Shown: piece after piece, positions 1 to 64,000 of the stretch
Layout of the letters: each line of letters opens with the position of its first letter
Numbering within the stretch: the first letter of the stretch is position 1
DNA from: Gammaproteobacteria bacterium
GTDB taxonomy: Bacteria; Pseudomonadota; Gammaproteobacteria; SZUA-229
Reading direction: 5' to 3'
DNA: 64,000 bases
NCBI GenBank assembly: GCA_032251315.1
Contig: JAVVEE010000001.1
Coordinates: 50,035-114,034 of the forward strand
Notes under the pieces: model-generated
Seen by the model: only the letters and a program-made list of their open reading frames with translations
The model's database searches: none
What the model was told of the DNA's origin: nothing
Program-made: the position numbers and the translations under genes

Positions 1-553
1 TATAAGCGGCGGCGGCGACGCCGTAGGCACGATTACCCAGATAGATCTTATTCAAATAGAGCTCAAGGATTTTCTGCTTACTCAGCTCCTGCTCGATTTT
101 CAGCGCCAGAAAGATCTCACGAATTTTGCGGATATAAGTTTTTTCCTTGGTGAGATAGATGTTCCTTGCCAGCTGCATGGTAATGGTACTGCCGCCCTGT
201 CCACGTTCGCCGGTTTTAATCAAATTTATCACGGCACGCAGAATGCCCTGATAGTCGACACCGTCGTGTTCGTAAAAGCGATTATCTTCTGCCGCCAGAA
301 ACGCCTGTTGCACTAATTCGGGTATCTCATCCAGCGTTTTCGGGATGCGTCTTTTCTCACCAAATTCACCCAATAATGAGCCATCGCTGCTATATATACG
401 CAAAGGAACTTGCAGGCGCGTATCACTCATGCCTTCGACGGAAGGCAATTGTGGCTCAAGATAAAAATATAAGCCCAGTAGCGCTAACGATGAAAGCACT
501 GATATCGCCAATGAGGCTATTAAACCGTATTTAAATGTTCTAGCCAGCTTCAT
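1..553 (-). CDS. ponA: Penicillin-binding protein 1A (PBP1A), N-terminal part; the gene continues beyond the window start
   Basis: Reverse-strand translation from ATG (revcomp of 551-553) reads MKLARTFKYGLIASLAISVLSS... (membrane anchor) followed by the ...GGSTITMQLARN glycosyltransferase motif. It is divergent from pilM, as in Pseudomonas. Confidence 0.8.
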   Translation of the reverse strand, partial: MKLARTFKYGLIASLAISVLSSLALLGLYFYLEPQLPSVEGMSDTRLQVPLRIYSSDGSLLGEFGEKRRIPKTLDEIPELVQQAFLAAEDNRFYEHDGVDYQGILRAVINLIKTGERGQGGSTITMQLARNIYLTKEKTYIRKIREIFLALKIEQELSKQKILELYLNKIYLGNRAYGVAAAAY

Positions 554-593
554 GATTCACTTTATATATTACTGAAAGAGGGTGCAAATTATA

Positions 594-635
594 ATCTTTT
601 GACTATGCTTTGGCGATTAATTCATCTTTTGACTA
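594..635. promoter_or_regulatory. Two copies of the 12-mer ATCTTTTGACTA, 30 bp apart, in the ponA/pilM divergent intergenic region; each contains a TTGACT -35-like hexamer
   Basis: Direct repeat seen at 594-605 and 624-635; AT-rich divergent promoter region. Confidence 0.3.
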
Positions 636-726
636 GAATTATTCAATACTTACATCTAGTATCTAATGCATAGTTGCATATATGTTCTATAACTACCTAA
701 AATAAATAGATTATGGGGATTGAGAC

Positions 727-1794
727 GTGTCTCTGCTGAAACGAAAAAAACCTGTCTTGCTGGGTCTGGATATCAGCTCTACTACGGTAAAGCTGCTCGA
801 ATTATCCTGCACCAACGGGCAATACAAGGTCGAAAGCATGGCTATCGAGCCATTGCCGGATGACGCTGTCTCCGATAAAAACATTCAGGACACCGAAGCG
901 GTGGGCGAATGCATCCAGAAAGCGCTTAAAAAAAGCGGCTCCAAACTCAAAAATGCAGCAGTGGCGGTTGCGGGCTCGGCAGTAATCACCAAAATCATCA
1001 CCATGTCCGCCAACCTGATCGATAATGACAGCGAGCTTGAAGCCCAGATTCTGATGGAAGCCGATCAATACATCCCCTATCCCCTGGAAGAAATTAACCT
1101 CGATTTCGAAGTGATCGGTCCGACCGAAGGCAACCCTGAAACTATAGACGTGCTGCTGGCAGCCTCTCGCAGTGAAATCATTGAGGCCCGCACCACCGCG
1201 CTGGAACTCGGCGGTCTGAAAGCCAAAATTGTTGATGTTGAAGCTTACACCATTGAGCAATCCTCCTCATTGATTGCCCGGCAGATAGAAGACGGCGATG
1301 ACAACCGGATTATTGCCGTCATTGACATAGGCGCTACCATGACCAGCCTGAACGTGATCGAAAATGGCAGCCTGATTTATACCCGTGAACAGAGTTTTGG
1401 CGGCAAACAGCTTACCGAAGAGATTATGCGTCGCTACGGCCTCTCTTATGAAGAAGCCGGGCGACTAAAAAAAGTAGGTGGCCTGCCCGACAACTACATT
1501 CCTGAAGTACTGGAGCCTTTCAAAGCCACCATTGCACAGCAAGTCGGGCGCTTCCTGCAATTTTTCTATACTTCGGGACAGCACAATAATGTTAGCCTGA
1601 TTGCTTTGGCAGGTGGCTGCGCAGCCATACCGGGCATTGATGAGCTAATAGAAAGTCAGCTGGAAACACGCACAATCATCGCCAATCCATTTGCCAATAT
1701 GTCGCTATCATCGAAAGTAAATCCGCAATGGTTAAGCAATGACGCGCCGTCATTAATGATTGCCTGCGGCCTGGCCATGAGGAGTTTTAATTAA
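727..1794 (+). CDS. pilM: Type IV pilus assembly protein PilM (actin-like ATPase fold)
   Basis: 355 aa with GTG start; begins MSLLKRKKPVLLGLDISSTTVKLLEL, typical of PilM; first gene of a pilMNOPQ operon. Confidence 0.9.
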   Translation: MSLLKRKKPVLLGLDISSTTVKLLELSCTNGQYKVESMAIEPLPDDAVSDKNIQDTEAVGECIQKALKKSGSKLKNAAVAVAGSAVITKIITMSANLIDNDSELEAQILMEADQYIPYPLEEINLDFEVIGPTEGNPETIDVLLAASRSEIIEARTTALELGGLKAKIVDVEAYTIEQSSSLIARQIEDGDDNRIIAVIDIGATMTSLNVIENGSLIYTREQSFGGKQLTEEIMRRYGLSYEEAGRLKKVGGLPDNYIPEVLEPFKATIAQQVGRFLQFFYTSGQHNNVSLIALAGGCAAIPGIDELIESQLETRTIIANPFANMSLSSKVNPQWLSNDAPSLMIACGLAMRSFN

Positions 1795-2357
1795 TGGCAA
1801 AAATTAACCTGTTACCCTGGCGCGAAGAGCTGCGTGCGGAAAAAACCCGGCAATTTGTCTCCCTCCTGGGCATGTGCATCTTCATGACAGCGGCTCTCGT
1901 TGCTGCTATACATCTTAATATCGCCAATCAAATTGATCATCAGCAATTTCGTAACAATATACTCACTAAAGAGATTTCCAAACTTGACCTTGCTCTGAAA
2001 GAAATCAAGGCACTGGAAGCGACCAAACAGGAACTGCTGTCCCGCATGGAAGTCATTCAGTCGCTACAGCAGCAACGTCCGCAAATTGTTCATCTGTTCG
2101 ATGAATTTGTCAGGACCGTCCCCGAAGGCATTTTCCTCACCAGCATCAAGCAGAGTGGCAAAGAGCTGACCATAAACGGCATCGCTGAATCCAATGGCCG
2201 GGTATCCGCCTATATGAGAAACATTGATTCTTCTGACTGGATGGCCACACCCCGGTTATCCGTTATCGAAACCCAAAAGGGCACAATGAGAAGCAGCAGC
2301 TTTGTATTGACCACCTCTCAATCCACCCCTAAAAGTGAAGAAGGAGAAGGTAGCTGA
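1794..2357 (+). CDS. pilN: Type IV pilus assembly protein PilN
   Basis: 187 aa with a single N-terminal TM (LLGMCIFMTAALVAAI); start overlaps the pilM stop (ATGA). Confidence 0.85.
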   Translation: MAKINLLPWREELRAEKTRQFVSLLGMCIFMTAALVAAIHLNIANQIDHQQFRNNILTKEISKLDLALKEIKALEATKQELLSRMEVIQSLQQQRPQIVHLFDEFVRTVPEGIFLTSIKQSGKELTINGIAESNGRVSAYMRNIDSSDWMATPRLSVIETQKGTMRSSSFVLTTSQSTPKSEEGEGS

Positions 2358-2971
2358 TGAATCTCTCTGAAATCGATCTTAATGATATTGATATCAACGA
2401 TATCAAGAAAATCGGTACGGCGCCCGCGCCCGTCAAAGCGGCATTGATTATTGTTATCTGCATTGCTGCTGCAGCTGCCGGTTATTTTCTTGATACCACC
2501 AAACAGTTGGATGAACTTAAACAAGCCAAAGCCGAAGAACTCACCTTAAGAGATACTTTCGTTGAGAAGAACAGCACGGCGGTTAATCTGGAAGCCTATA
2601 AACAGCAACTCGAAGAGATGCGCTCAACTTTTGGCGCCCTGCTTCGCCAGCTGCCCAACAGCACCGAAATCGAAACCCTGCTGACAGATATTTCGCAGAC
2701 CGGCATTTCAAGCGGCCTTGAAATTGAATATTTCAAACCGGAAGGGCTCCGCCCCAAAGAGTTCTATGCAGAATATCCTATCAAACTGAAAGTAACAGGT
2801 CGCTATCACGAATTTGCCGCCTTTGTAAGCGGTGTCGCTGCATTGCCGCGCATTGTCACACTGCAAGACATTGCTATTCTGCCCGCCCAGAAAGAGGGCG
2901 GATCCAAACTGGTAATGGACATTACTGCGATTACTTACCAGTATCTTGATGAGTCTGCCCAGGACCAATGA
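2357..2971 (+). CDS. pilO: Type IV pilus assembly protein PilO
   Basis: 204 aa with N-terminal TM and a coiled-coil region; operon position and overlapping start. Confidence 0.85.
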   Translation: MNLSEIDLNDIDINDIKKIGTAPAPVKAALIIVICIAAAAAGYFLDTTKQLDELKQAKAEELTLRDTFVEKNSTAVNLEAYKQQLEEMRSTFGALLRQLPNSTEIETLLTDISQTGISSGLEIEYFKPEGLRPKEFYAEYPIKLKVTGRYHEFAAFVSGVAALPRIVTLQDIAILPAQKEGGSKLVMDITAITYQYLDESAQDQ

Positions 2972-3507
2972 TGAAGACAAAATCAAAAAATCTAACGCAT
3001 AATATTATGGCATTACCAATGCTGGCCCTGCTGGCAACCGGTTGCAGCAAAGAGGTGAGCGACTTAAACGAGTTCATCGCGCAAACCAAAGCCTCCAGCG
3101 TAGGCAGTGTACGCCCGATACCTCAGTTCAAGCCTTATTTGAATTTCAGCTATTCCGCCAGTGATTTACGTGATCCGTTTGTGGCGGCTGTAACCATCAC
3201 TGAAGACCCGGGCATTGCGAACAATTCATTGCAACCGGAAAACAACAGACCCAAACAATATCTCGAATCTTTCCCTCTTGACGCCTTATCCATGGTTGGC
3301 ACGCTGGAACAAAACAAGAACACCTGGGGACTTATCAAAGATCCTCAGAATGTAGTCCATCGTGTCCAGCTGGATAACTACATGGGGAAAAACGAAGGAC
3401 GCATTAAAAAAATAACAGAAACAAAGATTCATCTGGTGGAAATTGTACCCGATGGTCTCGGTGGCTATATTGAGCGCGAAGCATCAATAGCCGTCGGCAA
3501 TGAGTAA
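2968..3507 (+). CDS. pilP: Type IV pilus assembly lipoprotein PilP
   Basis: 179 aa; signal peptide with lipobox LATGC; position between pilO and pilQ. Confidence 0.8.
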   Translation: MMKTKSKNLTHNIMALPMLALLATGCSKEVSDLNEFIAQTKASSVGSVRPIPQFKPYLNFSYSASDLRDPFVAAVTITEDPGIANNSLQPENNRPKQYLESFPLDALSMVGTLEQNKNTWGLIKDPQNVVHRVQLDNYMGKNEGRIKKITETKIHLVEIVPDGLGGYIEREASIAVGNE

Positions 3508-3522
3508 CGCGTGGAGCGAGAT

Positions 3523-5748
3523 ATGAAAACAACAATAACAAACAATCTTAATAACGGGAACAGTCTTTATGGAGTGCAGAAATTTCTGACGCTTCTGATG
3601 ATGTTACTCTGTTTTGGCAGCAGCTCTGCGCTAGCCCAGCAGAACATGATTGAATCCATCCAATACAACACCTTGCCCGGCAATCGTGTGCAGCTGGTTC
3701 TGGAAATGAGCCGGCAGGCCGTCAAACCATTAAGCTTCACCATTGACGACCCCGCGCGCATCGTTTTTGATTTTGCAGATACCGGCAGCACCCTGCCCAA
3801 AAAACAACAGCCTATAGGCGTTGGACCCGCTCAGTCCGTTATCGCCATCAGCGCTAAAGACCGGACTCGCGTCATACTGAACGTCACCGAAGTTATTCCT
3901 TATCAGGTCACCACCAAAGATAACAGCATATTAATCACTCTAGACAGTGACGCCACAGGCACTACTTTTGCCGCCCAGTCGAAAGATGAGTCATCGCGTT
4001 TTGCCGAAGATGATGCACAGGTGACAGATCGCGCAAGGTACTCCGATGTCACCCGCGGTATCCGCAATATTGATTTCCGCCGTGGCGAAAACGGCGAAGG
4101 ACGCGTCATCGTTACGCTTACCGAAAGCAACATTCCCATGGATATCAGTGAAGAATTTGGCAAGGTTGTGGTGAAATTCATTAACTCCGATCTTCCCGAT
4201 AACCTGCATCAATCACTCGATGTTCTTGACTTTGCCACGCCGGTTAAAACCATCAGCAGTTTCGAAAAAGATGACAATGTCCGCATTGAAATCGAACCGG
4301 CAACCCGGGACTTTGAACATGTCGCTTATCAGGCGGATAACATCTTCACGATAGAGCTCAAGCCTATTTCAGAAGATGAGCTGGAAGAACAGAACAAAGC
4401 CAAGTTCGGTTATACCGGGGAGCGCCTGTCACTCAACTTTCAGGATATTCCTGTACGTGCCGTCCTGCAGTTGATCGCCGACTTCACCGGCCTGAACGTT
4501 GTGGTCAGTGATTCGGTTAGCGGCAACCTTACCCTGCGCTTACAGAATGTTCCCTGGGACCAGGCGCTGGATATCATCCTGAAGTCAAAAGGTCTGTCCA
4601 AACGCGAATCCGGCAATGTCATGCTGGTCGCGCCCAGCGAAGAGATTGCTGCTCAGGAAAAAATTGACCTTGAAGCTTCGCAAGCCATTACCGACCTGGC
4701 ACCCATTCGTAGCGCCTTCTTTACTGTCAATTTTGCCAAGGTCACTGAACTGGAAGCATTGTTTTCCGGTGGTGGCGGTGAAGGTGGCGAAGGCGGTGCT
4801 GGCGGAAGCCTGTTATCGTCTCGGGGCAGCGTTATCATCGATGAACGCACCAATACGCTGATAGTCAAAGACACCGACGAGGTTATCGGTGAAATACGTC
4901 GCATCCTTAACCAGCTGGATGTTCCCATTCGCCAGGTGCTCATTGGCTCACGAATCGTCATCGCTTCGGATAACTTCTCGAAAGAGCTCGGCGCGAGATT
5001 TGGCGTAAGCAATATCAGCAGCAACGGCGCCGATGGTGTCAATACTCTCTCCGGCACCATTAACGGCACCAATGCCGTCAATTCAGATGCGATTGACAAC
5101 ATCATGACTACCGGCAATGCCCTCCCTGTCAGTCATCCTCTGGGTTCTACTGGCGGACGATTTGATCGTCTGGGCGTAAACCTGCCCGCCGTTGGCCCGA
5201 ATGTTGGTGCCATTGCCTTCTCGGTGCTTAAAGGAGGCACACTGGTCGATCTGGAAATTTCCGCCATGCAGAACGAGAGCAAGGGCGAGGTTATCTCCAG
5301 TCCCCGCGTGGTCACTGCTGATCGACATGAAGCCTTTATTGAACAGGGCGTTGAAATCCCTTATCTGTCCGCATCATCCAGCGGTGCCACTTCGGTGGAG
5401 TTCAAGAAAGCGGTGCTGAGCATCAAGGTCACCCCGCAGATCACCCCGGACGACAGAATCATCATGGACCTGACTGTTAACAAGGACTCCGTCGGCCAGG
5501 TGTTCGGCGGCATTCCCAGTATCGATACCCGTGAAGTCCAGACCCAGGTTCTGGTTAATAACGGCGACACCATTGTACTGGGCGGCATTTACGAGCAGAT
5601 CGTCAGTAACGATGTCGACAAGATCCCCCTCCTGGGCGATTTGCCACTACTGGGCTTTCTATTTAGACATACCATTGAAAGTGACCAGAAAGCAGAGCTG
5701 CTGATATTTGTTACCCCCAAAATCCTGAAAGATTCGCTCTCTTTATAA
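3523..5748 (+). CDS. pilQ: Type IV pilus secretin PilQ
   Basis: Secretin C-terminal domain (…VLGGIYEQ…IPLLGDLPLLGFLF…) and AMIN/N-domains. ATG at 3523 is preferred over GTG at 3511 because GGAG lies 6 nt upstream. Confidence 0.9.
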   Translation: MKTTITNNLNNGNSLYGVQKFLTLLMMLLCFGSSSALAQQNMIESIQYNTLPGNRVQLVLEMSRQAVKPLSFTIDDPARIVFDFADTGSTLPKKQQPIGVGPAQSVIAISAKDRTRVILNVTEVIPYQVTTKDNSILITLDSDATGTTFAAQSKDESSRFAEDDAQVTDRARYSDVTRGIRNIDFRRGENGEGRVIVTLTESNIPMDISEEFGKVVVKFINSDLPDNLHQSLDVLDFATPVKTISSFEKDDNVRIEIEPATRDFEHVAYQADNIFTIELKPISEDELEEQNKAKFGYTGERLSLNFQDIPVRAVLQLIADFTGLNVVVSDSVSGNLTLRLQNVPWDQALDIILKSKGLSKRESGNVMLVAPSEEIAAQEKIDLEASQAITDLAPIRSAFFTVNFAKVTELEALFSGGGGEGGEGGAGGSLLSSRGSVIIDERTNTLIVKDTDEVIGEIRRILNQLDVPIRQVLIGSRIVIASDNFSKELGARFGVSNISSNGADGVNTLSGTINGTNAVNSDAIDNIMTTGNALPVSHPLGSTGGRFDRLGVNLPAVGPNVGAIAFSVLKGGTLVDLEISAMQNESKGEVISSPRVVTADRHEAFIEQGVEIPYLSASSSGATSVEFKKAVLSIKVTPQITPDDRIIMDLTVNKDSVGQVFGGIPSIDTREVQTQVLVNNGDTIVLGGIYEQIVSNDVDKIPLLGDLPLLGFLFRHTIESDQKAELLIFVTPKILKDSLSL

Positions 5749-5769
5749 TTTGAACTAAAGGTAAGAGTC

Positions 5770-6744
5770 ATGCAAATAATGAACTACAAATTATCGGCCC
5801 TTCATAATGATTGTGTCACTTTTAGGAACAGGATGTGCGGAAGAAGAAGTGCTTCAGAAACCAGGCAGTACTGCAAATGTTGGTACCGTAGCACATAAAA
5901 ACTTCTCTATACTTTTCAGCGAAGTAGACCCGACCGTTATAGATTCAGATGATATTTTCACAGAAACAAGTATTGACGTTACAGCCCATATTGGTGATCG
6001 TAATAACGAGACCATAACAGATCCTTTCACAATATATTTTTAAATCAGAATATGGCCTGATTAAGCCAAGCTGTGTCACCGATGAAACTGGAAGCTGCTC
6101 AGTCGTCTGGCACGCGATCAAAAGACCTGAGGCAGGCGGTCACTGGTAGTGACGGCTTTACCACCATCGTTGCTTAAACCAGTGGTGAAGAATCTTTCAC
6201 CGATAATAATGGTAATGGAATATTTGATGACAATGACACGGGCGCTTTCAATGATCTGGAAGAACCCTATATTAACTTGAATTTACGTAGCGACTTTAAC
6301 GACAGTATTTTTGATGGCAATGATGTCGTTATAGACACTGTAAGCGGTAACGACCTGACTGGTGTCAACAGCATACACGATATTGGAGACGGCCTGCTCA
6401 ATGGCGGTGGCTGCACACATTCGTCACTTTGCAGCTCCACAGTCCGCAATGCAATGATATGGGTTGCCTCAGCCAACAGCATAATAAGTACACCGACCTG
6501 GGCTTACAGTGTTAGCGGCACGATCAGCGGCCTGACTGGCAGTGTTACATTACAAAATAATGATGTAGATAATCTCACTGTTCCTACAGATGGCAACTTC
6601 ACCTTTGCCACCGCCATTGACGATGGCGGTACATATAGCGTAACCGTATCAGTACAGCCGACAGGTCAAACATGTACTGTAACTAATGGCAGTGGCACGA
6701 TTAATGCCACTAATGTAACCACCGTAACCATTACCTGCATCTAG
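5770..6744 (+). pseudogene. Decayed gene for a secreted or lipoprotein adhesin-like protein; fragments lie in at least three reading frames with internal stops
   Basis: Three fragments: a lipoprotein-like start (…SLLGTGCAEEE) at 5807-6043 in frame 2; short pieces at 6062-6177 with stops; a 567-nt frame at 6178-6744 rich in DxDxDG-type motifs (FTDNNGNGIFDDNDTGAFNDLEE) and a T/N/G-rich beta-type tail. Visibly lower GC than the flanks. Confidence 0.45.
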
Positions 6745-6767
6745 CCATCTTTTGTTTTTGCCTCTTA

Positions 6768-6797
6768 AAGAAGCGACCCAAGGGTCGCTTCTTTAAT
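6768..6797 (+). terminator. Rho-independent terminator-like hairpin (AAGAAGCGACCC-AAG-GGTCGCTTCTT) followed by TTAATT
   Basis: Perfect 12-bp inverted repeat directly after the pseudogene remnant and upstream of aroK. Confidence 0.5.
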
Positions 6798-6867
6798 TCA
6801 GGTCTGCAACCGCAAACACCTACAAGGTGTTGCTTCTATCTGCATGAGCAGCTAGGCTTTCGCCGTT

Positions 6868-7392
6868 ATGAGTACACATTCAAATATCTTCCTCATCGGC
6901 CCCATGGGCGCGGGCAAAACCACTATCGGGCGTCAGCTTGCGCGGCGGCTTAATATGGATTTTTACGATAGCGACCGCGTTATCGAAGAACGAACCGGGG
7001 TGGATATTCCGCTGATTTTTGAAAAGGAGGGTGAAGCCGGGTTTCGTCAGCGCGAGGCGGTGGTGATTGATGAGCTCACCATGAAGGAGCGCATCGTCCT
7101 GGCCACGGGCGGCGGCGCGGTTCTGGATGAAAACAACCGCCGGCATCTGCAATCACGCGGTACGGTGTTTTACCTGAGCAGCGATCTGAAGTCGCTGCTG
7201 GAACGCACTCATAAGGACAAGAACCGCCCGCTGCTGCACGGTGAAGAGCCCGCCGATGTCATTCTCACTCGGCTGATTGAGCAGCGCGCCCCCCTGTACC
7301 GGGAGACGGCGGACTATATTGTTGACACCAGCAATGACTCGCTACGCCACGTCATTCACGTTATTATTAGCCATCTTGATACCACCAATTAG
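6868..7392 (+). CDS. aroK: Shikimate kinase
   Basis: 174 aa; Walker A GPMGAGKTTIGRQLA; pilQ-aroK-aroB order is conserved. Confidence 0.9.
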   Translation: MSTHSNIFLIGPMGAGKTTIGRQLARRLNMDFYDSDRVIEERTGVDIPLIFEKEGEAGFRQREAVVIDELTMKERIVLATGGGAVLDENNRRHLQSRGTVFYLSSDLKSLLERTHKDKNRPLLHGEEPADVILTRLIEQRAPLYRETADYIVDTSNDSLRHVIHVIISHLDTTN

Positions 7393-7411
7393 CGAATGCT
7401 GAAGCAACACC

Positions 7412-8503
7412 ATGTCTGAATACTCCACGCTCCAGGTTGATCTGGGTGAGCGCAGTTATCCGATTTACATCGGGGAGAACCTGCTCGATCAAACCGATAT
7501 TCTGAAAAAACACATCCCCGGCAACAGCGTGCTGATCGTTAGCAATGAAACCGTGGCGCCGCTGTATCTGCAAAAAGTCGAAGCCCTGCTCTCCGGCCTG
7601 CGCTACCACAGCGTGATTTTGCCTGATGGCGAAGAATATAAAAACCTGGACGTGCTCAACAGCATTTTTGATGCCCTGCTGACTCACCGTCTGGATCGCA
7701 ATACCACCATTATCGCCCTCGGTGGCGGTGTGGTCGGCGACATGGCCGGTTTTGCCGCCGCCACTTATCAGCGCGGCGTGCATCTGATTCAGATTCCCAC
7801 CACCCTGCTCTCGCAGGTCGATTCATCGGTGGGCGGCAAAACCGGTGTCAATCACCCGCTGGGCAAAAACATGATCGGCGCTTTCTACCAGCCATGCGCG
7901 GTCATCGCCGACACCAACACCCTGGACACGCTGGACGACCGGCAACTGAGCGCCGGCCTTGCCGAAGTCATCAAGTATGGTCTGATCCGTGATGCCGGAT
8001 TTTTTGCCTGGATCGAGCAAAACATGAACGCGCTGCTGCAACGCGATCATCAGGCACTGGCCTATGCCATTAAAGTTTCCTGCCAGACCAAGGCCGACAT
8101 TGTCGCCGCCGACGAAAGGGAAAGCGGTCAGCGCGCCCTGCTCAATCTGGGCCACACTTTCGGTCATGCCATCGAAACCGGCATGGGTTACGGCGTCTGG
8201 CTGCACGGTGAGGCGGTTGGCACCGGCATGTGCATCGCGGCGAAAATGTCGGCCCTGCTGGGCTGGCTCAACGAGGAACAGGTGCAGCGCATTATAGCGA
8301 TTATGCAGAGCGCCAAACTGCCCACCACTGCCCCCGAGAGTCTCGGTGAACAGCGGTTTCTGGATTTGATGTCGGTCGATAAAAAAGTGCTTGATGGTAC
8401 ACTCCGACTTATTCTGCTGAAAGACATCGGCCATGCAATAATAACCAGCGATTACACACCTGATCAGCTCACGCAGGCGATCCGCATCAGCTACACCACA
8501 TAA
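7412..8503 (+). CDS. aroB: 3-dehydroquinate synthase
   Basis: 363 aa; motifs …[21 protein letters not shown]… and GHTFGHAIE. Confidence 0.9.
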
Positions 8504-8505
8504 CC

Positions 8506-9702
8506 TTGAAGACTATTATGGACAAACCCTACTCCGGCAGCCTGACCGCCTATGCCAGCAACGACAAGAAATCGCTGGGGCGTGTGCACGATGAAGAGAG
8601 TCCGGTCTACCGCAACAACTACCAGCGCGACCGTGACCGTATCATTCATTCAGCCGGTTTTCGTCGGCTGGAATACAAAACCCAGGTTTTTGTAAATCAC
8701 GAAGGTGATCTATTTCGTACCCGCCTGACGCATTCACTGGAAGTCGCCCAGATTGCCCGCAGTATTGCCCGCGAACTCGGCCTGCACGAAGACCTCGCCG
8801 AAGCCATCGCGCTGTCACACGACATCGGCCATACCCCGTTCGGTCATGCCGGCCAGACCGCGCTCAACCAATGCATGAAAGATCACGGCGGCTTCGAACA
8901 CAATCTGCAATCGCTGCGCGTAGTCGACAAACTGGAAGAGAAATACGCCGACTTTCAGGGTCTCAATCTCACCTTTGAAACCCGTGAAGGCATACTCAAA
9001 CACTGCTCACAAAAAAATGCGGAAAAACTGGGTCCGGTCGCGCAGCGTTTCCTGGACAAAAGCCAGCCCAGCCTGGAAGCACAGCTCACGGATTTGTCCG
9101 ACGAGACCGCCTACAACAACCACGACGTTGACGATGGCCTGCGCTACGGGCTGATCCGCATTGACGAATTAATGAAAATCGAAGTCTTTCGCAAGCAGCA
9201 TGACATCGTTAAAAAACGTTACCGCAGTTTGAATGATCGCCACCTGATTCATGAAATAATCCGGCGTATGATTAACGTCATGGTAGTCGATCTGATCGAT
9301 ACTTCGCGCAGCAATATTAATGCCGCCGGGCTTAAAAGCATTGATGATGTTCGTGCCCAGAGCAGACCGTTGATGTCCTTCAGTGAATCGATGTGCGAGC
9401 AGAATCTGGAACTGAAGCAGTTCTTGCGCACCCACTTATACCAGCACTATCGCGTGCACAGAATGACCCTGAAAGCCTGCTCCATTGTCACCGCCCTGTT
9501 TAACGCCTTCATGGATGATCTGCGCATTCTGCCGCCGGAGGCACTGGCGCATTGTAAAGCCCTGGAAAGCCGCCACGGGCAGGATGGCATCGCTCGCGGC
9601 GTCGCCGATTACATTGCCGGCATGACCGATCGTTATGCCATTGTTGAATACGAGCGGATCTTTAACCCCCGACAGCTGTCTTTTGTAAACCTGATTCCAT
9701 AA
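8506..9702 (+). CDS. dgt: dGTP triphosphohydrolase-like HD-domain protein (Dgt family)
   Basis: 398 aa; HD motif …LTHSLEVAQIARS…SHDIGHTPFGH…; the start may be the internal ATG at 8518. Confidence 0.75.
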   Translation: MKTIMDKPYSGSLTAYASNDKKSLGRVHDEESPVYRNNYQRDRDRIIHSAGFRRLEYKTQVFVNHEGDLFRTRLTHSLEVAQIARSIARELGLHEDLAEAIALSHDIGHTPFGHAGQTALNQCMKDHGGFEHNLQSLRVVDKLEEKYADFQGLNLTFETREGILKHCSQKNAEKLGPVAQRFLDKSQPSLEAQLTDLSDETAYNNHDVDDGLRYGLIRIDELMKIEVFRKQHDIVKKRYRSLNDRHLIHEIIRRMINVMVVDLIDTSRSNINAAGLKSIDDVRAQSRPLMSFSESMCEQNLELKQFLRTHLYQHYRVHRMTLKACSIVTALFNAFMDDLRILPPEALAHCKALESRHGQDGIARGVADYIAGMTDRYAIVEYERIFNPRQLSFVNLIP

Positions 9703-9736
9703 CCTCAATAACGCACTCCTAAATTCTAGATCGAGC

Positions 9737-11473
9737 ATGGCTGGACGCATTCCGCAAAATTTTATCGATGACCTGGTCTCCCGCGCGGATATCGTGGAGG
9801 TGGTCAACGCACGCGTGCCGCTGAAGAAAAAAGGCAAGGAGTACACCGCCTGCTGCCCTTTCCATAATGAAAAAACGCCCTCCTTTACCGTCAGTGACGG
9901 CAAGCAGTTTTATCACTGTTTCGGCTGCGGCGCTCACGGCACGGCGCTGGGTTTTATCATGGAATACGAAAACCTCGACTTTGTTGATGCGGTGGAAGCG
10001 CTCGCCGCCGAATACAATCTTGACGTGCCCAGAGAGAACAGCCATTTCCACTCCACCGAGAGCAAGGACAGCAAACAGCCGCTCTACGATATTCTCGAAA
10101 AAGCGGCCGAGCTGTTCCGTCAGCAGTTAAAAACTTCCGACAAAGCCATTCAATATTTGCAGCAGCGGGGGCTGACGGGGGAGGTCGCCAAAACCTATCA
10201 AATCGGTTATGCCCCCAATGGCTGGAATTTTTTAACTGACCAGCTGGGCAGTGATAAAACCACCATCGAGGCATTAATCGCAACCGGTTTGCTGGTCAAC
10301 AATGACAAGGGCAATCAATACGATCGTTTTCGTGATCGTATTATCTTCCCCATCACCAACCGACGCGGGCAGGTGATCGGACTGGGTGGCCGCGTCATTG
10401 ATCAGGGCGAACCCAAATACCTTAACTCTCCCGAGAACAGCGTTTTTCATAAGGGCCAGGAGTTGTACGGCCTGTATGAAGCGCGCAAGGCGGTGCGCAA
10501 TCTCGAGCACCTGATTATCGTCGAAGGCTACATGGACGTGGTGGCGCTGGCTCAGCACGGCGTTAACTATGCGATTGCCTCACTCGGCACCGCCACCACC
10601 AGCGAACAGCTGCAACGCGCCTTTCGCACGGTGAGAACACTGATTTTTTGCTACGACGGAGACCAGGCCGGCAAGAAGGCGGCATGGCGGGCGCTGGAAA
10701 ACACCCTGCCCCTGTTGCGCGACGGCTTTGAAGCCAAATTTCTTTTTCTGCCCGAAGGCGAAGATCCGGACTCCATGATCCGCCAGGAAGGCAAGGAAAA
10801 TTTTGAGCGACGCCTGCTGAGCGCGAAGCCGCTGTCTGAATTTTTATTCGAACATCTCTGCGAAAACATCAACCTTGAAAGTTCGGAAGGAAAATCCGCG
10901 CTCACTGAAAAAGCCAGGCCCTTGCTGAACAAACTCCCCGACAGCATCTTCAAGGACCTGCTCTTTCAGGAGCTGGCATCTCGCACCGGCCTCAATGCCG
11001 GCAAGCTGCAGGCGGATGAGCCGGTTCAGGCTGTTCGCATCTCTTCCCGGCCACGCTCCAACCGCGAAGTAAAACAAAATGCTATCCGTGACGCTGTCAC
11101 CCTGCTCTTGCAGTTCCCTGCACTCTCCTCTGAAATTGAGATTCCGGATAACTTTAAAACGTCGGCGCTACAGGGATTGCCGCTATTGCACGAAATCGAT
11201 ACGCTGATCAAAAGTAATCCTGAAATCAGTTCATCGGCATTACTGGAACGCTGGCGCAATAATGAAAACTTTTCCACGCTGCAAAAACTGATGCAGCGGG
11301 ATGTGGTCGGCTGTGATGAGCCGCAGAATACCAAAGCCATTTTTATTGATACCATCAAAAATCTGATTGCCAAGAACAATGACCACCGTTATGAAGCGCT
11401 GGAAAAAAAATTGCAGGAAGAAGGGCTGAGCGATACTGAGCTGGAAGAATACAAAACCTACTTTAGCCGCTAG
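9737..11473 (+). CDS. dnaG: DNA primase
   Basis: 578 aa; zinc-ribbon CCPFHNEKTPSF…CFGCGAHG and a TOPRIM region. Confidence 0.9.
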   Translation: MAGRIPQNFIDDLVSRADIVEVVNARVPLKKKGKEYTACCPFHNEKTPSFTVSDGKQFYHCFGCGAHGTALGFIMEYENLDFVDAVEALAAEYNLDVPRENSHFHSTESKDSKQPLYDILEKAAELFRQQLKTSDKAIQYLQQRGLTGEVAKTYQIGYAPNGWNFLTDQLGSDKTTIEALIATGLLVNNDKGNQYDRFRDRIIFPITNRRGQVIGLGGRVIDQGEPKYLNSPENSVFHKGQELYGLYEARKAVRNLEHLIIVEGYMDVVALAQHGVNYAIASLGTATTSEQLQRAFRTVRTLIFCYDGDQAGKKAAWRALENTLPLLRDGFEAKFLFLPEGEDPDSMIRQEGKENFERRLLSAKPLSEFLFEHLCENINLESSEGKSALTEKARPLLNKLPDSIFKDLLFQELASRTGLNAGKLQADEPVQAVRISSRPRSNREVKQNAIRDAVTLLLQFPALSSEIEIPDNFKTSALQGLPLLHEIDTLIKSNPEISSSALLERWRNNENFSTLQKLMQRDVVGCDEPQNTKAIFIDTIKNLIAKNNDHRYEALEKKLQEEGLSDTELEEYKTYFSR

Positions 11474-11491
11474 CAATTTGTAGCCGGCATG

Positions 11492-11519
11492 TTGACAAGC
11501 CTAAAAAATGATGGATAAT
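11492..11519 (+). promoter_or_regulatory. Sigma70-like promoter: TTGACA, 16-nt spacer, GATAAT
   Basis: Exact -35 consensus at 11492-11497 and a 5/6 -10 at 11514-11519, located 20 nt after the dnaG stop and 138 nt before the metK ATG. Confidence 0.45.
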
Positions 11520-11603
11520 GACCGCTCTCTAGCGCCAATTTGACTCAGATTGCGGGCGCTTTATAAATGCAGCTAAAGCGACTTTGATACCTACACGAAC
11601 ATC

Positions 11604-11641
11604 AAAAACCCGTTGAAGCTGCGCCTTAACGGGTTTTTTAT
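11604..11641 (+). terminator. Intrinsic terminator hairpin (AAAAACCCGTT…AACGGGTTTTTT) downstream of dnaG, inside the metK leader
   Basis: 8-bp GC-containing stem AACCCGTT/AACGGGTT with an A-tract upstream and T6 downstream (bidirectional type); it ends 16 nt before the metK ATG. Confidence 0.6.
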
Positions 11642-11656
11642 TGCAGGTAACAAAAT

Positions 11657-12814
11657 ATGAATGACTACTTATTTACATCCGAATCAGTTTCTGAAGGCCA
11701 CCCCGATAAGGTCGCCGATCAAATCTCAGACGCGGTGCTCGACGCCATCCTGGAGCAGGATACCAAAGCCCGTGTTGCCTGCGAAACGCTGGTCAATACC
11801 GGCATGGTGATACTGGCTGGCGAGATCACCACCGAAGCCTGGGTCGACATGCAGGAAATCGTCCGCCAGACCGTGAAACGCATTGGCTACAACCATTCCG
11901 ACATGGGCTTCGACTGGGAGTCGTGCGCGGTTATCACCTCCATCGACAAACAGTCCGCCGATATTGCCATGGGCGTAAATGAGTCAGAAGATCACGAACA
12001 GGGTGCGGGCGATCAGGGCCTGATGTTTGGATATGCCAGCAATGAGACCGATGTACTCATGCCCGCGCCTATCACCTATGCCCACAAACTGGTGAAGCGT
12101 CAGGCTGAAGTTCGCAAGAATGGCACGCTTTCATGGCTGCGCCCCGACGCCAAAAGTCAGGTGACTTTCCGTTATGAAAACGATAAGCCGGTAGGCATTG
12201 ATGCGGTGGTTCTATCCACACAGCATAATCCGGATATCACCCTGGAAATTCTGCGTGAAGCGGTGATGGATGAAATCATCAAACCGATTCTGCCCGCTGA
12301 GTGGCTGGATAAAGATACCAAATACTTCATCAACCCGACCGGCAATTTTGTCATCGGCGGCCCGGTCGGCGACTGCGGCCTGACCGGTCGCAAGATCATC
12401 GTGGACACCTACGGCGGCATGGCCCGTCATGGTGGCGGCGCGTTCTCCGGCAAGGACCCATCCAAAGTTGACCGCTCTGCCGCTTACGCCGGACGCTATG
12501 TGGCGAAAAACATCGTCGCTGCCGGACTGGCCGACAGGTGTGAAATTCAGGTCTCCTACGCCATTGGCGTGGCTGAACCCACCTCGATTTCGGTACAGAC
12601 TTTCGGCACCGGAAAAATCAGTGATGACAAGATTGTTGAACTGGTACGTGCACACTTCAATCTCAAGCCCAAAGGCCTGATTCAGATGCTCGACCTGCTG
12701 CGCCCGATCTACGGCAATACCGCTGCCTATGGCCACTTCGGACGTGAAGAGCCTGACTTTAGCTGGGAAAAAACCGATAAAGCGGCTGCACTAAAGGACG
12801 CAGCTGGGCTATAA
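11657..12814 (+). CDS. metK: S-adenosylmethionine synthetase
   Basis: 385 aa; [30 protein letters not shown]… near-universal MetK N-terminus. Confidence 0.95.
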
Positions 12815-12827
12815 TCCTTTTTCAATT

Positions 12828-12895
12828 TTCTGAGGAGCGCTGCAGCGATACCCCCTATCGCGAGGCTCAGAACTAGACAACGGCGCTCATTTCTT
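12828..12895 (+). ncRNA. SAH (S-adenosylhomocysteine) riboswitch in the ahcY 5' leader
   Basis: Sequence CUGAGGAGCGCUGCAGCGAUACCCCCUAUCGCGAGGCUCAGAACUAGACAACGGCGCUCA matches the SAH-riboswitch consensus: GAGGAGCGCUGC with an AACGGCGCUC pseudoknot partner, P1 CUGAGG/GCUCAG and P2 GCGAUA/UAUCGC. It sits directly upstream of ahcY. Confidence 0.7.
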
Positions 12896-12917
12896 TTTAC
12901 TATTTTGGAGATGAGCC

Positions 12918-14342
12918 ATGAGCGCCGTTACTACGAATAATTTCACTGACTTTAAAGTTGCCGACCTTTCCCTGGCTGAATGGGGCCACAAAGAAATCCG
13001 CATTGCCGAAACTGAAATGCCGGGCCTGATGGCGCTGCGCGAAGAGTTTGGTGAGGCACAGCCGCTCAAGGGTGCTCGCATTACCGGCAGCCTGCACATG
13101 ACTATCCAGACGGCGGTATTGATCGAAACCCTGATCGCGCTGGGCGCAGAAGTACGCTGGGCATCGTGCAATATTTTTTCCACTCAGGATCAGGCGGCTG
13201 CCGCGATTGCGGATCAGGGCATTCCGGTCTACGCCTGGAAAGGTGAAACCATTGAAGAATACTGGTGGTGTACCGAACAGGCGCTGACCTGGCCTGATGG
13301 CGGCACTGCCAACATGATTCTGGATGATGGTGGCGATGCTACCCTGCTGATTCACAAAGGCGCTGAATACGAAGCCGCTGGCGGCGTTATCCCCGCCGCC
13401 AAAGCCGGCGACAATGAAGAGTGGCTGGCCATTCTGGATGTGCTGAAACGCACCATCTCCGGCGACAGCAAAATGTGGTCGAACATGGCCGCTAATATCA
13501 AGGGCGTTACCGAAGAGACCACCACCGGCGTACATCGTCTGTACCAGATGATGGAAGCGGGCCAGCTGATGTTCCCGGCGATGAATGTCAACGACTCAGC
13601 TACCAAGTCAAAATTCGACAACCTCTACGGCTGTCGCGAATCACTGATCGACAGCATCAAGCGCGCCACTGACGTGATGATTGCCGGAAAAATCTGCGTA
13701 GTTCTCGGTTATGGTGATGTCGGCAAAGGTTGTGCACAGGCATTCCGTGGCATGGGCGCGACCGTCATGGTGACTGAAATCGATCCGATTTGCGCACTGC
13801 AGGCGGCAATGGAAGGTTACCGTGTGGTCGACATGAACATCGCCGCCACTCAGGGCGATATTTTTGTGACCACCACGGGCAACGTCAACGTCATCGACCA
13901 TGACCACATGATCGCCATGAAAAACGAGGCCATTGTCTGCAACATCGGTCACTTCGATTCTGAGATTAATATCGCCTCACTGGAAAAATACGAGTGGGAC
14001 GAAATCAAACCGCAGGTTGATCACGTTATTTTCCCTGACGGCAAACGCATCATCATTCTGGCCAAAGGCCGACTGGTTAATCTTGGCTGCGCCACCGGTC
14101 ATCCCAGCTTTGTGATGTCGGCATCCTTCACTAATCAGGTGATGGCGCAGATGGAGTTTTTTGCGAATGCCGAGCAGTATGAAAACAAGGTTTACATATT
14201 GCCCAAGCAGCTGGATGAAAAAGTGGCTCGACTCCACCTCGGAAAGATTGGTGCCTACCTGACACCGCTGTCCCAGCAACAGGCAGACTACATTAATGTT
14301 GCGGTTGAAGGCCCCTACAAGCCCGATCACTACCGCTACTAA
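12918..14342 (+). CDS. ahcY: Adenosylhomocysteinase (SAH hydrolase)
   Basis: 474 aa; NAD-binding region …[21 protein letters not shown]… and a conserved N-terminal domain. Confidence 0.95.
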
Positions 14343-14357
14343 GTGCACTGATGCTGC

Positions 14358-14402
14358 GAGTAACGCCACAAGCCAAAAGCCTGTGGCGTTACTCTATCTT
14401 TT
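14358..14402 (+). terminator. Rho-independent terminator after ahcY (13-bp perfect stem GAGTAACGCCACA/TGTGGCGTTACTC followed by a T-tract)
   Basis: Perfect inverted repeat followed by TATCTTTT. Confidence 0.65.
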
Positions 14403-14433
14403 CGAACTGTACACACTCAAGCAACAAAAAACT

Positions 14434-15279
14434 ATGAGTACTAATGACAATAGTAAGCCTGTTTTTAGCTGTGAGTTTTTTCCTCCGCGCACCGATGCCG
14501 GCATGGAAAAACTGATCGCTACCCAGCAGCAGTTACAGAATACAATAAACCCCGCTTTCTTTTCCGTGACCTTTGGTGCCGGTGGCACCACCCGTGATCG
14601 CACACTGGAAACGGTCAGGCAGCTTCGCTCTGACGGCAACTCGATTATTGCGCCACATATTTCCTGTATCGGCTCAAGCAAGCAGCAGCTCGAAGAGCTG
14701 CTCAATCAATACATGGCACTGGGCATCACTCGTCTGGTGACATTACGGGGCGATATGCCCGAAGGTGTAGAGCAGGTTAATGAGCTCAAACATGCCAATG
14801 AGTTAGTGGCCTTTGTTCGCGAAAAAACCGGCGACCACTTTCACATCGAAGTCGCCGCCTATCCCGAATATCATCCTGAAGCCGCCTCCCCGCAGGCGGA
14901 TTTCGACCACTTTTTAAACAAGGCCCGGGCGGGTGCAGATTCGGCCATCACCCAGTATTTTTATAATATTGATGCCTATACCCACTTTGTAAAAAAGTGC
15001 GAGCAGGCTCAGCTGGACATCCCCATCGTTCCCGGTATTATGCCCATCACCAATTATGCAAACCTGATTCGTTTTTCAGACAATTGCGGCGCGGAAATTC
15101 CACGCTGGATACGGCTGCAACTAGCCGCTTATGAAAATGATCCTGACAGTCTGCGTGACTTCGGCACCGATGTGGTTGCCCGACTCTGCCACCAGTTGCT
15201 GGAAGCAGGCGCACCCGGTCTGCATTTTTATACCCTGAATCAGTCCGAAGCCATATTGAAAATATGGGATCGACTCTGA
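14434..15279 (+). CDS. metF: 5,10-methylenetetrahydrofolate reductase
   Basis: Starts at internal ATG (MSTNDNSKPVFSCEFFPPRTDAGMEKL…), matching MetF N-termini. The upstream ORF extension (from 14296) overlaps ahcY and the terminator, so it is rejected. Confidence 0.85.
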   Translation: MSTNDNSKPVFSCEFFPPRTDAGMEKLIATQQQLQNTINPAFFSVTFGAGGTTRDRTLETVRQLRSDGNSIIAPHISCIGSSKQQLEELLNQYMALGITRLVTLRGDMPEGVEQVNELKHANELVAFVREKTGDHFHIEVAAYPEYHPEAASPQADFDHFLNKARAGADSAITQYFYNIDAYTHFVKKCEQAQLDIPIVPGIMPITNYANLIRFSDNCGAEIPRWIRLQLAAYENDPDSLRDFGTDVVARLCHQLLEAGAPGLHFYTLNQSEAILKIWDRL

Positions 15280-15314
15280 CCTGCCATGCATCTCCTGCGT
15301 AGATAGCTGCGAAC

Positions 15315-16040
15315 ATGACCCGACTCTATCATTCAGCCGCGCTCAACGCCGGGCAGGTCATCAGCCTTGATAAAGTCCCCTCACATCACTTAATTCGTGT
15401 ACTGCGTGCAAGGAAGGGTACAGAGGTCACACTTTTTAATGGCGATGGCTACGAATACCTTGCGGAAGTGCTCGACGAAAATGCCAAACAATGTCAGCTG
15501 AGCATCAAACAACGGACAAAAGTCGACAACGAGTCGCCACTGGCAATCACTTTATTACAGGGAATTTCACGCGGCGACAGAATGGATAGCAGCATTCAGA
15601 AATCAGTTGAGCTGGGGGTACATGCTGTCATCCCCGTTTATTGTCAGCGCACCGGCACCAGCCTCAAGGGTGAGCGTGCGGAAAAGAAATTAAGACACTG
15701 GCAACAGATTGCCATCAGCGCCTGCGAGCAATCGGGGCGATGCATTATTCCTGAAATAAAACCTGCACTGGATTTTACCCAGGCGGTGCAGAGCTTCAAT
15801 GCCGACCACAAGCTGATGCTGGCACCCGACGCGAGCACTCACATCAGCAGTATTGCACCGCCCGTAAAAGAGCTTTGCATTTTGATTGGCCCGGAAGGCG
15901 GCTTTACTCAGGAAGAGATCAAACTGGCGGTGGATAATAATTATACGGCTATTTCACTGGGTCCCAGAATACTGCGCACTGAAACGGCCGGGCCAGCCTG
16001 TATAGCCATTGCCCAGGCTTTGTGGGGAGACCTCGATTAA
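15315..16040 (+). CDS. rsmE: 16S rRNA (uracil1498-N3)-methyltransferase RsmE
   Basis: 241 aa; RsmE-like N-terminal PUA-like domain and C-terminal SPOUT motif …ILIGPEGGFTQEE…. Confidence 0.8.
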   Translation: MTRLYHSAALNAGQVISLDKVPSHHLIRVLRARKGTEVTLFNGDGYEYLAEVLDENAKQCQLSIKQRTKVDNESPLAITLLQGISRGDRMDSSIQKSVELGVHAVIPVYCQRTGTSLKGERAEKKLRHWQQIAISACEQSGRCIIPEIKPALDFTQAVQSFNADHKLMLAPDASTHISSIAPPVKELCILIGPEGGFTQEEIKLAVDNNYTAISLGPRILRTETAGPACIAIAQALWGDLD

Positions 16041-16044
16041 TCTC

Positions 16045-16068
16045 AACCAGAATACTGGTTTTCGTTAT
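16045..16068. terminator. Short bidirectional hairpin (AACCAG-AATA-CTGGTT + T-rich) between convergent rsmE and chpC
   Basis: 6-bp stem with 4-nt loop followed by TTTCGTTATT. Confidence 0.3.
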
Positions 16069-16541
16069 TGACCTGATTCTGCATTTTTGATCATGGCTTC
16101 GATTCCGTCAATATCAAGAATACTGGCCGCCGCGCCATTAATGCGTGCTTTCTGCACCACCATGGGGTGAATCTGAACTTCTGATGAATCAGGATCAGTG
16201 ACAATCTGATCTCTGCTGAACTGAGTAACATGGGGCACTCCGGATATTATCAGACCAATGTAAGGATAACGCGATTCGTCATCGCTGGCCGTATAGATCA
16301 TGGCAATCTGGGTATTCTGATTAACAACTTTGGCGACACCGCCCCCCGCCGACTCAAATGACACCAGCGGCACATCAACACCGTGCCACCGCATTCTGGC
16401 TACATACCAGTCGGGCATGTGACTGATTTTCATTGCTCCCTGCGCCGAAACCATTTCAGCCACCGCAGTACTGGGGACGACGACATTCTCACTGCGCAAT
16501 GTCAGGATCATACATTTTATAACTTGCATTGCCTCAGCCAT
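16065..16541 (-). CDS. chpC: CheW-like coupling protein, ChpC-like
   Basis: 158 aa single CheW domain; it is the last gene of the Pil-Chp operon, overlapping the chpA stop. Confidence 0.7.
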   Translation of the reverse strand: MAEAMQVIKCMILTLRSENVVVPSTAVAEMVSAQGAMKISHMPDWYVARMRWHGVDVPLVSFESAGGGVAKVVNQNTQIAMIYTASDDESRYPYIGLIISGVPHVTQFSRDQIVTDPDSSEVQIHPMVVQKARINGAAASILDIDGIEAMIKNAESGQ

Positions 16542-16542
16542 T

Positions 16543-19500
16543 TTATTTCACCGAACTTAATAATTCATTGATGTTCTTCATCAGCTCTTCTTCCTGGAAA
16601 GGCTTACCAAGATATTGATCGACGCCGATTGTTTTAGCTCTCTCTTTATGTTTGATGCCGGTACGTGATGTAATCATAATAATCGGAATCTGCTTCAGCC
16701 TGTCTTCATTACGCATATAGGTTGCCAGCTCGAAGCCGTCCATTTTTGGCATCTCAATGTCCAGCAACATCAGGTCCGGCATCTCTTCCTGCAATTTGTT
16801 AGTGGCATCAACACCATCGGTAGCCAGAATCACTTTCATATTATGACGTTCGAGTATTCTTGCTGTTACCTTACGAATGGTAATCGAATCATCCACCACC
16901 ATAATAGTCGGCTCGGTTTCTACAGCTACCGCTTCATCGGACTCTTCTGTCACCACCTCTTTAAACAGGCTATCACCGATAACCAACGCCGACATTTCCA
17001 GAATCAGAACCACCCGACCATCTGCCAGAATGGTTGCACCGGCGATGCCGCGCACTGCACTGATCTGCATGCCCACCGGCTTGATCACGATCTCGCGACG
17101 CCCCAGTAAATCATCGACATGTAATGCGAAATGCTGATCGCCTACATGCACCAGCAATACCGGAAACAATTGGCCTTCTTCAGCATAGTTCTGTTGATGC
17201 CCAGTTAGCATGAAGCCCAGATGTTTCAGTTCATAATTAACATTATTAAATGCATATTCCAGATCGCCGCTGTCATAGAAGCTCTGCAACTCAGTGCCTG
17301 TAATTCGCACCACCCCTTCGATACTGGCTAGCGGTACAGCGTAAATGTCATCGCCGGCATTAACCAGTAGTGCCTGATTAATTGCCAGCGTTAATGGCAG
17401 CCGAACTTTGAAGCTGGTGCCTTTGCCGCGCTCGGTATCAATTTCAAGCACGCCACCCAGCTGTTTAATTTCACTGTCTACGACATCCATGCCGACACCA
17501 CGACCGGCAAGCTGCGTTACTTCCTCAGCCGTGCTGAAGCCGCTCTTGAGAATAAACTGCAAGACGTCATAATTGCTCAGCTCATTATCTTCTGCCAGCA
17601 AGCCCTGCTTGATGGCTTTTTTTCGAATGGCATCCGCATTAATACCTGAGCCGTCATCTTCAACTTTTACAACAACCGAAGTCCCCTGACGCCCTACTGA
17701 AATCTTAATATTGCCGGCCTCGGACTTGCCCGCAATCAGTCGATCTTTCGGTAACTCAATGCCGTGCGCAACGGCGTTACGCAACATGTGCTCCAATGGA
17801 GCAACCACGCGATCAAGAACGGTGCGATCAAGCTCCTGTTCTTCGCCTATAATTTCAACATTAATTTCTTTGCCCATCTCTCTGGCAGTCTGACGTACGA
17901 TGCGGCGCAAGCGTGTTGACATGCCGCCAAAACGAACCATGCGTGTGCGCATCAGGCCTTCCTGCAGGTCGGTACTGATGCGAGATTCCTGCAGCAACAG
18001 CATTTCTGCATCACCAACAATGTCCGAGAGGATATCTTTAATACTGTCTACGTCACTGGCCGTCTCCGACAAACTTCGCGCCAGCTGCTGCAAGGTGGAG
18101 TAACGATCCATCTCCAGAGGGTCAAAGTTTTCATCATAATCATCCGCTTCCTTTTCGTAACTCGAACGAATTTGAATCTCGGTTTCGATTTCAAGTTTAC
18201 GCAGCTGTTCTTTCAGTCGGATAACGGTCTGGTTTAACTCTTTGAGGTTATAGCCAACATCAGTAATCTGCTTGCCCATGCGAGCATGATGGATATTTAC
18301 TTCACCTGCGTAATTCACCAGATTGTTGAGCAAATCAGCACGCACACGCACCTGCTCCTGAGAGTCCTTGAAATTAACATCAGTAGCACGTTCACCCCAA
18401 TGGGGTTTTTCTTCGCTACGGTCAGACTTTCTTCTTTTCAGCGCCTCTGCATCGGCAGTGCCGGCTATGCCTTTACCGGCCGCAGGGTTCTGCGCCTGAA
18501 TTTCCGGGTTTAGCATCTCTTCAGTCAGCGGCTCATTAACCGCTTCACTCAGCAGATCATCAACTTCGACATCAAAGCGCTCAACAGTGCGTTGCTCAAC
18601 AACTTCCCCACGCATAATCGCTTCGATTCGTTCTACGAGATTACCGGAGGCACTAATGGGCTGGCGCTGCTTAACGTTGCCCAGCATGTTGTTGAGGGCA
18701 TCGAGCGATTCATGCAAAACATCGAAAAAGACTTTATTAGCTTCGATTTTGTGCTCAAAAAGCGCCAGCACCATCGATTCCAGAACATGAGTGAGATCGC
18801 CTACTGGTACCAGAGATGCCATGCGAGCACCCCCTTTCAGGGTATGCATATGGCGTTGCAATTCAATAAGGTTGTCCGTATCCTCTTCATTTTCATGAAG
18901 CTTAATCAAAGTCCCCTCAAGGTCCTCTATCAGTTCCTCGGCCTCTTCCAGAAAGATATCAATCAGATCATCATCGACATCGCCATAGGTATACAGTGTT
19001 TCTGCCGGGGCGTGCTGCACCGGTTTTCCGGTGACTACAGGCTCGCGCTTGGCCTCGGATTGGGTGGGCATTATCTGTGCAGCTGATGGTTGTTGCAATT
19101 GCTGCTGCAATTCATCCTGCACGGCCTTGCTCATCCTATCCAGCAGCACCTTATTTGTTTCCGGCAATTTGTTCGCTTTCAATTGTGCCAGCATTGCTTC
19201 AATCGTTGAAACGACCTCAGCGATAATCTCGACTACAGCATCAGGAATTAATTGACTACTGGCATCCTGCCGTGCCACTGCATATTTTTCACTTACTCCT
19301 GCTATTTCGGCAATCGCTTCAATTTCTGCCGTGCGTGCACTGCCAAACAGGGTATGAAAAGCTCTGATCAGGTCGTTACTCGCCTCCAGTCCCTGCTCGC
19401 CTAAATAATGTTTATTCAGAAGCTCCTTGATTATGCGTAGATGGCTATTGCTCTCATCGTAATAAATCTGGAAGAGCATCGAGTCCATGTTCAGACCCAC

Positions 19501-22263
19501 GTTACTTTCAACTTCATCCTGCTCAGATGACTCGTCAATTTCGATGATAAACCCGTCATCATCATCTTCATCATCCAGTAACGATCCTTCCAGACGAATA
19601 TTAAAATCATCCGTTTCTGAAATATCAAAAACATTGTCTTCACTGGCAAATGCGTCTGTCATTTCCAGCGATATCTCATCGCTGCCGACAGGCTCGATGA
19701 AGGTTATTTTTTCTTCGACATCCATGTCATTGAGCGCATCCAGAAACATTTCATCCTCAGCAGAAATATCACCACTGACCTCCATTACTTCGTCGGTACC
19801 GTAATCCTGTTCGCTGCTGTAATTAACAGGCACCTCTATCGTCGGCGACTGACTTTCTTCTGCGGCAGCCCTGTCGGGCTCATCTACAAGGGATTCTTCT
19901 GCTTCAACTGCCCCGACTGCTTGTCCCTCTGTCAAGGCTACAGCCACGGTCATTAACTGGTATATATTTGCAATCGGTTCACGATTGCCTCGTAATTGCT
20001 CTATCAATTGCGGCACCACAGCCAGCACTTCGTCCAGCAGCGTCAGCAACTCATCGGTCACTTCGATCTTCTTATCCAGAACACGATTCAGCAGGTTTTC
20101 AATTTTCCAGGCAAACTCACCAATCAGTGCGGCACCAATCAGACGCCCACTGCCCTTAAGCGTGTGAAAATTTCTGCGTATAACGGTTAACGATTCTTCA
20201 TCCTGATAATTCTGTTTCCATTTCGGCACATGCTCGTTCAGGGAGTCCATCACTTCAACGGCTTCTTCTATGAATATCTCGACAATTTCTTCATCCGCAT
20301 CTTCACTCAGAATCCCATATTCCTCGTGTTCCACGGCTGCTGTCTTCACGCTCTCGACCGGCTCTGTTGCCGCTGGCAGCTCGTGCTCCGGTTCAGGCTC
20401 AGGTTCCAGCGTTGTCGCCTGCTGCTCAAATTCAAGTTCTGCCGTCGTTGTAATTTCCAGCGCGACTTCAGGTTCGTCACTGTCATCTGTAATCACAACG
20501 GATTCGGCGAGCTCATCTCCATCATTGTCAATGTCTGCAGAGGCCGGCGCGCCATATTGTTTTGTAATCTCGCTTAAATCAGCCTGCGCGCGTTCGCCGG
20601 TCAGCAAGCCCTGGTCTACGCCCGGACGACCTTCTGACAAGGCCTCAAAATAATACTCGATAGAGGTCACTACATCTGCAAGGGTGTCCTGCTCCTGACT
20701 ATCCGGCTGACGATGTTGTGCTTGCAAAGCAATGCGCACATATTTCATCAAGCTTGATATCAGTTTTTCAACGCGTTCTGCTGATAACATCATGGCGACG
20801 CCGCGAACCTCTTCCAGACGTTGCACGACGGTTTCCAGATGACTTTCATCACTACTGCCATTAGCATAAGCAAGAATCGCTTCCTTGGCTTCTACAAAGT
20901 TTTTATGAGCTTCTTCAATAACTGTAACCAGCACTTTCCGATATTCTGAACTGGGAATAACACGCTCTTCATCGTCTTCAGAAACCAGGCCTGATTTGCC
21001 GGCAATGTAGTCATCAAGTTTGGACTCGGCCGCCAGTAAAGCACCGGCAATTTCCAGCACCCGCTGTTCCGAAGCTTCCAATTCACCGCTGATGATTTTT
21101 TCCAGCTCAATACGTTGGTCCAGCACGTTTTGCCTTGTTGACCCAAAACCCAGCATGCCATACGTATCTGCAATTTTTTCGATTTGCTTAACTACAGATG
21201 ATAATTGCTCGACATCTTTATCGCTGCTTTGCATAAAGATTTCCAGCGTATCTTTCACCGTAGTCAGGTCTTCTCTGATGCCCTGGGAAACGGTATCAAA
21301 CAGTTCAGCGTTAATGCCGCCCATGCTGACACTAATCTGTTGTGCAGATGACTTATCTGACAGCAACTCTTCAAGTTTATAAGCCTGTTTGATTTTGCTT
21401 ACGCGGACACCCGTCGAGCGACAGCTGCCCACGTAGTAAAGAATGTTCTTCAGGAGTTCCTGAGACATTTGATCAATAAACCTGTTTTCACCGACATCGA
21501 CCAGTAATTTGATCTGCCGATCAATGGCACCCAATAAGCCTTTTACCGCAATATTGCTCTGTAGATCCTTGTCATCTTCAATGGCTTCCAGCAATGCGCT
21601 GGCTACCATCCAGAAACGCTTGACCGTCTCATCGGCGGTTACCTTTTGCAGTGCAATGAGTACCGCCAGCGTGCGTTTAAGACCGGCACTGTATTTATTG
21701 TTTCGAAGTATATCCAGCAGGCCGAGCTGATAATGGGTGCGCAAACGTTTGGCTTCCCGGGTTAGTTTGCCCGGCTCAATCGCCGTCGCATCAAGGCCCA
21801 GCTCTTCGATATCCACGGCGTTAATGTCCGGCATGAAAAGCACGCTTTCAGATAGCAGTTTTTCCTTGCGCACTGCACGCATATCATTCATCAACGGCAT
21901 CAGAACGATGGGTGCGTCCTGATTCCCGGCCTGCAGCCCTTCCAGATAATCGGGCAATTGCAGCATCGCTCGCATCAGCACATCATAAACATCCTCAGGG
22001 CTTTCGATACGGCCTTCGAGCTGTGCTCTGGCGGTCTGCTCCATCTCTTCAGCCAGCATTGCCGCGCCGTACACTTCCACCATCTGCAAAGTGCCATACA
22101 CCAGACGCAAGTGTTCGATACACTGTTCCAGCGCCGTGGTGTTTGCATTATCCTCGATATAGTCGGACAGCGAAGTCTGGGCGTCGTGCAGAACAGCATC
22201 TAACTGTTTCTTTACCCAGCTCAGAGAGTTGTATTGTACTGTGCCTTCCAGTTTCATTATCAA
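16543..22263 (-). CDS. chpA: ChpA-type hybrid histidine kinase (CheA homolog with multiple Hpt domains, acidic linker, HATPase_c, CheW-like domain and C-terminal receiver)
   Basis: 1906 aa; several HTLKGS(G)A(R) Hpt motifs; an acidic PEPEPE/DE-rich low-complexity region; kinase G-boxes (…GRGVGMDVV…); C-terminal REC (…VVDDSITIRK…DIEMPKMDGFEL…). Confidence 0.9.
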   Translation of the reverse strand: MIMKLEGTVQYNSLSWVKKQLDAVLHDAQTSLSDYIEDNANTTALEQCIEHLRLVYGTLQMVEVYGAAMLAEEMEQTARAQLEGRIESPEDVYDVLMRAMLQLPDYLEGLQAGNQDAPIVLMPLMNDMRAVRKEKLLSESVLFMPDINAVDIEELGLDATAIEPGKLTREAKRLRTHYQLGLLDILRNNKYSAGLKRTLAVLIALQKVTADETVKRFWMVASALLEAIEDDKDLQSNIAVKGLLGAIDRQIKLLVDVGENRFIDQMSQELLKNILYYVGSCRSTGVRVSKIKQAYKLEELLSDKSSAQQISVSMGGINAELFDTVSQGIREDLTTVKDTLEIFMQSSDKDVEQLSSVVKQIEKIADTYGMLGFGSTRQNVLDQRIELEKIISGELEASEQRVLEIAGALLAAESKLDDYIAGKSGLVSEDDEERVIPSSEYRKVLVTVIEEAHKNFVEAKEAILAYANGSSDESHLETVVQRLEEVRGVAMMLSAERVEKLISSLMKYVRIALQAQHRQPDSQEQDTLADVVTSIEYYFEALSEGRPGVDQGLLTGERAQADLSEITKQYGAPASADIDNDGDELAESVVITDDSDEPEVALEITTTAELEFEQQATTLEPEPEPEHELPAATEPVESVKTAAVEHEEYGILSEDADEEIVEIFIEEAVEVMDSLNEHVPKWKQNYQDEESLTVIRRNFHTLKGSGRLIGAALIGEFAWKIENLLNRVLDKKIEVTDELLTLLDEVLAVVPQLIEQLRGNREPIANIYQLMTVAVALTEGQAVGAVEAEESLVDEPDRAAAEESQSPTIEVPVNYSSEQDYGTDEVMEVSGDISAEDEMFLDALNDMDVEEKITFIEPVGSDEISLEMTDAFASEDNVFDISETDDFNIRLEGSLLDDEDDDDGFIIEIDESSEQDEVESNVGLNMDSMLFQIYYDESNSHLRIIKELLNKHYLGEQGLEASNDLIRAFHTLFGSARTAEIEAIAEIAGVSEKYAVARQDASSQLIPDAVVEIIAEVVSTIEAMLAQLKANKLPETNKVLLDRMSKAVQDELQQQLQQPSAAQIMPTQSEAKREPVVTGKPVQHAPAETLYTYGDVDDDLIDIFLEEAEELIEDLEGTLIKLHENEEDTDNLIELQRHMHTLKGGARMASLVPVGDLTHVLESMVLALFEHKIEANKVFFDVLHESLDALNNMLGNVKQRQPISASGNLVERIEAIMRGEVVEQRTVERFDVEVDDLLSEAVNEPLTEEMLNPEIQAQNPAAGKGIAGTADAEALKRRKSDRSEEKPHWGERATDVNFKDSQEQVRVRADLLNNLVNYAGEVNIHHARMGKQITDVGYNLKELNQTVIRLKEQLRKLEIETEIQIRSSYEKEADDYDENFDPLEMDRYSTLQQLARSLSETASDVDSIKDILSDIVGDAEMLLLQESRISTDLQEGLMRTRMVRFGGMSTRLRRIVRQTAREMGKEINVEIIGEEQELDRTVLDRVVAPLEHMLRNAVAHGIELPKDRLIAGKSEAGNIKISVGRQGTSVVVKVEDDGSGINADAIRKKAIKQGLLAEDNELSNYDVLQFILKSGFSTAEEVTQLAGRGVGMDVVDSEIKQLGGVLEIDTERGKGTSFKVRLPLTLAINQALLVNAGDDIYAVPLASIEGVVRITGTELQSFYDSGDLEYAFNNVNYELKHLGFMLTGHQQNYAEEGQLFPVLLVHVGDQHFALHVDDLLGRREIVIKPVGMQISAVRGIAGATILADGRVVLILEMSALVIGDSLFKEVVTEESDEAVAVETEPTIMVVDDSITIRKVTARILERHNMKVILATDGVDATNKLQEEMPDLMLLDIEMPKMDGFELATYMRNEDRLKQIPIIMITSRTGIKHKERAKTIGVDQYLGKPFQEEELMKNINELLSSVK

Positions 22264-22317
22264 ATCACCATCCCACGCTTACCCGCCTTTGCACTGTATA
22301 AGTAACTGCGCAATTGT

Positions 22318-24375
22318 TTAGGCCTGGTGCTCAAGCACAACTGTTTCAACATTATCATCTTCAACCGATGGTAACTTAAAGCCGGATACTGAACGCCGCA
22401 GTTCGCTCGACAATACATTCAGCGTATCCAGCGAGGTAGAGGTTTCCTCGGTACCTTCTGATGTTTGCAGGGTAATTTCCTGAATAACATTCATGGTTTT
22501 CGATACGTTCGAGGCAACGTCCAACTGTTTTTGTGTCGCATCGGAAATTGCCTGAATTCGTTTTGAGAGCTGCAAGGATACATCCTCAATTTCTTTCAGC
22601 GCGACGCCCGCATCCTCGGCCATCTCAGCCCCGCTAACAACACCTGCGGTACTGACTTCCATTGATTTCACCGCTTCATTGGTATCCGCCTGAATGGTAT
22701 TAACCAGACCTTCAATCTGTTTGGTCGCATTACCCGCACGTTCCGCCAGTCGCTGCACCTCATCCGCAACCACCGCGAAACCACGACCTGCGTCACCTGC
22801 GGTCGAAGCCTGAATCGCTGCGTTCAAGGCGAGAATATTGGTTTGATCCGCAATTTCAGTAATCAGCCCCACGATGTCGCCAATTTCCTGGGAAGATTCA
22901 CCGAGTCGTTTAATACGTTTTGATGTTTCCTGAATCTGCTCACGAATCTTATCCATGCTGCTAATGGTGCTGTGCACCACACCTGCACCTTTCTGCGCAA
23001 TGGCTAGCGACTGCTGCGCTACGTTGGCTGAATCCTGTGCGTCTTTGGTTACATGTTCCATTGATTCGGCCATATCGCTCATCGCGGCACTGGCTGAGGC
23101 AATTTCCCGTGCCTGTCGCGTCGAAGCCTGCGCCAGCCCGGACGCTGTTGCCTGTGTTTTTTCCGTTGAAGAAGAGACCTCTACGGCGGTCGAGTTAATG
23201 GTTGTTACTAGTGACCGCAAGGCATCAATAGTAAAGTTCACCGAATCCGCAATCGCACCGGTAATTTCTTCTGTCACCGTGGCATGTGCGGTCAAATCAC
23301 CATCCGCCAGACTGGCCATTTCATCCAGCAAGCGCAGAATAGCGCGCTGATTACGACGGTTATTTTCCAGCGCCGACTCTTCACGTTTGCGCGCCTCTTT
23401 CAGTAGTAACCAGCCCAGAAATATAATCAGAATTACTGCGACACCGCCAAAGCCAACACCCAGCAGCTGAACTTCGTCCAGCGCCTCACCCTGATCAGAA
23501 ATTTGCTGTTCAAGCCCCTGAAGGTCATTTAACAGAACCTGACTATCACCGCTGATTTCACTGGCCGCATCCTTGATTTCAAACAACTCCGGCGACAGCT
23601 CAAGAATACCCGCAATATTATCGCCGACCACCGCAATTAGCATGGCGACCTCGCGCAGCTTGGCGACCGCTTCTTTGTCAGTAACCGCGTCTATTCCCAG
23701 CGCCTTTGAGCCTTTTAAAAGCCCCTCCAGTACCCGACCGAATAATGCTGCATCCCTGCCAAATCGATCCGCAGCCGCGGCCGCGGCCTCGCCGCCGATA
23801 AGAACATTATTAAGATTATTCTTGATACGCTGAGAGAGCATCATCTGACGACTGGCCAGATAGATCTGCCGGCTTGACGCATTTTTCTGCATCAAAATGC
23901 CCACCACTTCATCAGAATAGGTCAACATTTGAGGCGTGAAGCTGTCAATAATCTGATACAGCTCACGCACTTCTGAAATCGTCTCTTTACCGCCCAGAAT
24001 AATACCGGTATCTTTTTGATAGGCACCCCAGCTGGTTTCTACCTCTGTGAGTGCTGGAGACAAATTCGATGATAATGGAGGCGCTTCGGCACCGCCTCGA
24101 CGGTACAGGGATAAGACTTCATCAAAGCGCAACATACCTTCAGACAAAGCTTCGAAATCCGCCTCATTGCCCGATGAAGCACCGATGGCGAAGTTAGCCA
24201 TTCGCTGTGAAAGCAGTAGCTGCTCTGCGGACAGACTAAGGTGCTTTTGTAGATCGGCGCGTTTATAACCCACATAAACCAAACTCACCAACATGAAAAG
24301 AATCATCAGGCCCAGAATGACACCCAGCACCAGCGAAGGATTACCAATAGCTGATCTTTTTTTATTTGAACTCAT
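22318..24375 (-). CDS. pilJ: Methyl-accepting chemotaxis protein PilJ
   Basis: 685 aa; N-terminal TM, periplasmic domain, second TM, HAMP and a highly conserved MCP signalling domain (…[33 protein letters not shown]…). Confidence 0.9.
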
Positions 24376-24434
24376 GGAAACTACTCTCCGTAACTACTTC
24401 TCCGGCTGTGCCGGAGAACTATTTTTATAATCAT

Positions 24435-24971
24435 TTACAGTGCGGCCTGGGAAAAGAGCTCGTCTTCAACCATATTCTCGAAGCTAAACACCGGCCAGTT
24501 TTCATTATCTTTGCTAAACATATTCTTAATATACGGTGATATATGGTTATGCACTTGCGGCTTTTCCTGACTCTGATCTTCAATATAAAAGCGCCGCATG
24601 CCATAAACCTCATCAACCAGTAAGCCTGTACTGAAACCCTTAAAGTTAATCACGATCAGTCGTCCGCGTTTCCGCTGCTGCATATCAATGCCCAAAACAT
24701 AACCCTTGAGATCCATAATGGGCAGCAAGCTACCGCGTACATTGGCAATGCCAACCACCCAGGATTTTACTCCAGGCACTTTCGTGTACTCAGGCACATC
24801 TAAAATTTCTTCAACTTCTGACATTGCAGCAATCAGCTTGTCATCACCGACTCTGAAACCCACGCCCACCCACTTATCACCGGCATCGCCCGCCGCAGGC
24901 AGGCGCAGTGCATTCTGCTGACAACGTTTTTCCAGGTTCAGTAATACGTCGAAGGGGTCAATTTTACTCAC
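24435..24971 (-). CDS. pilI: CheW-like protein PilI
   Basis: 178 aa CheW domain; position between pilH and pilJ. Confidence 0.8.
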   Translation of the reverse strand: MSKIDPFDVLLNLEKRCQQNALRLPAAGDAGDKWVGVGFRVGDDKLIAAMSEVEEILDVPEYTKVPGVKSWVVGIANVRGSLLPIMDLKGYVLGIDMQQRKRGRLIVINFKGFSTGLLVDEVYGMRRFYIEDQSQEKPQVHNHISPYIKNMFSKDNENWPVFSFENMVEDELFSQAAL

Positions 24972-24997
24972 AGTTAATATTTCCTTATTGGACCGCG

Positions 24998-25363
24998 TTA
25001 GCCTTCGAAGGCGCGCTTCAGGGCATCGACCAGCGCTTTTTCCTGAACCGGCTTGACTATATAGTCGACGGCACCCTGGCGTTTAGCCCAGACCTTGTCG
25101 GTTTCCTGATCTTTGGTGGTAACAATAATCACCGGAATATCAGCAGTTTCGGCCTGCTTAGAAAGCTGCCGCGTCGCCTGAAAGCCATTCATTCCAGGCA
25201 TGACTACATCCATGAGAATGAGATCCGGCAGCTTCTCCTTTGCAGCCACAACACCCTCTTCACCCGAGCTTGCGGCATCAACGTCATATCCATTTTTTTC
25301 TAACAATGTTTTTAAAACATGAATCTCGGTGGGGGAATCATCAACTATGAGTATTTTTGCCAT
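24998..25363 (-). CDS. pilH: CheY-like response regulator PilH
   Basis: 121 aa single REC domain (MAKILIVDDSPTE…DVVMPGMNGF…). Confidence 0.85.
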   Translation of the reverse strand: MAKILIVDDSPTEIHVLKTLLEKNGYDVDAASSGEEGVVAAKEKLPDLILMDVVMPGMNGFQATRQLSKQAETADIPVIIVTTKDQETDKVWAKRQGAVDYIVKPVQEKALVDALKRAFEG

Positions 25364-25409
25364 TTATTATCACCTTATTAAAATTTTTACGGACGAAAAA
25401 AACAACTTA

Positions 25410-25823
25410 TTATTTTTTAACGTGCTCTTTAATTGCACCCAGCAGATCTTCCTTGGTAAAGGGCTTGGTTAAGTATTGGGTTGAACCCACAATGCGTCCG
25501 CGCGCACGGTCGAATATACTGTCCTTGCTGGAGAGCATAATGACAGGCGTTTTGTGAAACATGCTGTTGTTTTTGATGAGCGCACAGGTCTGATAACCGT
25601 CCAGCCGGGGCATCATGATGTCCACAAAAATAATGTCCGGCCGGGTTTCGGCAATTTTTGATAATGCCTCGAAACCATCTACTGCCGTGACCACGTCACA
25701 GCCTTCTTTCTTTAACAGGTTTTCCGCCGTCCTACGAATAGTCTTACTATCATCGATGACCATCACCTTAAGGTCTTTCAAATCAACAACTTCATCTGTC
25801 ATCGCCGTCGCCGTCTCGCTCAT
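25410..25823 (-). CDS. pilG: CheY-like response regulator PilG
   Basis: 137 aa REC domain (…LKVMVIDDSKTIRR…DIMMPRLDGYQT…); divergent from gshB as in P. aeruginosa. The start could be the later Met (MTDEV…). Confidence 0.85.
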   Translation of the reverse strand: MSETATAMTDEVVDLKDLKVMVIDDSKTIRRTAENLLKKEGCDVVTAVDGFEALSKIAETRPDIIFVDIMMPRLDGYQTCALIKNNSMFHKTPVIMLSSKDSIFDRARGRIVGSTQYLTKPFTKEDLLGAIKEHVKK

Positions 25824-26011
25824 AAAAATTTAAACCTTCAAAAAAACTCACCCACAAAGCGCGGTATAATTGAAATGTAGACCATGTTCCTGTTATTAGC
25901 AATCAATACCCAGTACATTAACAAATTTCTCTAACAAATTGCTTGATAAGAGAATATTGGTTACATTTCACATTGTTGACTCCCCCGCTAACCCTTCTTT
26001 AAGGTCTGAAT

Positions 26012-26965
26012 ATGCAGCTAAAACTAGGAATCGTTATGGATCCCGTCGAATCCATAAAAACCTCCAAAGACACCAGCTTTGCCATGTTACTTGCTGCGCA
26101 GAAACGGGACTGGCCGCTTTACTATATGCAGCAGGCCGATATCTATATGACTGATTCGACAGCAATGGCGCAAGTTCAGCGAATTGCAGTGACTGATTCC
26201 GCCGAGAACTGGTATCAGGCCGAGGCGGCTCACCACATTGAGCTGGCCTCGCTTGATGTTATTTTAATGCGCAAGGATCCTCCCTTTGATATGGAATACA
26301 TTACCAGTACCTACATTCTGGAAATGGCTGAACGCACCGGCACCCTGATCGTTAACCGCCCTGCCAGCCTGCGTGATGCGAATGAAAAAATGTTCATCAC
26401 CCATTTTTCCCAGTGCTGCGCACCTATGCTGGTCACCAGCCAGCCGGCACTGATCCGCAAGTTCCTGGCTGAACACAAAGACATTATCATCAAACCGCTG
26501 GACGGGATGGGCGGCGAATCCATTTTCCGGCTCACTCCAGAGGACCCCAATATTTCCGTAATTCTGGAAACCATCACCCATCGCGGCCGCAAAACCGTTA
26601 TGGCGCAGCGATTCATTCCTGAAATTACCGCACAGGGCGACAAACGCATTCTGCTTATCAACGGCGAGCCCGTACCCTATGCACTGGCGCGCATTCCGGC
26701 GCAGGGCGAAACCCGCGGCAATCTGGCGGCGGGCGGCTCCGGCGTGGGCATTGAGCTTAGCGAACGTGACCGCTGGATCTGCGAGCAGGTGGGGCCCACG
26801 CTTCGCAAGATGGGCATTTTCTTTGCGGGCATCGATGTTATCGGTGACTACCTCACTGAAATAAACATCACCAGCCCCACCTGTGTACGCGAACTCGACA
26901 AGCAGTTCGGCCTCGACATTGCCGGTGATCTGATGGCGTGCATCGAACAGCAGCTGGAGGGTTAA
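26012..26965 (+). CDS. gshB: Glutathione synthetase
   Basis: 317 aa; ATP-grasp; MQLKLGIVMDPVESIKTSKDTSFAMLLAAQ… typical GshB N-terminus. Confidence 0.9.
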   Translation: MQLKLGIVMDPVESIKTSKDTSFAMLLAAQKRDWPLYYMQQADIYMTDSTAMAQVQRIAVTDSAENWYQAEAAHHIELASLDVILMRKDPPFDMEYITSTYILEMAERTGTLIVNRPASLRDANEKMFITHFSQCCAPMLVTSQPALIRKFLAEHKDIIIKPLDGMGGESIFRLTPEDPNISVILETITHRGRKTVMAQRFIPEITAQGDKRILLINGEPVPYALARIPAQGETRGNLAAGGSGVGIELSERDRWICEQVGPTLRKMGIFFAGIDVIGDYLTEINITSPTCVRELDKQFGLDIAGDLMACIEQQLEG

Positions 26966-26968
26966 ACG

Positions 26969-28024
26969 ATGTTCACTGCAAAAAAATTGATTCCGCTTTT
27001 GCTGCTTTTCGGCCTCGTTCTCGGCAGCACAAGCTGCGCCGAGGAGCCGGCGCATGAAGCCCGGCGCACGATTCTTAAATTCGGCACCCTGATTGAGGTC
27101 ACCCTTTACGATGTCGAGCCGGCTCTGGCGCAGCAAGCGTTGGATCAGATCGAGGCGAACTTCAATCAATACCATGCCGACTGGACTTCATGGCAGGAGA
27201 GCCCGCTCACCCGCCTCAATGAAAAACTCATCACCGGTGAAGCGGCTGAGGTTCCACCCAGCATTCTGCCCCTGATCGAGCAGTCACAAATACTTTCACA
27301 GCGCAGCCAGGGCCTGTTTAATCCGGGCATCAACCAGCTCATCCGTCTGTGGCAAATCCATCGGCGCGATGATCCCGACATCCATCCGCCGACACCTCAG
27401 GCCATTGACGAATGGCTGCAAAAAAACCCCGGCATGGATGATCTGATACTCGAGGACTCGCAACTGCGCAGTCGAAATGCTGCGCTGGAGCTGAACTTCG
27501 GGGCTTTTGCCAAGGGTTACGCCATTGACCTGGGGCTTAATTACCTAAACAGCCTGGGCATTGAAAATGCGGTCATCAATGCCGGTGGCGACCTCAGTGT
27601 GCGCGGCCGGCACGGCGAACGCCCGTGGAAAATCGGCATTCGCCACCCCCGTCAGGATGGCATCATTGCCTGGCTCGAGGCGCAGGATCACGAAAGCATT
27701 TTCACCTCGGGCGATTATGAACGCTTCTACTTCTATGAGGGCAAGCGTTACCACCACATTCTCGACCCCCGCACCGGCTATCCGGCAGAAGGCACCAGCT
27801 CGGTGACGGTGATTCACGCCGACGCCGGCACTGCTGATGCCGCTGCTACCGCCCTTTTTGTGGCCGGTCCCGAGCAGTGGCAGGCCATCGCCCGCTCCAT
27901 GGGCATTGAATATGTCATGCTGATCGATGTTGAAGGCAGAATACATATGAGTCCGAAAATGGCGCAACGCATTCATTTTACTGAAGACCGGACTGACCAC
28001 ATTGTGATCAGCGAATCGCTATAA
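26969..28024 (+). CDS. apbE: FAD:protein FMN transferase (ApbE family lipoprotein)
   Basis: 351 aa; signal peptide with lipobox (…GSTSC); ApbE motifs …GFAKGYAID…INAGGDLSV…HHILDPRTGYP…. Confidence 0.8.
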   Translation: MFTAKKLIPLLLLFGLVLGSTSCAEEPAHEARRTILKFGTLIEVTLYDVEPALAQQALDQIEANFNQYHADWTSWQESPLTRLNEKLITGEAAEVPPSILPLIEQSQILSQRSQGLFNPGINQLIRLWQIHRRDDPDIHPPTPQAIDEWLQKNPGMDDLILEDSQLRSRNAALELNFGAFAKGYAIDLGLNYLNSLGIENAVINAGGDLSVRGRHGERPWKIGIRHPRQDGIIAWLEAQDHESIFTSGDYERFYFYEGKRYHHILDPRTGYPAEGTSSVTVIHADAGTADAAATALFVAGPEQWQAIARSMGIEYVMLIDVEGRIHMSPKMAQRIHFTEDRTDHIVISESL

Positions 28025-28032
28025 TCAGCCCT

Positions 28033-28932
28033 ATGTCGACCGTCGCTCCGAGCCCTGTAAACACCCCTGTCAGGCACCCGAAAATTACGGCTAACGACCG
28101 TCTGGGCATGACCTTTTTTCTAGCCGCGCTGCTGCACGGCATGCTCATTCTGGGCATTACTTTCAGCAGCGCACCGGTGGAGGAGAACAAAACCCCGCCC
28201 ACACTGGATATTATTCTGGTGCAGACCCAGAACCCCTCCGAAGCCAAAGATGCCAAATATCTGGCCCAGATCTCGCAGCAGGGCGGCGGCAACAGTGAAA
28301 GCAAAAGCCGCCCCCGTGACCTGTTCACCGCCCCCACTGTGGCCAAAACACCGGGGCAGGCGCTACAGCCACCCCAGCAGGCGTCACGACAACAGCAGGC
28401 TGAAGCCGTCGCCATGCTGCATCAGCAGCAGTCCAGCTACAGCATCGACACCCGCGAACAGCAGACAAAACCCGATAACCTCAGCCTCCAGGAGCAGCGC
28501 AACACCACTAAAAAGGCGGCAGCGGCACGCCTGATCCAGGAGGTCAGCAACATCATCGAACAGGAGATTGAACGCCCCAAAGTCAAATACATGAATTCCA
28601 GCACCAAAGAGTTTGTGCCCGCGCGTTACATGCGTGAATGGATCAATCGTGTCGAGCGCATCGGCAACCTGAATTACCCTGATCAGGCCCGGCGTGACCA
28701 GCTCAGCGGCACACTGATTCTGGATGTCACCATCAATGCCAAAGGCGAATTACTCAATATCGATCTACGCCAGTCATCGGGGCACAAAGTCCTCGACGAT
28801 GCCGCCCGACGCATCGTCAATCTTGCCGCGCCTTTTTCGCCCTTTCCCGATAAACTAAAACAGGACGCAGATGTCTTACATATTACGAGAAGCTGGGAAT
28901 TCATCAACAACAGTCAATTTAAAACACAGTAA
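28033..28932 (+). CDS. tonB3: TonB-family energy transducer, TonB3-like (C-terminal TonB domain)
   Basis: 299 aa; N-terminal TM anchor, Q/P-rich linker, C-terminal TonB_C (…LSGTLILDVTINAKGELLNIDLRQSSGHKVLDDAARRIV…). Position gshB-tonB3-yqgE-ruvX matches PA0406 in Pseudomonas. Confidence 0.7.
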   Translation: MSTVAPSPVNTPVRHPKITANDRLGMTFFLAALLHGMLILGITFSSAPVEENKTPPTLDIILVQTQNPSEAKDAKYLAQISQQGGGNSESKSRPRDLFTAPTVAKTPGQALQPPQQASRQQQAEAVAMLHQQQSSYSIDTREQQTKPDNLSLQEQRNTTKKAAAARLIQEVSNIIEQEIERPKVKYMNSSTKEFVPARYMREWINRVERIGNLNYPDQARRDQLSGTLILDVTINAKGELLNIDLRQSSGHKVLDDAARRIVNLAAPFSPFPDKLKQDADVLHITRSWEFINNSQFKTQ

Positions 28933-29492
28933 TGCAAAACACCAACCTCACCAGCCATTTTATTATCGCCATGCCGAGCCTGATGGACGTAAACTTCAAT
29001 CAGACGGTCACCTACATCTGCGAGCACAATGAAGACGGTGCTTTCGGTGTTGTCATCAACCGAAAATCGGACATCACTTTTGATGATATTATTTTTCATA
29101 TGGACATAGCGCCGCACGCGCACCATTTCCCTCATGAAAACATCTATCACGGCGGCCCGATGCAGCAGGATCGCGGCTTTATCCTTCACCAGTCCACCGG
29201 AAAATGGGCCTCGAGCTTAAAGATTAACGACCAGCTCACACTCACCACTTCGCGCGACGTACTCGAAGCCATTGCCTGCAATGAAGGCCCCGAACAGGCG
29301 ATAATCGCCCTGGGTTATGCGGGCTGGACATCCGGACAGCTGGAACAGGAGCTGGCCGACAACGCCTGGCTGAGCTGCCCGGCGGAGGCACAGATTATCT
29401 TCGAAGTTCCCGCGGAGCAGCGCTGGCAGGCTGCCGCCAACCTGCTGGGCATTGACCTGCAACTGCTGAGCCACGAAGCCGGGCACGCCTGA
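28932..29492 (+). CDS. yqgE: YqgE/AlgH family protein (UPF0301)
   Basis: 186 aa; conserved N-terminus …HFIIAMPSLMDVNFNQTVTYICEHNEDGAFGVVINR…. Confidence 0.8.
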   Translation: MQNTNLTSHFIIAMPSLMDVNFNQTVTYICEHNEDGAFGVVINRKSDITFDDIIFHMDIAPHAHHFPHENIYHGGPMQQDRGFILHQSTGKWASSLKINDQLTLTTSRDVLEAIACNEGPEQAIIALGYAGWTSGQLEQELADNAWLSCPAEAQIIFEVPAEQRWQAAANLLGIDLQLLSHEAGHA

Positions 29493-29495
29493 GTC

Positions 29496-29921
29496 GTGAA
29501 CCAAAGCAACATTGCCACCATTATGGCCATCGACTATGGCCAAAAGCGCATCGGTATCGCCTCGGGCCAGACTATCACTGGCTCGGCTTCGCCCATCACC
29601 ACACTCAATCAGATTAATGGTACGCCCGACTGGGCGGCGCTGGCAGAGCTGATCGGGCAATGGCAGCCGCAGGCACTTATCGTCGGCATGCCCTACTATC
29701 TTGATGGCACGGAAAACGACATGACCAGAATCGTCGACCGGTTTTGCCTTGAGCTGGAGCAGCGCTTCGCCCTGCCCGTTTACAAAATCAACGAAGCCCT
29801 GAGTTCCTACGAGGCCGAAGCCCTGCTGAAAAAAAACACCAAAATAGGCAAGCACAACAAGCATGAGATTGATAAAATGGCGGCCGCAATCATCGCGCAA
29901 AGCTGGCTTGATCAACAATAA
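29496..29921 (+). CDS. ruvX: Putative pre-16S rRNA nuclease / Holliday junction resolvase-like protein RuvX (YqgF)
   Basis: 141 aa; …IMAIDYGQKRIGIASG… RNase H-like motif; GTG start (or internal ATG at 29523). Confidence 0.8.
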   Translation: MNQSNIATIMAIDYGQKRIGIASGQTITGSASPITTLNQINGTPDWAALAELIGQWQPQALIVGMPYYLDGTENDMTRIVDRFCLELEQRFALPVYKINEALSSYEAEALLKKNTKIGKHNKHEIDKMAAAIIAQSWLDQQ

Positions 29922-29942
29922 ATAATAGCAGTCACTTCACTT

Positions 29943-30440
29943 ATGGAAGAAATTGCCCCACCGGAAACGCTTCTGGAAAAACTGGCCGAACAACTGAAAA
30001 AGCTGATCAGTCAACGCGCCATTGATCAGCCCCTGATGGTCGGCATTCACACCGGTGGCGTCTGGGTCGCCAGGGCCCTGCATCAGAAACTCGCTCTGGA
30101 AGAACCGCTCTACACGCTTGACATCAGCTTTTATCGAGACGACTTTTCCCGCATCGGCATGAACCCTCAGGTCAGGCCTTCGCAACTCCCCGCTCAAATT
30201 GATGATCGCCATATCATTCTGGTCGATGATGTCCTGCACACCGGGCGCACCATTCGGGCGGCGATGAATGAGATTTTCGATTATGGCCGCCCTGCCAGCA
30301 TCACCCTGGTCTGCCTGATCGAACGCGATGGCCGGGAGCTGCCCATTCAGGCCGATGTAGTCGGCCAGCATCTGCACCTAAATGAAGACCAGCACATCAA
30401 ACTCACCGGTCCTGCACCCCTGGAGTTTGTGCTCGCGTGA
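29943..30440 (+). CDS. pyrR: Bifunctional pyrimidine operon regulator / uracil phosphoribosyltransferase PyrR
   Basis: 165 aa; PRTase motif …[16 protein letters not shown]…. Confidence 0.85.
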
Positions 30441-30461
30441 TAACCTCTACAGGCATAAAAC

Positions 30462-31490
30462 ATGGTCAATAAAGCAAGCCGACCCACCGATTCCCTGATC
30501 GGGCACGATGCCTGGAATATCCAGCTGGACGAAAATGGCCGGCTCAAACATTTTCTCACCGTTGAAGGGCTGAGCACGGAGCTGCTTGTCAGCATCCTCG
30601 ACACCGCCGAAAGTTTCGCCAACATCAATGCCCAGAGCGTTAAAAAAGTACCTCTGCTGCGAGGCAAAACCATCGCCAACCTGTTCTTCGAAGCCAGCAC
30701 CCGAACCCGCAACACCTTCGAGCTGGCGGCTAAACGTCTCTCTGCTGACGTGCTCAACGTCAACATCAGCACCTCGGCGACCAGCAAGGGCGAAATCCTG
30801 ATGGATACCCTGCAAAATTTGCAGGCCATGCAATGCGACATGTTCGTGGTCAGGCATAACGCCTCCGGTGCCGCCCACTATATCGCCAACCGGGTGGCAC
30901 CGGGCATCAGCGTTATCAACGCCGGTGACGGCAGCCATGCCCATCCCACGCAGGCGATGCTGGATATGTTCACCATCCGCCGTAACAAGGGCAATGATTT
31001 CGGTCGACTGCGCGTGGCGATCATCGGTGATGTGCTGCACTCGCGCGTGGCCCGCTCCCAGATCCATGCGCTCAATATCCTGAACACCGGCAACGTTCGC
31101 GTTATCGCCCCCAAAACTCTGGTGCCAGCGGGCATCGAAGACATGGGGGTCGAACTGTTTCATGACATGGAAGCCGGTCTTCGTGATGCCGATGTGGTGA
31201 TCGCACTACGCTTGCAGAAAGAGCGCATGCAGGGCGCGCTCCTGCCCAGTGAGCAAGAATATTATCGAATGTACGGTCTCACCCGGGAACGGCTGCGCCT
31301 GGCCAAACCCGATGCCATTGTGATGCATCCCGGGCCGATCAATCGCGGCGTGGAAATCGAATCCTGCGTCGCCGATGGTCCGCAATCGGTCATTCTCGAG
31401 CAGGTTACCAACGGCATCTCCATCCGCATGGCGGTAATGTCGATGGCGCTGGGACGCGACCCCGGCACTGTCCAGAGTGAAAAAGCATGA
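30462..31490 (+). CDS. pyrB: Aspartate carbamoyltransferase catalytic subunit
   Basis: 342 aa; carbamoyl-phosphate binding STRTR and …HPTQAMLD… motifs. Confidence 0.9.
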
Positions 31491-32770
31491 ACCGACTTCT
31501 GATCAAAAACGGCCAACTTCTCGACCCCGCCAGCGGGCTCAATGCGCGCGGCGATCTCTACATCGAGAATGGCTGCATTGCCGCCATCGATACCGCGCCG
31601 GAAAATTTCAGTGCGGATCAGACCATTGACGCCGAAGGGCTCACCGTCATTCCCGGCCTGGTCGATCTGTGTGCGCGCCTGCGTGAACCGGGCTATGAAT
31701 ACAAAGCCACCATCGAGAGCGAAACCATCGCCGCGGCCATGTCCGGCATCACCACGCTGTGCTGCCCGCCCGACACCGATCCGGTTATCGACGAACCGGC
31801 GGTGGTTGAGCTGATCAATCACAAAACCGCCCACGCCGGCCACAGCAATGTACTCATGCTGGGCGCGCTCACCACCGGTCTGAGAGGTGAACTGCTGAGC
31901 GAAATGCAGGCACTGAAAGTCGCCGGCTGTGTCGGGCTGAGCAATGGCAGACATCCGATCGCCAGCACGCTGGTACTGAAGCGCGCTTTTGCCTATGCGG
32001 CCAACTGCGGTTTAACCGTTTTTATCGAGCCCGATGACCACTGGCTGAGCGCCGGCGGCTGCGCCCACGAAGGCACCATTGCCAGCCGCCTCGGCCTGAA
32101 GGGCATTCCGGTTTCCGCCGAAACCGTGGCCCTCGCCCGAGCGCTGGAAATTGTCGCCGAAACCGGCGTTAAGGCACATTTTGGACGACTTTCCTGTGCC
32201 GCCAGCGTCAACATGATTCGTCACGCCAAGGATAACGGCCTGAATATCACTGCTGATGTCAGCGCGCATCAGCTGCACCTCACTGAATTTGACATCAGCG
32301 GCTTCAACAGCGCCTGCCATGTGCTGCCGCCACTGCGTAGCCGGCGTGATCAGGAGGCGCTGCAACGCGGACTTGCCGATGGCACGCTGGATGCCATCTG
32401 CTCCGACCACCAGCCCCACGAGCCGGACGCCAAAGAGGCTCCATTCGCCGGTACCGCGCCGGGCATCAGCGCGCTGGCGACACTGCTGCCACTGGCGGTG
32501 CGCCTGGCGGATCGGGGCATTGTCGATATTGAAACGGTGATTCGCGCCATTACTTCGGCACCGGCGGCTATTCTGGGCATAAACGCGGGTTCACTGGCGA
32601 CGGGTGCGAGCGCGGATATCTGCATATTCAACCGCGATGCCGGCTGGCAGCTGGATGCATCCAGCCTCCACGGCGCCGGCAAGAACTCGCCTTTTATGGG
32701 CTGGGATTTTCAAACCCGGGCGGAACATACCATTGCCGCCGGCATCCTCATTCACAGCCGCGCCGACTGA
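31487..32770 (+). CDS. pyrC: Dihydroorotase-like protein (PyrC'-type)
   Basis: 427 aa amidohydrolase fold; pyrR-pyrB-pyrC' order as in Pseudomonas; overlaps pyrB stop. Confidence 0.8.
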
Positions 32771-32828
32771 ACAGTCGGTACCTCAGCGTAAAATCGGGGT
32801 CATTTAGATACTCGACAGCCTCCGGGAC

Positions 32829-33968
32829 TCAGGATTTTTTCTCATTCGCTGGCAAACTGCTGGGGAATTGCAGGGTGTCCGAGGTCTCACTTGAGCCCTT
32901 CGATTCCACCCCGCCGCCAAAATTGATCTTCCATTCGAGATCGCTGCTGGAATCCGCATTGGCCAGTGCGACCTTGAGATCAATTCGATCCTGCTTATAC
33001 AGCTGATACAGCGACTGATCAAAAGTTTGCATGCCGGCCTCACCGCTTTTCTCCATGGCGGCTTTAATGCTGTGAAAATCACCCTGGCGAATCAGACTGG
33101 CAATATAGGGCGTGTTGATCATGACCTCCACCGCCGCCACGCGCGTACCATCAAGCGAGGGCACCAGACGTTGCGCCAGAATGCCATTCAGATTGAGCGA
33201 CAGATCCATCAATATCTGGTTGTGCGCATCATTCGGAAAAAAGTTCAGAATACGATCCAGAGTTTGGTTGGCGTTAGTGGCGTGCAGGGTCGTCAGGCAG
33301 AGATGGCCGGTATCGGCATAGCGCAGCGCCGCCTGCAAGCCGTTGCGGTCACGGGCCTCACCCAGCATAATTACATCGGGCGTTTCACGCATGGCTTCGC
33401 GCAATGCGTTATCGAAGGAGAGCGTATCCAGCCCGATCTCCCGTTGCCCCACCACCGACTTTTTGTGCCGAAACATAAACTCAATCGGATCTTCGATAGT
33501 CAGAATATGCCCGGTTTCATTGCCGTTGCGATAGTCAATCATGGACGCCAGCGAGGTCGACTTACCCATGCCCGTGGCACCCACCACCAACACCAGCCCT
33601 TTTTTCCGGCTGATCATGGTTTTGTACAGATCGGGCAGACCCAGATCTTTCAGCGTTGGAATATCCGAACGGATATAACGGATCACCATCGAGACTTCAC
33701 CGCGCTGCATGTAGACATTAACGCGGAAGCGTCCGAGATCGGTGTAGGACATGCCCAGATTCATCTCCAGATTCTTTTCAAAATCCTGAATCTGGGCCGG
33801 TGTCAGCAGGTCATAGGCCAGCTTCTTGGTCATGCCGGGCGTCAGCATACTCTTGCCGACCGGGCGCATGGTGCCTTCAATGCGAATACTCACCGGCGCA
33901 CCGGTGGTGAAATAGAGATCCGAAGCCTGCTGTTCGGACATCAGTTTAAGATACGGCTGTAGATTCAT
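32829..33968 (-). CDS. PilT/PilU-family pilus retraction ATPase, divergent PilU-like paralog (third in a tandem array)
   Basis: 379 aa; atypical Walker A GATGMGKST; Walker B DVIMLGEARD; His-box GHLCLTTLHATNANQ; more divergent than the adjacent PilU. Confidence 0.8.
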   Translation of the reverse strand: MNLQPYLKLMSEQQASDLYFTTGAPVSIRIEGTMRPVGKSMLTPGMTKKLAYDLLTPAQIQDFEKNLEMNLGMSYTDLGRFRVNVYMQRGEVSMVIRYIRSDIPTLKDLGLPDLYKTMISRKKGLVLVVGATGMGKSTSLASMIDYRNGNETGHILTIEDPIEFMFRHKKSVVGQREIGLDTLSFDNALREAMRETPDVIMLGEARDRNGLQAALRYADTGHLCLTTLHATNANQTLDRILNFFPNDAHNQILMDLSLNLNGILAQRLVPSLDGTRVAAVEVMINTPYIASLIRQGDFHSIKAAMEKSGEAGMQTFDQSLYQLYKQDRIDLKVALANADSSSDLEWKINFGGGVESKGSSETSDTLQFPSSLPANEKKS

Positions 33969-33989
33969 TAACGCAACTCCCGCAGCCGA

Positions 33990-35162
33990 CTACCTGAGTC
34001 GGCCCGCTGATTGTTCAGATGGGTCTTCCGCCATTTGCAGCTTGTCCAGTCCGCTCATCAGATCCTCTTTTTTGGAACCCTTGCCTTCCAGCTTGAACTT
34101 CAGCCTCAGGTCGTTCAACGAATCGGCATTGCGCAGGGCGTCTTCATAGCTGATCTTGCCCGCTTCACTCAAAGTGAACAGGGCCTGATCAAAGGTCTGC
34201 ATGCCCTGTTCATTGGACTTGGAGATCAGCTCTTTCATTTCGTGAACCTGCCCCTTGAAAATCAGATCTGCCATGAACGGGGTATTGATCATGACCTCTA
34301 CCGCTGCGATGCGTCCTTCTCCGGAAATGGAGGGGATCAGTCGCTGCGAGATCAGGCTCTTCAGGTTCAGGGAGAGGTCCATCAGTAACTGCTGACGACG
34401 CTCCTCGGGGAAAAAGTTGATAATGCGATCCAGCGCCTGATTGGTGCTGTTGGCGTGCAGGGTTGACAGGCACAGATGCCCGGTCTCGGCGAAGGCAACC
34501 GCATATTCCATGGTCTGGCGATCACGAATTTCACCAATCAGAATCACATCCGGTGCCTGACGCAGGGTATTCTTCAGCGCCACTTCATAACTCTCGGTAT
34601 CCACGCCCACTTCGCGCTGGGTGACAATGCAGTTACGATGGTTATGGACAAACTCGATAGGATCCTCGATGGTGATGATATGGCCTTTGCTGTTCTCATT
34701 GCGGTATCCCACCATGGCGGCCAGCGAGGTCGACTTACCGGAACCGGTCGCCCCCACAAAAATTACCAGACCACGTTTGGTCATGGCGATCTCTTTCAAT
34801 ACCGGCGGCAGGTTCAGCTCGTCAAATTCGGGAATGTCCGACTGGATTCTGCGCAGCACCACGCCCACCGAACCGCGCTGAGCAAAGGCGTTGACACGGA
34901 AGCGGGAGACACCCGGCAGACTGATGGCAAAATTACATTCCTGCGTGGCTTCAAATTCGGTGGACTGCTTGTCGTTCATGAGCGAGCGCACCAGCATCTG
35001 GGTATGCTGCGGACTCAATGCCTGATTAGACAGAGATTCCATAGCACCATCAACCTTAATCGATGGCGTCGCCCCCGCGGTGACGAACAGATCCGAGCCG
35101 CCTTTCTGCACCATGGTGCGTAGAAGATCGTGCATATATCGTATAGCTTTATCGCGATCCAT
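33990..35162 (-). CDS. pilU: Type IV pilus ATPase PilU
   Basis: 390 aa; near-identical motif spacing to P. aeruginosa PilU (…KRGLVIFVGATGSGKSTSLAAM…GHLCLSTLHAN…); the start may be the internal Met at 35135. Confidence 0.9.
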   Translation of the reverse strand: MDRDKAIRYMHDLLRTMVQKGGSDLFVTAGATPSIKVDGAMESLSNQALSPQHTQMLVRSLMNDKQSTEFEATQECNFAISLPGVSRFRVNAFAQRGSVGVVLRRIQSDIPEFDELNLPPVLKEIAMTKRGLVIFVGATGSGKSTSLAAMVGYRNENSKGHIITIEDPIEFVHNHRNCIVTQREVGVDTESYEVALKNTLRQAPDVILIGEIRDRQTMEYAVAFAETGHLCLSTLHANSTNQALDRIINFFPEERRQQLLMDLSLNLKSLISQRLIPSISGEGRIAAVEVMINTPFMADLIFKGQVHEMKELISKSNEQGMQTFDQALFTLSEAGKISYEDALRNADSLNDLRLKFKLEGKGSKKEDLMSGLDKLQMAEDPSEQSAGRLR

Positions 35163-35212
35163 CTTAGAGATTACCTCATGTTTTTTTGTTTAACCAGGCG
35201 TGCGACAGCCTC

Positions 35213-36247
35213 CTAGAAATTATCCTTGTTCGCCGCTTTCTTTCTGGCTTCGTCTTTATTGATCAAGCCTTTTGACAGCAGCTCCTGCAGGTTCTGGTCC
35301 AGGGTCTGCATGCCGATCGACTGCCCGGTCTGAATCGCCGAATACATCTGGGCGATTTTATTCTCTCGAATCAGGTTGCGAATCGCCGGCGTGCCAATCA
35401 TGATTTCGTGCGCCGCGATGCGACCGCCACCCACTTTCTTCAACAGGGTCTGGGAAATAACCGCCCGCAAAGATTCGGACATCATGGCTCGCACCATCTC
35501 CTTCTCTGCTGCCGGGAACACGTCCACGATACGGTCAACGGTTTTTGCGGCTGAACTGGTATGCAGCGTACCGAAGACCAGATGCCCGGTCTCCGCTGCC
35601 GACAATGCCAGCCCGATGGTTTCAAGATCGCGCATTTCGCCCACCAGAATCACATCAGGATCTTCACGCAAAGCTGAACGTAACGCATCGGCAAAACCGA
35701 GTGTATCACGATGCACCTCACGCTGATTGATCAGCGATTTTTTGCTTTCATGCACAAACTCAATGGGATCTTCAATGGTCAAAATGTGGCCATAGTGGTT
35801 TTCGTTAACATAGTTGACCATGCCCGCCAGTGTGGTCGATTTTCCCGATCCTGTCGGCCCGGTCACCAGCACGATGCCACGCGGGGTATTGGAGATATCT
35901 TCAAAAATCTTCGGCGCGCCCAGCTCTTCCAGAGACAGAATTTTGGAGGGAATGGTACGAAAAACCGCACCCGCGCCCCGGTTATGATTAAAGGCGTTGA
36001 CACGAAAACGGGCCAGTCCGGGAATCTCGAACGAGAAGTCGGTTTCCCAGTACTCCTCAAAGGTCTTGCGCTGTTTATCGTTCATGATGTCATACACCAT
36101 GCTGTGAACGTCTTCGTGCTCCATCAGATCAACATTAATACGTCTGACATCACCATCGACACGGATCATCGGTGGCAGGCCTGCCGACAGGTGTAAGTCA
36201 GAGGCCCCGTTTTTGACACTGAATGCCAGAAGTTGTGCAATATCCAT
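35213..36247 (-). CDS. pilT: Type IV pilus retraction ATPase PilT
   Basis: 344 aa; nearly collinear with PilT of Pseudomonas (MDIAQLLAFSVKNGASDLHLSAGLPPMIRVDGD…GPTGSGKSTTLAGM…AIRNLIRE…). Confidence 0.95.
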   Translation of the reverse strand: MDIAQLLAFSVKNGASDLHLSAGLPPMIRVDGDVRRINVDLMEHEDVHSMVYDIMNDKQRKTFEEYWETDFSFEIPGLARFRVNAFNHNRGAGAVFRTIPSKILSLEELGAPKIFEDISNTPRGIVLVTGPTGSGKSTTLAGMVNYVNENHYGHILTIEDPIEFVHESKKSLINQREVHRDTLGFADALRSALREDPDVILVGEMRDLETIGLALSAAETGHLVFGTLHTSSAAKTVDRIVDVFPAAEKEMVRAMMSESLRAVISQTLLKKVGGGRIAAHEIMIGTPAIRNLIRENKIAQMYSAIQTGQSIGMQTLDQNLQELLSKGLINKDEARKKAANKDNF

Positions 36248-36485
36248 CAATTCCCCCGGATGTTTCTATTTTCTTTTAGTGACCCGATCAGCATGGCTGA
36301 ATCAGATCGGATCGCTGAATGTGTATACCCTACTACTTATAGCCAATAAATCTCCGCCCTTCACGTTATTTAACGGTCTTTATCGGAAAATCTTTTATCA
36401 TCGGCTAATGCGGTTTCGCTGGCTATGTTAGAATTTTCATTTAAACAAGCACTTACTAACCTGCATCGGAACTGAAATTAATCAA

Positions 36486-37319
36486 ATGAGCACATCAATC
36501 GCTTTTATTGGTGGTGGCAACATGGCCACCAGCCTGATCGGAGGCCTGATATCGTCCTCAGCGTCGGCGGCGAGCATCATGGTGGCTGAACCGGACCAGG
36601 TACAGCGCAGCCGTTTGCAGCAGCAGTTTGCTGTTCACACCACTGCGGATAACAGCGACACGCTCAATGCCGACGTAGTGATACTGGCGGTCAAACCTCA
36701 ACTGTTGCAAATAGTGTGCCGAGCACTCCGCGAAACGCTCAACCAGTCCGCTCGGCAACCCCTGTTTATCTCCATTGCCGCCGGTGTCCGCAGTGACGAC
36801 ATCGATCGCTGGCTGGGAGGCGATCGCGTTATTGTGCGCGCCATGCCCAACACCCCCTCCCTGCTGGCTTCGGGTGCCACCGGGCTTTATGCCAACCCGC
36901 GCGTGAGCGCCGCCCAGAAAACAGTGGCGGAAACCATTCTGCACGCTGTCGGCATAACGCTATGGGTCGACAAAGAGGACGAGCTGGATGCGGTGACCGC
37001 GGTCTCGGGGAGCGGCCCGGCCTATTTTTTCCTGCTGATGGAAGCCATGCAGCAGGCGGGCGTCAGGCTGGGTCTGGCCCCTGAAACCGCTGAAAAACTG
37101 GTTATCCAGACCGCGCTGGGTGCCGCGCAGATGGCCGAACATAGGGAACTGGATGTCGCCACCTTGCGCGCCCAGGTCACCTCCAAAGGCGGCACCACCG
37201 AACAGGCCATCAACCATTTTCAGCAGGCTGGTTTCGAACAGCTGGTGGAGAGTGCCATGCAGGCGGCCTATGACCGCTCCCGAATTTTGGCTAACGAACT
37301 GGGTAAAGATCAATCATGA
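36486..37319 (+). CDS. proC: Pyrroline-5-carboxylate reductase
   Basis: 277 aa; Rossmann IAFIGGGNMA… and ProC C-terminal dimerisation domain. Confidence 0.9.
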   Translation: MSTSIAFIGGGNMATSLIGGLISSSASAASIMVAEPDQVQRSRLQQQFAVHTTADNSDTLNADVVILAVKPQLLQIVCRALRETLNQSARQPLFISIAAGVRSDDIDRWLGGDRVIVRAMPNTPSLLASGATGLYANPRVSAAQKTVAETILHAVGITLWVDKEDELDAVTAVSGSGPAYFFLLMEAMQQAGVRLGLAPETAEKLVIQTALGAAQMAEHRELDVATLRAQVTSKGGTTEQAINHFQQAGFEQLVESAMQAAYDRSRILANELGKDQS

Positions 37320-37870
37320 ACTACGATAATCCTCTTGTCTTTCTCTTTAACACACTGTTCGATATTTATATCGCCATTGTCATGCTGCGTTTTCTGCTAC
37401 AACAGGTCGGGGCGGACTTCTACAACCCCCTTTCACAGTTCATTGTCAACGCCACTCAGAAACCGGTGCTGTTGAGTCGACGCCTTATTCCCAGCGTACG
37501 CGGCATTGATCTGGCCACGCTGGTGCTGGTGCTGCTGCTGATTGTGATCAAACTGAGTCTTCTGCTGGCACTGAGCGGTGTTGCCCCTGCTCCGGTCGCA
37601 TTGCTCGTTCAGAGCCTGTATGACCTGATTTCGCTGGTTTTCAATATATTCTTTTATGCCATTATCGTGCAGGCGATTCTCAGCTGGGTGAACCCCGATC
37701 CCCGCAACCCGATCTCCGGCCTGCTAAGCAGCCTGACCCGACCCATTTTGCGCCCCATCAGAAGCCGTTTGCCGCTGATGGGTGGCCTGGATCTTTCTCC
37801 GGTGGTGGCGCTGATCGGCCTGACTTTTATCAAGCTGACGCTGCTGTCTGTTTTTCAGGCGCTGTTTTGA
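37316..37870 (+). CDS. yggT: YggT family inner-membrane protein
   Basis: 184 aa; two YGGT repeats; four TM; overlaps proC stop. Confidence 0.75.
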   Translation: MNYDNPLVFLFNTLFDIYIAIVMLRFLLQQVGADFYNPLSQFIVNATQKPVLLSRRLIPSVRGIDLATLVLVLLLIVIKLSLLLALSGVAPAPVALLVQSLYDLISLVFNIFFYAIIVQAILSWVNPDPRNPISGLLSSLTRPILRPIRSRLPLMGGLDLSPVVALIGLTFIKLTLLSVFQALF

Positions 37871-38172
37871 CGCCGATGTTTTACCAGTGGCAGGACGACA
37901 ATCTGATCCTTAATGTACGCATACAACCCCGCGCCGCCAGTGATGCCTTCGCCGAGTACAACGATGAACACATCAAAATCCGCATTACCGCACCACCGGT
38001 TGACGGCAAGGCGAATAAACACCTGATCGCCTACCTGGCCAGGGCCTTCAAGGTGGCCAAATCCGGCATCCGGCTGCTCTCCGGAAAAACCGGGCGCAAC
38101 AAGCGCCTGCTAATCCAGCAGCCTAAAATGCTGCCCGACGTCATTGGCCGGCACATGGCCTCTACAACTTAA
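37867..38172 (+). CDS. yggU: DUF167 protein (YggU family)
   Basis: 101 aa; …LILNVRIQPRAASD…IKIRITAPPVDGKANK… signature. Confidence 0.75.
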   Translation: MTPMFYQWQDDNLILNVRIQPRAASDAFAEYNDEHIKIRITAPPVDGKANKHLIAYLARAFKVAKSGIRLLSGKTGRNKRLLIQQPKMLPDVIGRHMASTT

Positions 38173-38242
38173 TTTTACCTTGCAGCGATTGAAACCCTAT
38201 ACTCTAATATTTAGACTTGCCGAAAAGTAGGCTCAAGCACCC

Positions 38243-39388
38243 ATGCCAGATTCCATACCCTCCGATTCCGTCGGCATCGTCGCCACAAAAACGCTGCATT
38301 TTTCAGAGCCGCTCGAACTCGAATGCGGCAAAACCCTGTCGCAATATGACATCGCCTACGAAACCTACGGCGAGCCCAATGCAGCGGGCAGCAATGCGAT
38401 TCTGATTTGCCACGCCCTCTCCGGCGACCAGCATGCCGCCGGCTACCATTCGATGCAGGACAAAAAACCCGGCTGGTGGGACAGCAGTATCGGCCCCGGA
38501 AAACCCATCGACACCAACCATTTTTATGTCGTCTGCATCAACAATCTGGGCAGCTGCAAGGGCTCCAGCGGCCCCAACACCAAAATACCCGGCACCGACA
38601 AATACTGGGGTCCGGATTTCCCCATCGTCACCGTCCGGGACTGGGTCAACAGCCAGCACCGGGTGATGCAGGCGCTCCACATCAGCCACTGGTGCGCGGT
38701 CATCGGCGGCAGTCTGGGCGGCATGCAGGTGATGCAATGGTCGATTGACTATCCCGACCTCATCCACTACGCGCTGGTGATCGCCGCCGCCTCCAAGCTG
38801 TCTGCCCAGAACATCGCCTTCAACGAAGTCGCCCGCCAGTCCATCATGTCCGACCCGGATTTTCACAACGGCCACTATCTGGAAAATAACAGCGTGCCGC
38901 GCCGGGGACTGATGCTGGCCAGAATGCTGGGGCACATTACCTATCTTTCGGATGATTCGATGCGCGAGAAATTCGGCCGGGAATTGCGCGAAGGCAAACT
39001 CAGCTTCGGCTTCGATGTGGATTTTCAGGTGGAGAGTTATTTGCGCTATCAGGGCACCTCATTCGTGGATCGGTTTGATGCCAATACCTATCTGCTGATG
39101 ACCAAGGCGCTGGACTATTTCGACCCGGCCAGCGAACACGGTCACGACCTGGCGGCGACCCTCAGCAGGGCCACGGCGAAATTCCTGGTGATCTCCTTCA
39201 CCTCAGACTGGCGCTTCGCCCCCGAACGCTCACAGGAAATTGTCAGGGCGCTGCTCGATGCCCGCAAGCAGGTCAGTTATGTCGAGATCACGGCGCACCA
39301 TGGCCACGACGCCTTTCTGATTCCTATTCCCCATTACATGAACATATTTCACAGCTACATGAAAAGCATCCGCGAGGCTATTCAATAA
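38243..39388 (+). CDS. metX: Homoserine O-acyltransferase MetX (alpha/beta hydrolase)
   Basis: 381 aa; nucleophile elbow GGSLGG; metX-metW pair. Confidence 0.9.
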
Positions 39389-39993
39389 TGCGCGCCGACC
39401 TTGCCATCATTGCCGAATGGATCAAACCCGGCGCATCGATCCTGGATCTGGGCTGCGGCGACGGCACCCTGCTGAAATACCTGCGCGACCATCAGCAGGT
39501 GCACGGCATCGGCCTGGAAATTGATGAGCGCAACATAGAAATCTGCCTCAGCAATAATCTGAACATCATTCAATCCGACCTGAACAACGGCCTGCAAGAC
39601 TATTTCTCGGACAACAGTTTCGACTACGTCATCATGAGCCAGACCCTGCAGGCCACCGTCCACCCGGAAAAACTCATCGAAGAGATGCTGCGTGTGGGCA
39701 GGGAGGGCATCGTCACCTTCCCCAACATGGCGCACTGGAGGGGACGCATGCAACTGGCGCTGGGCGGTCACATGCCGGTCACCAAAAGCCTGCCCAATCG
39801 CTGGTATGACACCCCCAATATTCATCTGTGTACAGTGCAGGATTTTGAAATTTTATGCCGCGAACGAGGCATAAAAATCCTGGAGCGGACTTTTGTCGAC
39901 CATACCCGCAGTCGCAGCTCGCTGCTGATGAAACTATTTCCGAACTTATTCAGTGAAATAGCACTCTATCGTTTCTGCAACAGCCACAGATGA
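39388..39993 (+). CDS. metW: Methionine biosynthesis protein MetW
   Basis: 201 aa; SAM-MTase-like …ILDLGCGDGTLL…; overlapping start with metX stop. Confidence 0.85.
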   Translation: MRADLAIIAEWIKPGASILDLGCGDGTLLKYLRDHQQVHGIGLEIDERNIEICLSNNLNIIQSDLNNGLQDYFSDNSFDYVIMSQTLQATVHPEKLIEEMLRVGREGIVTFPNMAHWRGRMQLALGGHMPVTKSLPNRWYDTPNIHLCTVQDFEILCRERGIKILERTFVDHTRSRSSLLMKLFPNLFSEIALYRFCNSHR

Positions 39994-40081
39994 TAACTCT
40001 GTCAGCGCCCGATATACTGCGTTTTCGCTATCATCCTGTTAAGATTGCTGCCTAAATGAACAGTCCATTAAGCAATACTCC

Positions 40082-40990
40082 ATGACCCGAACTTTTAACC
40101 AGTTATTCACTCACAGCGAGCAGTTGCAACCGCTGTTAAAACGCCTGCCCGTGGTGATCAATTTCCTGCTGATTATCGCCTGCGCGCAGCTGCTCTCGCA
40201 GGGCATCTGGATGCTGCTGGCTGAACCTGAATCTGAATTTTTCGCTGCCACCCCCTCGGCGAATTCGGGCACAGACAAAAACGCTGACAATGCCCAAAAA
40301 TCACAGCAGCAGGCTTTCCGCAGCCTGACCAGCGCTCATCTGTTCGGTGTTGCCCAAAATCAAGGCCCCCAGATGAGCGCTGAAAAAGCCCCCGATACAA
40401 AACTCAATCTGGTTTTGAGAGGCATCCTCACTGCAGGTGAAACGCAAATGGCCAGCGCCATTATCGCGCGGGGCGCCAACGGTCAGGAAGAGATCTACGG
40501 CATCGACGATAAAATGCCGGGGGGTATAACGCTCAGAGAGATCCACGCCCAACACGTCATTATCGAACGCCAGGGCCAGCTAGAAACCCTGCGCATGGAG
40601 AAAGACGAGGGTGATGACCTGATCTCCGCCCCAGTGGGCAGACCGCAGTCGTCCACTTCAACCATGTCCGCACTTGCCTCACAAAAAATAAAAAACATTC
40701 GCCGTGAACTGATCAGTAACCCGACCTCGTTCAGCAAGTACGCCCTGCCGGTCGTGGTCAGGGAAAATGGCGTACAGGTGGGCTATCGACTGCAACCCCA
40801 GCAAAACAGTGACCTGCTCAGGCAGGCGGGACTTGAAGCCTCCGATGTGATTACTTCGGTCAATGGCGTCAGCCTCAACGACATGAACAACAGCATTAGT
40901 GCCTTGAGAGAGCTGAGCTCAGCCAGCCAGGTCAACATTATCGTGAAACGTAATGGCGTCGAGATTCCCCTTAATATTCAGCTACAATAA
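40082..40990 (+). CDS. gspC: Type II secretion system protein C (PDZ domain)
   Basis: 302 aa; N-terminal TM, HR region and C-terminal PDZ (…GYRLQPQQNSDLLRQAGLEASDVITSVNGVSLND…); immediately upstream of gspD. Confidence 0.75.
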   Translation: MTRTFNQLFTHSEQLQPLLKRLPVVINFLLIIACAQLLSQGIWMLLAEPESEFFAATPSANSGTDKNADNAQKSQQQAFRSLTSAHLFGVAQNQGPQMSAEKAPDTKLNLVLRGILTAGETQMASAIIARGANGQEEIYGIDDKMPGGITLREIHAQHVIIERQGQLETLRMEKDEGDDLISAPVGRPQSSTSTMSALASQKIKNIRRELISNPTSFSKYALPVVVRENGVQVGYRLQPQQNSDLLRQAGLEASDVITSVNGVSLNDMNNSISALRELSSASQVNIIVKRNGVEIPLNIQLQ

Positions 40991-41027
40991 ACATTTTGGA
41001 TACACAAAAAGCAACAGGATTCTATGC

Positions 41028-43076
41028 ATGACCCGTTTAAGAATTAGCTCCGCCAGAGCACGACTGCCCGGCATCACCAGCAGCTTTATTTTATTGCTGC
41101 TGTTCAGCTTTTCGGCAATGGCGAATGAGATCACGCTCAACCTTAAAGATGCCGATATTCGAGCGCTGATCAGCACGGTTTCAAAATTCACCGGCAAGAA
41201 CTTCATCATCGACCCGCGTATCAAGGCCAAGGTGACGGTGGTCTCCGCCAACACCATGTCGCCGGATGAGGTCTACGAAGTTTTCCTTTCGGTGCTGCAG
41301 GTACACGGTTTCGCCGCCGTGCCGACTGGCTCGGTGATAAAAATCATTCCCGAGGTCAATGCCAAGCAGAGCGCCGTCCCCCTGTCAGTCAATGGCAAAC
41401 AGCTTGCCGATGACGAGCTGATCACCAAACTGATCCGCATGGATCATGTACCGGCGGCGCAACTGGTACCCATCCTGAGACCCCTGGTGCCGCAGCAGGG
41501 CCATCTGGCGGCTTATGCGCCCACCAACAGCCTGATCATTACCGACCGCGCCGGTAACATCGAGCGTCTGATGCAAATCATCGAGGGCGTTGATCGACCG
41601 GACACTGATGAGCTGGAAATCATTCCGCTCAAACATGCTTCGGCGACTGAGCTGGTGCGCATCGTCAACTCTCTGTACCAGACCAGCGGAGCCAAAAATG
41701 AGGCCAGTAAAATAAATATGGCCGCTGACGAGCGCACCAACAGCGTATTAATGTCGGGAGATCCCGCTGCGCGACTCAAGGCCCGTGCCACCATTGTTCA
41801 GCTGGATACCGCGCTGGAAACAGGTGGCGGCAATACCCACGTCATCTATCTCAAATATGCCGAGGCGGAAAATATGGTGCAGATCCTCACCGGCATTCAG
41901 AACGCGACATCTCAGTCACCGGGGACCAGAGGTTCGACGCCGGCGAGGGCTCCGGCAGCTGCCGCGAACGGTTCAACCGGCGTCTTTTCCCAGCTGGCGG
42001 ATATTCAGGCCGATAATGATACCAATGCGCTGATCATTACCGCCGACCCCAACACCCTGAAAAGCCTGAAGTCGGTTATCCGCCAGCTCGATATCCGCCG
42101 CGCTCAGGTGCTGATTGAAGCCATCATCGCCGAGATTACCGCCGGCAAAAGCCGCGAACTGGGCGTCGGCATGGCAGTCGACGGCTCACCCTCTGACGAT
42201 GATAATGTCCCGGTGGGCATGAGCAATTTCGGCGGCCTGGGTAATATTCTCGCCGCCGCCAGCGGTCTGACCACGGACCCCAGCTCTTTGCTGAGTCCCG
42301 GACTCACCCTCGGTGCCGGCAAGACCAGCAGCTCCGGCACCCGCTATGCGCTGCTGCTGCGGGCGCTGGCGACCGATGATTCCAGCAATATTCTCTCCAC
42401 CCCCAGCATCGTCACACTGGATAACGAAGAGGCCGAGATCATTGTGGGTGAAAATGTACCTTTCGTTACCGGCCAGTTCACCAACACCGGCAGCAGCGAT
42501 CCCAGCAACCCCTTCCAGACCATCGAGCGCCAGGATGTCGGCCTGACCCTGAGAGTCACGCCCCAGGTCAATGAGGGCGATACCATCAAGCTGGATCTGG
42601 AACAGGAGACCTCCAGCGTGATTCCCGGCAGTGAGGTCTCCGGCATTACCACCCGTAAACGTTCAATCAAAACCAGTGTGCTGGTGGATGATGGCGGTAT
42701 TCTGGTTCTGGGCGGCCTGATTCAGGAGACCATCAGCGAAGGCGAGAGCAAAGTTCCTCTGCTTGGTGATATCCCCCTGCTGGGCGCGCTGTTCAGATCC
42801 ACCTCCAGCAACAAGAGCAAACAGAACCTGATGGTTTTCCTACGCCCCAGCATTCTGCGCGATGATGCCGATGCGGCCTTTATCACCAATGAAAAATACA
42901 ATTACCTGCGCAGCCTGCAACTTCAGCCTGAAAAAGGCATAGCGGATGATGACACTCCGCTGCTGGAGCCCCTGAAGCCGGCGACGATTGATAAAGGCGA
43001 AGCCAAAAACCGACAAGAGGACCCCGTCAAAAACCAAAATGATTTTGAATGGGATGATGATGACCAATATTTCTGA
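41028..43076 (+). CDS. gspD: Type II secretion system secretin GspD
   Basis: Start at in-frame ATG (MTRLRISSARARLPGITSSFILLLLFSFSAMA signal peptide); N0-N3 domains; secretin core (…VLGGLIQETISEGESKVPLLGDIPLLGALF…) and S-domain. Confidence 0.9.
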   Translation: MTRLRISSARARLPGITSSFILLLLFSFSAMANEITLNLKDADIRALISTVSKFTGKNFIIDPRIKAKVTVVSANTMSPDEVYEVFLSVLQVHGFAAVPTGSVIKIIPEVNAKQSAVPLSVNGKQLADDELITKLIRMDHVPAAQLVPILRPLVPQQGHLAAYAPTNSLIITDRAGNIERLMQIIEGVDRPDTDELEIIPLKHASATELVRIVNSLYQTSGAKNEASKINMAADERTNSVLMSGDPAARLKARATIVQLDTALETGGGNTHVIYLKYAEAENMVQILTGIQNATSQSPGTRGSTPARAPAAAANGSTGVFSQLADIQADNDTNALIITADPNTLKSLKSVIRQLDIRRAQVLIEAIIAEITAGKSRELGVGMAVDGSPSDDDNVPVGMSNFGGLGNILAAASGLTTDPSSLLSPGLTLGAGKTSSSGTRYALLLRALATDDSSNILSTPSIVTLDNEEAEIIVGENVPFVTGQFTNTGSSDPSNPFQTIERQDVGLTLRVTPQVNEGDTIKLDLEQETSSVIPGSEVSGITTRKRSIKTSVLVDDGGILVLGGLIQETISEGESKVPLLGDIPLLGALFRSTSSNKSKQNLMVFLRPSILRDDADAAFITNEKYNYLRSLQLQPEKGIADDDTPLLEPLKPATIDKGEAKNRQEDPVKNQNDFEWDDDDQYF

Positions 43077-44571
43077 AGCCGCTGAAATCTCCCATGAGGT
43101 CTTAACGCCGCAACGGCTGCCTTATGCCTTCGCCAAGCGCCACGGTGTGTTGATCGGCCAGATAACCGATGATCAGGTTCAGATTCTGCATCGCGAGGAT
43201 TTCAGCCCGCTGATTCTGGCCGAAGTCAAACGCGCCACCGGCCGTAAGCTCAATCTGGCGCCGGCCTCCAACGAACAGTTCGCCGCGCTGCTGGCCCAGA
43301 CTTACGAGCAGGGCAGCGATCAGGCCATGGCCATGATGCAGGGCGTGGGTGATGAGCTCAACCTCGATGAGCTGGCCGGTTCACTGGAGCCGGAAGATCT
43401 GATGGAAGCGGATGATGATGCGCCCATTATTCGCCTGATCAATGCCCTGCTCACCGAAGCCATCAAGATCGATGCCTCAGATATTCATATTGAACCCTTT
43501 GAAAGCAAAATGCGCATACGCTTTCGCGTCGATGGTCTGCTGCGCGAGATACTGCAACCGCCCAGCAACATTGCACCGCTGGTGATTTCGCGCATCAAGG
43601 TCATGGCGAAAATGGATATCGCTGAAAAACGCCTGCCCCAGGATGGCCGCATCTCTCTGCGGGTTGCCGGGCGCTCGGTCGATGTCCGCGTCTCCACCCT
43701 GCCCTCGGGCTACGGCGAGCGGGTGGTGATGCGTCTGCTCGACAAACAGGCCGGGCGTATGGATCTGGAACAGCTGGGCATGGCCGAAGCCACCCGCGAC
43801 ACTTTCGACCAGCTATTACACAAGCCGCACGGCATTATTCTGGTCACCGGCCCGACCGGTTCGGGTAAAACCACCACGCTGTACGCCGGGCTGACCCGTC
43901 TCAACGTCAAGTCGCGCAACATTCTCACTGTCGAAGACCCTATTGAGTATTACATCTACGGCATCGGCCAGACCCAGGTCAACACCAAGGTCGACATGAG
44001 TTTTGCACGCGGCCTGCGCTCTATTCTGCGGCAGGATCCTGACGTGGTCATGATCGGTGAAATTCGCGACCTCGAAACCGCTTCGATTGCCGTGCAGGCC
44101 AGTCTGACCGGCCATCTGGTGATGTCCACGCTGCATACCAACACTGCCATCGGCGCCATCACCCGCCTGCGCGACATGGGTGTCGAACCTTTCCTGCTGG
44201 CTTCCAGTCTGGTGGGCGTGCTGGCACAACGGCTGGTGCGCAACCTCTGCCCCAACTGCCGAAAACCCCATGTTGCCAGCGACTCCGAGCGCCAGTGGCT
44301 GGGCATGAAAGCCGATGATATCACTCATATCTATACCGCCGAGGGCTGTGAAGCCTGCAACTATCAGGGCTATGCAGGCCGTAGCGGCCTGTATGAACTG
44401 GTCCCCATTGACGACACCCTGCTGGCTATGATTCACGACGGTGCCAGTGAACACGACATGGAAAAATATGCCCGCACCAAATCGCCCAGCCTGCGCCAGG
44501 ACGGGCGACGCATGATCCTGAAGGGCATCACCTCGCTGGAAGAGGTTATCCGGGTGAGTCGTGAAGATTAA
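43054..44571 (+). CDS. gspE: Type II secretion ATPase GspE
   Basis: Walker A GPTGSGKTT; tetracysteine CPNC…CEAC; N1E domain. Start is ambiguous among in-frame ATGs at 43039-43060, all overlapping the gspD 3' end. Confidence 0.9.
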   Translation: MMMTNISEAAEISHEVLTPQRLPYAFAKRHGVLIGQITDDQVQILHREDFSPLILAEVKRATGRKLNLAPASNEQFAALLAQTYEQGSDQAMAMMQGVGDELNLDELAGSLEPEDLMEADDDAPIIRLINALLTEAIKIDASDIHIEPFESKMRIRFRVDGLLREILQPPSNIAPLVISRIKVMAKMDIAEKRLPQDGRISLRVAGRSVDVRVSTLPSGYGERVVMRLLDKQAGRMDLEQLGMAEATRDTFDQLLHKPHGIILVTGPTGSGKTTTLYAGLTRLNVKSRNILTVEDPIEYYIYGIGQTQVNTKVDMSFARGLRSILRQDPDVVMIGEIRDLETASIAVQASLTGHLVMSTLHTNTAIGAITRLRDMGVEPFLLASSLVGVLAQRLVRNLCPNCRKPHVASDSERQWLGMKADDITHIYTAEGCEACNYQGYAGRSGLYELVPIDDTLLAMIHDGASEHDMEKYARTKSPSLRQDGRRMILKGITSLEEVIRVSRED

Positions 44572-44588
44572 TTCTGTGCGAGTAGATT

Positions 44589-45824
44589 ATGGCCGCCTTT
44601 GAATATATAGCGCTGGATAGCAGAGGCAGGGAGAAAAGGGGTGTCATCGAAGCCGACACCGCCCGGCAGGCACGCCAGCTTCTGCGCGATCAGGACCTGA
44701 CGCCACTGCAGATGGAAAACACCAAGGCATCGGAAAAGAAATCGAGCAAGACAGCTTCGTCACTGCATCAAATCAAGCTTTTTCAGCGCGGCATCAACTC
44801 CACCGAGCTGGCCCTGCTCACCCGGCAACTGGCCACGCTGATACAGGCGGCCCTGCCGTTGGAAGAATCGCTCTCGGCGGTGGCCAACCAGTCCGATAAA
44901 CCGCGCATCAAAAGCATGATGTACGCGATTCGCTCGAAGGTGCTGGAAGGCCATACCCTGGCCGCCGGACTGGCCGATTTCCCCAAGGTTTTCTCGCCCC
45001 TGTTCTGCGCCACCATCGATGCCGGCGAGAAATCCGGCCACCTCGATACCGTGCTGGAGCGGCTGGCCGACTACACCGAAACCCGGCAGGAGCTACAGAG
45101 CAAAGTCAGTCAGGCCATGATTTATCCCGTCTTTCTCACCGGCTTCGCCGTACTCATCGTCGGCTTCCTGATGGCCTATGTGGTGCCGCAGGTGGTGGCG
45201 GTATTCGAGGACATTGGCGAGGAGCTGCCCGGCCTGACGCTAGGGCTGATCAGCATCAGTGACTTCGTGGTCAACTTTGGCGTGTATGCTGTTTTCATAC
45301 TGATAGCGCTGATCATCGGCCTGAAAGTGCTGCTGCAGAAACCCCGCTATCAGGAGCGTTATCACCGCCTGTTGCTCAGGCTGCCACTCATACAGAAGCT
45401 GGTTCGTGGCCTGAATACCGCCCAGTTCACCCGCACTTTCAGTATTCTTTCCGGCAGCGGCGTAGCGGTACTGGAGGCGATGAAAATTTCGGCTCAGGTG
45501 GTCAGCAATCTGCCCCTGCGCAATGCCATCCTCGATGCCACTGACCGGGTCCGTGAAGGCAGCGGCATCAGCAAGTCAATGGCCAGCAGCCGGCTGTTCC
45601 CCCCTATCACCCTGCAGCTCATTGCCAGCGGTGAAAACAGCGGCAAGCTGGATGAGATGCTGCACCGCGCCTCCACTCAGCTGGAGCGTGAACAGGTCAC
45701 CCTGATCGCCTTCATCGTCGGCATCATGGAGCCGCTGATTATCAGCGTCATGGGGCTGCTGGTGTTACTGATTGTGCTTGGCATTCTGCTGCCCATTTTT
45801 GACCTGAACCAGCTGGTGAAATAA
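44589..45824 (+). CDS. gspF: Type II secretion inner-membrane platform protein GspF
   Basis: 411 aa; two GspF/PilC repeats; three TM. Confidence 0.9.
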   Translation: MAAFEYIALDSRGREKRGVIEADTARQARQLLRDQDLTPLQMENTKASEKKSSKTASSLHQIKLFQRGINSTELALLTRQLATLIQAALPLEESLSAVANQSDKPRIKSMMYAIRSKVLEGHTLAAGLADFPKVFSPLFCATIDAGEKSGHLDTVLERLADYTETRQELQSKVSQAMIYPVFLTGFAVLIVGFLMAYVVPQVVAVFEDIGEELPGLTLGLISISDFVVNFGVYAVFILIALIIGLKVLLQKPRYQERYHRLLLRLPLIQKLVRGLNTAQFTRTFSILSGSGVAVLEAMKISAQVVSNLPLRNAILDATDRVREGSGISKSMASSRLFPPITLQLIASGENSGKLDEMLHRASTQLEREQVTLIAFIVGIMEPLIISVMGLLVLLIVLGILLPIFDLNQLVK

Positions 45825-46400
45825 CCCCAACAGCAGCGCAGACACGCCCCCGCCTACGGCGCCATACAGATGCGCATCGGTGACCACGCGACCTGCGGCA
45901 AGCTCCTCCGAACCCGGCAGCGCACCGTACATGAGCTCCCAGAGCAACTTGCCCACCAGCAGAGCCATGAGCGCATAACCACTGGCGGGATAGAAACGTA
46001 TTTCGCGCACAGTGCCGTAAATGAACAGCCCATGCAGGATACCGGAGAGACCGACATAGGTGCTGACCTGCGGATTAAACCAGTACAGGCCGACGCCGAC
46101 AAACATTGCCGAGACCAGCATCACCAGCAACCAGTGAAAAACAGCGCCATAACTGCTGAAAAAAAAGGCCACAATCCCCAGACCGGCCATATTTAATCCC
46201 CAGTGCGCCCAGTTCAGATGTACTATGTTGCCGCTCAGCAGCAGCCAGTAGTGGCCCTGCTTGATCAGCTGTAGATCATAACGCCAGCCGGGTACCTGGC
46301 CACTGGCCTGCAAATAGGCGCTCAGCAGCAACACCAGCAACCACAGGCCATGGCTCCAGTGCATAGAAAGACGGTTTTGCATAGGCAGTTCGAGACGCAT
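45765..46400 (-). CDS. Rhomboid-family intramembrane serine protease, rhombosortase-like (about 211 aa, 6 TM)
   Basis: Rhomboid signatures: HLNWAHWGLNMAGL (TM2 H-x-x-x-N), GLSGILHG (GxSGxxxG catalytic Ser), AHLYGAVGG (catalytic His). Size is typical of rhombosortase. Antisense between gspF and gspG, with the 3' end overlapping gspF by 60 nt. Confidence 0.7.
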   Translation of the reverse strand: MRLELPMQNRLSMHWSHGLWLLVLLLSAYLQASGQVPGWRYDLQLIKQGHYWLLLSGNIVHLNWAHWGLNMAGLGIVAFFFSSYGAVFHWLLVMLVSAMFVGVGLYWFNPQVSTYVGLSGILHGLFIYGTVREIRFYPASGYALMALLVGKLLWELMYGALPGSEELAAGRVVTDAHLYGAVGGGVSALLLGLFHQLVQVKNGQQNAKHNQ

Positions 46401-46471
46401 TTGTTATCATTCCAACATTTATCAAGTGTGAACTTAAAAAGCTGGACGAACTCTAACGGGTTGCGTTACAA

Positions 46472-46954
46472 GTGGCAAAATATTATTCATCAGGAGTCAA
46501 AAGTTTGAAATCACAAATCAATATTCTCAAATCATACCAGCAGGGTTTTACCCTGATAGAACTGATGGTGGTGATTGTCATCCTTGGCATTCTGGCCGGG
46601 GTTGTAGTTCCTAAAATCATGGATAATCCGGATAAGGCGCGCGTCGCCAAGGCCAAACACGATATCTCCGCGCTGGGAAGCGCCCTGGATGTTTACCGTC
46701 TGGATAATTATTTCTACCCCACCACCGATCAGGGGCTGGAAGCACTGGTCAGCCAGCCCAGCGGCAATCCTGAACCGGCCAACTGGAAAGCCGGCGGCTA
46801 CATTAAGAAGCTGAACAAAGATCCCTGGGGCAACGATTACCTGTACCTGAGTCCGGGGCAACACGGTGAGCTCGATATTTATTCACTGGGCGCCGATGGT
46901 GCACCTGGCGGTGAAGGCGTATCCGCCGATATCGGTTCATGGGAAATTGAATAA
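46472..46954 (+). CDS. gspG: Type II secretion major pseudopilin GspG
   Basis: …[26 protein letters not shown]… prepilin-type N-terminus. The alternative TTG start at 46505 with AGGAG 8 nt upstream would give a 14-aa leader instead of 25. Confidence 0.9.
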
Positions 46955-46980
46955 CCCAAAACTCAATTCACGTGTTTGCA

Positions 46981-47519
46981 ATGAAGGTTCGAGCAGGGTA
47001 AATGGATTTACCCTGCTCGAACTGATGATTGTTCTGGTCATTGTTTCGATCCTTTTCACCTTTGTCTCATTCACCATTCGCGGCCATTCCCCCGAAGAGT
47101 CAATGGCGGAAGAGGCGCGTCGACTTGATCGCCTGGTACAACTGGTGCTGGAAGAGGCGGTGCTGAAAAACACCGAATACGGGCTTGAATTCAAACGCCA
47201 CAGTTACCGCTTTCTGAGCTACGAAGACGAGCAGTGGCGCGCTGTTAGCGGCGACCGCCTGCTGCGCGAACGGCAGCTGCCCAACGAGATGGAGATCGAA
47301 CTGGCCATCGAGCAACTGGATGTCGTCATCGGGGAGCCCTCTGAACAAAATGACAGCGAGCGCACAGAGGAGGAGCTCAAACCCCAGGTCTTCCTGCTCT
47401 CCAGCGAAGAGATTACGCCTGAATTCACCGTCTATTTCAGCATTCGCGGCATCGCCACCGGTTATCAGGTCAGCGGCAGCATCGACGGCAAACACGAGGC
47501 CAGGCAGAGTGATTTTTAA
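46981..47519 (+). CDS. gspH: Type II secretion minor pseudopilin GspH, with an apparent 1-nt deletion or frameshift at the 5' end
   Basis: The mature part (…VNG|FTLLELMIVLVIVSILF…) is in frame 0 but has no in-frame start codon. ATG at 46981 in the +1 frame gives MKVRAG then TAA. Adding one G to the GGG run at 46996-46998 yields MKVRAGVNGFTLLE…. Confidence 0.6.
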
Positions 47520-47904
47520 ACGCCCCCCTCACACCTTTAACCGACACCGTAACGGCGGCTTCACGCTGATCGAGGTGCTGATCGCGCTCACCATTATCGC
47601 CATTTCGCTGGGCGCGCTGATGAGCGCTTCGGGCAATCAGGCCTACCAGACCGGCTACCTGAAACAGAAAACCCTGGCCCACTGGGTGGCCATGAACGAG
47701 ATGACCCAGCTGCAACTGGAGGAGGAATGGCCGGCGCTGGGTGAACGCAAGGGCAGTTCAGAGATGGCCGGTGCCGAATGGTTCTGGCTGCGCACGGTGA
47801 AAGAGACGCAGGATGACAATGCCCGCGGGGTTGAACTAGAGGTGTTTGCCGACAAAAACCACAAACAGAACCTGACCCGTTTAATGGGCTATGTGAACAG
47901 ATAA
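47509..47904 (+). CDS. gspI: Type II secretion minor pseudopilin GspI
   Basis: GTG start overlapping gspH stop; leader MIFKRPPHTFNRHRNGG|FTLIEVLIALTIIAISLGAL. Confidence 0.8.
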   Translation: MIFKRPPHTFNRHRNGGFTLIEVLIALTIIAISLGALMSASGNQAYQTGYLKQKTLAHWVAMNEMTQLQLEEEWPALGERKGSSEMAGAEWFWLRTVKETQDDNARGVELEVFADKNHKQNLTRLMGYVNR

Positions 47905-48546
47905 ATGCAGCCGCGCCCAACTCATTCTCTACAGGCCAAACGTTCCTCCTGCCGTGGCTTTACCCTGATCGAACTGCTGATCGCCATCGCCGTGTTCTCG
48001 GTCATGTCGGTGATGGCCTACGGTGGCCTCAGTCAGATTATTCAGAACAGCAGCCACTCAAAACTGGAGTTGCAACGCTTACAGTCGATTCAACGCGCGG
48101 TGCTCAGCATCAGCCGGGATCTCACCCAGGTGATCGAACGTGATATTCGCGATGAATACGGCAACACTCAGCCTTTTTTTGCGGCCGGCAACAGCATTGA
48201 TTACCTGCTCGAGTTTACCCGCAACGGGCGACGCAATCCGGCCGGATTGCAGCGCAGCCATCTGTTGCGCGTCGCCTATCAGCACGAGGATGGAAAGCTG
48301 TTGCGCCTGTTCTGGCCCCAGCTCGACCGGGCGCAAGGCATGGAGCCCTACGAAAGCATTCTGCTGGAGCAGGTGACGGCGGTGGAGTTACGTTACCGCG
48401 ATGATGCCGGAGAGTGGCATTCGACATGGCCGCCGCTCAATGCTCAACAGGCCGGGGATAATCCATCCCGACTCAGCGCCATTGAGTTCACCCTGGAGCT
48501 GGAAAACTGGGGTGAGATCAGCCGGCTTTATCAGGTGGGCGGCTGA
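47905..48546 (+). CDS. gspJ: Type II secretion minor pseudopilin GspJ
   Basis: 213 aa; …SSCRG|FTLIELLIAIAVFSVMSVMAYGGL…. Confidence 0.85.
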   Translation: MQPRPTHSLQAKRSSCRGFTLIELLIAIAVFSVMSVMAYGGLSQIIQNSSHSKLELQRLQSIQRAVLSISRDLTQVIERDIRDEYGNTQPFFAAGNSIDYLLEFTRNGRRNPAGLQRSHLLRVAYQHEDGKLLRLFWPQLDRAQGMEPYESILLEQVTAVELRYRDDAGEWHSTWPPLNAQQAGDNPSRLSAIEFTLELENWGEISRLYQVGG

Positions 48547-49484
48547 TGAGATTACCTGCTGCACAGAAAGGCGTGGCTCTGATCACGGCGCTGCTGATTG
48601 TTGCTCTGGCTGCCGTGATCAGCGTTGAGCTGAGCATGCGCTTGCAGCTGGACATCCGCCGCTCCGGCAATGTCATCGCCAGCGACCAGGCCCTGCTCTA
48701 CCTGAAACATGCAGAATACTATGCCCGCCGTACTTTAAAAGAAGATCGCCTGGACAATAATTATGATTCTCTGGATGAAGACTGGGCTATGGAACTGCCC
48801 CCCTTTCCGGTCGAAGGCGGCAGCGTTTTGGGCAGGCTGACCGACCTGCAGGGCTGCTTCAATCTGAATTCGCTATATTACAACGAGCAGCCGAATGCCC
48901 TCGCCCAGCAACGCTTTAACCGCCTGATGCAACGCCTTCCCAGCCCGCCGGTCACGGATCTTTCTCAGGCCATTATCGACTGGATCGATGCCAATCCCGA
49001 CACCACCCTGCCCGATGGCGCGGAAGATAGCTACTACCTCAATCAGGAGCGGCCTTACCGCAGTGCCGGCCAGCCGTTACTGAGCCTGAGCGAGTTACGC
49101 CTGATCAAAGGTTTTACCGATGGCGAGATCATGCAGCGAAGCGAAAGTTTTCTGTGTGCCTTTGGCCCGCCTGCGGATATCAACGTCAACACAGCGCCGG
49201 CAGAAGTGCTAGAATCGCTGGCAGCCAATATTAGCACTGCGATGGTCGCAGACATCATCGTTCAAAGGCAGACTAATCCTTCCCAGACAATGCAAGAATT
49301 TCTGAGCGACTACAATCTTTCTACGGTCATCACCGATACCGCCGGACTCTCTGTCAGCAGCGATTATTTTCTACTGGAGAGCGAAGCCCGAATTGGTCAG
49401 GCCAGAACCCTGATGTACAGCATTATTCATCGCGAAAATAATGGCGACACGCAGGTAATAGCGCGTTCACAGGGGGCTTATTAG
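48546..49484 (+). CDS. gspK: Type II secretion minor pseudopilin GspK
   Basis: 312 aa; N-terminal …KGVALITALLIVALAAVISVELS… and GspK helix-hairpin-helix-like C-terminal domains. Confidence 0.85.
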   Translation: MRLPAAQKGVALITALLIVALAAVISVELSMRLQLDIRRSGNVIASDQALLYLKHAEYYARRTLKEDRLDNNYDSLDEDWAMELPPFPVEGGSVLGRLTDLQGCFNLNSLYYNEQPNALAQQRFNRLMQRLPSPPVTDLSQAIIDWIDANPDTTLPDGAEDSYYLNQERPYRSAGQPLLSLSELRLIKGFTDGEIMQRSESFLCAFGPPADINVNTAPAEVLESLAANISTAMVADIIVQRQTNPSQTMQEFLSDYNLSTVITDTAGLSVSSDYFLLESEARIGQARTLMYSIIHRENNGDTQVIARSQGAY

Positions 49485-50728
49485 TGGCCGACACACTGCT
49501 CATCCATTTTAATCCCGAACATCCCGACGCAGCTGTCTGGGCGCTAGTGAACGCTGCCGGTGAGCTCAGTACCATGCTGACGCACGGTTCGCTGGATGAG
49601 GCCGCACTCGTCGCGGCAAAACATAGCACTGTTATTCTGCTCGACAGTACCGCCATACACATTGATGTGATCAAGCTGCCCATCCGGAACCCGCAAAAAC
49701 TGCTACGCGCAGCACCTTTCGCCCTCGAAGAAAAAATTGCTGACGACATTGATGATTTGCATTTTGTCACCGGCAGAACTGCCGGCAACGGCACCACCCC
49801 GGTGCTGGCCATCAGGCATGATATATTGGGCCGCATCCTCAGGCAGCTGGAACAGTCCGGCATCGCGCCGATGGCGCTGATTCCCGATACGCTCTGCCTC
49901 ACCGCGAGTCCGACACAATGGGCGATTCTATTAGATGATGATCGCGCCAAAGTGCAGTTTGACCAGTTTGACGCCGGTGAATTTGACCGCGACATGCTGG
50001 CCCTGCTGCTCAAGGCGGAACTGCAAAAAGCCACTCGCCAGCCGCCTGAAAAACTCATTCTGTTCACGCCGGACGGTGACGCTTCCGAAACAGACAGCAT
50101 CCAGGCGGTGATCCCGGAACAGCTCGAGCTGGTCAAGGTCAGTTACAACACGCATCCGCTGGTGATTTATTGCGGCCAATACCGACAGGCACTTTCGCTT
50201 AACCTGTTGCAGAATGCCTACAAGCCAAAACCCAAGGTCAACCAGAACCGGTTGCGCTGGCGCCTGCCGACTACGTTAGCGGCGGTATGGCTGGGCCTGC
50301 ACCTGGCGATTACCGGCGTGCAATATTATAAATTTCAGGGCAGCAATGAAAAGCTGCAAGTTGAAATTGAAAACCTATACAGGAAAACATTTCCGCAGAG
50401 CCAGCGCATCGTTAATGCCCGAGTGCAAATGGAGCAAAAACTCAATGAATTAAAAGGACTGGGTAACACCGGCTCAAATGCCGGCCTGATCAGCCTGCTC
50501 GCCGCTGCCGGCGATGCCCTCTCGAGCGAGAAATCGATCGTCATACAGTCCATCAGTTATCGCCAGAACACCCTGGACATTGAAGTCACCGCTGCCAACC
50601 TGCAGAATATCGAACAGCTGAACAAGAAACTCAACAAGGCTGATCTGAGTGCTGAAATCATCTCGTCGTCATCAGCAAAGAATCAGGTTAATGGCAGCCT
50701 TCGCATCAAACGCGCGCAATCATCATGA
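49484..50728 (+). CDS. gspL: Type II secretion inner-membrane protein GspL
   Basis: 414 aa; cytoplasmic actin-like domain, single TM (…LPTTLAAVWLGLHLAITGV…), periplasmic domain; GTG start overlapping gspK stop. Confidence 0.8.
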   Translation: MADTLLIHFNPEHPDAAVWALVNAAGELSTMLTHGSLDEAALVAAKHSTVILLDSTAIHIDVIKLPIRNPQKLLRAAPFALEEKIADDIDDLHFVTGRTAGNGTTPVLAIRHDILGRILRQLEQSGIAPMALIPDTLCLTASPTQWAILLDDDRAKVQFDQFDAGEFDRDMLALLLKAELQKATRQPPEKLILFTPDGDASETDSIQAVIPEQLELVKVSYNTHPLVIYCGQYRQALSLNLLQNAYKPKPKVNQNRLRWRLPTTLAAVWLGLHLAITGVQYYKFQGSNEKLQVEIENLYRKTFPQSQRIVNARVQMEQKLNELKGLGNTGSNAGLISLLAAAGDALSSEKSIVIQSISYRQNTLDIEVTAANLQNIEQLNKKLNKADLSAEIISSSSAKNQVNGSLRIKRAQSS

Positions 50729-51228
50729 AACAGAAACTCGACGCTTTAAATACCTGGTTCAGCACTCTGCCGGGGCGTGACAAAAACCTGCTCGTGGTCG
50801 CGATAGCCCTGCTTGTGAGCACCCTGTTTTACCTCATGGTATGGGAGCCACTGCATCAGGGCCGTGATCAGGCGCAGCAGAAACTGAAATCTCAACAGGA
50901 GATTTATGCCTGGATGCAAACCGCCTCTGTAGAAGTCAGGTCGCTGAAGGGTGCCGGCACCAGACCCGCATCCAGCACTCAGCCCATCGCCTTGATTCTG
51001 GAGAACAGCGCGAAAATTTCCGGCTTGAAGCAGCACATCAACAAGATTGAGTCCTCCGGAAAGAGCGGTGCCAATGCCCAGATCGATTCAGCCTCGTTCG
51101 ACCAGATGCTGGTCTGGCTCAACACTCTGGAACAGCAGCACGGGGTCACCGTCACCACCGCCATCATAGAGCGCAATGAGCAGCCCGGCACCATTAGCGC
51201 ACGACTCTCATTTGAAAAACTGCCATGA
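50725..51228 (+). CDS. gspM: Type II secretion inner-membrane protein GspM
   Basis: 167 aa; single TM; position after gspL. Confidence 0.8.
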   Translation: MKQKLDALNTWFSTLPGRDKNLLVVAIALLVSTLFYLMVWEPLHQGRDQAQQKLKSQQEIYAWMQTASVEVRSLKGAGTRPASSTQPIALILENSAKISGLKQHINKIESSGKSGANAQIDSASFDQMLVWLNTLEQQHGVTVTTAIIERNEQPGTISARLSFEKLP

Positions 51229-51992
51229 AAATAAAATACTACCTGATTACCGGCATCCTGGCGCTGGCGCTGTTTTTAACTGCCAACATCCCCGCCGCTT
51301 CGATGGCCTCGGTGCTTAAGGCTCAGCTGCCCCAGGTCAACATGCAGAACGTCAGCGGCACCTTATGGCAGGGTTCCGCGCAGCAGGTTACCGTTCACGG
51401 CCATGTATTCAGGAATGTAAACTGGTCGGTCTGCACTACACATCTGCTGATGGCCAGGGCCTGCGTTGAATTCGACGCGCTCTACAATAACAGCCCGTTG
51501 AGCGGGCAGCTGAGCGTGGGACCGAGCCAGACACTAGAAGGCAAAGACATCAAAGCCGAGATGAATGCACACACGCTCGGCCAGCTGGCGGCACTGCCGA
51601 TGGGCGAAATTGCCGGTGATGTTTCGCTTGATCTGACCTCGCTCAGCTGGCAGCCGGGCGGCGTGCCTGCCCTTAACGGCATCGTCAAGTGGAGCAACGC
51701 CAGTGTCACCATTGCCGAAATGGCCCGACTGGGCGACATCACTATTACCCTGGCTGAATCGGACGAGAACCCGATTAATGCGACCGTTTCCAATCAGAAC
51801 GGACAGCTGGCGATAGCGGGCCAGGCCTCGCTGGGTGCAAACACCGGCTATCAGGTCGATTTGCAGCTGACGCCGCAAAACGGCGCCAGCAATAATCTGA
51901 AAAGCAGCCTGAGCCTGTTCGCCAAACCCCAGTCCAATGGTCAGTACCTATTGAAAAACAGCGGCAATTTGAAGCAACTAGGCTTAATGTAA
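51225..51992 (+). CDS. gspN: Type II secretion protein GspN
   Basis: 255 aa; N-terminal TM; last gene of the gsp cluster. Confidence 0.7.
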   Translation: MKIKYYLITGILALALFLTANIPAASMASVLKAQLPQVNMQNVSGTLWQGSAQQVTVHGHVFRNVNWSVCTTHLLMARACVEFDALYNNSPLSGQLSVGPSQTLEGKDIKAEMNAHTLGQLAALPMGEIAGDVSLDLTSLSWQPGGVPALNGIVKWSNASVTIAEMARLGDITITLAESDENPINATVSNQNGQLAIAGQASLGANTGYQVDLQLTPQNGASNNLKSSLSLFAKPQSNGQYLLKNSGNLKQLGLM

Positions 51993-52022
51993 AACCCTGA
52001 TCCGGCGTTGATGTAATTACCC

Positions 52023-52430
52023 ATGAAAACAAAAACAAGCACGAAGAAAATAAAAATCACCACTGAAAACAAATGCAGCTTCTGCACCGGTTCGATCTGC
52101 TGTACTTATGTCACCCACCATCTTGATGCGCCCAAATCAAAAAGTGATTTCCAGCAGCTGCTGTGGCAGGTTTCCCATGAGCATGTCAGCATCTATAAAG
52201 ATGATGACGGCTGGACCCTGCTGATCAGCGGTAATTGCCAGCATCTGCAAGTCAATGGCGATTGCGGTATCTATGAGACGCGCCCGGAAATATGCCGTGA
52301 ACACACTAATGATTACTGTGAATACGACGCACCCTCAGAAGATGGTTTCGATCTCTATTTTAGAAACTACGAAGAGCTACTGGCTTACTGCAGGAAACGT
52401 TACAAGAAGTGGGACGAGCAGTTTAAATAA
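52023..52430 (+). CDS. YkgJ-family cysteine-cluster (putative Fe-S or zinc) protein
   Basis: 135 aa; CSFCTGSICC…NCQHL…DCGIYETRPEICR cysteine pattern (UPF0153-like). Confidence 0.55.
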   Translation: MKTKTSTKKIKITTENKCSFCTGSICCTYVTHHLDAPKSKSDFQQLLWQVSHEHVSIYKDDDGWTLLISGNCQHLQVNGDCGIYETRPEICREHTNDYCEYDAPSEDGFDLYFRNYEELLAYCRKRYKKWDEQFK

Positions 52431-52442
52431 TGATACCGCCGT

Positions 52443-53105
52443 TCAGGATGGCATCACATCGGTATAGCGGTGAACGGCATGGTAGTGCAGGGTTTCAACT
52501 TCATCGGCCTGGCTGTCGGGCTGCAACACAGCCAGTAAATATTTGATGCCATAGTGCTCGGCGCTTTGCAGCACCTCCAGATTGTCATCGATCAGCAGCG
52601 TCTGCGCCGGTTCAAAAGGCTCGATTTCGTGCAGGCGTTTCCAGAAGCCGTCATGCTCCTTGGCCATGCCTATATCGTGTGAAATGACCATGCGGTCGAA
52701 ATAGGTATCCAGGGCCGTTATTTTCATTTTCAGTGACAGGCTAGCGGGGTGCGCATTGGTCACCAGCACGATGCGCTTGCCCGCATCTTTCAGCGCCTGC
52801 AGGAATTCACGCACTTCGGGACGCACGGCGATTTTATGCGACATCTCGAACTTCATCTGCGCGATGTTCAGATCCAGTTCGCGCGTCCAGAAATCGACGC
52901 AATACCACTCCAGCTTGCCTCTGACGTGTTTGAACCGGCCCATCAGAAACTCATGCGCTTCCGCGTGGCTCAATTTGTGCTTCTCGGCATAACAGAGCGG
53001 GACATACTTCAACCAGAAATGGTTGTCGAAATGCAAGTCCAGCAGCGTGCCATCAAGATCGAGAAAGACCGTGTTAATTTCTTCCCAGTCCAGATAATTC
53101 TTCAT
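52443..53105 (-). CDS. HAD-superfamily hydrolase (YrfG-like GMP/IMP nucleotidase family)
   Basis: Start at MKNYLDWEEINTVFLDLDGTLLD (HAD motif I DxDGT) with GAGG 8 nt upstream; the longer upstream ORF extension is rejected. Confidence 0.7.
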   Translation of the reverse strand: MKNYLDWEEINTVFLDLDGTLLDLHFDNHFWLKYVPLCYAEKHKLSHAEAHEFLMGRFKHVRGKLEWYCVDFWTRELDLNIAQMKFEMSHKIAVRPEVREFLQALKDAGKRIVLVTNAHPASLSLKMKITALDTYFDRMVISHDIGMAKEHDGFWKRLHEIEPFEPAQTLLIDDNLEVLQSAEHYGIKYLLAVLQPDSQADEVETLHYHAVHRYTDVMPS

Positions 53106-53175
53106 AAAAACCTCAAATACAGACAGAAAATCGGGGATATAGTAGTATCCACTTTTCCAGTTTAACAAGTGAATC

Positions 53176-54000
53176 GTGCTTATGTCAGAAATTCTCAATC
53201 TCGAACAGCTGTGCCGGCAATGCGTTACCATCGCCCGCGAAGCTGGTGAACGAATTCTTGAAATCTATAACAGCGACTACAGCATTGAGGAAAAAGACGA
53301 TAAATCGCCTCTCACCGATGCCGACATGGCCGCGCACAACGCCATTGTTAAGGCGCTGTCGACGCTGACCCCGGATATTCCCGTGCTCTCTGAGGAGTCG
53401 GCCAAACTGCCCTTTGCCGAGCGACAGCAGTGGCACACCTACTGGCTGGTGGACCCCCTCGACGGCACCAAGGAATTCATCAAGCGCAATGGCGAGTTCA
53501 CCGTCAACATCGCGCTCATCCATAATCACCAAAGCGTCATAGGCGTGATCCACGTGCCGGTCCTGAATATTGACTACTATGGCTGGCAGCAGGGCGGCTC
53601 ATTCAAAATCGAACAGGGCGGCGAGGCCAGAGCCATTCATGTGCAGACGCCGGCCCGGGACAAACCGGTCGTCGTCGGTAGCCGTTCGCACGCCTCTGAA
53701 CAGTTTCAGGCCTATATGAAAAACCTGGGTGACGCCGAATTACTGAGCATGGGCAGCTCGCTCAAGTTCTGCCTGGTGGCGGAAGGCCGGGCTGACCTCT
53801 ACCCCCGACTGGGGCTGACCTCGGAATGGGACACCGCCGCCGCGCAGTGCATTGTCGAGCAGGCGGGTGGCCGGGTCACCAAACTGGATATGACGGAACT
53901 GAACTACAACACCAAAGACAGCCTGCTCAATCCCTTCTTCTTTGTATTTGGCGATGCCGACAGGGACTGGTCAGCCTATCTTGAGCCGGATGCGGTTTAG
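53176..54000 (+). CDS. cysQ: 3'(2'),5'-bisphosphate nucleotidase CysQ
   Basis: 274 aa; inositol monophosphatase-family motifs …WLVDPLDGTKEF… and …WDTAAAQCIV…. Confidence 0.85.
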   Translation: MLMSEILNLEQLCRQCVTIAREAGERILEIYNSDYSIEEKDDKSPLTDADMAAHNAIVKALSTLTPDIPVLSEESAKLPFAERQQWHTYWLVDPLDGTKEFIKRNGEFTVNIALIHNHQSVIGVIHVPVLNIDYYGWQQGGSFKIEQGGEARAIHVQTPARDKPVVVGSRSHASEQFQAYMKNLGDAELLSMGSSLKFCLVAEGRADLYPRLGLTSEWDTAAAQCIVEQAGGRVTKLDMTELNYNTKDSLLNPFFFVFGDADRDWSAYLEPDAV

Positions 54001-54021
54001 AAGGATTTATACTGACGCATA

Positions 54022-54903
54022 ATGATTATCACCTTTTATGGAGTTCGAGGCTCCGCGCCAACACCCGGCCCCGCTACGATCAAATATGGCGGTAACACCT
54101 CCTGCGTCCATCTAGCACTGGATAACGGCGCGGATGTAATTCTAGATGCGGGCACAGGCATGAAGCAACTGGGGCGCAGCCTGCTCGGCAAATCAACGCC
54201 CATCAACATCATTCTTTCGCACGTGCACTGGGATCATATTCAGGGCTATCCTTTCTTCGCACCGATCTTCCAGGCCGAACGCGAAATTGATGTTTTCACC
54301 AGCGCCGATTCACCCGATCACTTACCCGGCACCCCGTTCAGTCAGATGAACGGCATCAACTTTCCGGTCACCCTTGAACAGCTGCCTTCGCGCAACAGCT
54401 GTATCTTCGACAATGTAGAAACTATATTAAAAAATAGAAATATTCACGTCATAAGAAAAGCACTTAACCATCCCGGCGGCGGTAGCGCATTCCGCTTTGA
54501 AGAAGAGGGCATGAGCAGCGCCTACGTGACCGACAACGAACTTGACCCGCCTTACAAAGTTCACACCAGCTATGACGAATGGGTCGATTTTCTACACGGA
54601 GTTGATGTGCTGATTCATGATGCGCAGTACACTGAAGATGACATGCCGCACAAGCACGGCTGGGGACATTCATTAATTTCACAGGTGAGACAGCTGGCAA
54701 TGGATGCCGAAGTGGGCACGCTAGTGATGTTTCATCACGACCCGGATCGCAGTGATAGTGAACTGGATGAAATTCAGATTGAAAACCACGCCTATTTCAA
54801 ACATCAACGCAACCCCATAAAATGCATCTGCGCCGCCGAAGGCATGCAGATAAAACTGTCGCGACCCATTATCGGCAGCGACACTCACGTCGAAATTCTA
54901 TAA
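54022..54903 (+). CDS. MBL-fold metallo-hydrolase
   Basis: 293 aa; HxHxDH motif (LSHVHWDHIQG). Confidence 0.7.
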   Translation: MIITFYGVRGSAPTPGPATIKYGGNTSCVHLALDNGADVILDAGTGMKQLGRSLLGKSTPINIILSHVHWDHIQGYPFFAPIFQAEREIDVFTSADSPDHLPGTPFSQMNGINFPVTLEQLPSRNSCIFDNVETILKNRNIHVIRKALNHPGGGSAFRFEEEGMSSAYVTDNELDPPYKVHTSYDEWVDFLHGVDVLIHDAQYTEDDMPHKHGWGHSLISQVRQLAMDAEVGTLVMFHHDPDRSDSELDEIQIENHAYFKHQRNPIKCICAAEGMQIKLSRPIIGSDTHVEIL

Positions 54904-54918
54904 CGGTCAATAAATATA

Positions 54919-55896
54919 ATGAAAATTCTTATCGTCGGTGGCGCCGGTTACATCGGTTCACACATGGTTAAAAAACTCGCCCTGGCCGGGCACGAAGTTG
55001 TCACCCTTGATAACTTGAGCCGTGGTTATGAAGATGCGGTGAAATATGGTGAATTTGTCCACGGTAATCTGGGTGATAAAGATCTGCTGAATACCTTGTT
55101 CAGTAAGCACCTATTTGATGCCGTGATGCATTTTGCCGCTTTCATAGAGGTGGGTGAATCGGTGACCGAGCCCGGCATGTATTACCACAACAATGTCTGC
55201 AACACTCAGGTACTGCTCGATGCCATGGTGAGCCATGACCTCGAGCACTTCGTCTTCTCTTCTACCGCGGCCATCTTTGGCGAGCCGCAGTACACGCCGA
55301 TTGACGAAGCCCATCCGAAAAACCCCATCAATCCCTACGGCCGCAGCAAGTTGATGGTGGAGCAGATGCTGGAAGATTACGACCGCGCCTACGGCCTGAA
55401 ATCCACCTGCCTGCGCTACTTCAATGCCGCCGGTGCCGACCCGGAAGGTGAACTCGGTGAGCGCCACAACCCTGAATCACACCTCATCCCGTTGATCCTG
55501 CAGGCCGCTTCCGGGCGACGCGAGGCCATCAGTATTTTTGGCCGGGATTACCCCACTGAGGATGGCACCTGTGTTCGTGATTACGTCCACATCAACGATC
55601 TCTGCGATGCCCATTCCCTGGCGCTGGACAAGATGCAGAAATCCGGAGACAGCGCCCGCTACAACCTGGGTAACGGCAAAGGTTTTTCAGTGCAGCAGGT
55701 GGTCGACACGGTTAAACGTGTCGCCAATAAAGAGTTTAAAGTGATCCACGCCGAAAGGCGCGCCGGCGATCCCGCCGTTCTGGTTGCCGACTCAACGCTG
55801 GCCAAACAGGCGCTGGGCTGGACACCCCGCTTCGACCGACTGGAAACCATTATTGAAGCCGCATGGCAGTGGGAAACCACATTTTTTACCCGCTAG
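54919..55896 (+). CDS. galE: UDP-glucose 4-epimerase
   Basis: 325 aa; MKILIVGGAGYIGSH Rossmann; YxxxK region; typical GalE length. Confidence 0.85.
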   Translation: MKILIVGGAGYIGSHMVKKLALAGHEVVTLDNLSRGYEDAVKYGEFVHGNLGDKDLLNTLFSKHLFDAVMHFAAFIEVGESVTEPGMYYHNNVCNTQVLLDAMVSHDLEHFVFSSTAAIFGEPQYTPIDEAHPKNPINPYGRSKLMVEQMLEDYDRAYGLKSTCLRYFNAAGADPEGELGERHNPESHLIPLILQAASGRREAISIFGRDYPTEDGTCVRDYVHINDLCDAHSLALDKMQKSGDSARYNLGNGKGFSVQQVVDTVKRVANKEFKVIHAERRAGDPAVLVADSTLAKQALGWTPRFDRLETIIEAAWQWETTFFTR

Positions 55897-55994
55897 ATTT
55901 CATATGCTTACTGAGTTCAAACCCCTCTCAACCAGCCCTTAACTACCCTCCCCCTAAGCATTATCGCGATAACATCCATAGTAATTATCATTAA

Positions 55995-56027
55995 CAGCTG
56001 CCTCTCTCGCTCCGGCAGCTGTTTCTC
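55995..56027 (+). terminator. Hairpin CAGCTGCC-N11-GGCAGCTG + TTTCTC, about 100 nt downstream of galE
   Basis: 8-bp perfect inverted repeat followed by a T-rich tract. Confidence 0.35.
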
Positions 56028-56357
56028 ATAAACTCAAGTCCCGGAAATTTCACGCCTCTTTATGCGAACATGGTTATACATGAGCATCAGCTCACTCAAG
56101 TTATTCAATATCTCTCGGAAGAATACTTCGCTTTTGCAGTTTTTAAATAGCTGGGAAGTTACTACCATCGCTCATTAAAAAGCCCCTTTCTTTTTGCTGC
56201 TATAAACCTGCTTTAAAAATTGGCCCACTATTTTTCAGCATGAATTTTTTTAAATCTTCAGCTTTTTTACAAAAGTTTACATCAGCGACATTCTGATAAT
56301 GCAATATTACTAATACCAATTAACCGAAAACCCCCTGCTATTAAACACAATATTATT

Positions 56358-57116
56358 ATGCAAAACAGACAAATTTCTGCCATTAAAGAATCACATAACC
56401 TCCTTTCTATTAATTCAGAGTGGATTGGACGCGAATATTGCGAAAACTGTCATTTTTGCAAGTTGTTTTCTGCTGAGCTTTCAGATTCCGATGATGCAAA
56501 TACAACACTACAGCCGGCAGACCATTTTCTATTCCCCTCCGGCTCGGTAATTTACAGCAACAACACTCATCGAAAATTTATTTACACCATAAGGCATGGC
56601 ATGGTTAAGCTGACCAATAATGCTCGCAACGGTGGAAGTAGAATTGTACGCTTACTGGGCCCCGGTGACTCCATTGGTCTTGAGTTACTGTATGGTAATA
56701 GCCACTATCACCATACGGCTGTTGCAGTTGATAATGTTGATGTTTGTCGAATCCCTGTTTCGATAATCAAAAAAACCATAGCCGAACGGCCCTCTATTTA
56801 CACCCAGATTAGCCACCAGTTACAGAACCAGCTGGATCTTGCCGATCAATGGATAGTCGCATTAGGAACCGGCACAGCAAGACAGAGGGTTGCTCATTTA
56901 CTGCTATTACTGGATGGATTCTTTGCTGATAAAAATGGTGCATTCACCTTGATCAACCGTGAAGACATGGCCGCGATTATCGGCACGACGATGGAGACCG
57001 TTAGCCGTATGATTGCCGAATTCAAACGCCAGAATATTCTGTGCAAGTACAAATCAAAAAACAGCCTTTATACCTGTAATACGTCCATGCTAAGGGCGAT
57101 CACACTTCACGCCTGA
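56358..57116 (+). CDS. Crp/Fnr-family transcriptional regulator (FNR/NnrR-like; N-terminal Cys cluster)
   Basis: 252 aa; N-terminal CENCHFC (C-x2-C-x2-C); cNMP-binding-like beta-roll; C-terminal HTH (…TMETVSRMIAEFKRQNIL…). Confidence 0.75.
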   Translation: MQNRQISAIKESHNLLSINSEWIGREYCENCHFCKLFSAELSDSDDANTTLQPADHFLFPSGSVIYSNNTHRKFIYTIRHGMVKLTNNARNGGSRIVRLLGPGDSIGLELLYGNSHYHHTAVAVDNVDVCRIPVSIIKKTIAERPSIYTQISHQLQNQLDLADQWIVALGTGTARQRVAHLLLLLDGFFADKNGAFTLINREDMAAIIGTTMETVSRMIAEFKRQNILCKYKSKNSLYTCNTSMLRAITLHA

Positions 57117-57196
57117 TTTTAAAAGAAAAACCAGTACCAGCTATGCGCAATCGACCCTGTAATATAGCGACTGCATATTTGCTACACTGCGTGACT

Positions 57197-58042
57197 TTAT
57201 CTATCCGGCACTAAGGCATTACGTAGATCATTCACAATACGGTGTATATTGTGGCAACGTGCGCATACACTAACGGCAATTTCTCCCATCAGCTGCTGAC
57301 TCTCTTTTACCCGACCTTCACTAATTCCTGATTCGAGAACATCAAGCCTCTGCTGCGTCGCCTTGCCCAGTATGCGTTCATGGGGATACATCTCTTTTCC
57401 ATGGCAATGACTACAGCTCCCACCAAGACTCTGTAACTGGTCGGCAAGATTCTGACGGGCCACCAATGCCTTGCTCTTGTGACCATCGTCCAACGCAATC
57501 AGAATTTGATTAACCGAGATCGATAATACCTCCATGCTATCTTCATAACTCTGCTCGCCACCATTGAGATTTTTAACCCTGATGTCCCCGTAATGCGGCG
57601 AACGGTATATGGCCGTCACGATGGGTTGATAGCTGTGGTGACAATCATCACAGGTACGCTGGATCATTTTTAGTGTTTTCGTCGTCCGATAAGCATCCTT
57701 TTTTTCAGCAAACATTTTGAGTTCCGGCAGCAGTCTGGGCTTGATCTCATCCTCCCACTCGGGCACCATCTCGGTGATTTTGCTGTAATCCTTCTCCAGA
57801 CGACTTATCCATTTATCCATTTCAGTCCAATCCCCCAGCTCTGCATATTCGCCAATGGCCTGCATTTCCCGGCGCAGTGCGAACATGGTGTGCAGCCATA
57901 CATGACGCTTGCTGGCGGGCTTGTACCATTGCTCCAGTGATGCTGGTGGCATTTCAAGATTAACAGAATCGGTGCCGCTGGCGGACGCAATGCCCATACC
58001 TGCCATAAGGAAAAGGAACAAAAAAACAGAGTTATAGTTCAT
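57197..58042 (-). CDS. Secreted tri-heme c-type cytochrome (three CxxCH motifs), uncharacterised
   Basis: 281 aa; signal peptide MNYNSVFLFLFLMAGMGIASASG; heme motifs CDDCH, CSHCH, CARCH. Confidence 0.7.
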   Translation of the reverse strand: MNYNSVFLFLFLMAGMGIASASGTDSVNLEMPPASLEQWYKPASKRHVWLHTMFALRREMQAIGEYAELGDWTEMDKWISRLEKDYSKITEMVPEWEDEIKPRLLPELKMFAEKKDAYRTTKTLKMIQRTCDDCHHSYQPIVTAIYRSPHYGDIRVKNLNGGEQSYEDSMEVLSISVNQILIALDDGHKSKALVARQNLADQLQSLGGSCSHCHGKEMYPHERILGKATQQRLDVLESGISEGRVKESQQLMGEIAVSVCARCHNIHRIVNDLRNALVPDR

Positions 58043-58160
58043 CTCATTAGTCCGTTATTATTAAGCAGTCAGACTATCATAAATCTTTCTATACTTATAA
58101 AAAGTAATTGTATTTACCTATTTCGACCTTGCTGAACAGCTGCGGCTATTACTCGTTTTT

Positions 58161-58176
58161 TCTGATGTAGATCATT
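58161..58176. promoter_or_regulatory. FNR/NnrR-type box cTGATgtagATCAt in the divergent cytochrome/hemerythrin promoter region
   Basis: Matches TTGAT-N4-ATCAA at 8/10 positions; centred about 65 nt upstream of the hemerythrin ATG. Confidence 0.5.
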
Positions 58177-58232
58177 AGTGTTTCCGCCTTATATTGTTAT
58201 GGTTCTTACTGTTAAATTAGGAGTTCACTGAA

Positions 58233-58670
58233 ATGCACATTAAAAAACTCATGTCGCAGGATCACAAAGACTGTGATCTGCTTTTTGCTAAAGCCGAAAC
58301 TGCCGTCTCTTCCGAGGACTGGGCAGCGGCGACACAAACATTCAATGAATTTATAGAGGCCATGGAGTCTCATCTTAGCTTCGAAGAAAAGGTGCTCTTC
58401 CCCGCCTTTGAAGAGGCTACCGGCATCACCATGGGCCCTACTGAAATGATGCGCATGGAACACGACCAGATGCGCGTGCTGCTCATTGAAATGCGCGATG
58501 CACTGGATCGTCAGCACAGTGATGACTATCTGGGTATTGCCGATACCATGCTGATCATGATGGAGCAACACAACTTGAAGGAGGAGCAAATTCTCTACAA
58601 TCTGATGGATCAGCGGCTCCCGAAAGAGGGTCACTGGCAACAGCGTTTCCAGGAGTGGCAGAACCTTTGA
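58233..58670 (+). CDS. Hemerythrin-like (HHE cation-binding) domain protein
   Basis: 145 aa; His/Glu ligand pattern (H…HLSFEE…MEHDQM…), typical of NO-responsive hemerythrin-domain proteins. Confidence 0.65.
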   Translation: MHIKKLMSQDHKDCDLLFAKAETAVSSEDWAAATQTFNEFIEAMESHLSFEEKVLFPAFEEATGITMGPTEMMRMEHDQMRVLLIEMRDALDRQHSDDYLGIADTMLIMMEQHNLKEEQILYNLMDQRLPKEGHWQQRFQEWQNL

Positions 58671-58954
58671 TGTCCGGCGAAATATTACTGGATGTGAGCG
58701 AGCTGGAACCTCCTGAACCGCTGACATTAACCCTTGAGTCGGCTGCTTCATTACAGCCCGGTCAGTACCTGCGCATGTTGCATCGGCGTGAACCCTGCAT
58801 GCTGTACGGCAATCTCGATGAACAACACTTCAAATATATTCAACGCAAAGGCACCGTCTCCGCGGTTGAAGTTTTTATCTGGCGCGAGCAGGATCAGGAG
58901 GCGGCGTCCGCCGTGCAATCGATAATCGATACGCCGATCGAAGCCCCCACTTAA
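58670..58954 (+). CDS. DUF2249 domain protein
   Basis: About 94 aa starting at ATG overlapping the hemerythrin stop (ATGA); DUF2249-like; frequently co-located with hemerythrin and NnrS. Confidence 0.55.
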   Translation: MSGEILLDVSELEPPEPLTLTLESAASLQPGQYLRMLHRREPCMLYGNLDEQHFKYIQRKGTVSAVEVFIWREQDQEAASAVQSIIDTPIEAPT

Positions 58955-58985
58955 TCGCTATTATCAAACCTCCTCTCAGCATCAT

Positions 58986-60293
58986 ATGCACGCCGATCTT
59001 TCACTCCAGCAGTCACCGCCCTTTTCCGTACCCGCACGCTTCCTGATTAGCGCACCGCTGTTTGGTCTTCTCGCTGCACTGGTCATGCTCTGGCACGGCC
59101 CGGAGATGCTGAGCAGCCGCTGGACATCCGAGCTGCTGGCTGTCACCCATTTTCTGACATTAGGCTTTCTGGCCATGAGCATGTTGGGCGCCATGATGCA
59201 GCTGATGCCGGTACTGATGGGCATGATGATTCCACGACCGGTCTTTTTCAGCGGCATCATTCACGCCTCCCTGTTTCTAGGCAGCACCAGTCTGGGCCTG
59301 GCCTGGTTACTGCAGATCAATGCGCTGTTTATGATTGCCATGGCATCACTGCTGTTTTCGTTTAGCGTATTTATCGTGATGGCAGCGGAGCGCTTATTAC
59401 GCACCCCCAGTCGACACGCAACACGCACCCTGATGCTGCTGGCATTACTGTCTCTGTCAATCACCGCCGGCCTCGGACTCTATCTGGCCATGAGTTACAG
59501 CGATGCTGCATTCCCGCTTGCCCGGAAGCTCACCGATCTGCACTTAAGCTGGGGGCTGCTGGGCTGGGTAGGCCTGCTGATCATGGCTGTGGCCTATCAG
59601 GTGATTCCGATGTTCCAGATTACCAATCCATATCCGCTCATACTCCAGCGCTCACTGGGCTGGCTGATATTTTTCGCCCTGATCACTCTGAGCCTGATTC
59701 AGATCTGGCCGCTGGCAATATTGAAAATGTTCAGTCACTTACTGCTGGCGATCTGCCTGCTGACATTTGCATTCACCACTTTCTGGCTGCTACATACCAG
59801 GCGCCGCCAACTCCCCGATCTGACCCTGAATTTCTGGCGACTGGCCATGATCAGCCTTGCTCTGACTGCCTTGATCGGCTTATCGTTCAGCTTCTCCGCC
59901 ATGAAACCACCGGCATTGTTACTCGGTGTGTTAGTCATTCACGGTTTTGCCATGACCACGGTAAACGGCATGATGTATAAAATCATGCCTTTTTTGATCT
60001 GGCTACACCTCAGCAGCCACAACAAAACCTTGCGCGATAGCAACCAGCGAACTTCCCAGGTAAAAGTCCCGCACATGCGCAAGATCATTCCTGAAGCAGC
60101 CGGCCTGTGGCAATTTCGCGCTCACCTGGCCAGTCTGATATTATTATTTCTCACCGCCCTGTGGCCGCAGTGGTTCTTTTATCCCGCGACAGTATTGTTT
60201 GTAATCGCCCAGGCGCTACTGCTGTTCAATCTATCCAGCGCCGTGCATCTTTATCGTGCAAAACTCGCTGAATTTGCCAGCGGCCAATTTTAG
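58986..60293 (+). CDS. nnrS: NnrS-family heme-copper membrane protein (NO-response)
   Basis: 435 aa; about 12 TM with conserved His residues; typical NnrS size and topology; downstream of hemerythrin-DUF2249. Confidence 0.7.
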   Translation: MHADLSLQQSPPFSVPARFLISAPLFGLLAALVMLWHGPEMLSSRWTSELLAVTHFLTLGFLAMSMLGAMMQLMPVLMGMMIPRPVFFSGIIHASLFLGSTSLGLAWLLQINALFMIAMASLLFSFSVFIVMAAERLLRTPSRHATRTLMLLALLSLSITAGLGLYLAMSYSDAAFPLARKLTDLHLSWGLLGWVGLLIMAVAYQVIPMFQITNPYPLILQRSLGWLIFFALITLSLIQIWPLAILKMFSHLLLAICLLTFAFTTFWLLHTRRRQLPDLTLNFWRLAMISLALTALIGLSFSFSAMKPPALLLGVLVIHGFAMTTVNGMMYKIMPFLIWLHLSSHNKTLRDSNQRTSQVKVPHMRKIIPEAAGLWQFRAHLASLILLFLTALWPQWFFYPATVLFVIAQALLLFNLSSAVHLYRAKLAEFASGQF

Positions 60294-60388
60294 TTATACC
60301 CTCATTACCGCTTTGCCCGGGCAGGGCGGTTATTGCAAAATACTTCTTTTAACCTTTTTGGCCATTCAAGCTTCTACTAAACCGGAGA

Positions 60389-61000
60389 ATGTATTCAGTG
60401 TCAGATCACTTTAATGAAAAAGCAAAAGACTGGGATGCCAACGAAATGGTTAACCAGCTCTCAGCGGCAATTGGGCCCTTAATCTTAAATGAGATCCCTC
60501 TTGATGATCGCATGCAGGTGATGGACTTCGGCGCCGGCACCGGCTTGATCAGCTCTCACATCGCCCCTTTTGTACGTAAAATTACAGCTGTCGATATCTC
60601 CGAAGCCATGCTGGAAAAGCTGGTCGCCAAGCCGACATTACAGGGCAAAGTTGAGGCGGTATGTCAGGACATTATAGCTGAACCACTGGCGGCACAATTT
60701 GATCTGATCATAAGTGCAATGGCCCTGCACCACGTAGAAGATACCGCGAAACTCATTCAGGCATTTTACGATCACCTGACTCCAGGGGCCAGGATTGCGC
60801 TGGCCGACCTCGACTCGGAAGACGGCGGCTTTCACCCGCAGGATGTTGAAGGTGTGTTCCACCATGGTTTTGACCGTGACGAACTAAAAAAATTATTAGA
60901 GGGGCACGGCTTCAAGGATGTTCGTTTTTTGACTGCGCATACCGTTGTTAAAAATGATAGCCGCTACCCGATCTTTCTTGTTCTCGCCACAAAACTATAA
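60389..61000 (+). CDS. Class I SAM-dependent methyltransferase
   Basis: 203 aa; motif I VMDFGAGTGLIS; GTG start. Confidence 0.75.
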   Translation: MYSVSDHFNEKAKDWDANEMVNQLSAAIGPLILNEIPLDDRMQVMDFGAGTGLISSHIAPFVRKITAVDISEAMLEKLVAKPTLQGKVEAVCQDIIAEPLAAQFDLIISAMALHHVEDTAKLIQAFYDHLTPGARIALADLDSEDGGFHPQDVEGVFHHGFDRDELKKLLEGHGFKDVRFLTAHTVVKNDSRYPIFLVLATKL

Positions 61001-61144
61001 TGTCTATTGAGTCTGCCCTGAGGCAGACTCATCAGGTAATAACCACTGCAATAACATACTAATTCATTCTACCTCTTAAAATTAAATACCTGCATAATCA
61101 GGACGAATCGCATCGATGTGGTTGCTTAAGCGTATAATAGGCGG

Positions 61145-61420
61145 ATGCAATCCGAACCTGAAAAACTTTTAAAAAGACATCAGCAGCTGACCCATACCGA
61201 TATGGCGAAAGTTACTTCGCATGTACAGCGCACGCAGGACGACTGGATTCTAAATACAGTGATCATCGAGGGCTGTGATGTCCCCTTCAAATACAAACGA
61301 AAAAAACGGTACAGAAATCTCAGTGGTCAGCTCGTCAACCTGACCTATTATCCTGCTGAAGAAACTGTTGCCGGTCTGGATTTCGAATTCATGAAAGTGG
61401 TCAGAATAAAAATTGCCTAG
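61145..61420 (+). CDS. Hypothetical small basic protein (91 aa)
   Basis: ORF only; no recognisable motif. Confidence 0.35.
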   Translation: MQSEPEKLLKRHQQLTHTDMAKVTSHVQRTQDDWILNTVIIEGCDVPFKYKRKKRYRNLSGQLVNLTYYPAEETVAGLDFEFMKVVRIKIA

Positions 61421-61508
61421 TAAAAAAGCCATATAGGCAGCTGTTGCCTTCTTTCGTTCAAGCCACCATAATCAAAAATATCTAAATCATCACCTATATA
61501 TCAAATCC

Positions 61509-62177
61509 ATGAAATATTCCACTTTTATTACCCTGCTTGCAGTTATCAGCCTTAGCGCCTGCCAGCCAAATTCTGAGACACCCAGCCAGGTGACAAAAAA
61601 CTACTGGCAGGCCCTCAAGAATAACGACCTTGTCGCAGCATCAAAACTTGTTACAAAAGACAGCCAGAGCGACTTAAGCCACTACTTCAAACTGCCGCAT
61701 GAAGAAAAAATCCCGCTAGATGAAATCTATCTGGGCGCTGAACGCGCTACGGTCACGACCATCATCAGGTCTGAATCCACAACCATCGACACAGCTCCAC
61801 CCGGGAGTCTGGCCGTTCTTCCCGAAATAACTTTCGAAACCATACTGATTCTGGAAGACGGCCAGTGGAAAGTCGATGTCACTCGCACTCAGACTCCGGT
61901 CCTTCAAAAGCCTGACGAACTTTCCCCGGATACGCCATCATCAGATCTGGATACTGCACCGCTCAACGAAGCATTGCAGGAAAGCGCGGAGATGCTCAAC
62001 CAGTTTATGCGCGAGGGCTCCAGGGAAATGAGCGAGACCTTCCTCGAGGGCATGAATAAAATGAATGAGGCCCTGCGCGAAGCCATCGACAAAATGAAAC
62101 AGCGGCGCGAACAGCAGGAGCCGGCCCAGCCACCCACCAATGAAAACAATGACGCCGAGAATGAAGGTGTGATCTAA
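61509..62177 (+). CDS. Lipoprotein (DUF4878-like) with an acidic or coiled C-terminal half
   Basis: Signal peptide with lipobox LSAC; 222 aa. Confidence 0.6.
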   Translation: MKYSTFITLLAVISLSACQPNSETPSQVTKNYWQALKNNDLVAASKLVTKDSQSDLSHYFKLPHEEKIPLDEIYLGAERATVTTIIRSESTTIDTAPPGSLAVLPEITFETILILEDGQWKVDVTRTQTPVLQKPDELSPDTPSSDLDTAPLNEALQESAEMLNQFMREGSREMSETFLEGMNKMNEALREAIDKMKQRREQQEPAQPPTNENNDAENEGVI

Positions 62178-62271
62178 CGCTGACTGCTGCGGCATCGGCT
62201 ATCATTTTCGAATTAATACCCTGTCGCTTTTACTATAATAGCCGCCTTTAAATTTAAGCTACTACCCATTT

Positions 62272-62850
62272 ATGAGCATCAAGAAAACATTACACCGCCG
62301 CAGCGAATCAAAATGCGAGCTGTGTGGCGCTACAGAAAACCTGAGCATTTACGAAACCCTGGCCACGTCCAAAGACAATGCCGATGAATGCGTGCTTGTC
62401 TGTGCAAGCTGTCGCGATCAGATCGAGAACCCCGAGCGTATTGATGTCAATCACTGGCGCTGCCTCAACGACAGCATGTGGAGTCAGATTCCGGCGGTAC
62501 AGGTCATGGCCTGGCGTATGCTGACGCGACTGAGCGCCGAAGGCTGGCCGCAGGATCTGCTCGACATGCTCTATCTGGATGATGCGACCCTCGCCTGGGC
62601 AAAAACCGGTAAAGCTGAAAATAATGACAGCGCTGTGCCGCATGTCGACAGCAACGGCGCGATACTGGCGGCGGGCGATACGGTGACCTTGATCAAGGAT
62701 CTCGATGTAAAGGGCGCCAACTTTACCGCCAAGCGCGGCACTGCGGTACGAAACATTTCACTGGTCGCTGATAACCCTGAGCATATCGAAGGTCGTGTGG
62801 AAGGTCAGCGAATAGTCATACTGGCCCGGTTCGTCAAGAAATCTAACTAG
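62272..62850 (+). CDS. phnA: PhnA-family protein (zinc-ribbon N-terminus plus PhnA domain)
   Basis: 192 aa; CELCGA…CASC zinc ribbon; C-terminal PhnA-like domain. Confidence 0.7.
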   Translation: MSIKKTLHRRSESKCELCGATENLSIYETLATSKDNADECVLVCASCRDQIENPERIDVNHWRCLNDSMWSQIPAVQVMAWRMLTRLSAEGWPQDLLDMLYLDDATLAWAKTGKAENNDSAVPHVDSNGAILAAGDTVTLIKDLDVKGANFTAKRGTAVRNISLVADNPEHIEGRVEGQRIVILARFVKKSN

Positions 62851-62927
62851 GAGGCTGTCGGGTTTCGGTTGAATTAGCTGCGGAAGTTCAGATAAGGACG
62901 CACGAAACAGGCGCTAATTTTTTAGCT

Positions 62928-64000
62928 CTAAACCCGCCAGATCTTTAACACATTAGGCACTTTTCTCAGACGGCGCATAATGTTGGCCAGATGCACACGT
63001 CCCTGCAAGCTGATTTGATATGACATGGTGGTGGTAAAACCGTCACGATCCTCAACCTCAATATCTTCGATATCGGCACCTTCATCTGAAATAATAGTAG
63101 CGGTTCTCGCCAGTACGCCCGGCTTGTTGGCTACATCCATGCGGACACGGCAGCTGAAATTACCTTCAGCATTTTCCGCCCATTGCACATCAATGCATTT
63201 ATCCACTTCGGCGCGTATCTGACTAATATTTTTACAGTTTTCCCGATGCACAACGATGCCTCGACCCTTGCTCAAAATACCGATAATGTCATCGCCGGGT
63301 ATGGGAGAGCAGCATTTGCCGTAGTACACCACCATGCCTTCGGTACCATCAATCGCCAGTGGCGACTGCGATCTCATTTCGCGGGTCTCTTCTGCATCGC
63401 TCTGTGCAATTCGTTCCGGCACCAGACGTCTCACTACCAGGCTGGCCGAACGATTACCCATACCCACATCTTCCAGCAATTCCGTGACCGACTTGAAGCC
63501 ATATTCGTCCAGTACCGTTTTCATGGATTTTTCGGGCACATCTTCCAGTCGCAGTCCCAGACTTTTCAGGCAGCGCTCCAGCAATCGGCGACCCTGTGAG
63601 ATCGCTTCGTCCGCCTGCATGTTGCTCAGGTAGCTTCGAATATTACTGCGTGCCTTAACCGTCACCACATAATTCAGCCAGGCGGGACTGGGGCGCGCTG
63701 TTGGTGAAGTGATAATTTCAACGGTCTGGCCGCTATACAGAGGTATATTGAGTGGCGCATAGGTATGATCAAGCTTGGCCGCCACACAACTGTTGCCGAT
63801 GTCGGTGTGTACGGCGTAGGCAAAATCCACCGGCGTGGCGTTACGCGGCAGTTTGATAATGTCGCCTTCTGGGGTGTACACATAAACTTCGTCGTGGAAC
63901 AGATCGACTTTTACGTTTTCCAGAAACTCCAGCGAATCACCCGCGGACTGCTGCATCTCCAGAATACCGGTCAGCCAGTCGCGTGCCCGCGCATGGGCAC
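62928..64000 (-). CDS. spoT: Bifunctional (p)ppGpp synthetase/hydrolase (RelA/SpoT family), C-terminal TGS-ACT part; N-terminus lies beyond the window end
   Basis: TGS region (…VYVYTPEGDIIKLPRNATPVDFAYAVHTDIGNSCVAAKL…) and C-terminal ACT-like domain. The ORF stays open to the window edge on the minus strand. Confidence 0.8.
   Translation of the reverse strand, partial: AHARARDWLTGILEMQQSAGDSLEFLENVKVDLFHDEVYVYTPEGDIIKLPRNATPVDFAYAVHTDIGNSCVAAKLDHTYAPLNIPLYSGQTVEIITSPTARPSPAWLNYVVTVKARSNIRSYLSNMQADEAISQGRRLLERCLKSLGLRLEDVPEKSMKTVLDEYGFKSVTELLEDVGMGNRSASLVVRRLVPERIAQSDAEETREMRSQSPLAIDGTEGMVVYYGKCCSPIPGDDIIGILSKGRGIVVHRENCKNISQIRAEVDKCIDVQWAENAEGNFSCRVRMDVANKPGVLARTATIISDEGADIEDIEVEDRDGFTTTMSYQISLQGRVHLANIMRRLRKVPNVLKIWRV

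Follow-up and report, generated by a model that had tools for sequence, protein, structure and literature searches.

We report here that, in a member of an uncultured gammaproteobacterial lineage, the retraction genes pilT and pilU of the type IVa pilus are followed by a third gene, P3, whose product is identified by sequence comparison as a PilU-lineage paralog forming an undescribed subfamily. The pilT-pilU-P3 arrangement is a trait of the whole uncultured lineage and not an oddity of one genome, and sequence conservation indicates that P3 is an old, well-conserved paralog under strong purifying selection. As judged from the alignments, its real distinction is the C-terminus, where the docking Lys of PilU is replaced by Asn and a new helix and hinge and an LQFP tail are found. 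We propose, with middling confidence, that P3 is a second accessory ATPase of the retraction type, which serves the type IVa pilus and docks differently from PilU.

The pilT-pilU-P3 locus

The window (the whole 64-kb stretch of DNA that was analysed) carries pilT, pilU and P3 as three tandem minus-strand ORFs. This is confirmed by the ORF list, which agrees with the earlier note on this DNA, and by the TIGR01420 scores of the products (PilT 507, PilU 469 and P3 427 bits), all above the curated cut-off of 319; the three also match Pfam T2SSE. The main features are collected in Table 1. For pilT, a TTG one codon upstream (36250) is an alternative start that would yield 345 aa, while the ATG at 36247 has GGGGGA 7 nt upstream and gives a protein of ortholog length.

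Table 1. Features of the pilT-pilU-P3 locus and its borders (positions in the window)
Feature	Position	Strand	Size or sequence	Remarks
pyrC'	31487..32770	+		Convergent, non-catalytic dihydroorotase-like; downstream boundary of the operon; NF005791 537 bits
P3	32829..33968	-	379 aa	Third PilU-lineage paralog
P3 tail motif, T365-S370	32859..32876	-	TLQFPS	In the predicted-disordered tail
P3 last helix and hinge, D343-G353	32910..32942	-	DLEWKINFGGG	P3-specific
P3 Walker A, G130-T138	33555..33581	-	GATGMGKST	Position 134 variable
pilU	33990..35162	-	390 aa	Orthodox PilT-dependent accessory retraction ATPase
PilU C-terminal docking segment, N350-G360	34083..34115	-	NDLRLKFKLEG	Contains K357
pilT	35213..36247	-	344 aa from ATG	Primary type IVa pilus retraction ATPase
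proC	36486..37319	+		Divergent; upstream boundary of the operon; TIGR00112 259 bits

The intergenic gaps are short (50 nt between pilT and pilU, 21 nt between pilU and P3), GGGAG lies 8 nt 5' of the P3 ATG, and a promoter/terminator scan disclosed no terminator-like site in either gap; the consensus-level sites that it returned were only inside coding sequence and did not exceed chance expectation. This operon-like arrangement suggests a transcript shared by pilT, pilU and P3, and the putative operon promoter is presumed to lie in the 236 nt intergenic region between pilT and proC. No Rfam match was found within or near the operon. Downstream, P3 is separated by 58 nt from the convergent gene, which has DLCAR where DxHxH is expected and lacks HxH and is thus of the pyrC' type, as had been described. 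The window also encodes pilMNOPQ and a Pil-Chp-like chemosensory block, which points to one type IVa pilus system in these 64 kb. A complete T2SS cluster (gspC-L, 40082-50728) lies 3.8 kb from pilT.

The identities previously given to the first two genes hold. PilT carries the Walker A GPTGSGKST, the His box HLVFGTLHT and the AIRNLIRE motif (PAIRNLIRENK), and its residues D2, R35, R36 and D53, which are those that dock PilU (Teipen et al.; 10.1101/2025.10.30.685630), are near-invariant among orthologs (n=64). PilU scored 515 bits against Pseudomonas aeruginosa PilU (9n32) and clustered with it in the neighbor-joining (NJ) tree. Its K357 is the equivalent of K348 in Vibrio cholerae and K351 in Acinetobacter baylyi, a Lys that salt-bridges PilT D2 and E/D53 and is said to be kept in all PilU homologs (10.1101/2025.10.30.685630). 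We found it in 71 of 72 orthologs, and the aligned segment of P. aeruginosa PilU is NDLRLMIKL, with K350 as the Lys. The docking segment is then followed by an acidic tail (DLMxGLDxhxMED).

P3 belongs to the PilU lineage

P3 is 49% identical to the neighboring PilU and 39% to PilT (43% for PilT-PilU), and it scored 391 bits against P. aeruginosa PilU and 143 bits against PF00437 (T2SSE), so that its earlier description as a more divergent PilU-like paralog is borne out. The AlphaFold2 model (mean pLDDT 82) has the two-domain PilT fold, with TM scores of 0.8-0.9 to PilU and PilT structures and 9n32 as the top PDB match (TM 0.82-0.89). Alignment columns that tell PilT and PilU apart number 81; P3 agrees with PilU in 35 of them and with PilT in 14, and has a state of its own in the other 32. 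P3 resembles the PilU of P. aeruginosa, V. cholerae and A. baylyi in family, fold, GATG-type Walker A, His box (TGHLCL.TLHA), NADS..DL segment and position downstream of pilT; both its Walker A and its His box (HLCLTTLHA) are in PilU-type and not PilT-type states. It also shares with PilU the absence of AIRNLIRE, in place of which it has PYIASLIRQGD (consensus PYIS.LIR.G), and a C-terminal extension that reaches about 35 residues past the PilT end. In contrast, it is an extra gene beside an orthodox pilU, its identity to any PilU is near 50%, and two marks of PilU sensu stricto are missing, namely the docking Lys and the status of closest relative to a characterized PilU.

Two other assignments were discarded. 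P3 is not PilT sensu stricto, since it has neither AIRNLIRE nor GPTGSGKST nor HLVFGTLHT, and it is not a GspE/PilB-type ATPase, since its scores with those models (TIGR02533, 106 bits; TIGR02538, 105 bits) are far below the equivalog cut-offs (630 and 676, respectively) and only the ATPase core aligns, not the N-terminal N1E/N2E domains or the zinc-binding CM motif that mark this type.

Distribution and synteny

The P3 signature was found in 77 species-level loci. The order pilT-pilU-P3 was present in all 64 species-level genomes that had a P3-signature gene and enough flanking sequence, with P3 joined to pilT-pilU at a median gap of 40 nt (68 loci), pyrC' convergent downstream in 63 loci and proC divergent upstream of pilT in 60. 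The earlier note had taken the arrangement as unusual and had named its being the common state in the clade as the outcome contrary to that view; the common state is what these loci display, and the arrangement recurs in other lineages. Homolog searches and a cluster look-up yielded only MAG and metagenome proteins, annotated as "PilT/PilU family" or "PilU", and no named or cultured carrier. Annotators should be cautious with the "PilU" label, which in these genomes is given to at least two proteins that are not equivalent. The literature search found no relevant earlier account of three retraction ATPases or of a third gene after pilU. The Methylophilaceae genes L079 and L080, as well as P0125/P0127, were rejected as members because they are solitary and have a PilU-like C-terminus, L(S/A)LK(M/I)RF.

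In more distant lineages the place after pilU is taken by a third gene of a shorter form (proC-yggT, then pilT-pilU-third gene). These proteins (P0140, P0146, P0151 and the L082 third gene; 351-353 aa), all from other uncultured Gammaproteobacteria, end in NLE(S/A)(K/R)I(N/R)FG, a sequence resembling the DLEWKINFG of P3. However, their sequence terminates right at FG, Gly3 hinge, tail and LQFP are all missing, and they are only 49-55% identical to P3; with NJ support of 38-47% at the relevant deep nodes, a common origin of both forms is not established.

Conservation and origin of P3

Across orthologs sharing 57-98% identity, the catalytic motifs of P3 were invariant in 75-78 sequences. In the Walker A, G130, G133, G135, K136, S137 and T138 did not vary; the Asp-box E159/D160/E163, Walker B E204, His-box H222/H229 and K136 were invariant or near-invariant (78 sequences), and the N-domain arginines R80, R82 and R97 were invariant. 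The dN/dS was about 0.02-0.04, similar to that of PilU, and the divergence rate was 1.19 times that of PilU. On the basis of these invariant residues and the low dN/dS, P3 is probably an active ATPase, as had been suggested before. In contrast, the Met of the Walker A, previously taken as a meaningful peculiarity, is not a functional signature: position 134 was M in 42, S in 18 and T in 16 P3 orthologs, and it is T in Pseudomonas PilU.

In the NJ analysis P3 and P0123 grouped in a clade of their own (bootstrap, 81%), and it was the neighboring pilU product, not P3, that joined P. aeruginosa PilU, although the deep position of P3 in the PilU-like radiation had a bootstrap of just 38-47%. An exclusive clade of P3 and its co-resident PilU appeared in 0 of 300 bootstraps, and we therefore rejected a recent tandem duplication of pilU as the origin of P3.

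The C-terminus of P3

The suggestion that P3 has a distinct C-terminus is supported. Residue N349 aligns with the docking Lys of PilU; 75 of 78 orthologs have Asn here and two have Arg. N349 belongs to a clade-specific helix predicted at 343-350. Disorder is predicted from 352 onwards (pLDDT <50 for 352-379). In alignment A2, W346, N349, F350, G351 and G352 were invariant, and L366 and F368, within the tail motif, were at least 90% conserved in a variable flanking linker. The acidic tail motif of PilU is absent, with a "GGG-linker-LQFP" in its place. In all, P3 carries 19 clade-fixed substitutions, one of which, H166F, follows the Asp box.

Possible roles of P3

We favor a role for P3 as a catalytically competent, PilU-lineage ATPase that would form hexamers and take part in retraction as a motor component of the one type IVa pilus system that the region encodes. 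Since P3, like PilU, lacks AIRNLIRE, the proposed contact of PilT with the PilC platform, it probably does not drive retraction alone, and it would work through PilT or the PilT-PilU stack, presumably in dependence on PilT. Moreover, having lost the PilT-clamping Lys and the acidic tail of PilU, P3 is probably recruited by a different contact. The tail, with its Trp/Phe-containing helix, Gly3 hinge and flexible LQFP end, may be the recruitment element and could act in docking. The effect on retraction might be extra force, extra speed or condition-dependent tuning.

A second possibility is that P3 forms a ring on the face of PilT to which PilU binds, replacing PilU under some conditions and changing the speed or force of retraction or damping it, much like the modulation of speed reported for Neisseria PilT2. 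The PilU-like core without AIRNLIRE and the conserved tail motif of its own are consistent with this, and there are precedents of PilT paralogs that tune retraction (PMC6762196; PMC13584747). However, no lineage with pilT and P3 and without pilU was seen among the surveyed loci, and P3 does not have the Lys said to serve PilT docking in all PilU homologs. We consider such a replacement doubtful.

It is unlikely that P3 enlarges the proposed two-ring PilT-PilU stack by a third ring on the cytoplasmic face or the sides of the PilU ring (PilC-PilT-PilU-P3), even though it always accompanies PilU, always follows pilU in the operon and is devoid of PilT-specific docking residues. A further point in favor was a conserved 7-residue N-terminal extension in the PilU of all triple operons (including L081 after start correction), located at the position equivalent to PilT D2, where PilT receives the PilU arm, and absent from the pair-only L087 and L088 and from 9n32. 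In a blind test, however, the PilU of P0162/L089 bore the extension with no third gene after it. We thus rejected the idea that the extension marks the third gene or docks its product, and we regard it as a lineage trait. The broader scheme of a three-component motor, with P3 held by the Trp/Phe helix and LQFP either as a third ring or in exchange with PilU, seems to us quite unlikely; if true, it would provide a further "gear" of retraction force or speed beyond PilT-PilU.

The earlier note had also raised a role in the T2SS or in another pilus. In such a reading, P3 would power the T2SS pseudopilus, an MSHA-like pilus or some other pilus and only hitch-hike in the pilT operon. We know of no retraction ATPase for the T2SS. 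The sole feature of the window that points this way is the proximity of the gsp cluster, and the third gene occupies the same slot in other lineages whose sequenced flanks hold no gsp genes. Although V. cholerae PilT and PilU do serve two pilus systems (PMC6762196), the constant attachment of P3 to pilT-pilU makes this role very unlikely. Finally, the tandem position of P3 and its identity to PilU could be adduced for its being a pilU duplicate that is redundant or in decay, but this is effectively refuted by the conservation data: with no exclusive P3-PilU clade, intact motifs, a low dN/dS and only one copy of 78 (L078) apparently truncated or frameshifted, it is not the recent duplicate with disabled motifs that had been contemplated.

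Comparison with known systems and significance

The accessory role that we favor can be set beside two known cases. Neisseria PilT2, compared here by description only, is likewise an extra PilT-family paralog beside PilT and PilU. Its gene has another genomic location and its product resembles PilT, whereas P3 is PilU-like and lies in the pilT operon. PilT2 tunes retraction speed and cannot substitute for PilT (PMC6762196). Myxococcus xanthus has several PilT-like ATPases, including the PilU MXAN_1995, and in its accessory motor the C-terminal region is intrinsically disordered, with a proposed regulatory role (PMC13584747). P3 resembles this motor in its predicted disordered C-terminal region. 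However, M. xanthus belongs to a different phylum and has no operon of pilT, pilU and a third gene, and a shared C-terminal motif is not demonstrated.

In the current view, forceful retraction results when PilT and PilU act in coordination as stacked motors, joined by the C-terminal arm of PilU. Many environmental Gammaproteobacteria keep a third motor-like ATPase in which this arm has been rebuilt, with the Lys lost and a helix, a Gly hinge and a peptide gained. Although P3 will have limited practical impact before it can be studied in a cultured organism or a heterologous host, it represents a natural experiment on how the rings recognize each other and on how retraction motors may be extended or tuned past two components.

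Results

Three consecutive ORFs on one strand encode PilT-family ATPases, as an earlier note had read from the sequence. All of them exceed the cut-off (319 bits) of TIGR01420, the curated NCBIfam PilT/PilU model, with 507 bits for pilT, 469 for pilU and 427 for the third gene (P3), and all match Pfam T2SSE. The first is PilT, since it carries GPTGSGKST and AIRNLIRE; the listed TTG is followed at once by an ATG (36247), which has GGGGGA 7 nt ahead of it and gives 344 aa as in orthologs. P3, which does have the Walker A GATGMGKST, is 49% identical to PilU and 39% to PilT (PilT-PilU, 43%). In a PDB-sequence search, the middle gene matched P. aeruginosa PilU (9n32) with 515 bits and P3 with 391, so that the third gene is indeed the more divergent; Foldseek confirmed 9n32 as P. 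aeruginosa PilU, and no structure matched the P3 model better (TM 0.82-0.89). At 81 columns discriminating PilT from PilU in this clade's alignment, P3 had the PilU state in 35, the PilT state in 14 and, in the other 32, a state that was either its own or variable, and 19 substitutions were fixed in P3 only. Taken with the PDB matches, these states indicate that P3 is a lineage of its own, on the side of PilU within the family.

Features of the window
Feature	Position	Strand	Remark
pilMNOPQ	727-5748
SAH riboswitch	12826-12895	+	RF01057, 60.6 bits (gathering score 37)
ahcY	12918-14342		directly downstream of riboswitch
CheA-like kinase	16543-22263	-	1906 aa, C-terminal receiver domain
MCP	22318-24375	-	adjoins kinase
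pyrC'	31487-32770	+	dihydroorotase-like
P3	32829-33968	-	third of three ORFs
pilU	33990-35162	-	middle of three ORFs
PilU N-terminal extension	35142-35162		residues 1-7; also in PilU orthologs of L001-L078, L081, L082, L084
pilT	35213-36250	-	listed from TTG
pilT-proC gap	36251-36485		236 nt, yggS absent

In a neighbor-joining tree with 300 bootstraps, P3 and its co-resident PilU never formed an exclusive group (0%), P3 grouped with P0123, the most divergent protein with the P3 signature in a 1.8-billion-protein representative library (59% identical), in 81%, and the co-resident PilU grouped with P. aeruginosa PilU, deeper relations not being settled by the tree. P3 is thus an old paralog, and a recent pilU duplicate with disabled motifs, the case raised against the earlier reading, is ruled out. 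Across 59-78 sequences, K136 (Walker A), E159/D160/E163 (Asp box), E204 (Walker B), H222/H229 (His box) and the N-domain arginines R80/R82/R97 showed no or almost no variation. P3 diverges faster than its two neighbours, at 1.19-fold the rate of PilU and 2.9-fold that of PilT, and Nei-Gojobori dN/dS for the closest pairs, with dS near saturation, was 0.015-0.037 (PilU, 0.022-0.040; PilT, 0.010-0.027). The conserved catalytic residues and low dN/dS agree with the earlier suggestion of a probably active ATPase. The Met after GATG, previously taken as a sign of sub-functionalisation, is without evident meaning, since it occupies the free x of GxxGxGK(S/T); orthologs have M (42), S (18) or T (16), and P. 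aeruginosa PilU has T.

The distinct C-terminus was borne out. Teipen et al. (bioRxiv 10.1101/2025.10.30.685630) report that PilU stacks onto PilT via its C-terminal arm, where a Lys that in their hands occurs in all PilU homologs (V. cholerae K348, A. baylyi K351) bridges PilT D2 and E/D53, and downstream acidic residues contact PilT R35/K36. This clade's PilT retains D2, D53, R35 and R36, and its PilU keeps both the Lys (K357 in 'LRLKFKLEG', 71/72) and the acidic tail 'DLMxGLDxhxMED'. In P3 the Lys column holds Asn in 75 of 78 sequences, within a clade-specific 'DLEWKINFGGG' (W346, N349, F350, G351 and G352 invariant), followed by a variable linker of 11-17 residues and a conserved '(T/S)L(Q/E)FP(S/D)' (L366 and F368, at least 90%). 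In the AF2 prediction, the last helix spans 343-350, and residues 352-379 are disordered. P3 therefore lacks one defining PilU feature and has an arm of different chemistry, which is what the difference noted earlier at the C-terminus amounts to. In one sub-clade (L056, L062, L064, L065, L066 and L070), P3 reaches 442-451 aa, its gene starting at about 6001 (5746 in L066), with an extra acidic C-terminal extension of ~70 residues whose end, 'Y(L/F)DRLKSVFG(D/E)Q', is conserved.

With one genome taken per GTDB species, a scan gave 80 loci; 77 of them encoded the P3 C-terminal signature (57-98% identity to the window copy), and the genomes are all of uncultured Gammaproteobacteria, a part of which bear the label Thiotrichaceae or Thiotrichales. 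Upstream sequence sufficed for judgement in 64, and pilT-pilU-P3 lay on one strand in all of them (64/64); two flagged exceptions proved to be only an extra partial ATPase match at the locus edge. L018 (29-502) and L021 (22-495) have an additional T2SSE-type ATPase core at the locus edge, with 41% identity to residues 116-283 of PilT; it shares the strand of pilT and lies ~3 kb upstream of it. The convergent pyrC' was kept in 63 loci and the divergent proC in 60, and the P0123 locus has yggS-proC-yggT next to three T2SSE genes in a row. A short third gene (351-352 aa, ending 'NLE(A/S)KI(N/R)FG') follows pilT-pilU in two further lineages (L082; L084-L086), its family being abundant in metagenomes, and other relatives (L087, L088, L089) have the pair without a third gene. 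The triple, first regarded as unusual, is thus the common state of this clade, with similar triples elsewhere, an outcome that the earlier note had itself listed as counting against the arrangement being special.

In the window, 50 nt separate pilT from pilU and 21 nt pilU from P3, against medians of 59 and 40 nt in other loci; GGGAG lies 8 nt ahead of the P3 ATG, and neither gap holds a promoter-like or terminator-like site. From this layout, the three genes likely form an operon. Only in the L011 MAG are pilU and P3 split by 1.1 kb of inserted sequence (2461-3588), which includes a 186-aa ORF (2858-3418) of unknown function; in all other loci a few tens of nt lie between them. A further P3-signature gene with a short tail (364 aa, '...LEWKINFGADQSVS') stands at L073 (1090-2184), on another contig of the MAG that contains L010, and is either a true second copy or a contaminant of the bin. 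Six library proteins of 700-1000 aa (P0121, P0122, P0124, P0126, P0130 and P0131) contain two PilT-family stretches each, and are probably fused or read-through tandem genes, or gene-calling artefacts.

PilUs in triple operons begin with seven conserved residues, 'MDR(D/E)KAI', ahead of '(K/R)(Y/F)MHDLL', an extension that Pseudomonas-type PilUs lack. As a co-evolution marker of the third gene it failed a blind test, the P0162/L089 PilU having the extension and no third gene.

The convergent pyrC' that the earlier note placed directly after P3 is 58 nt downstream (NF005791, 537 bits). A 13-residue stretch replaces the metal-binding DxHxH, and 'DLCAR' at the place of this motif of catalytic enzymes identifies the non-catalytic PyrC' type, which partners PyrB in pseudomonads. 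The window also holds gshB, a tonB-like gene, yqgE, ruvX and pyrR-pyrB-pyrC' and, beyond the pilT operon, proC-yggT-yggU-metXW and a gsp type II secretion cluster. The CheA-like kinase and MCP are typical of a Pil-Chp block and, with pilMNOPQ, resemble the Pil-Chp region of Pseudomonas both in gene content and in gene order; the layout mirrors P. aeruginosa PA0392-PA0413, with P3 inserted between pilU and pyrC'. The yggS gene (Ala_racemase_N), missing here, sits between pilT and proC in related and more distant loci (L081, L082, L087, L088). The riboswitch belongs to a metK-ahcY-metF block.

Discussion

Multiple PilT paralogs are well known (Neisseria PilT2; Myxococcus and Geobacter paralogs), and Denise et al. 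(PMC6668835) had already offered the speculation that rarer duplications bring added specialisation. We found no description of the P3 subfamily or of a pilT-pilU-third operon in the literature, and databases label these proteins only 'PilT/PilU family' or 'PilU'.

P3 would be an active, probably hexameric ATPase. Since it has no AIRNLIRE, it is probably unable to seat on PilC, and recruitment to PilT or to the PilT-PilU stack would probably occur via its own tail. It might stack on PilU, compete with PilU or act elsewhere. Service to another pilus system or to T2SS pseudopilus retraction, proposed earlier, finds no support beyond the gsp cluster near the operon: P3 is physically linked to pilTU wherever it occurs, and where other lineages have a third gene, the flanks that were sequenced show no gsp gene. 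On the best-supported reading of these sequences, P3 is a retraction-type ATPase that serves the T4aP as its second accessory motor.

Follow-up and report, generated by a model that had tools for sequence, protein, structure and literature searches.

Introduction

In Vibrio cholerae, cargo exported by Sec is kept in the inner membrane by a GlyGly-CTERM helix (Gadwal et al., PMC6219818). Rhombosortase, the product of VC1981, cuts this cargo after the GG motif, and the new C terminus is joined to a glycerophosphoethanolamine-containing moiety (PMC6219818). [quoted passage not shown] The original bioinformatic study of the family reported no special relationship of rhombosortase with any type of T2SS (Haft and Varghese, PMC3237569).

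Other systems share parts of this scheme. Myxosortase with MYXO-CTERM, and likewise Synerg-CTERM, also combine a C-terminal signal, an intramembrane protease, and T2SS-dependent display, and phylogenetic profiling links the Synerg-CTERM signal with a co-occurring divergent T2SS cassette (bioRxiv 10.1101/2023.06.07.544157). Unlike rhombosortase, the proteases of these systems are of the CPBP/Rce1 (glutamic) type, and their signals carry an invariant Cys.

The locus described here lies in a 64,000-nt stretch of DNA from a Gammaproteobacteria bacterium (GCA_032251315.1 JAVVEE010000001.1:50035-114034), referred to below as the window. Its rhombosortase shares with V. cholerae RssP/RrtA the TIGR03902 family, the size (∼200 aa, no extra domains), and the catalytic motifs, and the locus further resembles the V. 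cholerae rhombosortase system in its complete T2SS, which includes a PDZ-type GspC and a GspN. The two differ in gene position: the window gene is wedged between gspF and gspG and is divergent from gspG, whereas in V. cholerae the two are not linked, VC1981 presumably lying away from the eps genes, as judged from the eps locus numbering. Substrates such as VesB are known in V. cholerae, whereas those of the window rhombosortase, and its activity, are predicted by analogy. GlpG of E. coli and H. influenzae (PDB 2ic8, 2nr9) has the same six-helix fold, Ser-His dyad, and HxxxN motif as the window protein, but the two are 14-18% identical, and the N-terminal cytoplasmic domain found in E. coli GlpG is missing from the window protein. 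The prepilin peptidase GspO/PulO, an intramembrane aspartyl protease that processes pseudopilins, is encoded within some T2SS clusters, and the window locus is similar in that its T2SS cluster, too, harbours a gene for an intramembrane protease. GspO/PulO, however, acts on the pseudopilins of the machine itself, whereas rhombosortase is a serine protease whose expected targets are cargo.

Results

The gene between gspF and gspG encodes a rhombosortase

A sequence-only reading of the window had proposed that a 211-aa rhombosortase is encoded on the opposite strand between gspF and gspG, and had suggested a profile search as a check. The open reading frame was confirmed (Table 1), and its product matched TIGR03902, an NCBIfam equivalog-level rhombosortase model, with 139.2 bits against a curated cut-off of 84. 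This was the single NCBIfam match, and it was near full-length, residues 40-188 aligning with profile positions 5-153 of 154; a Pfam search returned the general Rhomboid domain alone, with 35.4 bits. When a large protein database was searched with the 211-aa protein, 2594 homologues were recovered at E<=1e-5, and those carrying a name were annotated as rhombosortase or "rhomboid family GlyGly-CTERM serine protease." At 50% identity, the window's clade clusters on its own, the next representative being 47% identical. By its profile match, the protein is a rhombosortase, a novel member of an established family. A generic GlpG-type rhomboid with an extra N-terminal domain, the alternative named in the same reading, was ruled out by the rhombosortase score relative to that of the general Rhomboid domain and by the absence of such a domain.

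All twelve gsp genes from C to N are present, and the protease gene separates gspCDEF from gspGHIJKLMN (Table 1). The genes gspC to gspL were called above NCBIfam cut-offs (gspH to gspK with TIGR01708, TIGR01707, TIGR01711, and NF037980), and gspM and gspN were called above Pfam cut-offs. The start codon of gspG is conserved among relatives. The gsp cluster in the window contains no gspO. As for the genes bordering the cluster, metX and metW lie immediately upstream of gspC, and an ORF with a CxxCxxCC domain, a HAD nucleotidase gene, and cysQ are found downstream of gspN.

Table 1. Features of the gsp cluster and of the rhombosortase gene (positions in the window)
Feature	Position	Strand	Remarks
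gspC	40082..40990	+	TIGR01713, 117.9 bits; PDZ-like C-terminal region (PDZ-region matches at residues 222-302)
gspD, secretin	41028..43076	+	TIGR02517, 596.5 bits; ORF listed from 40953, ATG at 41028 yields a signal peptide
gspE, ATPase	~43039..44571	+	TIGR02533, 694.2 bits; ORF listed from TTG at 42988, ATG at ~43039 likelier
gspF, inner-membrane platform protein	44589..45824	+	TIGR02120, 478.9 bits
Convergent overlap of rhombosortase gene and gspF 3' ends	45765..45824	both	60 nt exactly
Rhombosortase gene (rrtA/rssP-like)	45765..46400	-	211 aa, ATG start; TIGR03902, 139.2 bits
Catalytic His177 codon	45872-45870	-	within DAHLYGA
Catalytic Ser119 codon	46046-46044	-	within VGLSGILHG
N70 codon	46193-46191	-	HxxxN, TM2
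H66 codon	46205-46203	-	HxxxN, TM2
Putative gspG-N promoter	-35 TAGGCA 46382-46387; TG 46402-46403; extended -10 TATCAT 46405-46410	+	scan
Putative rhombosortase promoter	-35 TTGCCA 46478-46473; -10 TAGAGT 46455-46450	-	17-nt spacer; consensus scan
gspG ribosome-binding site, GGAG	46493-46496	+	ahead of TTG at 46505
gspG, major pseudopilin	46505..46954	+	TIGR01710, 196.9 bits; Pfam T2SSG, 143.7 bits; likely TTG start
gspH, minor pseudopilin	46947-47519	+	above NCBIfam cut-off
gspI, minor pseudopilin	47509-47904	+	above NCBIfam cut-off
gspJ, minor pseudopilin	47905-48546	+	above NCBIfam cut-off
gspK, minor pseudopilin	48546-49484	+	above NCBIfam cut-off
gspL	49484-50728	+	TIGR01709, 223.4 bits
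gspM	50725-51228	+	Pfam T2SSM, 120.2 bits
gspN	51225-51992	+	Pfam T2SSN, 122.4 bits

Catalytic residues and fold

The catalytic signatures that had been read from the sequence (HxxxN in TM2, GLSGILHG around the Ser, and AHLYG around the His) are present and conserved. They correspond to the rhomboid apparatus, in which the Ser belongs to GxSG of TM4, the His to TM6, and HxxxN to TM2. The segment VHLNWAHWGLN supplies H61, H66, and N70, and in an alignment of 33 close homologues (57-92% identity) these three residues, together with S119 and H177, were invariant. Among 44 diverse homologues, down to ∼31% identity, H61, H66, G117, S119, G120, and H177 were invariant, and N70, K151, and E155, among others, were nearly so. 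The motifs GLSGxLHG and LPGSE...DAHLYGA are common to the window protein and diverse rhombosortases. An inactive pseudoprotease was ruled out, as every catalytic residue is invariant.

Searches of the PDB by sequence, with either the single protein or a 33-sequence profile, returned no rhomboid and merely a spurious match to adiponectin, so the fold was established through structure prediction and Foldseek. An AlphaFold (AF2) model built on the homologue alignment had a pLDDT of 87.4 and a pTM of 0.83, with low confidence confined to the extreme N terminus and to some 20 residues at the C terminus. When this model was compared with the PDB, the top 32 matches were all bacterial GlpG (probability 1.0, target TM score 0.63-0.73, 180-197 aligned columns), and the match spans the entire six-TM core. 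The length of 211 aa, the model, and the GlpG matches describe a six-transmembrane rhomboid core without accessory domains. A chance antisense frame was also ruled out, given the number of homologues, the pLDDT of 87, and a best structural match to GlpG.

The pairing with gspG is conserved while the other flank varies

We gathered 98 loci, 93 of them unique, and compared the window's Gsp proteins with all of them by tblastn. A scan of species-representative genomes gave five loci from MAGs labelled Gammaproteobacteria (71-94% identity), a metagenome scan with a nine-sequence alignment gave 80 loci (41-74% identity), and twelve context look-ups covered more distant homologues, including MAGs labelled Thiotrichales and Granulosicoccaceae. 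The upstream side was counted in the 76 unique loci with at least 400 nt 5' of the protease gene. The gspG gene was directly upstream and divergent in 71 of these, at protein identities of 43-94% and with spacers of 38-270 nt, a fraction that holds for the nearest relatives of the window protein, all apparently Gammaproteobacteria, and is not representative of rhombosortases generally. Carriers of the pairing include a locus labelled Thiotrichales (L006, on the closed sequence CP070838.1 of GCA_020341835.1), whose arrangement is that of the window, a locus labelled Granulosicoccaceae (L092), and a locus at 44% identity (L097). Five loci (L087, L089, L090, L091, and L098) have no gsp neighbours; in L098, the rhombosortase gene comes after tig-clpPX-lon-hupB-ppiD.

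The downstream flank, tallied in the 77 loci with 400 nt or more on that side, was variable. Convergent gspF was found with an overlap of 36-90 nt in 18 loci, across a gap of 7-182 nt in 13, and past inserted genes (675-2643 nt) in 4, while 7 loci had metX-metW-gspC-D-E on the strand of the protease gene. The remainder had unrelated genes (recG, an acetyltransferase gene, cysQ, a LysR regulator gene) or a flank that was too short. An apparent gap of 489 nt in L002 was an artefact of a copy cut at a contig edge. Since the gspG pairing is stable while the other flank varies, the constant unit is the rhombosortase gene with gspG-N, rather than the overlap with gspF. The gspF-protease-gspG order was found in three branches of a neighbour-joining tree and is therefore likely the ancestral order for the window's wider group; the metXW-gspC form is a single nested branch of the same tree. 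The proposed link between rhombosortase and type II secretion, which the sequence-only reading had drawn from the window, is strengthened by this comparison.

The spacer contains conserved promoter-like elements on both strands

In the gspG-N promoter candidate found by the scan, the -35 and -10 elements are 17 nt apart, and the candidate overlaps the start codon and first codons of the rhombosortase gene. An alignment of seven spacers from loci with 57-100% protein identity contained three invariant blocks. The first, read on the protease strand, is TTTGC-N17/18-TAGAGT, the putative protease promoter, which is invariant in aligned relatives at 57-79% protein identity and is also found throughout the window's clade. 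The second, AT.ATA.CAAATG at the protease start, reads TGnTATCAT on the gspG strand, the putative extended -10, and the third, CTGCCTAT in protease codons 5-7, reads TAGGCA on that strand, the putative -35. The same gspG-strand promoter was called independently by the consensus scan in L006. More broadly, of 74 unique spacers, 65 contain TGnTATnnT, where shuffled sequences would lead one to expect 3.3 and gave 10 at most; the count is descriptive, as the pattern was picked post hoc. Most spacers without the element have a TACTAT variant. In the group at 44-50% identity, the distance between the element and the GspG Gly14 codon is constant at 69 nt, and the ATG inside the element meets a stop after three codons, which argues that the element is conserved as DNA and not as a start codon.

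From these elements, we infer that gspG-N and the protease gene each have their own promoter. The putative promoters of the window would face each other, with predicted starts near 46417 (+) and 46443 (-). Because a gene on the opposite strand and conserved promoter-like elements in the spacer (46401-46504) interrupt the series, the arrangement suggests that gspCDEF and gspGHIJKLMN are transcribed as separate units and that the protease gene lies where the two meet. Among relatives, gspCDEF and gspG-N are also found apart from each other or divergently oriented. The earlier description of the protease gene as embedded in an operon is unsupported, since the conserved elements point to a separate promoter for gspG-N. 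With promoter-like elements facing each other within ∼100 bp, the protease gene and the pseudopilin/assembly operon are probably expressed in a coordinated way; on the spacer sequence, either coordinated or competing expression of the protease gene and gspG-N is plausible.

Proposed function of the linked rhombosortase

The most likely function, and one that we regard as probable by analogy with V. cholerae, is GlyGly-CTERM processing of the RssP type feeding the T2SS pathway. The protease gene would be expressed divergently from gspG, under a promoter of its own, and its product would be an active six-helix rhomboid-type intramembrane serine protease with a Ser119/His177 dyad and H66xxxN70 in TM2. 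As predicted from RssP, this enzyme would remove the C-terminal GlyGly-CTERM membrane anchor from periplasmic proteins, which would then receive a lipid-type (glycerophosphoethanolamine) C-terminal anchor and be passed to the adjacent T2SS for display at the cell surface.

The gene order could instead be inherited synteny, with a genuine rhombosortase sitting beside gspG in an unbroken ancestral order without specific functional coupling. The loci are nearest relatives, so part of the conservation may indeed have this origin. The linked loci all come from apparently related uncultured Gammaproteobacteria, cysQ and the CxxCxxCC ORF are likewise kept nearby, unlinked rhombosortases occur (L087, L089-L091, and L098), and in the neighbour-joining tree the linked state looks ancestral, not repeatedly gained. 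However, the pairing lasts to ∼43% identity while at least five different rearrangements have affected the opposite flank, the short spacer (38-270 nt) retains motifs on both strands, and experiments in V. cholerae already connect the two systems (PMC6219818). We consider inherited synteny without coupling to be distinctly unlikely as the whole explanation.

Search for substrates near the protease gene

A pattern search of the 64-kb window for GlyGly-CTERM-like C termini (a hydrophobic helix with a basic tail) found chance antisense frames alone, in agreement with the earlier observation that the window encodes no such substrate. The same kind of search across ∼650 kb of flanks from L001-L091 for GlyGly-CTERM-like proteins found the TM6 tails of the rhombosortases themselves and, beyond these, chance antisense frames. 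The gaps between rhombosortase and gspC or gspF in relatives, where a substrate gene was also sought, hold metX-metW or unrelated small genes. In the family at large, a target gene adjoins the protease gene solely in genomes with a single target (Haft and Varghese, PMC3237569), so absence of a nearby target is expected for a system with many substrates. Some genomes, including gammaproteobacterial ones, encode a rhombosortase although no GlyGly-CTERM protein can be recognised in them (PMC3237569).

These results bear on whether the gsp-linked clade acts on noncanonical targets, for example proteins with a variant C-terminal signal or a membrane-anchored component of the T2SS. In the pattern search, none of the ∼90 loci had a canonical substrate nearby, and the window's clade stands apart as a 50%-identity cluster, with the next representative at 47%. 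On the other hand, GspC, GspL, GspM, GspN, and the pseudopilins have N-in/C-out anchors, so that the topology of these bitopic Gsp anchors is the opposite of that of usual rhomboid substrates. The score is also far over the TIGR03902 equivalog cut-off, and the GLSGxLHG and LPGSE...DAHLYGA motifs are those of diverse rhombosortases. The report of rhombosortase genomes without a GlyGly-CTERM protein would fit noncanonical targets, but by the same study targets are not expected beside the protease in many-substrate genomes (PMC3237569). Such a departure in specificity appears highly improbable to us, and GlyGly-CTERM processing remains the preferred reading.

The overlap with gspF looks like a by-product of compaction

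The convergent overlap with gspF, earlier put at ∼60 nt, is exactly that length (45765-45824). It covers residues ∼192-211 of the rhombosortase, the cytoplasmic tail after TM6, and the last 19 codons of gspF plus its stop, and the gspF stop codon, TAA, is read on the other strand as a TTA codon of the protease gene (45824-45822). Among overlapping loci the tail (LFxQLVxVKNRQQN...) is alike, yet the position of its stop codon differs, and nonoverlapping loci have unrelated tail sequences (P0081, P0116, P0052, and P0076). The tail is an antisense reading of the conserved GspF C terminus (...LLPIFDLNQLVK). Because the tail stops vary and the tail mirrors that C terminus, the overlap looks, from these sequences, like a by-product of compaction and not like evidence for antisense control. 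The transcriptional interference that had been thought to follow from the overlap is unsupported, as the overlap varies or is absent among relatives.

That the arrangement mainly serves to control gspF and the gsp cluster through antisense or convergent transcription is hardly credible: the overlap in the window and the lack of a convincing terminator between gspF and the protease gene in the scan would fit it, as would the retention of a gspF overlap in 18 related loci, but the overlap ranges from 36 to 90 nt and gives way to gaps of 7-182 nt (13 loci) or inserted genes (4 loci), many loci have no gspF on the downstream side, and the overlapping tail, with its differing stops, copies the antisense of the conserved GspF C terminus.

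Discussion

In the literature searched on rhombosortase, we did not find a description of its adjacency to gsp genes. The linkage with gspG is thus an apparently undescribed genomic-context observation; it is consistent with established biology and implies no new mechanism.

It is possible, although we think it unlikely, that a single control region governs both the processing of cargo and the assembly of the pseudopilus. If true, this would be the kind of T2SS subclass that was sought unsuccessfully by Haft and Varghese (2011).

So far, V. cholerae is the one organism in which experiments have shown that proteins processed by rhombosortase depend on the T2SS. The linkage of the protease gene with gspG-N across several uncultured gammaproteobacterial lineages provides independent genomic-context evidence for the same pathway and would extend it to environmental sulfur-cycle and marine groups. 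These loci are places in which co-regulation of the protease and the secretion machinery, features of the T2SS that co-vary with rhombosortase, and the cargo set itself may be sought.

Pseudopilin gene starts and leaders

In the window, translation of three pseudopilin genes appears to begin at non-ATG codons, with TTG for gspG (position 46505) and gspH (46947) and GTG for gspI (47509). gspH shares its first 8 nt, and gspI its first 11 nt, with the gene before it, and the pseudopilin leader peptides are long, with 13 to 19 residues ahead of the GFTL motif.

Longer rhombosortase homologues and the position of cysQ

Among the rhombosortase homologues from loci without gsp neighbors, those of L089 (5341-6486 of that locus) and L091 (4654-6492) form the C-terminal ends of open frames of 381 and 612 codons, respectively, counted stop to stop, and P0244, a homologue representative in the database, is 572 aa long. 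These long proteins may carry a fused N-terminal domain. In the related locus L097 (9001-10457), whose rhombosortase is 44% identical to the window's protein, cysQ comes just after the protease gene, in the same orientation and overlapping it by 4 nt. Both the window and most relatives carry cysQ on the far side of gspN.

Genes elsewhere in the window and flanking the gsp cluster

Further features of the window are listed in the table; the ahcY and metF frames lie immediately downstream of the SAH riboswitch.

Features of the window outside the gsp genes
Feature	Position	Strand	Details
SAH riboswitch (RF01057)	12826-12895	+	60.6 bits vs gathering score 37
ahcY ORF	12918-14342		TIGR00936, 635 bits
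metF ORF	14296-15279		TIGR00676, 312.6 bits
Chemosensory cluster, Pil-Chp-like (next three entries)	16543-25823	-	
CheA-type hybrid kinase	16543-22263	-	1906 aa, C-terminal receiver
Methyl-accepting protein	22318-24375	-	685 aa
Two single-domain response regulators	24998-25363, 25410-25823	-	
Two PilT/PilU-type ATPases	33990-36250	-	
metX and metW	38243-39993	+	directly 5′ of gspC
CxxCxxCC-domain (PF03692) ORF	52023-52430	+	135 aa, immediately 3′ of gspN

The PF03692 ORF, for which no NCBIfam match was found, is kept after gspN in many relatives at 65-87% identity (L003-L010, L020, L023, and L055, among others). On the other side of the gsp genes, metX matched a succinyltransferase-type model at 645 bits. 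In seven relatives, including L026, L027, L030, and L031, metX-metW separates the rhombosortase gene from gspC, with all of them on one strand, so metXW travels with gspCDEF.

What the first reader, a model, noticed from the sequence alone, without database searches (positions are those of the whole stretch)
56358..60293. Putative NO-response gene island: FNR-like regulator, secreted triheme cytochrome c, hemerythrin-DUF2249-NnrS operon with an FNR-type box
A Crp/Fnr regulator with an N-terminal C-x2-C-x2-C cluster precedes a divergent pair: an uncharacterised 281-aa cytochrome with three CxxCH motifs, and a hemerythrin-DUF2249-nnrS operon. The intergenic region carries cTGATgtagATCAt (58162-58175). 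A 460-bp AT-rich non-coding stretch lies upstream of the regulator. The combination resembles denitrification or NO-stress modules, but the triheme cytochrome partner is not a standard component.
Basis: partly seen in the sequence, partly recalled or inferred. Interest (0 to 1): 0.55.

Follow-up and report, generated by a model that had tools for sequence, protein, structure and literature searches.

The report
FNR-controlled nitric-oxide accessory gene cluster

Summary
All ORFs, the three CxxCH motifs, the C-x2-C-x2-C cluster, the 461-bp AT-rich spacer and the box are at the stated coordinates.

- **Box:** alone it is at chance level. It is nevertheless conserved in 16 orthologous promoters, always 22 nt upstream of a conserved -10, which places it at about -41.5, the class II FNR position.
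- **"nnrS":** this label is wrong. The 435-aa protein has no Pfam or NCBIfam hit and no similarity to a genuine NnrS. It has a 12-helix heme-copper-oxidase subunit I fold that lacks the catalytic histidine pair. Its family is large, and members are fused to DUF2249 or sit beside real nnrS genes.
- **Hemerythrin:** a stand-alone YtfE/RIC-like di-iron domain.
- **Cytochrome:** a secreted protein of an unnamed family with three invariant heme sites. In 41 of 76 genomes it lies within 6 kb of nirS, nor or heme d1 genes.
- **Regulator:** it has cysteines at all four FNR cluster positions and the FNR DNA-reading motif. It is adjacent only in the closest relatives; elsewhere its family sits among housekeeping genes.

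Verdict: a denitrification/NO-stress accessory module, probably under FNR-type control. It is built from uncharacterised variants of known kinds and is of moderate interest.

The parts
55897..56357 (.). AT-rich non-coding spacer between galE and the regulator gene. It holds a galE terminator-like hairpin (55995-56021, CAGCTGCC...GGCAGCTG then TTTCTC) and the regulator's promoter region, including an ATCAG-N7-CTGAT inverted repeat at 56281-56297.
   Evidence: No ORF of 50 aa or more. GC 0.35-0.36. Sequence read. The proximal ~250 bp are conserved with L001, which carries a 145-bp GC-rich insertion. No Rfam match.
56358..57116 (+). Crp/Fnr-family regulator, 252 aa. It has an FNR-like cysteine set (C28, C31, C34, C130) and the recognition-helix motif E213-T-V-S216-R217.
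   Evidence: Pfam cNMP_binding 54 bits and HTH_Crp_2 47 bits. The best NCBIfam models are FnrL, FixK and Fnr, all far below cutoff. PDB hits include A. fischeri FNR with the alignment starting at residue 27. BLASTP against E. coli FNR gives 24% identity and aligns all four cluster cysteines. Family alignment A3.
57197..58042 (-). Secreted all-helical tri-heme c-type cytochrome, 281 aa. CxxCH motifs at 131-135, 210-214 and 260-264. The N-terminal domain is a class II (c'/c556/b562-like) four-helix bundle.
   Evidence: Across 74 family members, the three CxxCH motifs plus H51, M53, M92, M170 and H267 are invariant. AF2 model: pLDDT 73, all helical. Foldseek finds a cytochrome b562 bundle, TM about 0.7 over about 105 residues, and no whole-protein match. 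RefSeq names are 'hypothetical protein' or 'cytochrome c'.
58076..58081 (-). Candidate -10 element (TATGAT on the minus strand) of the cytochrome promoter, about 35 nt upstream of the cytochrome ATG.
   Evidence: A TATAAT/TATAAG-like block is conserved at the same place in the orthologous intergenic regions. The assignment is an inference; no TSS data exist.
58162..58175 (+). FNR-type box CTGATGTAGATCAT. The family consensus is yTGAyNTArATCAT, preceded by a conserved TTCTT.
   Evidence: Present in all 16 orthologous divergent intergenic regions, while the flanking DNA is not conserved. It is the only intergenic match of YTGAYN4ATCAW in the window.
58198..58203 (+). Predicted -10 hexamer TATGGT (TATGAT in most relatives) of the hemerythrin operon promoter. 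The predicted TSS is near 58210, so the box centre lies at about -41.5.
   Evidence: The 22-nt gap between the box and the -10 is invariant in all 16 loci, including L016 and L018, which have 5' leaders about 95 nt longer. The TSS is inferred.
58233..58670 (+). Stand-alone hemerythrin-like di-iron protein, 145 aa. Its ligand pattern is H11, H47-xxx-E51, H77, H112-xxx-E116, the YtfE/RIC type. It has no ScdA_N domain.
   Evidence: PF01814, 68 bits. Partial NCBIfam YtfE/RIC hits lie far below cutoff. The nearest solved structure is E. coli YtfE (5fnn, 7bhc), E 1.5e-7, aligned over the HxxxE...H motifs.
58670..58954 (+). DUF2249 protein. It is 94 aa from the ATG at 58670, which overlaps the hemerythrin stop as TGATG. 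The ORF opens at a GTG at 58655.
   Evidence: PF10006, 44.6 bits. Overlap read. Distant relatives P0381 and P0383 have DUF2249 fused to the N-terminus of the membrane protein.
58986..60293 (+). 12-TM membrane protein, 435 aa, with the heme-copper oxidase subunit I fold (an 'HCO-homology' protein). It is not NnrS. Family-invariant residues are H55 (TM2) and H186 (TM6), with H341 at 92%. There is no TM7 His pair.
   Evidence: No Pfam or NCBIfam family. AF2 pLDDT 86.9. Foldseek: CcoN 9g6b_A E 3.8e-5, 8smr_E TM 0.65, NorB 4xyd_A E 5e-4. 2280 cluster representatives. His conservation. Probability against NnrS 0.6-1.6%. The S. meliloti pSymA homolog scores probability 97.6%.
60307..60330 (+). 10-bp GC-rich hairpin just after the membrane-protein stop codon. 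It is a possible weak operon terminator with no U-run.
   Evidence: the centroid keeps only this stem; z-score of the whole stretch 0.1. Sequence. The terminator scan did not call it.

Best explanation
The region is a low-oxygen/nitrogen-oxide accessory module with two divergent transcription units.

(1) The hemerythrin-DUF2249-membrane-protein operon. It is transcribed from a class II Crp/Fnr-type promoter. A dimeric FNR-family activator binds the box centred about 41.5 bp upstream of the start site and recruits RNA polymerase when oxygen is low, or when NO is present.

The operon encodes three proteins. The first is a cytoplasmic YtfE/RIC-like di-iron protein, which would bind NO or O2 or repair damaged iron centres. 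The second is a small DUF2249 adaptor. The third is a 12-helix membrane protein with the heme-copper-oxidase/NO-reductase fold. This protein keeps the histidines of TM2 and TM6 but lacks the CuB/FeB His pair. It therefore probably binds heme and is not a canonical oxidase or NO reductase. The DUF2249 protein most likely docks on its cytoplasmic face.

(2) A secreted tri-heme, probably six-coordinate, class II-like cytochrome c. It acts as a periplasmic electron carrier of the nitrite/NO reduction branch.

The neighbouring regulator is the clade's FNR-like sensor, with a putative Cys4 iron-sulfur cluster. It is the most likely, though not proven, reader of the box.

Shown: the genes, domains, fold, conservation, synteny, and box/-10 geometry. 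Inferred: the inducing signal, which regulator binds, cofactor content, and the biochemical activity.
For: - **Box and promoter:** 16 loci keep the box, a 22-nt gap and the -10, with non-conserved flanks.
- **Translational coupling:** TGATG overlap and short gaps within the operon.
- **Triad conservation:** it is kept in 17 of the 80 genome loci plus L087, and in distant members L088, L089 and L091.
- **DUF2249-membrane fusions:**
- **HCO fold:**
- **Histidine pattern:**
- **Hemerythrin:** aligns with the YtfE di-iron motifs.
- **Cytochrome context:** neighbours are NirS/N/F, NirDLGH, NirE, NirJ, NirC, NirT-like and NorCB proteins. Perfect FNR boxes lie upstream of cytochrome operons in other genomes.
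- **Cytochrome ligands:** invariant Met/His candidate sixth ligands.
- **Regulator:** cysteines and the E-xx-SR motif.
- **S. meliloti pSymA:** a homolog flanked by DUF2249 genes lies between nirK-nnrS and norB.
Against: - There are no expression, binding or cofactor data.
- The window itself holds no nir or nor genes. The rest is housekeeping.
- The regulator is adjacent only in the closest relatives, and its family lies elsewhere in other genomes. Another Crp/Fnr paralogue (DNR/NnrR-type) could therefore read the box.
- The third N-terminal cysteine is not conserved across the regulator family.
- The box is not at a fixed distance from the cytochrome promoter, so co-regulation of the cytochrome is unproven.
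- 35 of 76 cytochrome loci show no denitrification gene within 6 kb.
- Sequence-level homology to NorB is not significant (hhalign probability 3%). The superfamily assignment rests on a predicted structure.
Confidence: 0.6

Rival explanations
1. The module handles oxygen, not NO. The hemerythrin binds or buffers O2 under microoxia and works with the oxidase-fold membrane protein and the cytochrome in microaerobic respiration or O2 sensing. FNR control simply reflects low O2.
For: - Hemerythrin domains classically bind O2 (established knowledge).
- The promoter is FNR-type.
- One distant triad lies beside heme A synthase, COX1 and SCO1.
- The fold matches cbb3 oxidase best.
Against: - The membrane protein lacks the TM7 His pair needed for a CuB site.
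- The hemerythrin aligns with YtfE/RIC (four His, two Glu) rather than with O2 carriers.
- Recurrent neighbours are nirS, nor, nnrS and HPP genes.
Confidence: 0.17
2. There is no functional island. A general regulator gene, a cytochrome gene and the hemerythrin operon are adjacent by accident in a variable region downstream of galE, and each works independently.
For: - The cytochrome occurs without the triad in about 60 of 80 loci, and the triad occurs without the cytochrome in distant genomes.
- The regulator family sits in unrelated contexts.
- The region downstream of galE varies between relatives.
- The box has no fixed distance to the cytochrome promoter.
Against: - The divergent cytochrome/triad arrangement persists in 16 loci down to about 61% cytochrome identity. 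A co-directional version, cytochrome-TM-hemerythrin-hemerythrin-DUF2249-membrane-cd1, exists in L031 and L043.
- In about 20 other loci a different hemerythrin gene immediately precedes the cytochrome.
- Both units are independently linked to nir and nor genes.
Confidence: 0.15
3. One reading: a hemerythrin-DUF2249-nnrS operon, that is, a member of the NnrS family of heme/copper membrane proteins that protect against NO.
For: The general resemblance is real: a 12-TM His-bearing membrane protein in an N-oxide context. One family member gives a 6.3-bit, E = 7 trace hit to PF05940. From my recollection of Pei et al. 2014, NnrS is itself a distant heme-copper-oxidase homolog.
Against: - No PF05940 hit for the window protein or eight of nine relatives tested. 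A true NnrS scores 380 bits.
- hhalign probability is 1.6% and 0.6%.
- Genuine nnrS genes coexist with a homolog of this protein in the same loci, which shows two separate families.
Confidence: 0.03

Closest known systems
FNR / ANR / FnrL oxygen-sensing regulators (Crp/Fnr superfamily)
   Same: Same two-domain architecture. Cysteines sit at the positions of FNR C20, C23, C29 and C122. The E-xx-SR DNA-reading motif is present. The target looks like TTGAT-N4-ATCAA centred at -41.5.
   Different: Only 24% identity to E. coli FNR. NCBIfam Fnr scores 56 bits against a cutoff of 228. Cysteine spacing is C-x2-C-x2-C. The third cysteine shifts position within the family. Iron-sulfur binding is untested.
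NnrS (PF05940), the heme- and copper-containing membrane protein of denitrifiers
   Same: A 12-TM, histidine-bearing membrane protein found in denitrification/NO-stress gene neighbourhoods. It probably has a comparable protective or accessory role.
   Different: No detectable sequence relationship. Both occur side by side in S. meliloti pSymA and in L091.
Catalytic subunit I of heme-copper oxidases and NO reductases (CcoN, NorB), and the 'HCO homology' families of Pei, Li, Kinch & Grishin 2014 (Protein Sci 23:1220; cited through PMC11218638, not readable here)
   Same: 12-TM fold with TM-scores of 0.55-0.67 over the whole length. His residues in TM2 and TM6 align in register with the NorB heme b and FeB ligands. 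The association with DUF2249 has been noted before (PMC11218638).
   Different: No PF00115 hit. No TM7 His-His pair, and no conserved TM10 pair at the canonical depth. It is therefore not a canonical oxidase or NOR, and no partner subunit II or NorC gene is present.
YtfE/RIC (repair of iron centres) di-iron proteins, and NorA/DnrN
   Same: H...HxxxE...H...HxxxE di-iron motif. The best solved relative is E. coli YtfE. The NO-stress context is shared.
   Different: It lacks the N-terminal ScdA_N domain. NCBIfam RIC models score 30-35 bits against cutoffs of 205-254.
Thermus thermophilus DrpA (DUF2249) and the haloarchaeal DUF2249 genes induced in denitrification
   Same: The same Pfam domain, in anaerobic nitrate/denitrification regulons under a Crp-family master regulator (PMC6282519, PMC11218638).
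   Different: DrpA pairs with DrpB, not with an HCO-fold membrane protein, and was proposed to be a nitrate sensor. Here fusion to the membrane protein argues for a subunit or adaptor role.
Class II cytochromes c (cytochrome c', c556) and cytochrome b562
   Same: A four-helix bundle with CxxCH at the end of the last helix. An invariant Met in the first helix resembles c556/b562 His-Met ligation.
   Different: There are three hemes in one 281-aa chain. The two extra heme sites sit on helix-hairpin repeats. PF01322 scores 22 bits, below its 26.5 cutoff. No solved structure matches the whole protein.

Membership tests
FNR-type iron-sulfur oxygen sensors | Crp/Fnr two-domain architecture (cNMP-binding-like beta-roll plus C-terminal HTH) | tested here: met
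   PF00027 54 bits and PF13545 47 bits.
FNR-type iron-sulfur oxygen sensors | Three N-terminal cysteines plus one central cysteine that ligate a [4Fe-4S] cluster (E. coli C20, C23, C29, C122) | tested here: inconclusive
C28, C31 and C130 are invariant in the family. C34 is found only in the window subclade, while most members have a Cys about 10 residues upstream instead. The spacing differs from FNR.
FNR-type iron-sulfur oxygen sensors | E-xx-SR motif in the recognition helix, which reads TTGAT | tested here: met
   E213-T-V-S216-R217 aligns with FNR E209-T-I-S212-R213.
FNR-type iron-sulfur oxygen sensors | Score above the curated Fnr/FnrL/FixK model cutoffs | tested here: not met
   FnrL 66.7 bits against 300; Fnr 56 against 228; FixK 57 against 300.
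FNR-type iron-sulfur oxygen sensors | O2-labile iron-sulfur cluster and O2-dependent DNA binding | not testable with these tools
   Needs biochemistry.
Class II FNR-dependent promoter | Inverted-repeat TTGAT-N4-ATCAA-like site centred near -41.5, replacing the -35 | tested here: met
   The box-to-(-10) gap is 22 nt in 16 of 16 loci, which puts the centre about 41-42 nt from the inferred TSS. The TSS itself is inferred. The window box has 2 mismatches to the consensus.
NnrS (PF05940) | Match to the NnrS profile, or similarity to a genuine NnrS | tested here: not met
   No hit for the window protein. hhalign probability is 1.6% and 0.6% against S. meliloti NnrS, which itself scores 380 bits on PF05940.
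Heme-copper oxidase / NOR superfamily, subunit I | 12-TM fold with three four-helix units | tested here: met
   AF2 model with pLDDT 86.9 and 12 long helices. Foldseek gives probability 1.00 to CcoN, NorB and CyoB, with TM-scores of 0.54-0.67. This rests on a predicted structure.
Heme-copper oxidase / NOR superfamily, subunit I | Six canonical His ligands (TM2, TM6, TM7 x2, TM10 x2) | tested here: not met
   The well-conserved histidines are H55 (TM2) and H186 (TM6), both 100%, and H341 (92%). H93 (82%) and H380 (76%) are partly conserved. TM7 has no His.
Heme-copper oxidase / NOR superfamily, subunit I | Match to PF00115, or significant profile similarity to NorB | tested here: not met
   No PF00115 hit. 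hhalign against NorB gives probability 3%, E 0.014.
Hemerythrin/HHE di-iron domain (PF01814) | Profile match and H...HxxxE...H...HxxxE ligands | tested here: met
   68.2 bits against a cutoff of 25.3. H11, H47, E51, H77, H112 and E116 are visible in the translation.
YtfE/RIC | ScdA_N domain plus di-iron domain, and a score above the equivalog cutoff | tested here: not met
   34.7 bits against 254, and 30.1 against 204.7. Only residues 31-89 match, and there is no N-terminal domain.
DUF2249 (PF10006) | Profile match | tested here: met
   44.6 bits against a cutoff of 29.5.
Class II cytochrome c (cytochrome c', PF01322) | Profile match above the gathering score | tested here: not met
   22 bits against 26.5 for the window protein. 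Most relatives carry a precomputed PF01322 hit, but it is marked faint for the one relative whose strength is given.
Class II cytochrome c (cytochrome c', PF01322) | Four-helix bundle with CxxCH at the C-terminal end of helix 4 | tested here: met
   In the model, helices 43-69, 72-92, 104-113 and 117-138 end in C131-xx-C134-H135. The b562/cb562 match has TM about 0.7.
Class II cytochrome c (cytochrome c', PF01322) | Five-coordinate, NO-binding heme (c' proper) | tested here: inconclusive
   Invariant M53, M92, M170, H51 and H267 suggest six-coordinate hemes. Coordination itself cannot be tested here.
c-type cytochrome, exported | CxxCH motifs and a Sec signal peptide | tested here: met
   Three invariant CxxCH motifs. 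The hydrophobic leader and the A-x-A site were read from the sequence and are conserved in homologs. No signal-peptide predictor was available.

The most novel reading that the evidence does not exclude
The hemerythrin-DUF2249-HCO-fold triad is an uncharacterised, widespread membrane system (2280 cluster representatives, no Pfam family) that carries out its own chemistry on NO or O2. One possibility is a non-canonical NO-reducing or NO-sensing heme/di-iron complex, in which the cytoplasmic di-iron protein and a degenerate oxidase scaffold share the work. The tri-heme class II cytochrome would be its dedicated periplasmic electron donor. This would be a new branch of nitrogen-oxide respiration or detoxification, alongside NOR, NnrS and RIC.
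Probability: 0.18. Interest if true: 0.7.

Novelty: new variant of a known kind. Interest (0 to 1): 0.4.

Why it matters
Denitrification and NO detoxification control N2O and NO fluxes in marine sediments and symbioses. Several genes that travel with nir and nor clusters still have no assigned function. This locus brings together three such unknowns:
- a tri-heme class II-type cytochrome found in Sedimenticola, tubeworm and lucinid symbionts and many uncultured sulfur-oxidiser-like gammaproteobacteria;
- a DUF2249 protein;
- an oxidase-fold membrane protein family that is abundant in metagenomes and easily mislabelled as NnrS.

The locus also supplies a clean, conserved FNR-type promoter. This gives concrete experimental handles. 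Homologs exist in cultured Sedimenticola selenatireducens (the cytochrome) and in Sinorhizobium meliloti 1021 pSymA (the membrane protein plus DUF2249 genes). It also corrects an annotation trap. It is not a new principle of biology.

Tried and rejected
- **Box by count alone:** not significant, so conservation was used instead.
- **Rfam scan of 55000-61500:** nothing found.
- **Consensus promoter/terminator scan:** below shuffle expectation and did not find the relevant promoters.
- **Whole-cytochrome searches:** the sequence and fold searches of the PDB found no homolog.
- **Sequence-level link of the membrane protein to NorB:** not significant (probability 3%). It was kept only as a register check on the structural match.
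- **Pei et al. 2014 (PMC4243994):** could not be read and is cited only through PMC11218638 and my recollection.
- **Literature search for a tri-heme cytochrome in nirS clusters:** nothing relevant found.
- **One box serving both divergent promoters:** rejected as unsupported, because the distance from box to cytochrome start varies from about 80 to more than 170 nt between loci.
- **Regulator plus spacer as a recent insertion unique to this genome:** weakened. L087 (cytochrome 74% identical) has the same arrangement, and L081 has the regulator in the same galE-proximal region.
- **PLSDB annotation of pSymA:** empty, so the genes were identified from ORFs and Pfam.

Full report
**What is in the sequence**

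- a Crp/Fnr regulator, 56358-57116(+);
- a convergent 281-aa cytochrome gene, 57197-58042(-);
- divergent from the cytochrome, three tightly packed genes on the + strand: hemerythrin (58233-58670), DUF2249, and a 435-aa membrane protein (58986-60293).

The DUF2249 ORF opens at 58655. Its likely ATG at 58670 overlaps the hemerythrin stop as TGATG.

Pfam confirms cNMP_binding + HTH_Crp_2, Hemerythrin and DUF2249. The 461 bp upstream of the regulator have no ORF and a GC content of 0.35-0.36. The box CTGATGTAGATCAT is at 58162-58175.

The rest of the window is housekeeping: type IV pilus, Chp chemosensory, type II secretion, pyr, met and galE genes. It contains no nir or nor genes. Exact matches identify the source as a 152,576-bp contig of an uncultured gammaproteobacterial MAG, with locus tags RQ936_005xx.

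**The box**

Counted on its own it means nothing. TTGATN4ATCAA with up to two mismatches occurs 46 times in the window against 35.6 expected.

A scan of 185,579 species genomes with a cytochrome alignment returned 80 loci. A further locus, L087, came from a contig look-up. Sixteen of these 81 loci have the same divergent cytochrome/hemerythrin arrangement.

In all sixteen, the intergenic DNA is otherwise divergent but contains three conserved elements:
- the box yTGAyNTArATCAT, preceded by TTCTT;
- a gap of exactly 22 nt;
- a TATGAT/TATGGT -10 element.

This holds even in L016 and L018, where the leader is about 95 nt longer. The spacing puts the box centre 41-42 nt upstream of the inferred start site (about 58210). 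That is the geometry of class II FNR/CRP-family promoters (established knowledge). The TSS itself is inferred.

The box is also the only intergenic match of the derived consensus in the window. Its distance to the cytochrome gene varies between loci. The cytochrome has its own conserved -10-like block near 58076-58081. The box therefore belongs to the hemerythrin operon, and control of the cytochrome by the box is not shown.

In other genomes, perfect or near-perfect FNR boxes lie upstream of the cytochrome or of a hemerythrin-cytochrome operon. Examples are TTGATTTAGATCAA and TTGACCTTAATCAA.

**The regulator**

It is closest to the FnrL, FixK and Fnr models but far below their cutoffs. Among solved structures, Aliivibrio fischeri FNR matches from residue 27 onward.

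Identity is 24%. C28, C31, C34 and C130 fall on the four cluster ligands C20, C23, C29 and C122, with a 3-residue deletion. The ETVSR motif falls on the ETISR motif that reads TTGAT.

In 19 family members, C28, C31 and C130 are invariant. C34 is confined to the window subclade. Most members instead have a cysteine about 10 residues upstream, and one member has both. An FNR-like Cys4 cluster is therefore plausible but not established.

The regulator is not a fixed part of the module:
- It is adjacent only in the window, L001 and L087, where the cytochrome is at least 74% identical.
- In L002 and L005 galE abuts the cytochrome gene.
- Members that are 55-60% identical sit among unrelated housekeeping genes.

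This looks like the clade's general FNR-type regulator, which happens to lie here.

**The membrane protein is not NnrS**

The evidence against membership in the NnrS family:
- It has no Pfam or NCBIfam hit. Eight of nine relatives also lack any PF05940 hit; the ninth gives 6.3 bits, E = 7.
- I recovered a genuine NnrS from S. meliloti pSymA (PF05940, 380 bits). hhalign of the family profile against it gives probability 1.6% with 24 sequences and 0.6% with 145 sequences.
- The same pSymA region holds a separate 452-aa ORF that does match the family (probability 97.6%, E 3e-12). That ORF is flanked by a DUF2249 gene, a double-DUF2249 gene and a DUF59-like gene, and lies between nirK-nnrS and norB.
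- In L091 a family member lies next to a real nnrS gene.

These are therefore two families with overlapping contexts.

What the protein is:
- The AlphaFold model (pLDDT 86.9, 12 long helices) matches subunit I of cbb3 oxidases, cNOR and bo3 oxidase over its whole length, with Foldseek probability 1.00 and TM-scores of 0.54-0.67.
- Across 145 members, H55 (TM2) and H186 (TM6) are invariant. H341 is 92% conserved, H93 82% and H380 76%. TM7 has no histidine.
- A weak hhalign alignment to NorB places H55 and H186 on the NorB heme b and FeB histidines. It is not significant and is used only as a register check.

The protein is thus an oxidase-fold scaffold without a CuB/FeB site. It fits the 'HCO homology' proteins described by Pei et al. 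2014. I could not read that paper. PMC11218638 summarises it as linking DUF2249 to this superfamily.

The family is large, with 2280 representatives at 50% clustering. Members P0381 and P0383 are DUF2249-membrane fusions, which argues for physical partnership. The hemerythrin-DUF2249-membrane order is kept in distant members: L088 lies next to COX15, COX1 and SCO1 genes, and L089 is followed by an HPP-family gene.

**The hemerythrin**

It is a stand-alone di-iron domain with the pattern H11, H47-xxx-E51, H77, H112-xxx-E116. The nearest solved protein is E. coli YtfE/RIC, aligned over these motifs. It lacks the ScdA_N domain and fails the RIC model cutoffs. YtfE ligand identities are from my own knowledge.

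**The cytochrome**

- 458 relatives were found at E of 1e-3 or better, and 214 genomic matches.
- In 74 sequences spanning roughly 40-90% identity to the window protein, the three CxxCH motifs and H51, M53, M92, M170 and H267 are invariant.
- The leader peptide is conserved. NCBI's 266-aa model starts at Met16 and removes it.
- The model is all-helical. Only a b562-type four-helix bundle finds a structural match, and no solved homolog exists. The window protein scores below the cytochrome c' gathering threshold.
- Internal profile comparison shows that each heme site sits on a similar helix-hairpin-CxxCH unit (probability 68-91%).
- RefSeq calls the Sedimenticola orthologs 'hypothetical protein' or 'cytochrome c'.

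Its neighbours were verified with Pfam. They are:
- cd1 nitrite reductase family proteins;
- NirD/L-type siroheme decarboxylase subunits;
- a NirE-type methylase and a NirJ-like radical SAM protein;
- NirC-like cytochrome, a NapC/NirT-EB_dh fusion and a cupredoxin;
- NorC and NorB.

41 of 76 loci have at least one such gene within 6 kb. In 23 loci a hemerythrin gene is immediately adjacent. The invariant Met and His residues suggest six-coordinate electron-transfer hemes rather than an NO-binding c'-type heme. This is an inference.

**Mechanism proposed**

An FNR-family dimer activates the hemerythrin operon from -41.5 under low O2 and/or NO. The operon supplies a RIC-like di-iron protein, a DUF2249 adaptor and an oxidase-fold heme membrane protein, which act together on the cytoplasmic/membrane side of NO or O2 stress. 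The divergent gene supplies a periplasmic tri-heme electron carrier of the nitrite/NO branch.

Rival readings are listed with their evidence: O2 handling, accidental adjacency, and true NnrS.

**Verdict**

The finding is real and mostly well read. One label is wrong (nnrS), and one component, the regulator, is not a conserved part of the module. The parts are uncharacterised variants of known kinds. The combination is a useful experimental lead rather than a surprise.

Noticed in passing
window 57197-58042 (-): The public annotation of this gene (P0001, RQ936_00555, 266 aa) starts at Met16 and so removes the signal peptide. Homolog alignment supports the 281-aa form with a conserved hydrophobic leader.
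   Followed up: partly
window 56281-56297: An inverted repeat, ATCAG-N7-CTGAT, lies about 60 nt upstream of the regulator ATG. In L001 both arms are kept while the spacer differs (CGACATT against CGAGGCT). It may be an operator. With only two sequences this could be chance.
   Followed up: partly
L001 about 7900-8050 (alignment A4 columns 187-341) against window about 56074: A 145-bp GC-rich insertion in the otherwise AT-rich spacer of the closest relative, absent from the window. It may be a small mobile or repeat element.
   Followed up: no
L086 (S. meliloti pSymA, NC_003037 670000-715000), locus coordinates 17400-20103 (-): An apparent operon of DUF2249, an HCO-fold membrane protein (452 aa), a double-DUF2249 protein (176 aa) and a DUF59-like protein (103 aa). 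It lies between nirK-nnrS and hemN-norB. The PLSDB table holds no annotation for this record.
   Followed up: partly
L002, L003, L005, L006, L011 (cluster 16) and L081 8848-9213: A HopJ-family gene (PF08888) follows the membrane protein in six loci, and in L081 it follows the regulator gene instead. Together with the variable gene content downstream of galE, this suggests a rearrangement-prone galE...hopJ interval.
   Followed up: partly
L007 5404-7179 and relatives (cluster 7, 13 loci): A fusion protein of about 590 aa, joining a NapC/NirT tetraheme cytochrome to an ethylbenzene-dehydrogenase-like (EB_dh) heme domain. It is encoded next to cd1 nitrite reductase and a cupredoxin in the cytochrome's neighbourhood.
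   Followed up: no
L009, L014, L017, L020-L022, L024, L027-L029 and others (cluster 3): A roughly 190-aa hemerythrin with an N-terminal transmembrane segment lies immediately upstream of the tri-heme cytochrome on the same strand and divergent from nirE. This second, independent hemerythrin-cytochrome pairing is not explained.
   Followed up: partly
L088 523-9789: A DUF2249-membrane fusion with its hemerythrin lies beside a heme A synthase (COX15), a 568-aa COX1-family protein with a small upstream ORF, SCO1/SenC and a cytochrome b/ferredoxin fusion. This may be an unusual oxidase or NOR cluster.
   Followed up: no
window 58212-58751 (-): A 179-aa ORF antisense to the hemerythrin gene. Similar antisense ORFs displaced the real gene in my simple ORF caller in L001, L002 and L012. 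It is almost certainly not a gene.
   Followed up: partly
window 60389-62850: Four genes lie downstream of the operon: a class I SAM methyltransferase, a 91-aa ORF, a 222-aa lipoprotein-like ORF with no family, and a YjdM/PhnA zinc-ribbon protein. They are conserved only in the closest relatives (L001, L087). No link to the module is evident.
   Followed up: partly
L053 4971-6116 and L056 6993-8699 (tubeworm-symbiont-type loci): In Lamellibrachia and Escarpia symbiont genomes the cytochrome lies between norCB plus a PSCyt1-type cytochrome and a 568-aa multiheme 'Cytochrome_cB' protein. This is a different, cytochrome-rich context.
   Followed up: no
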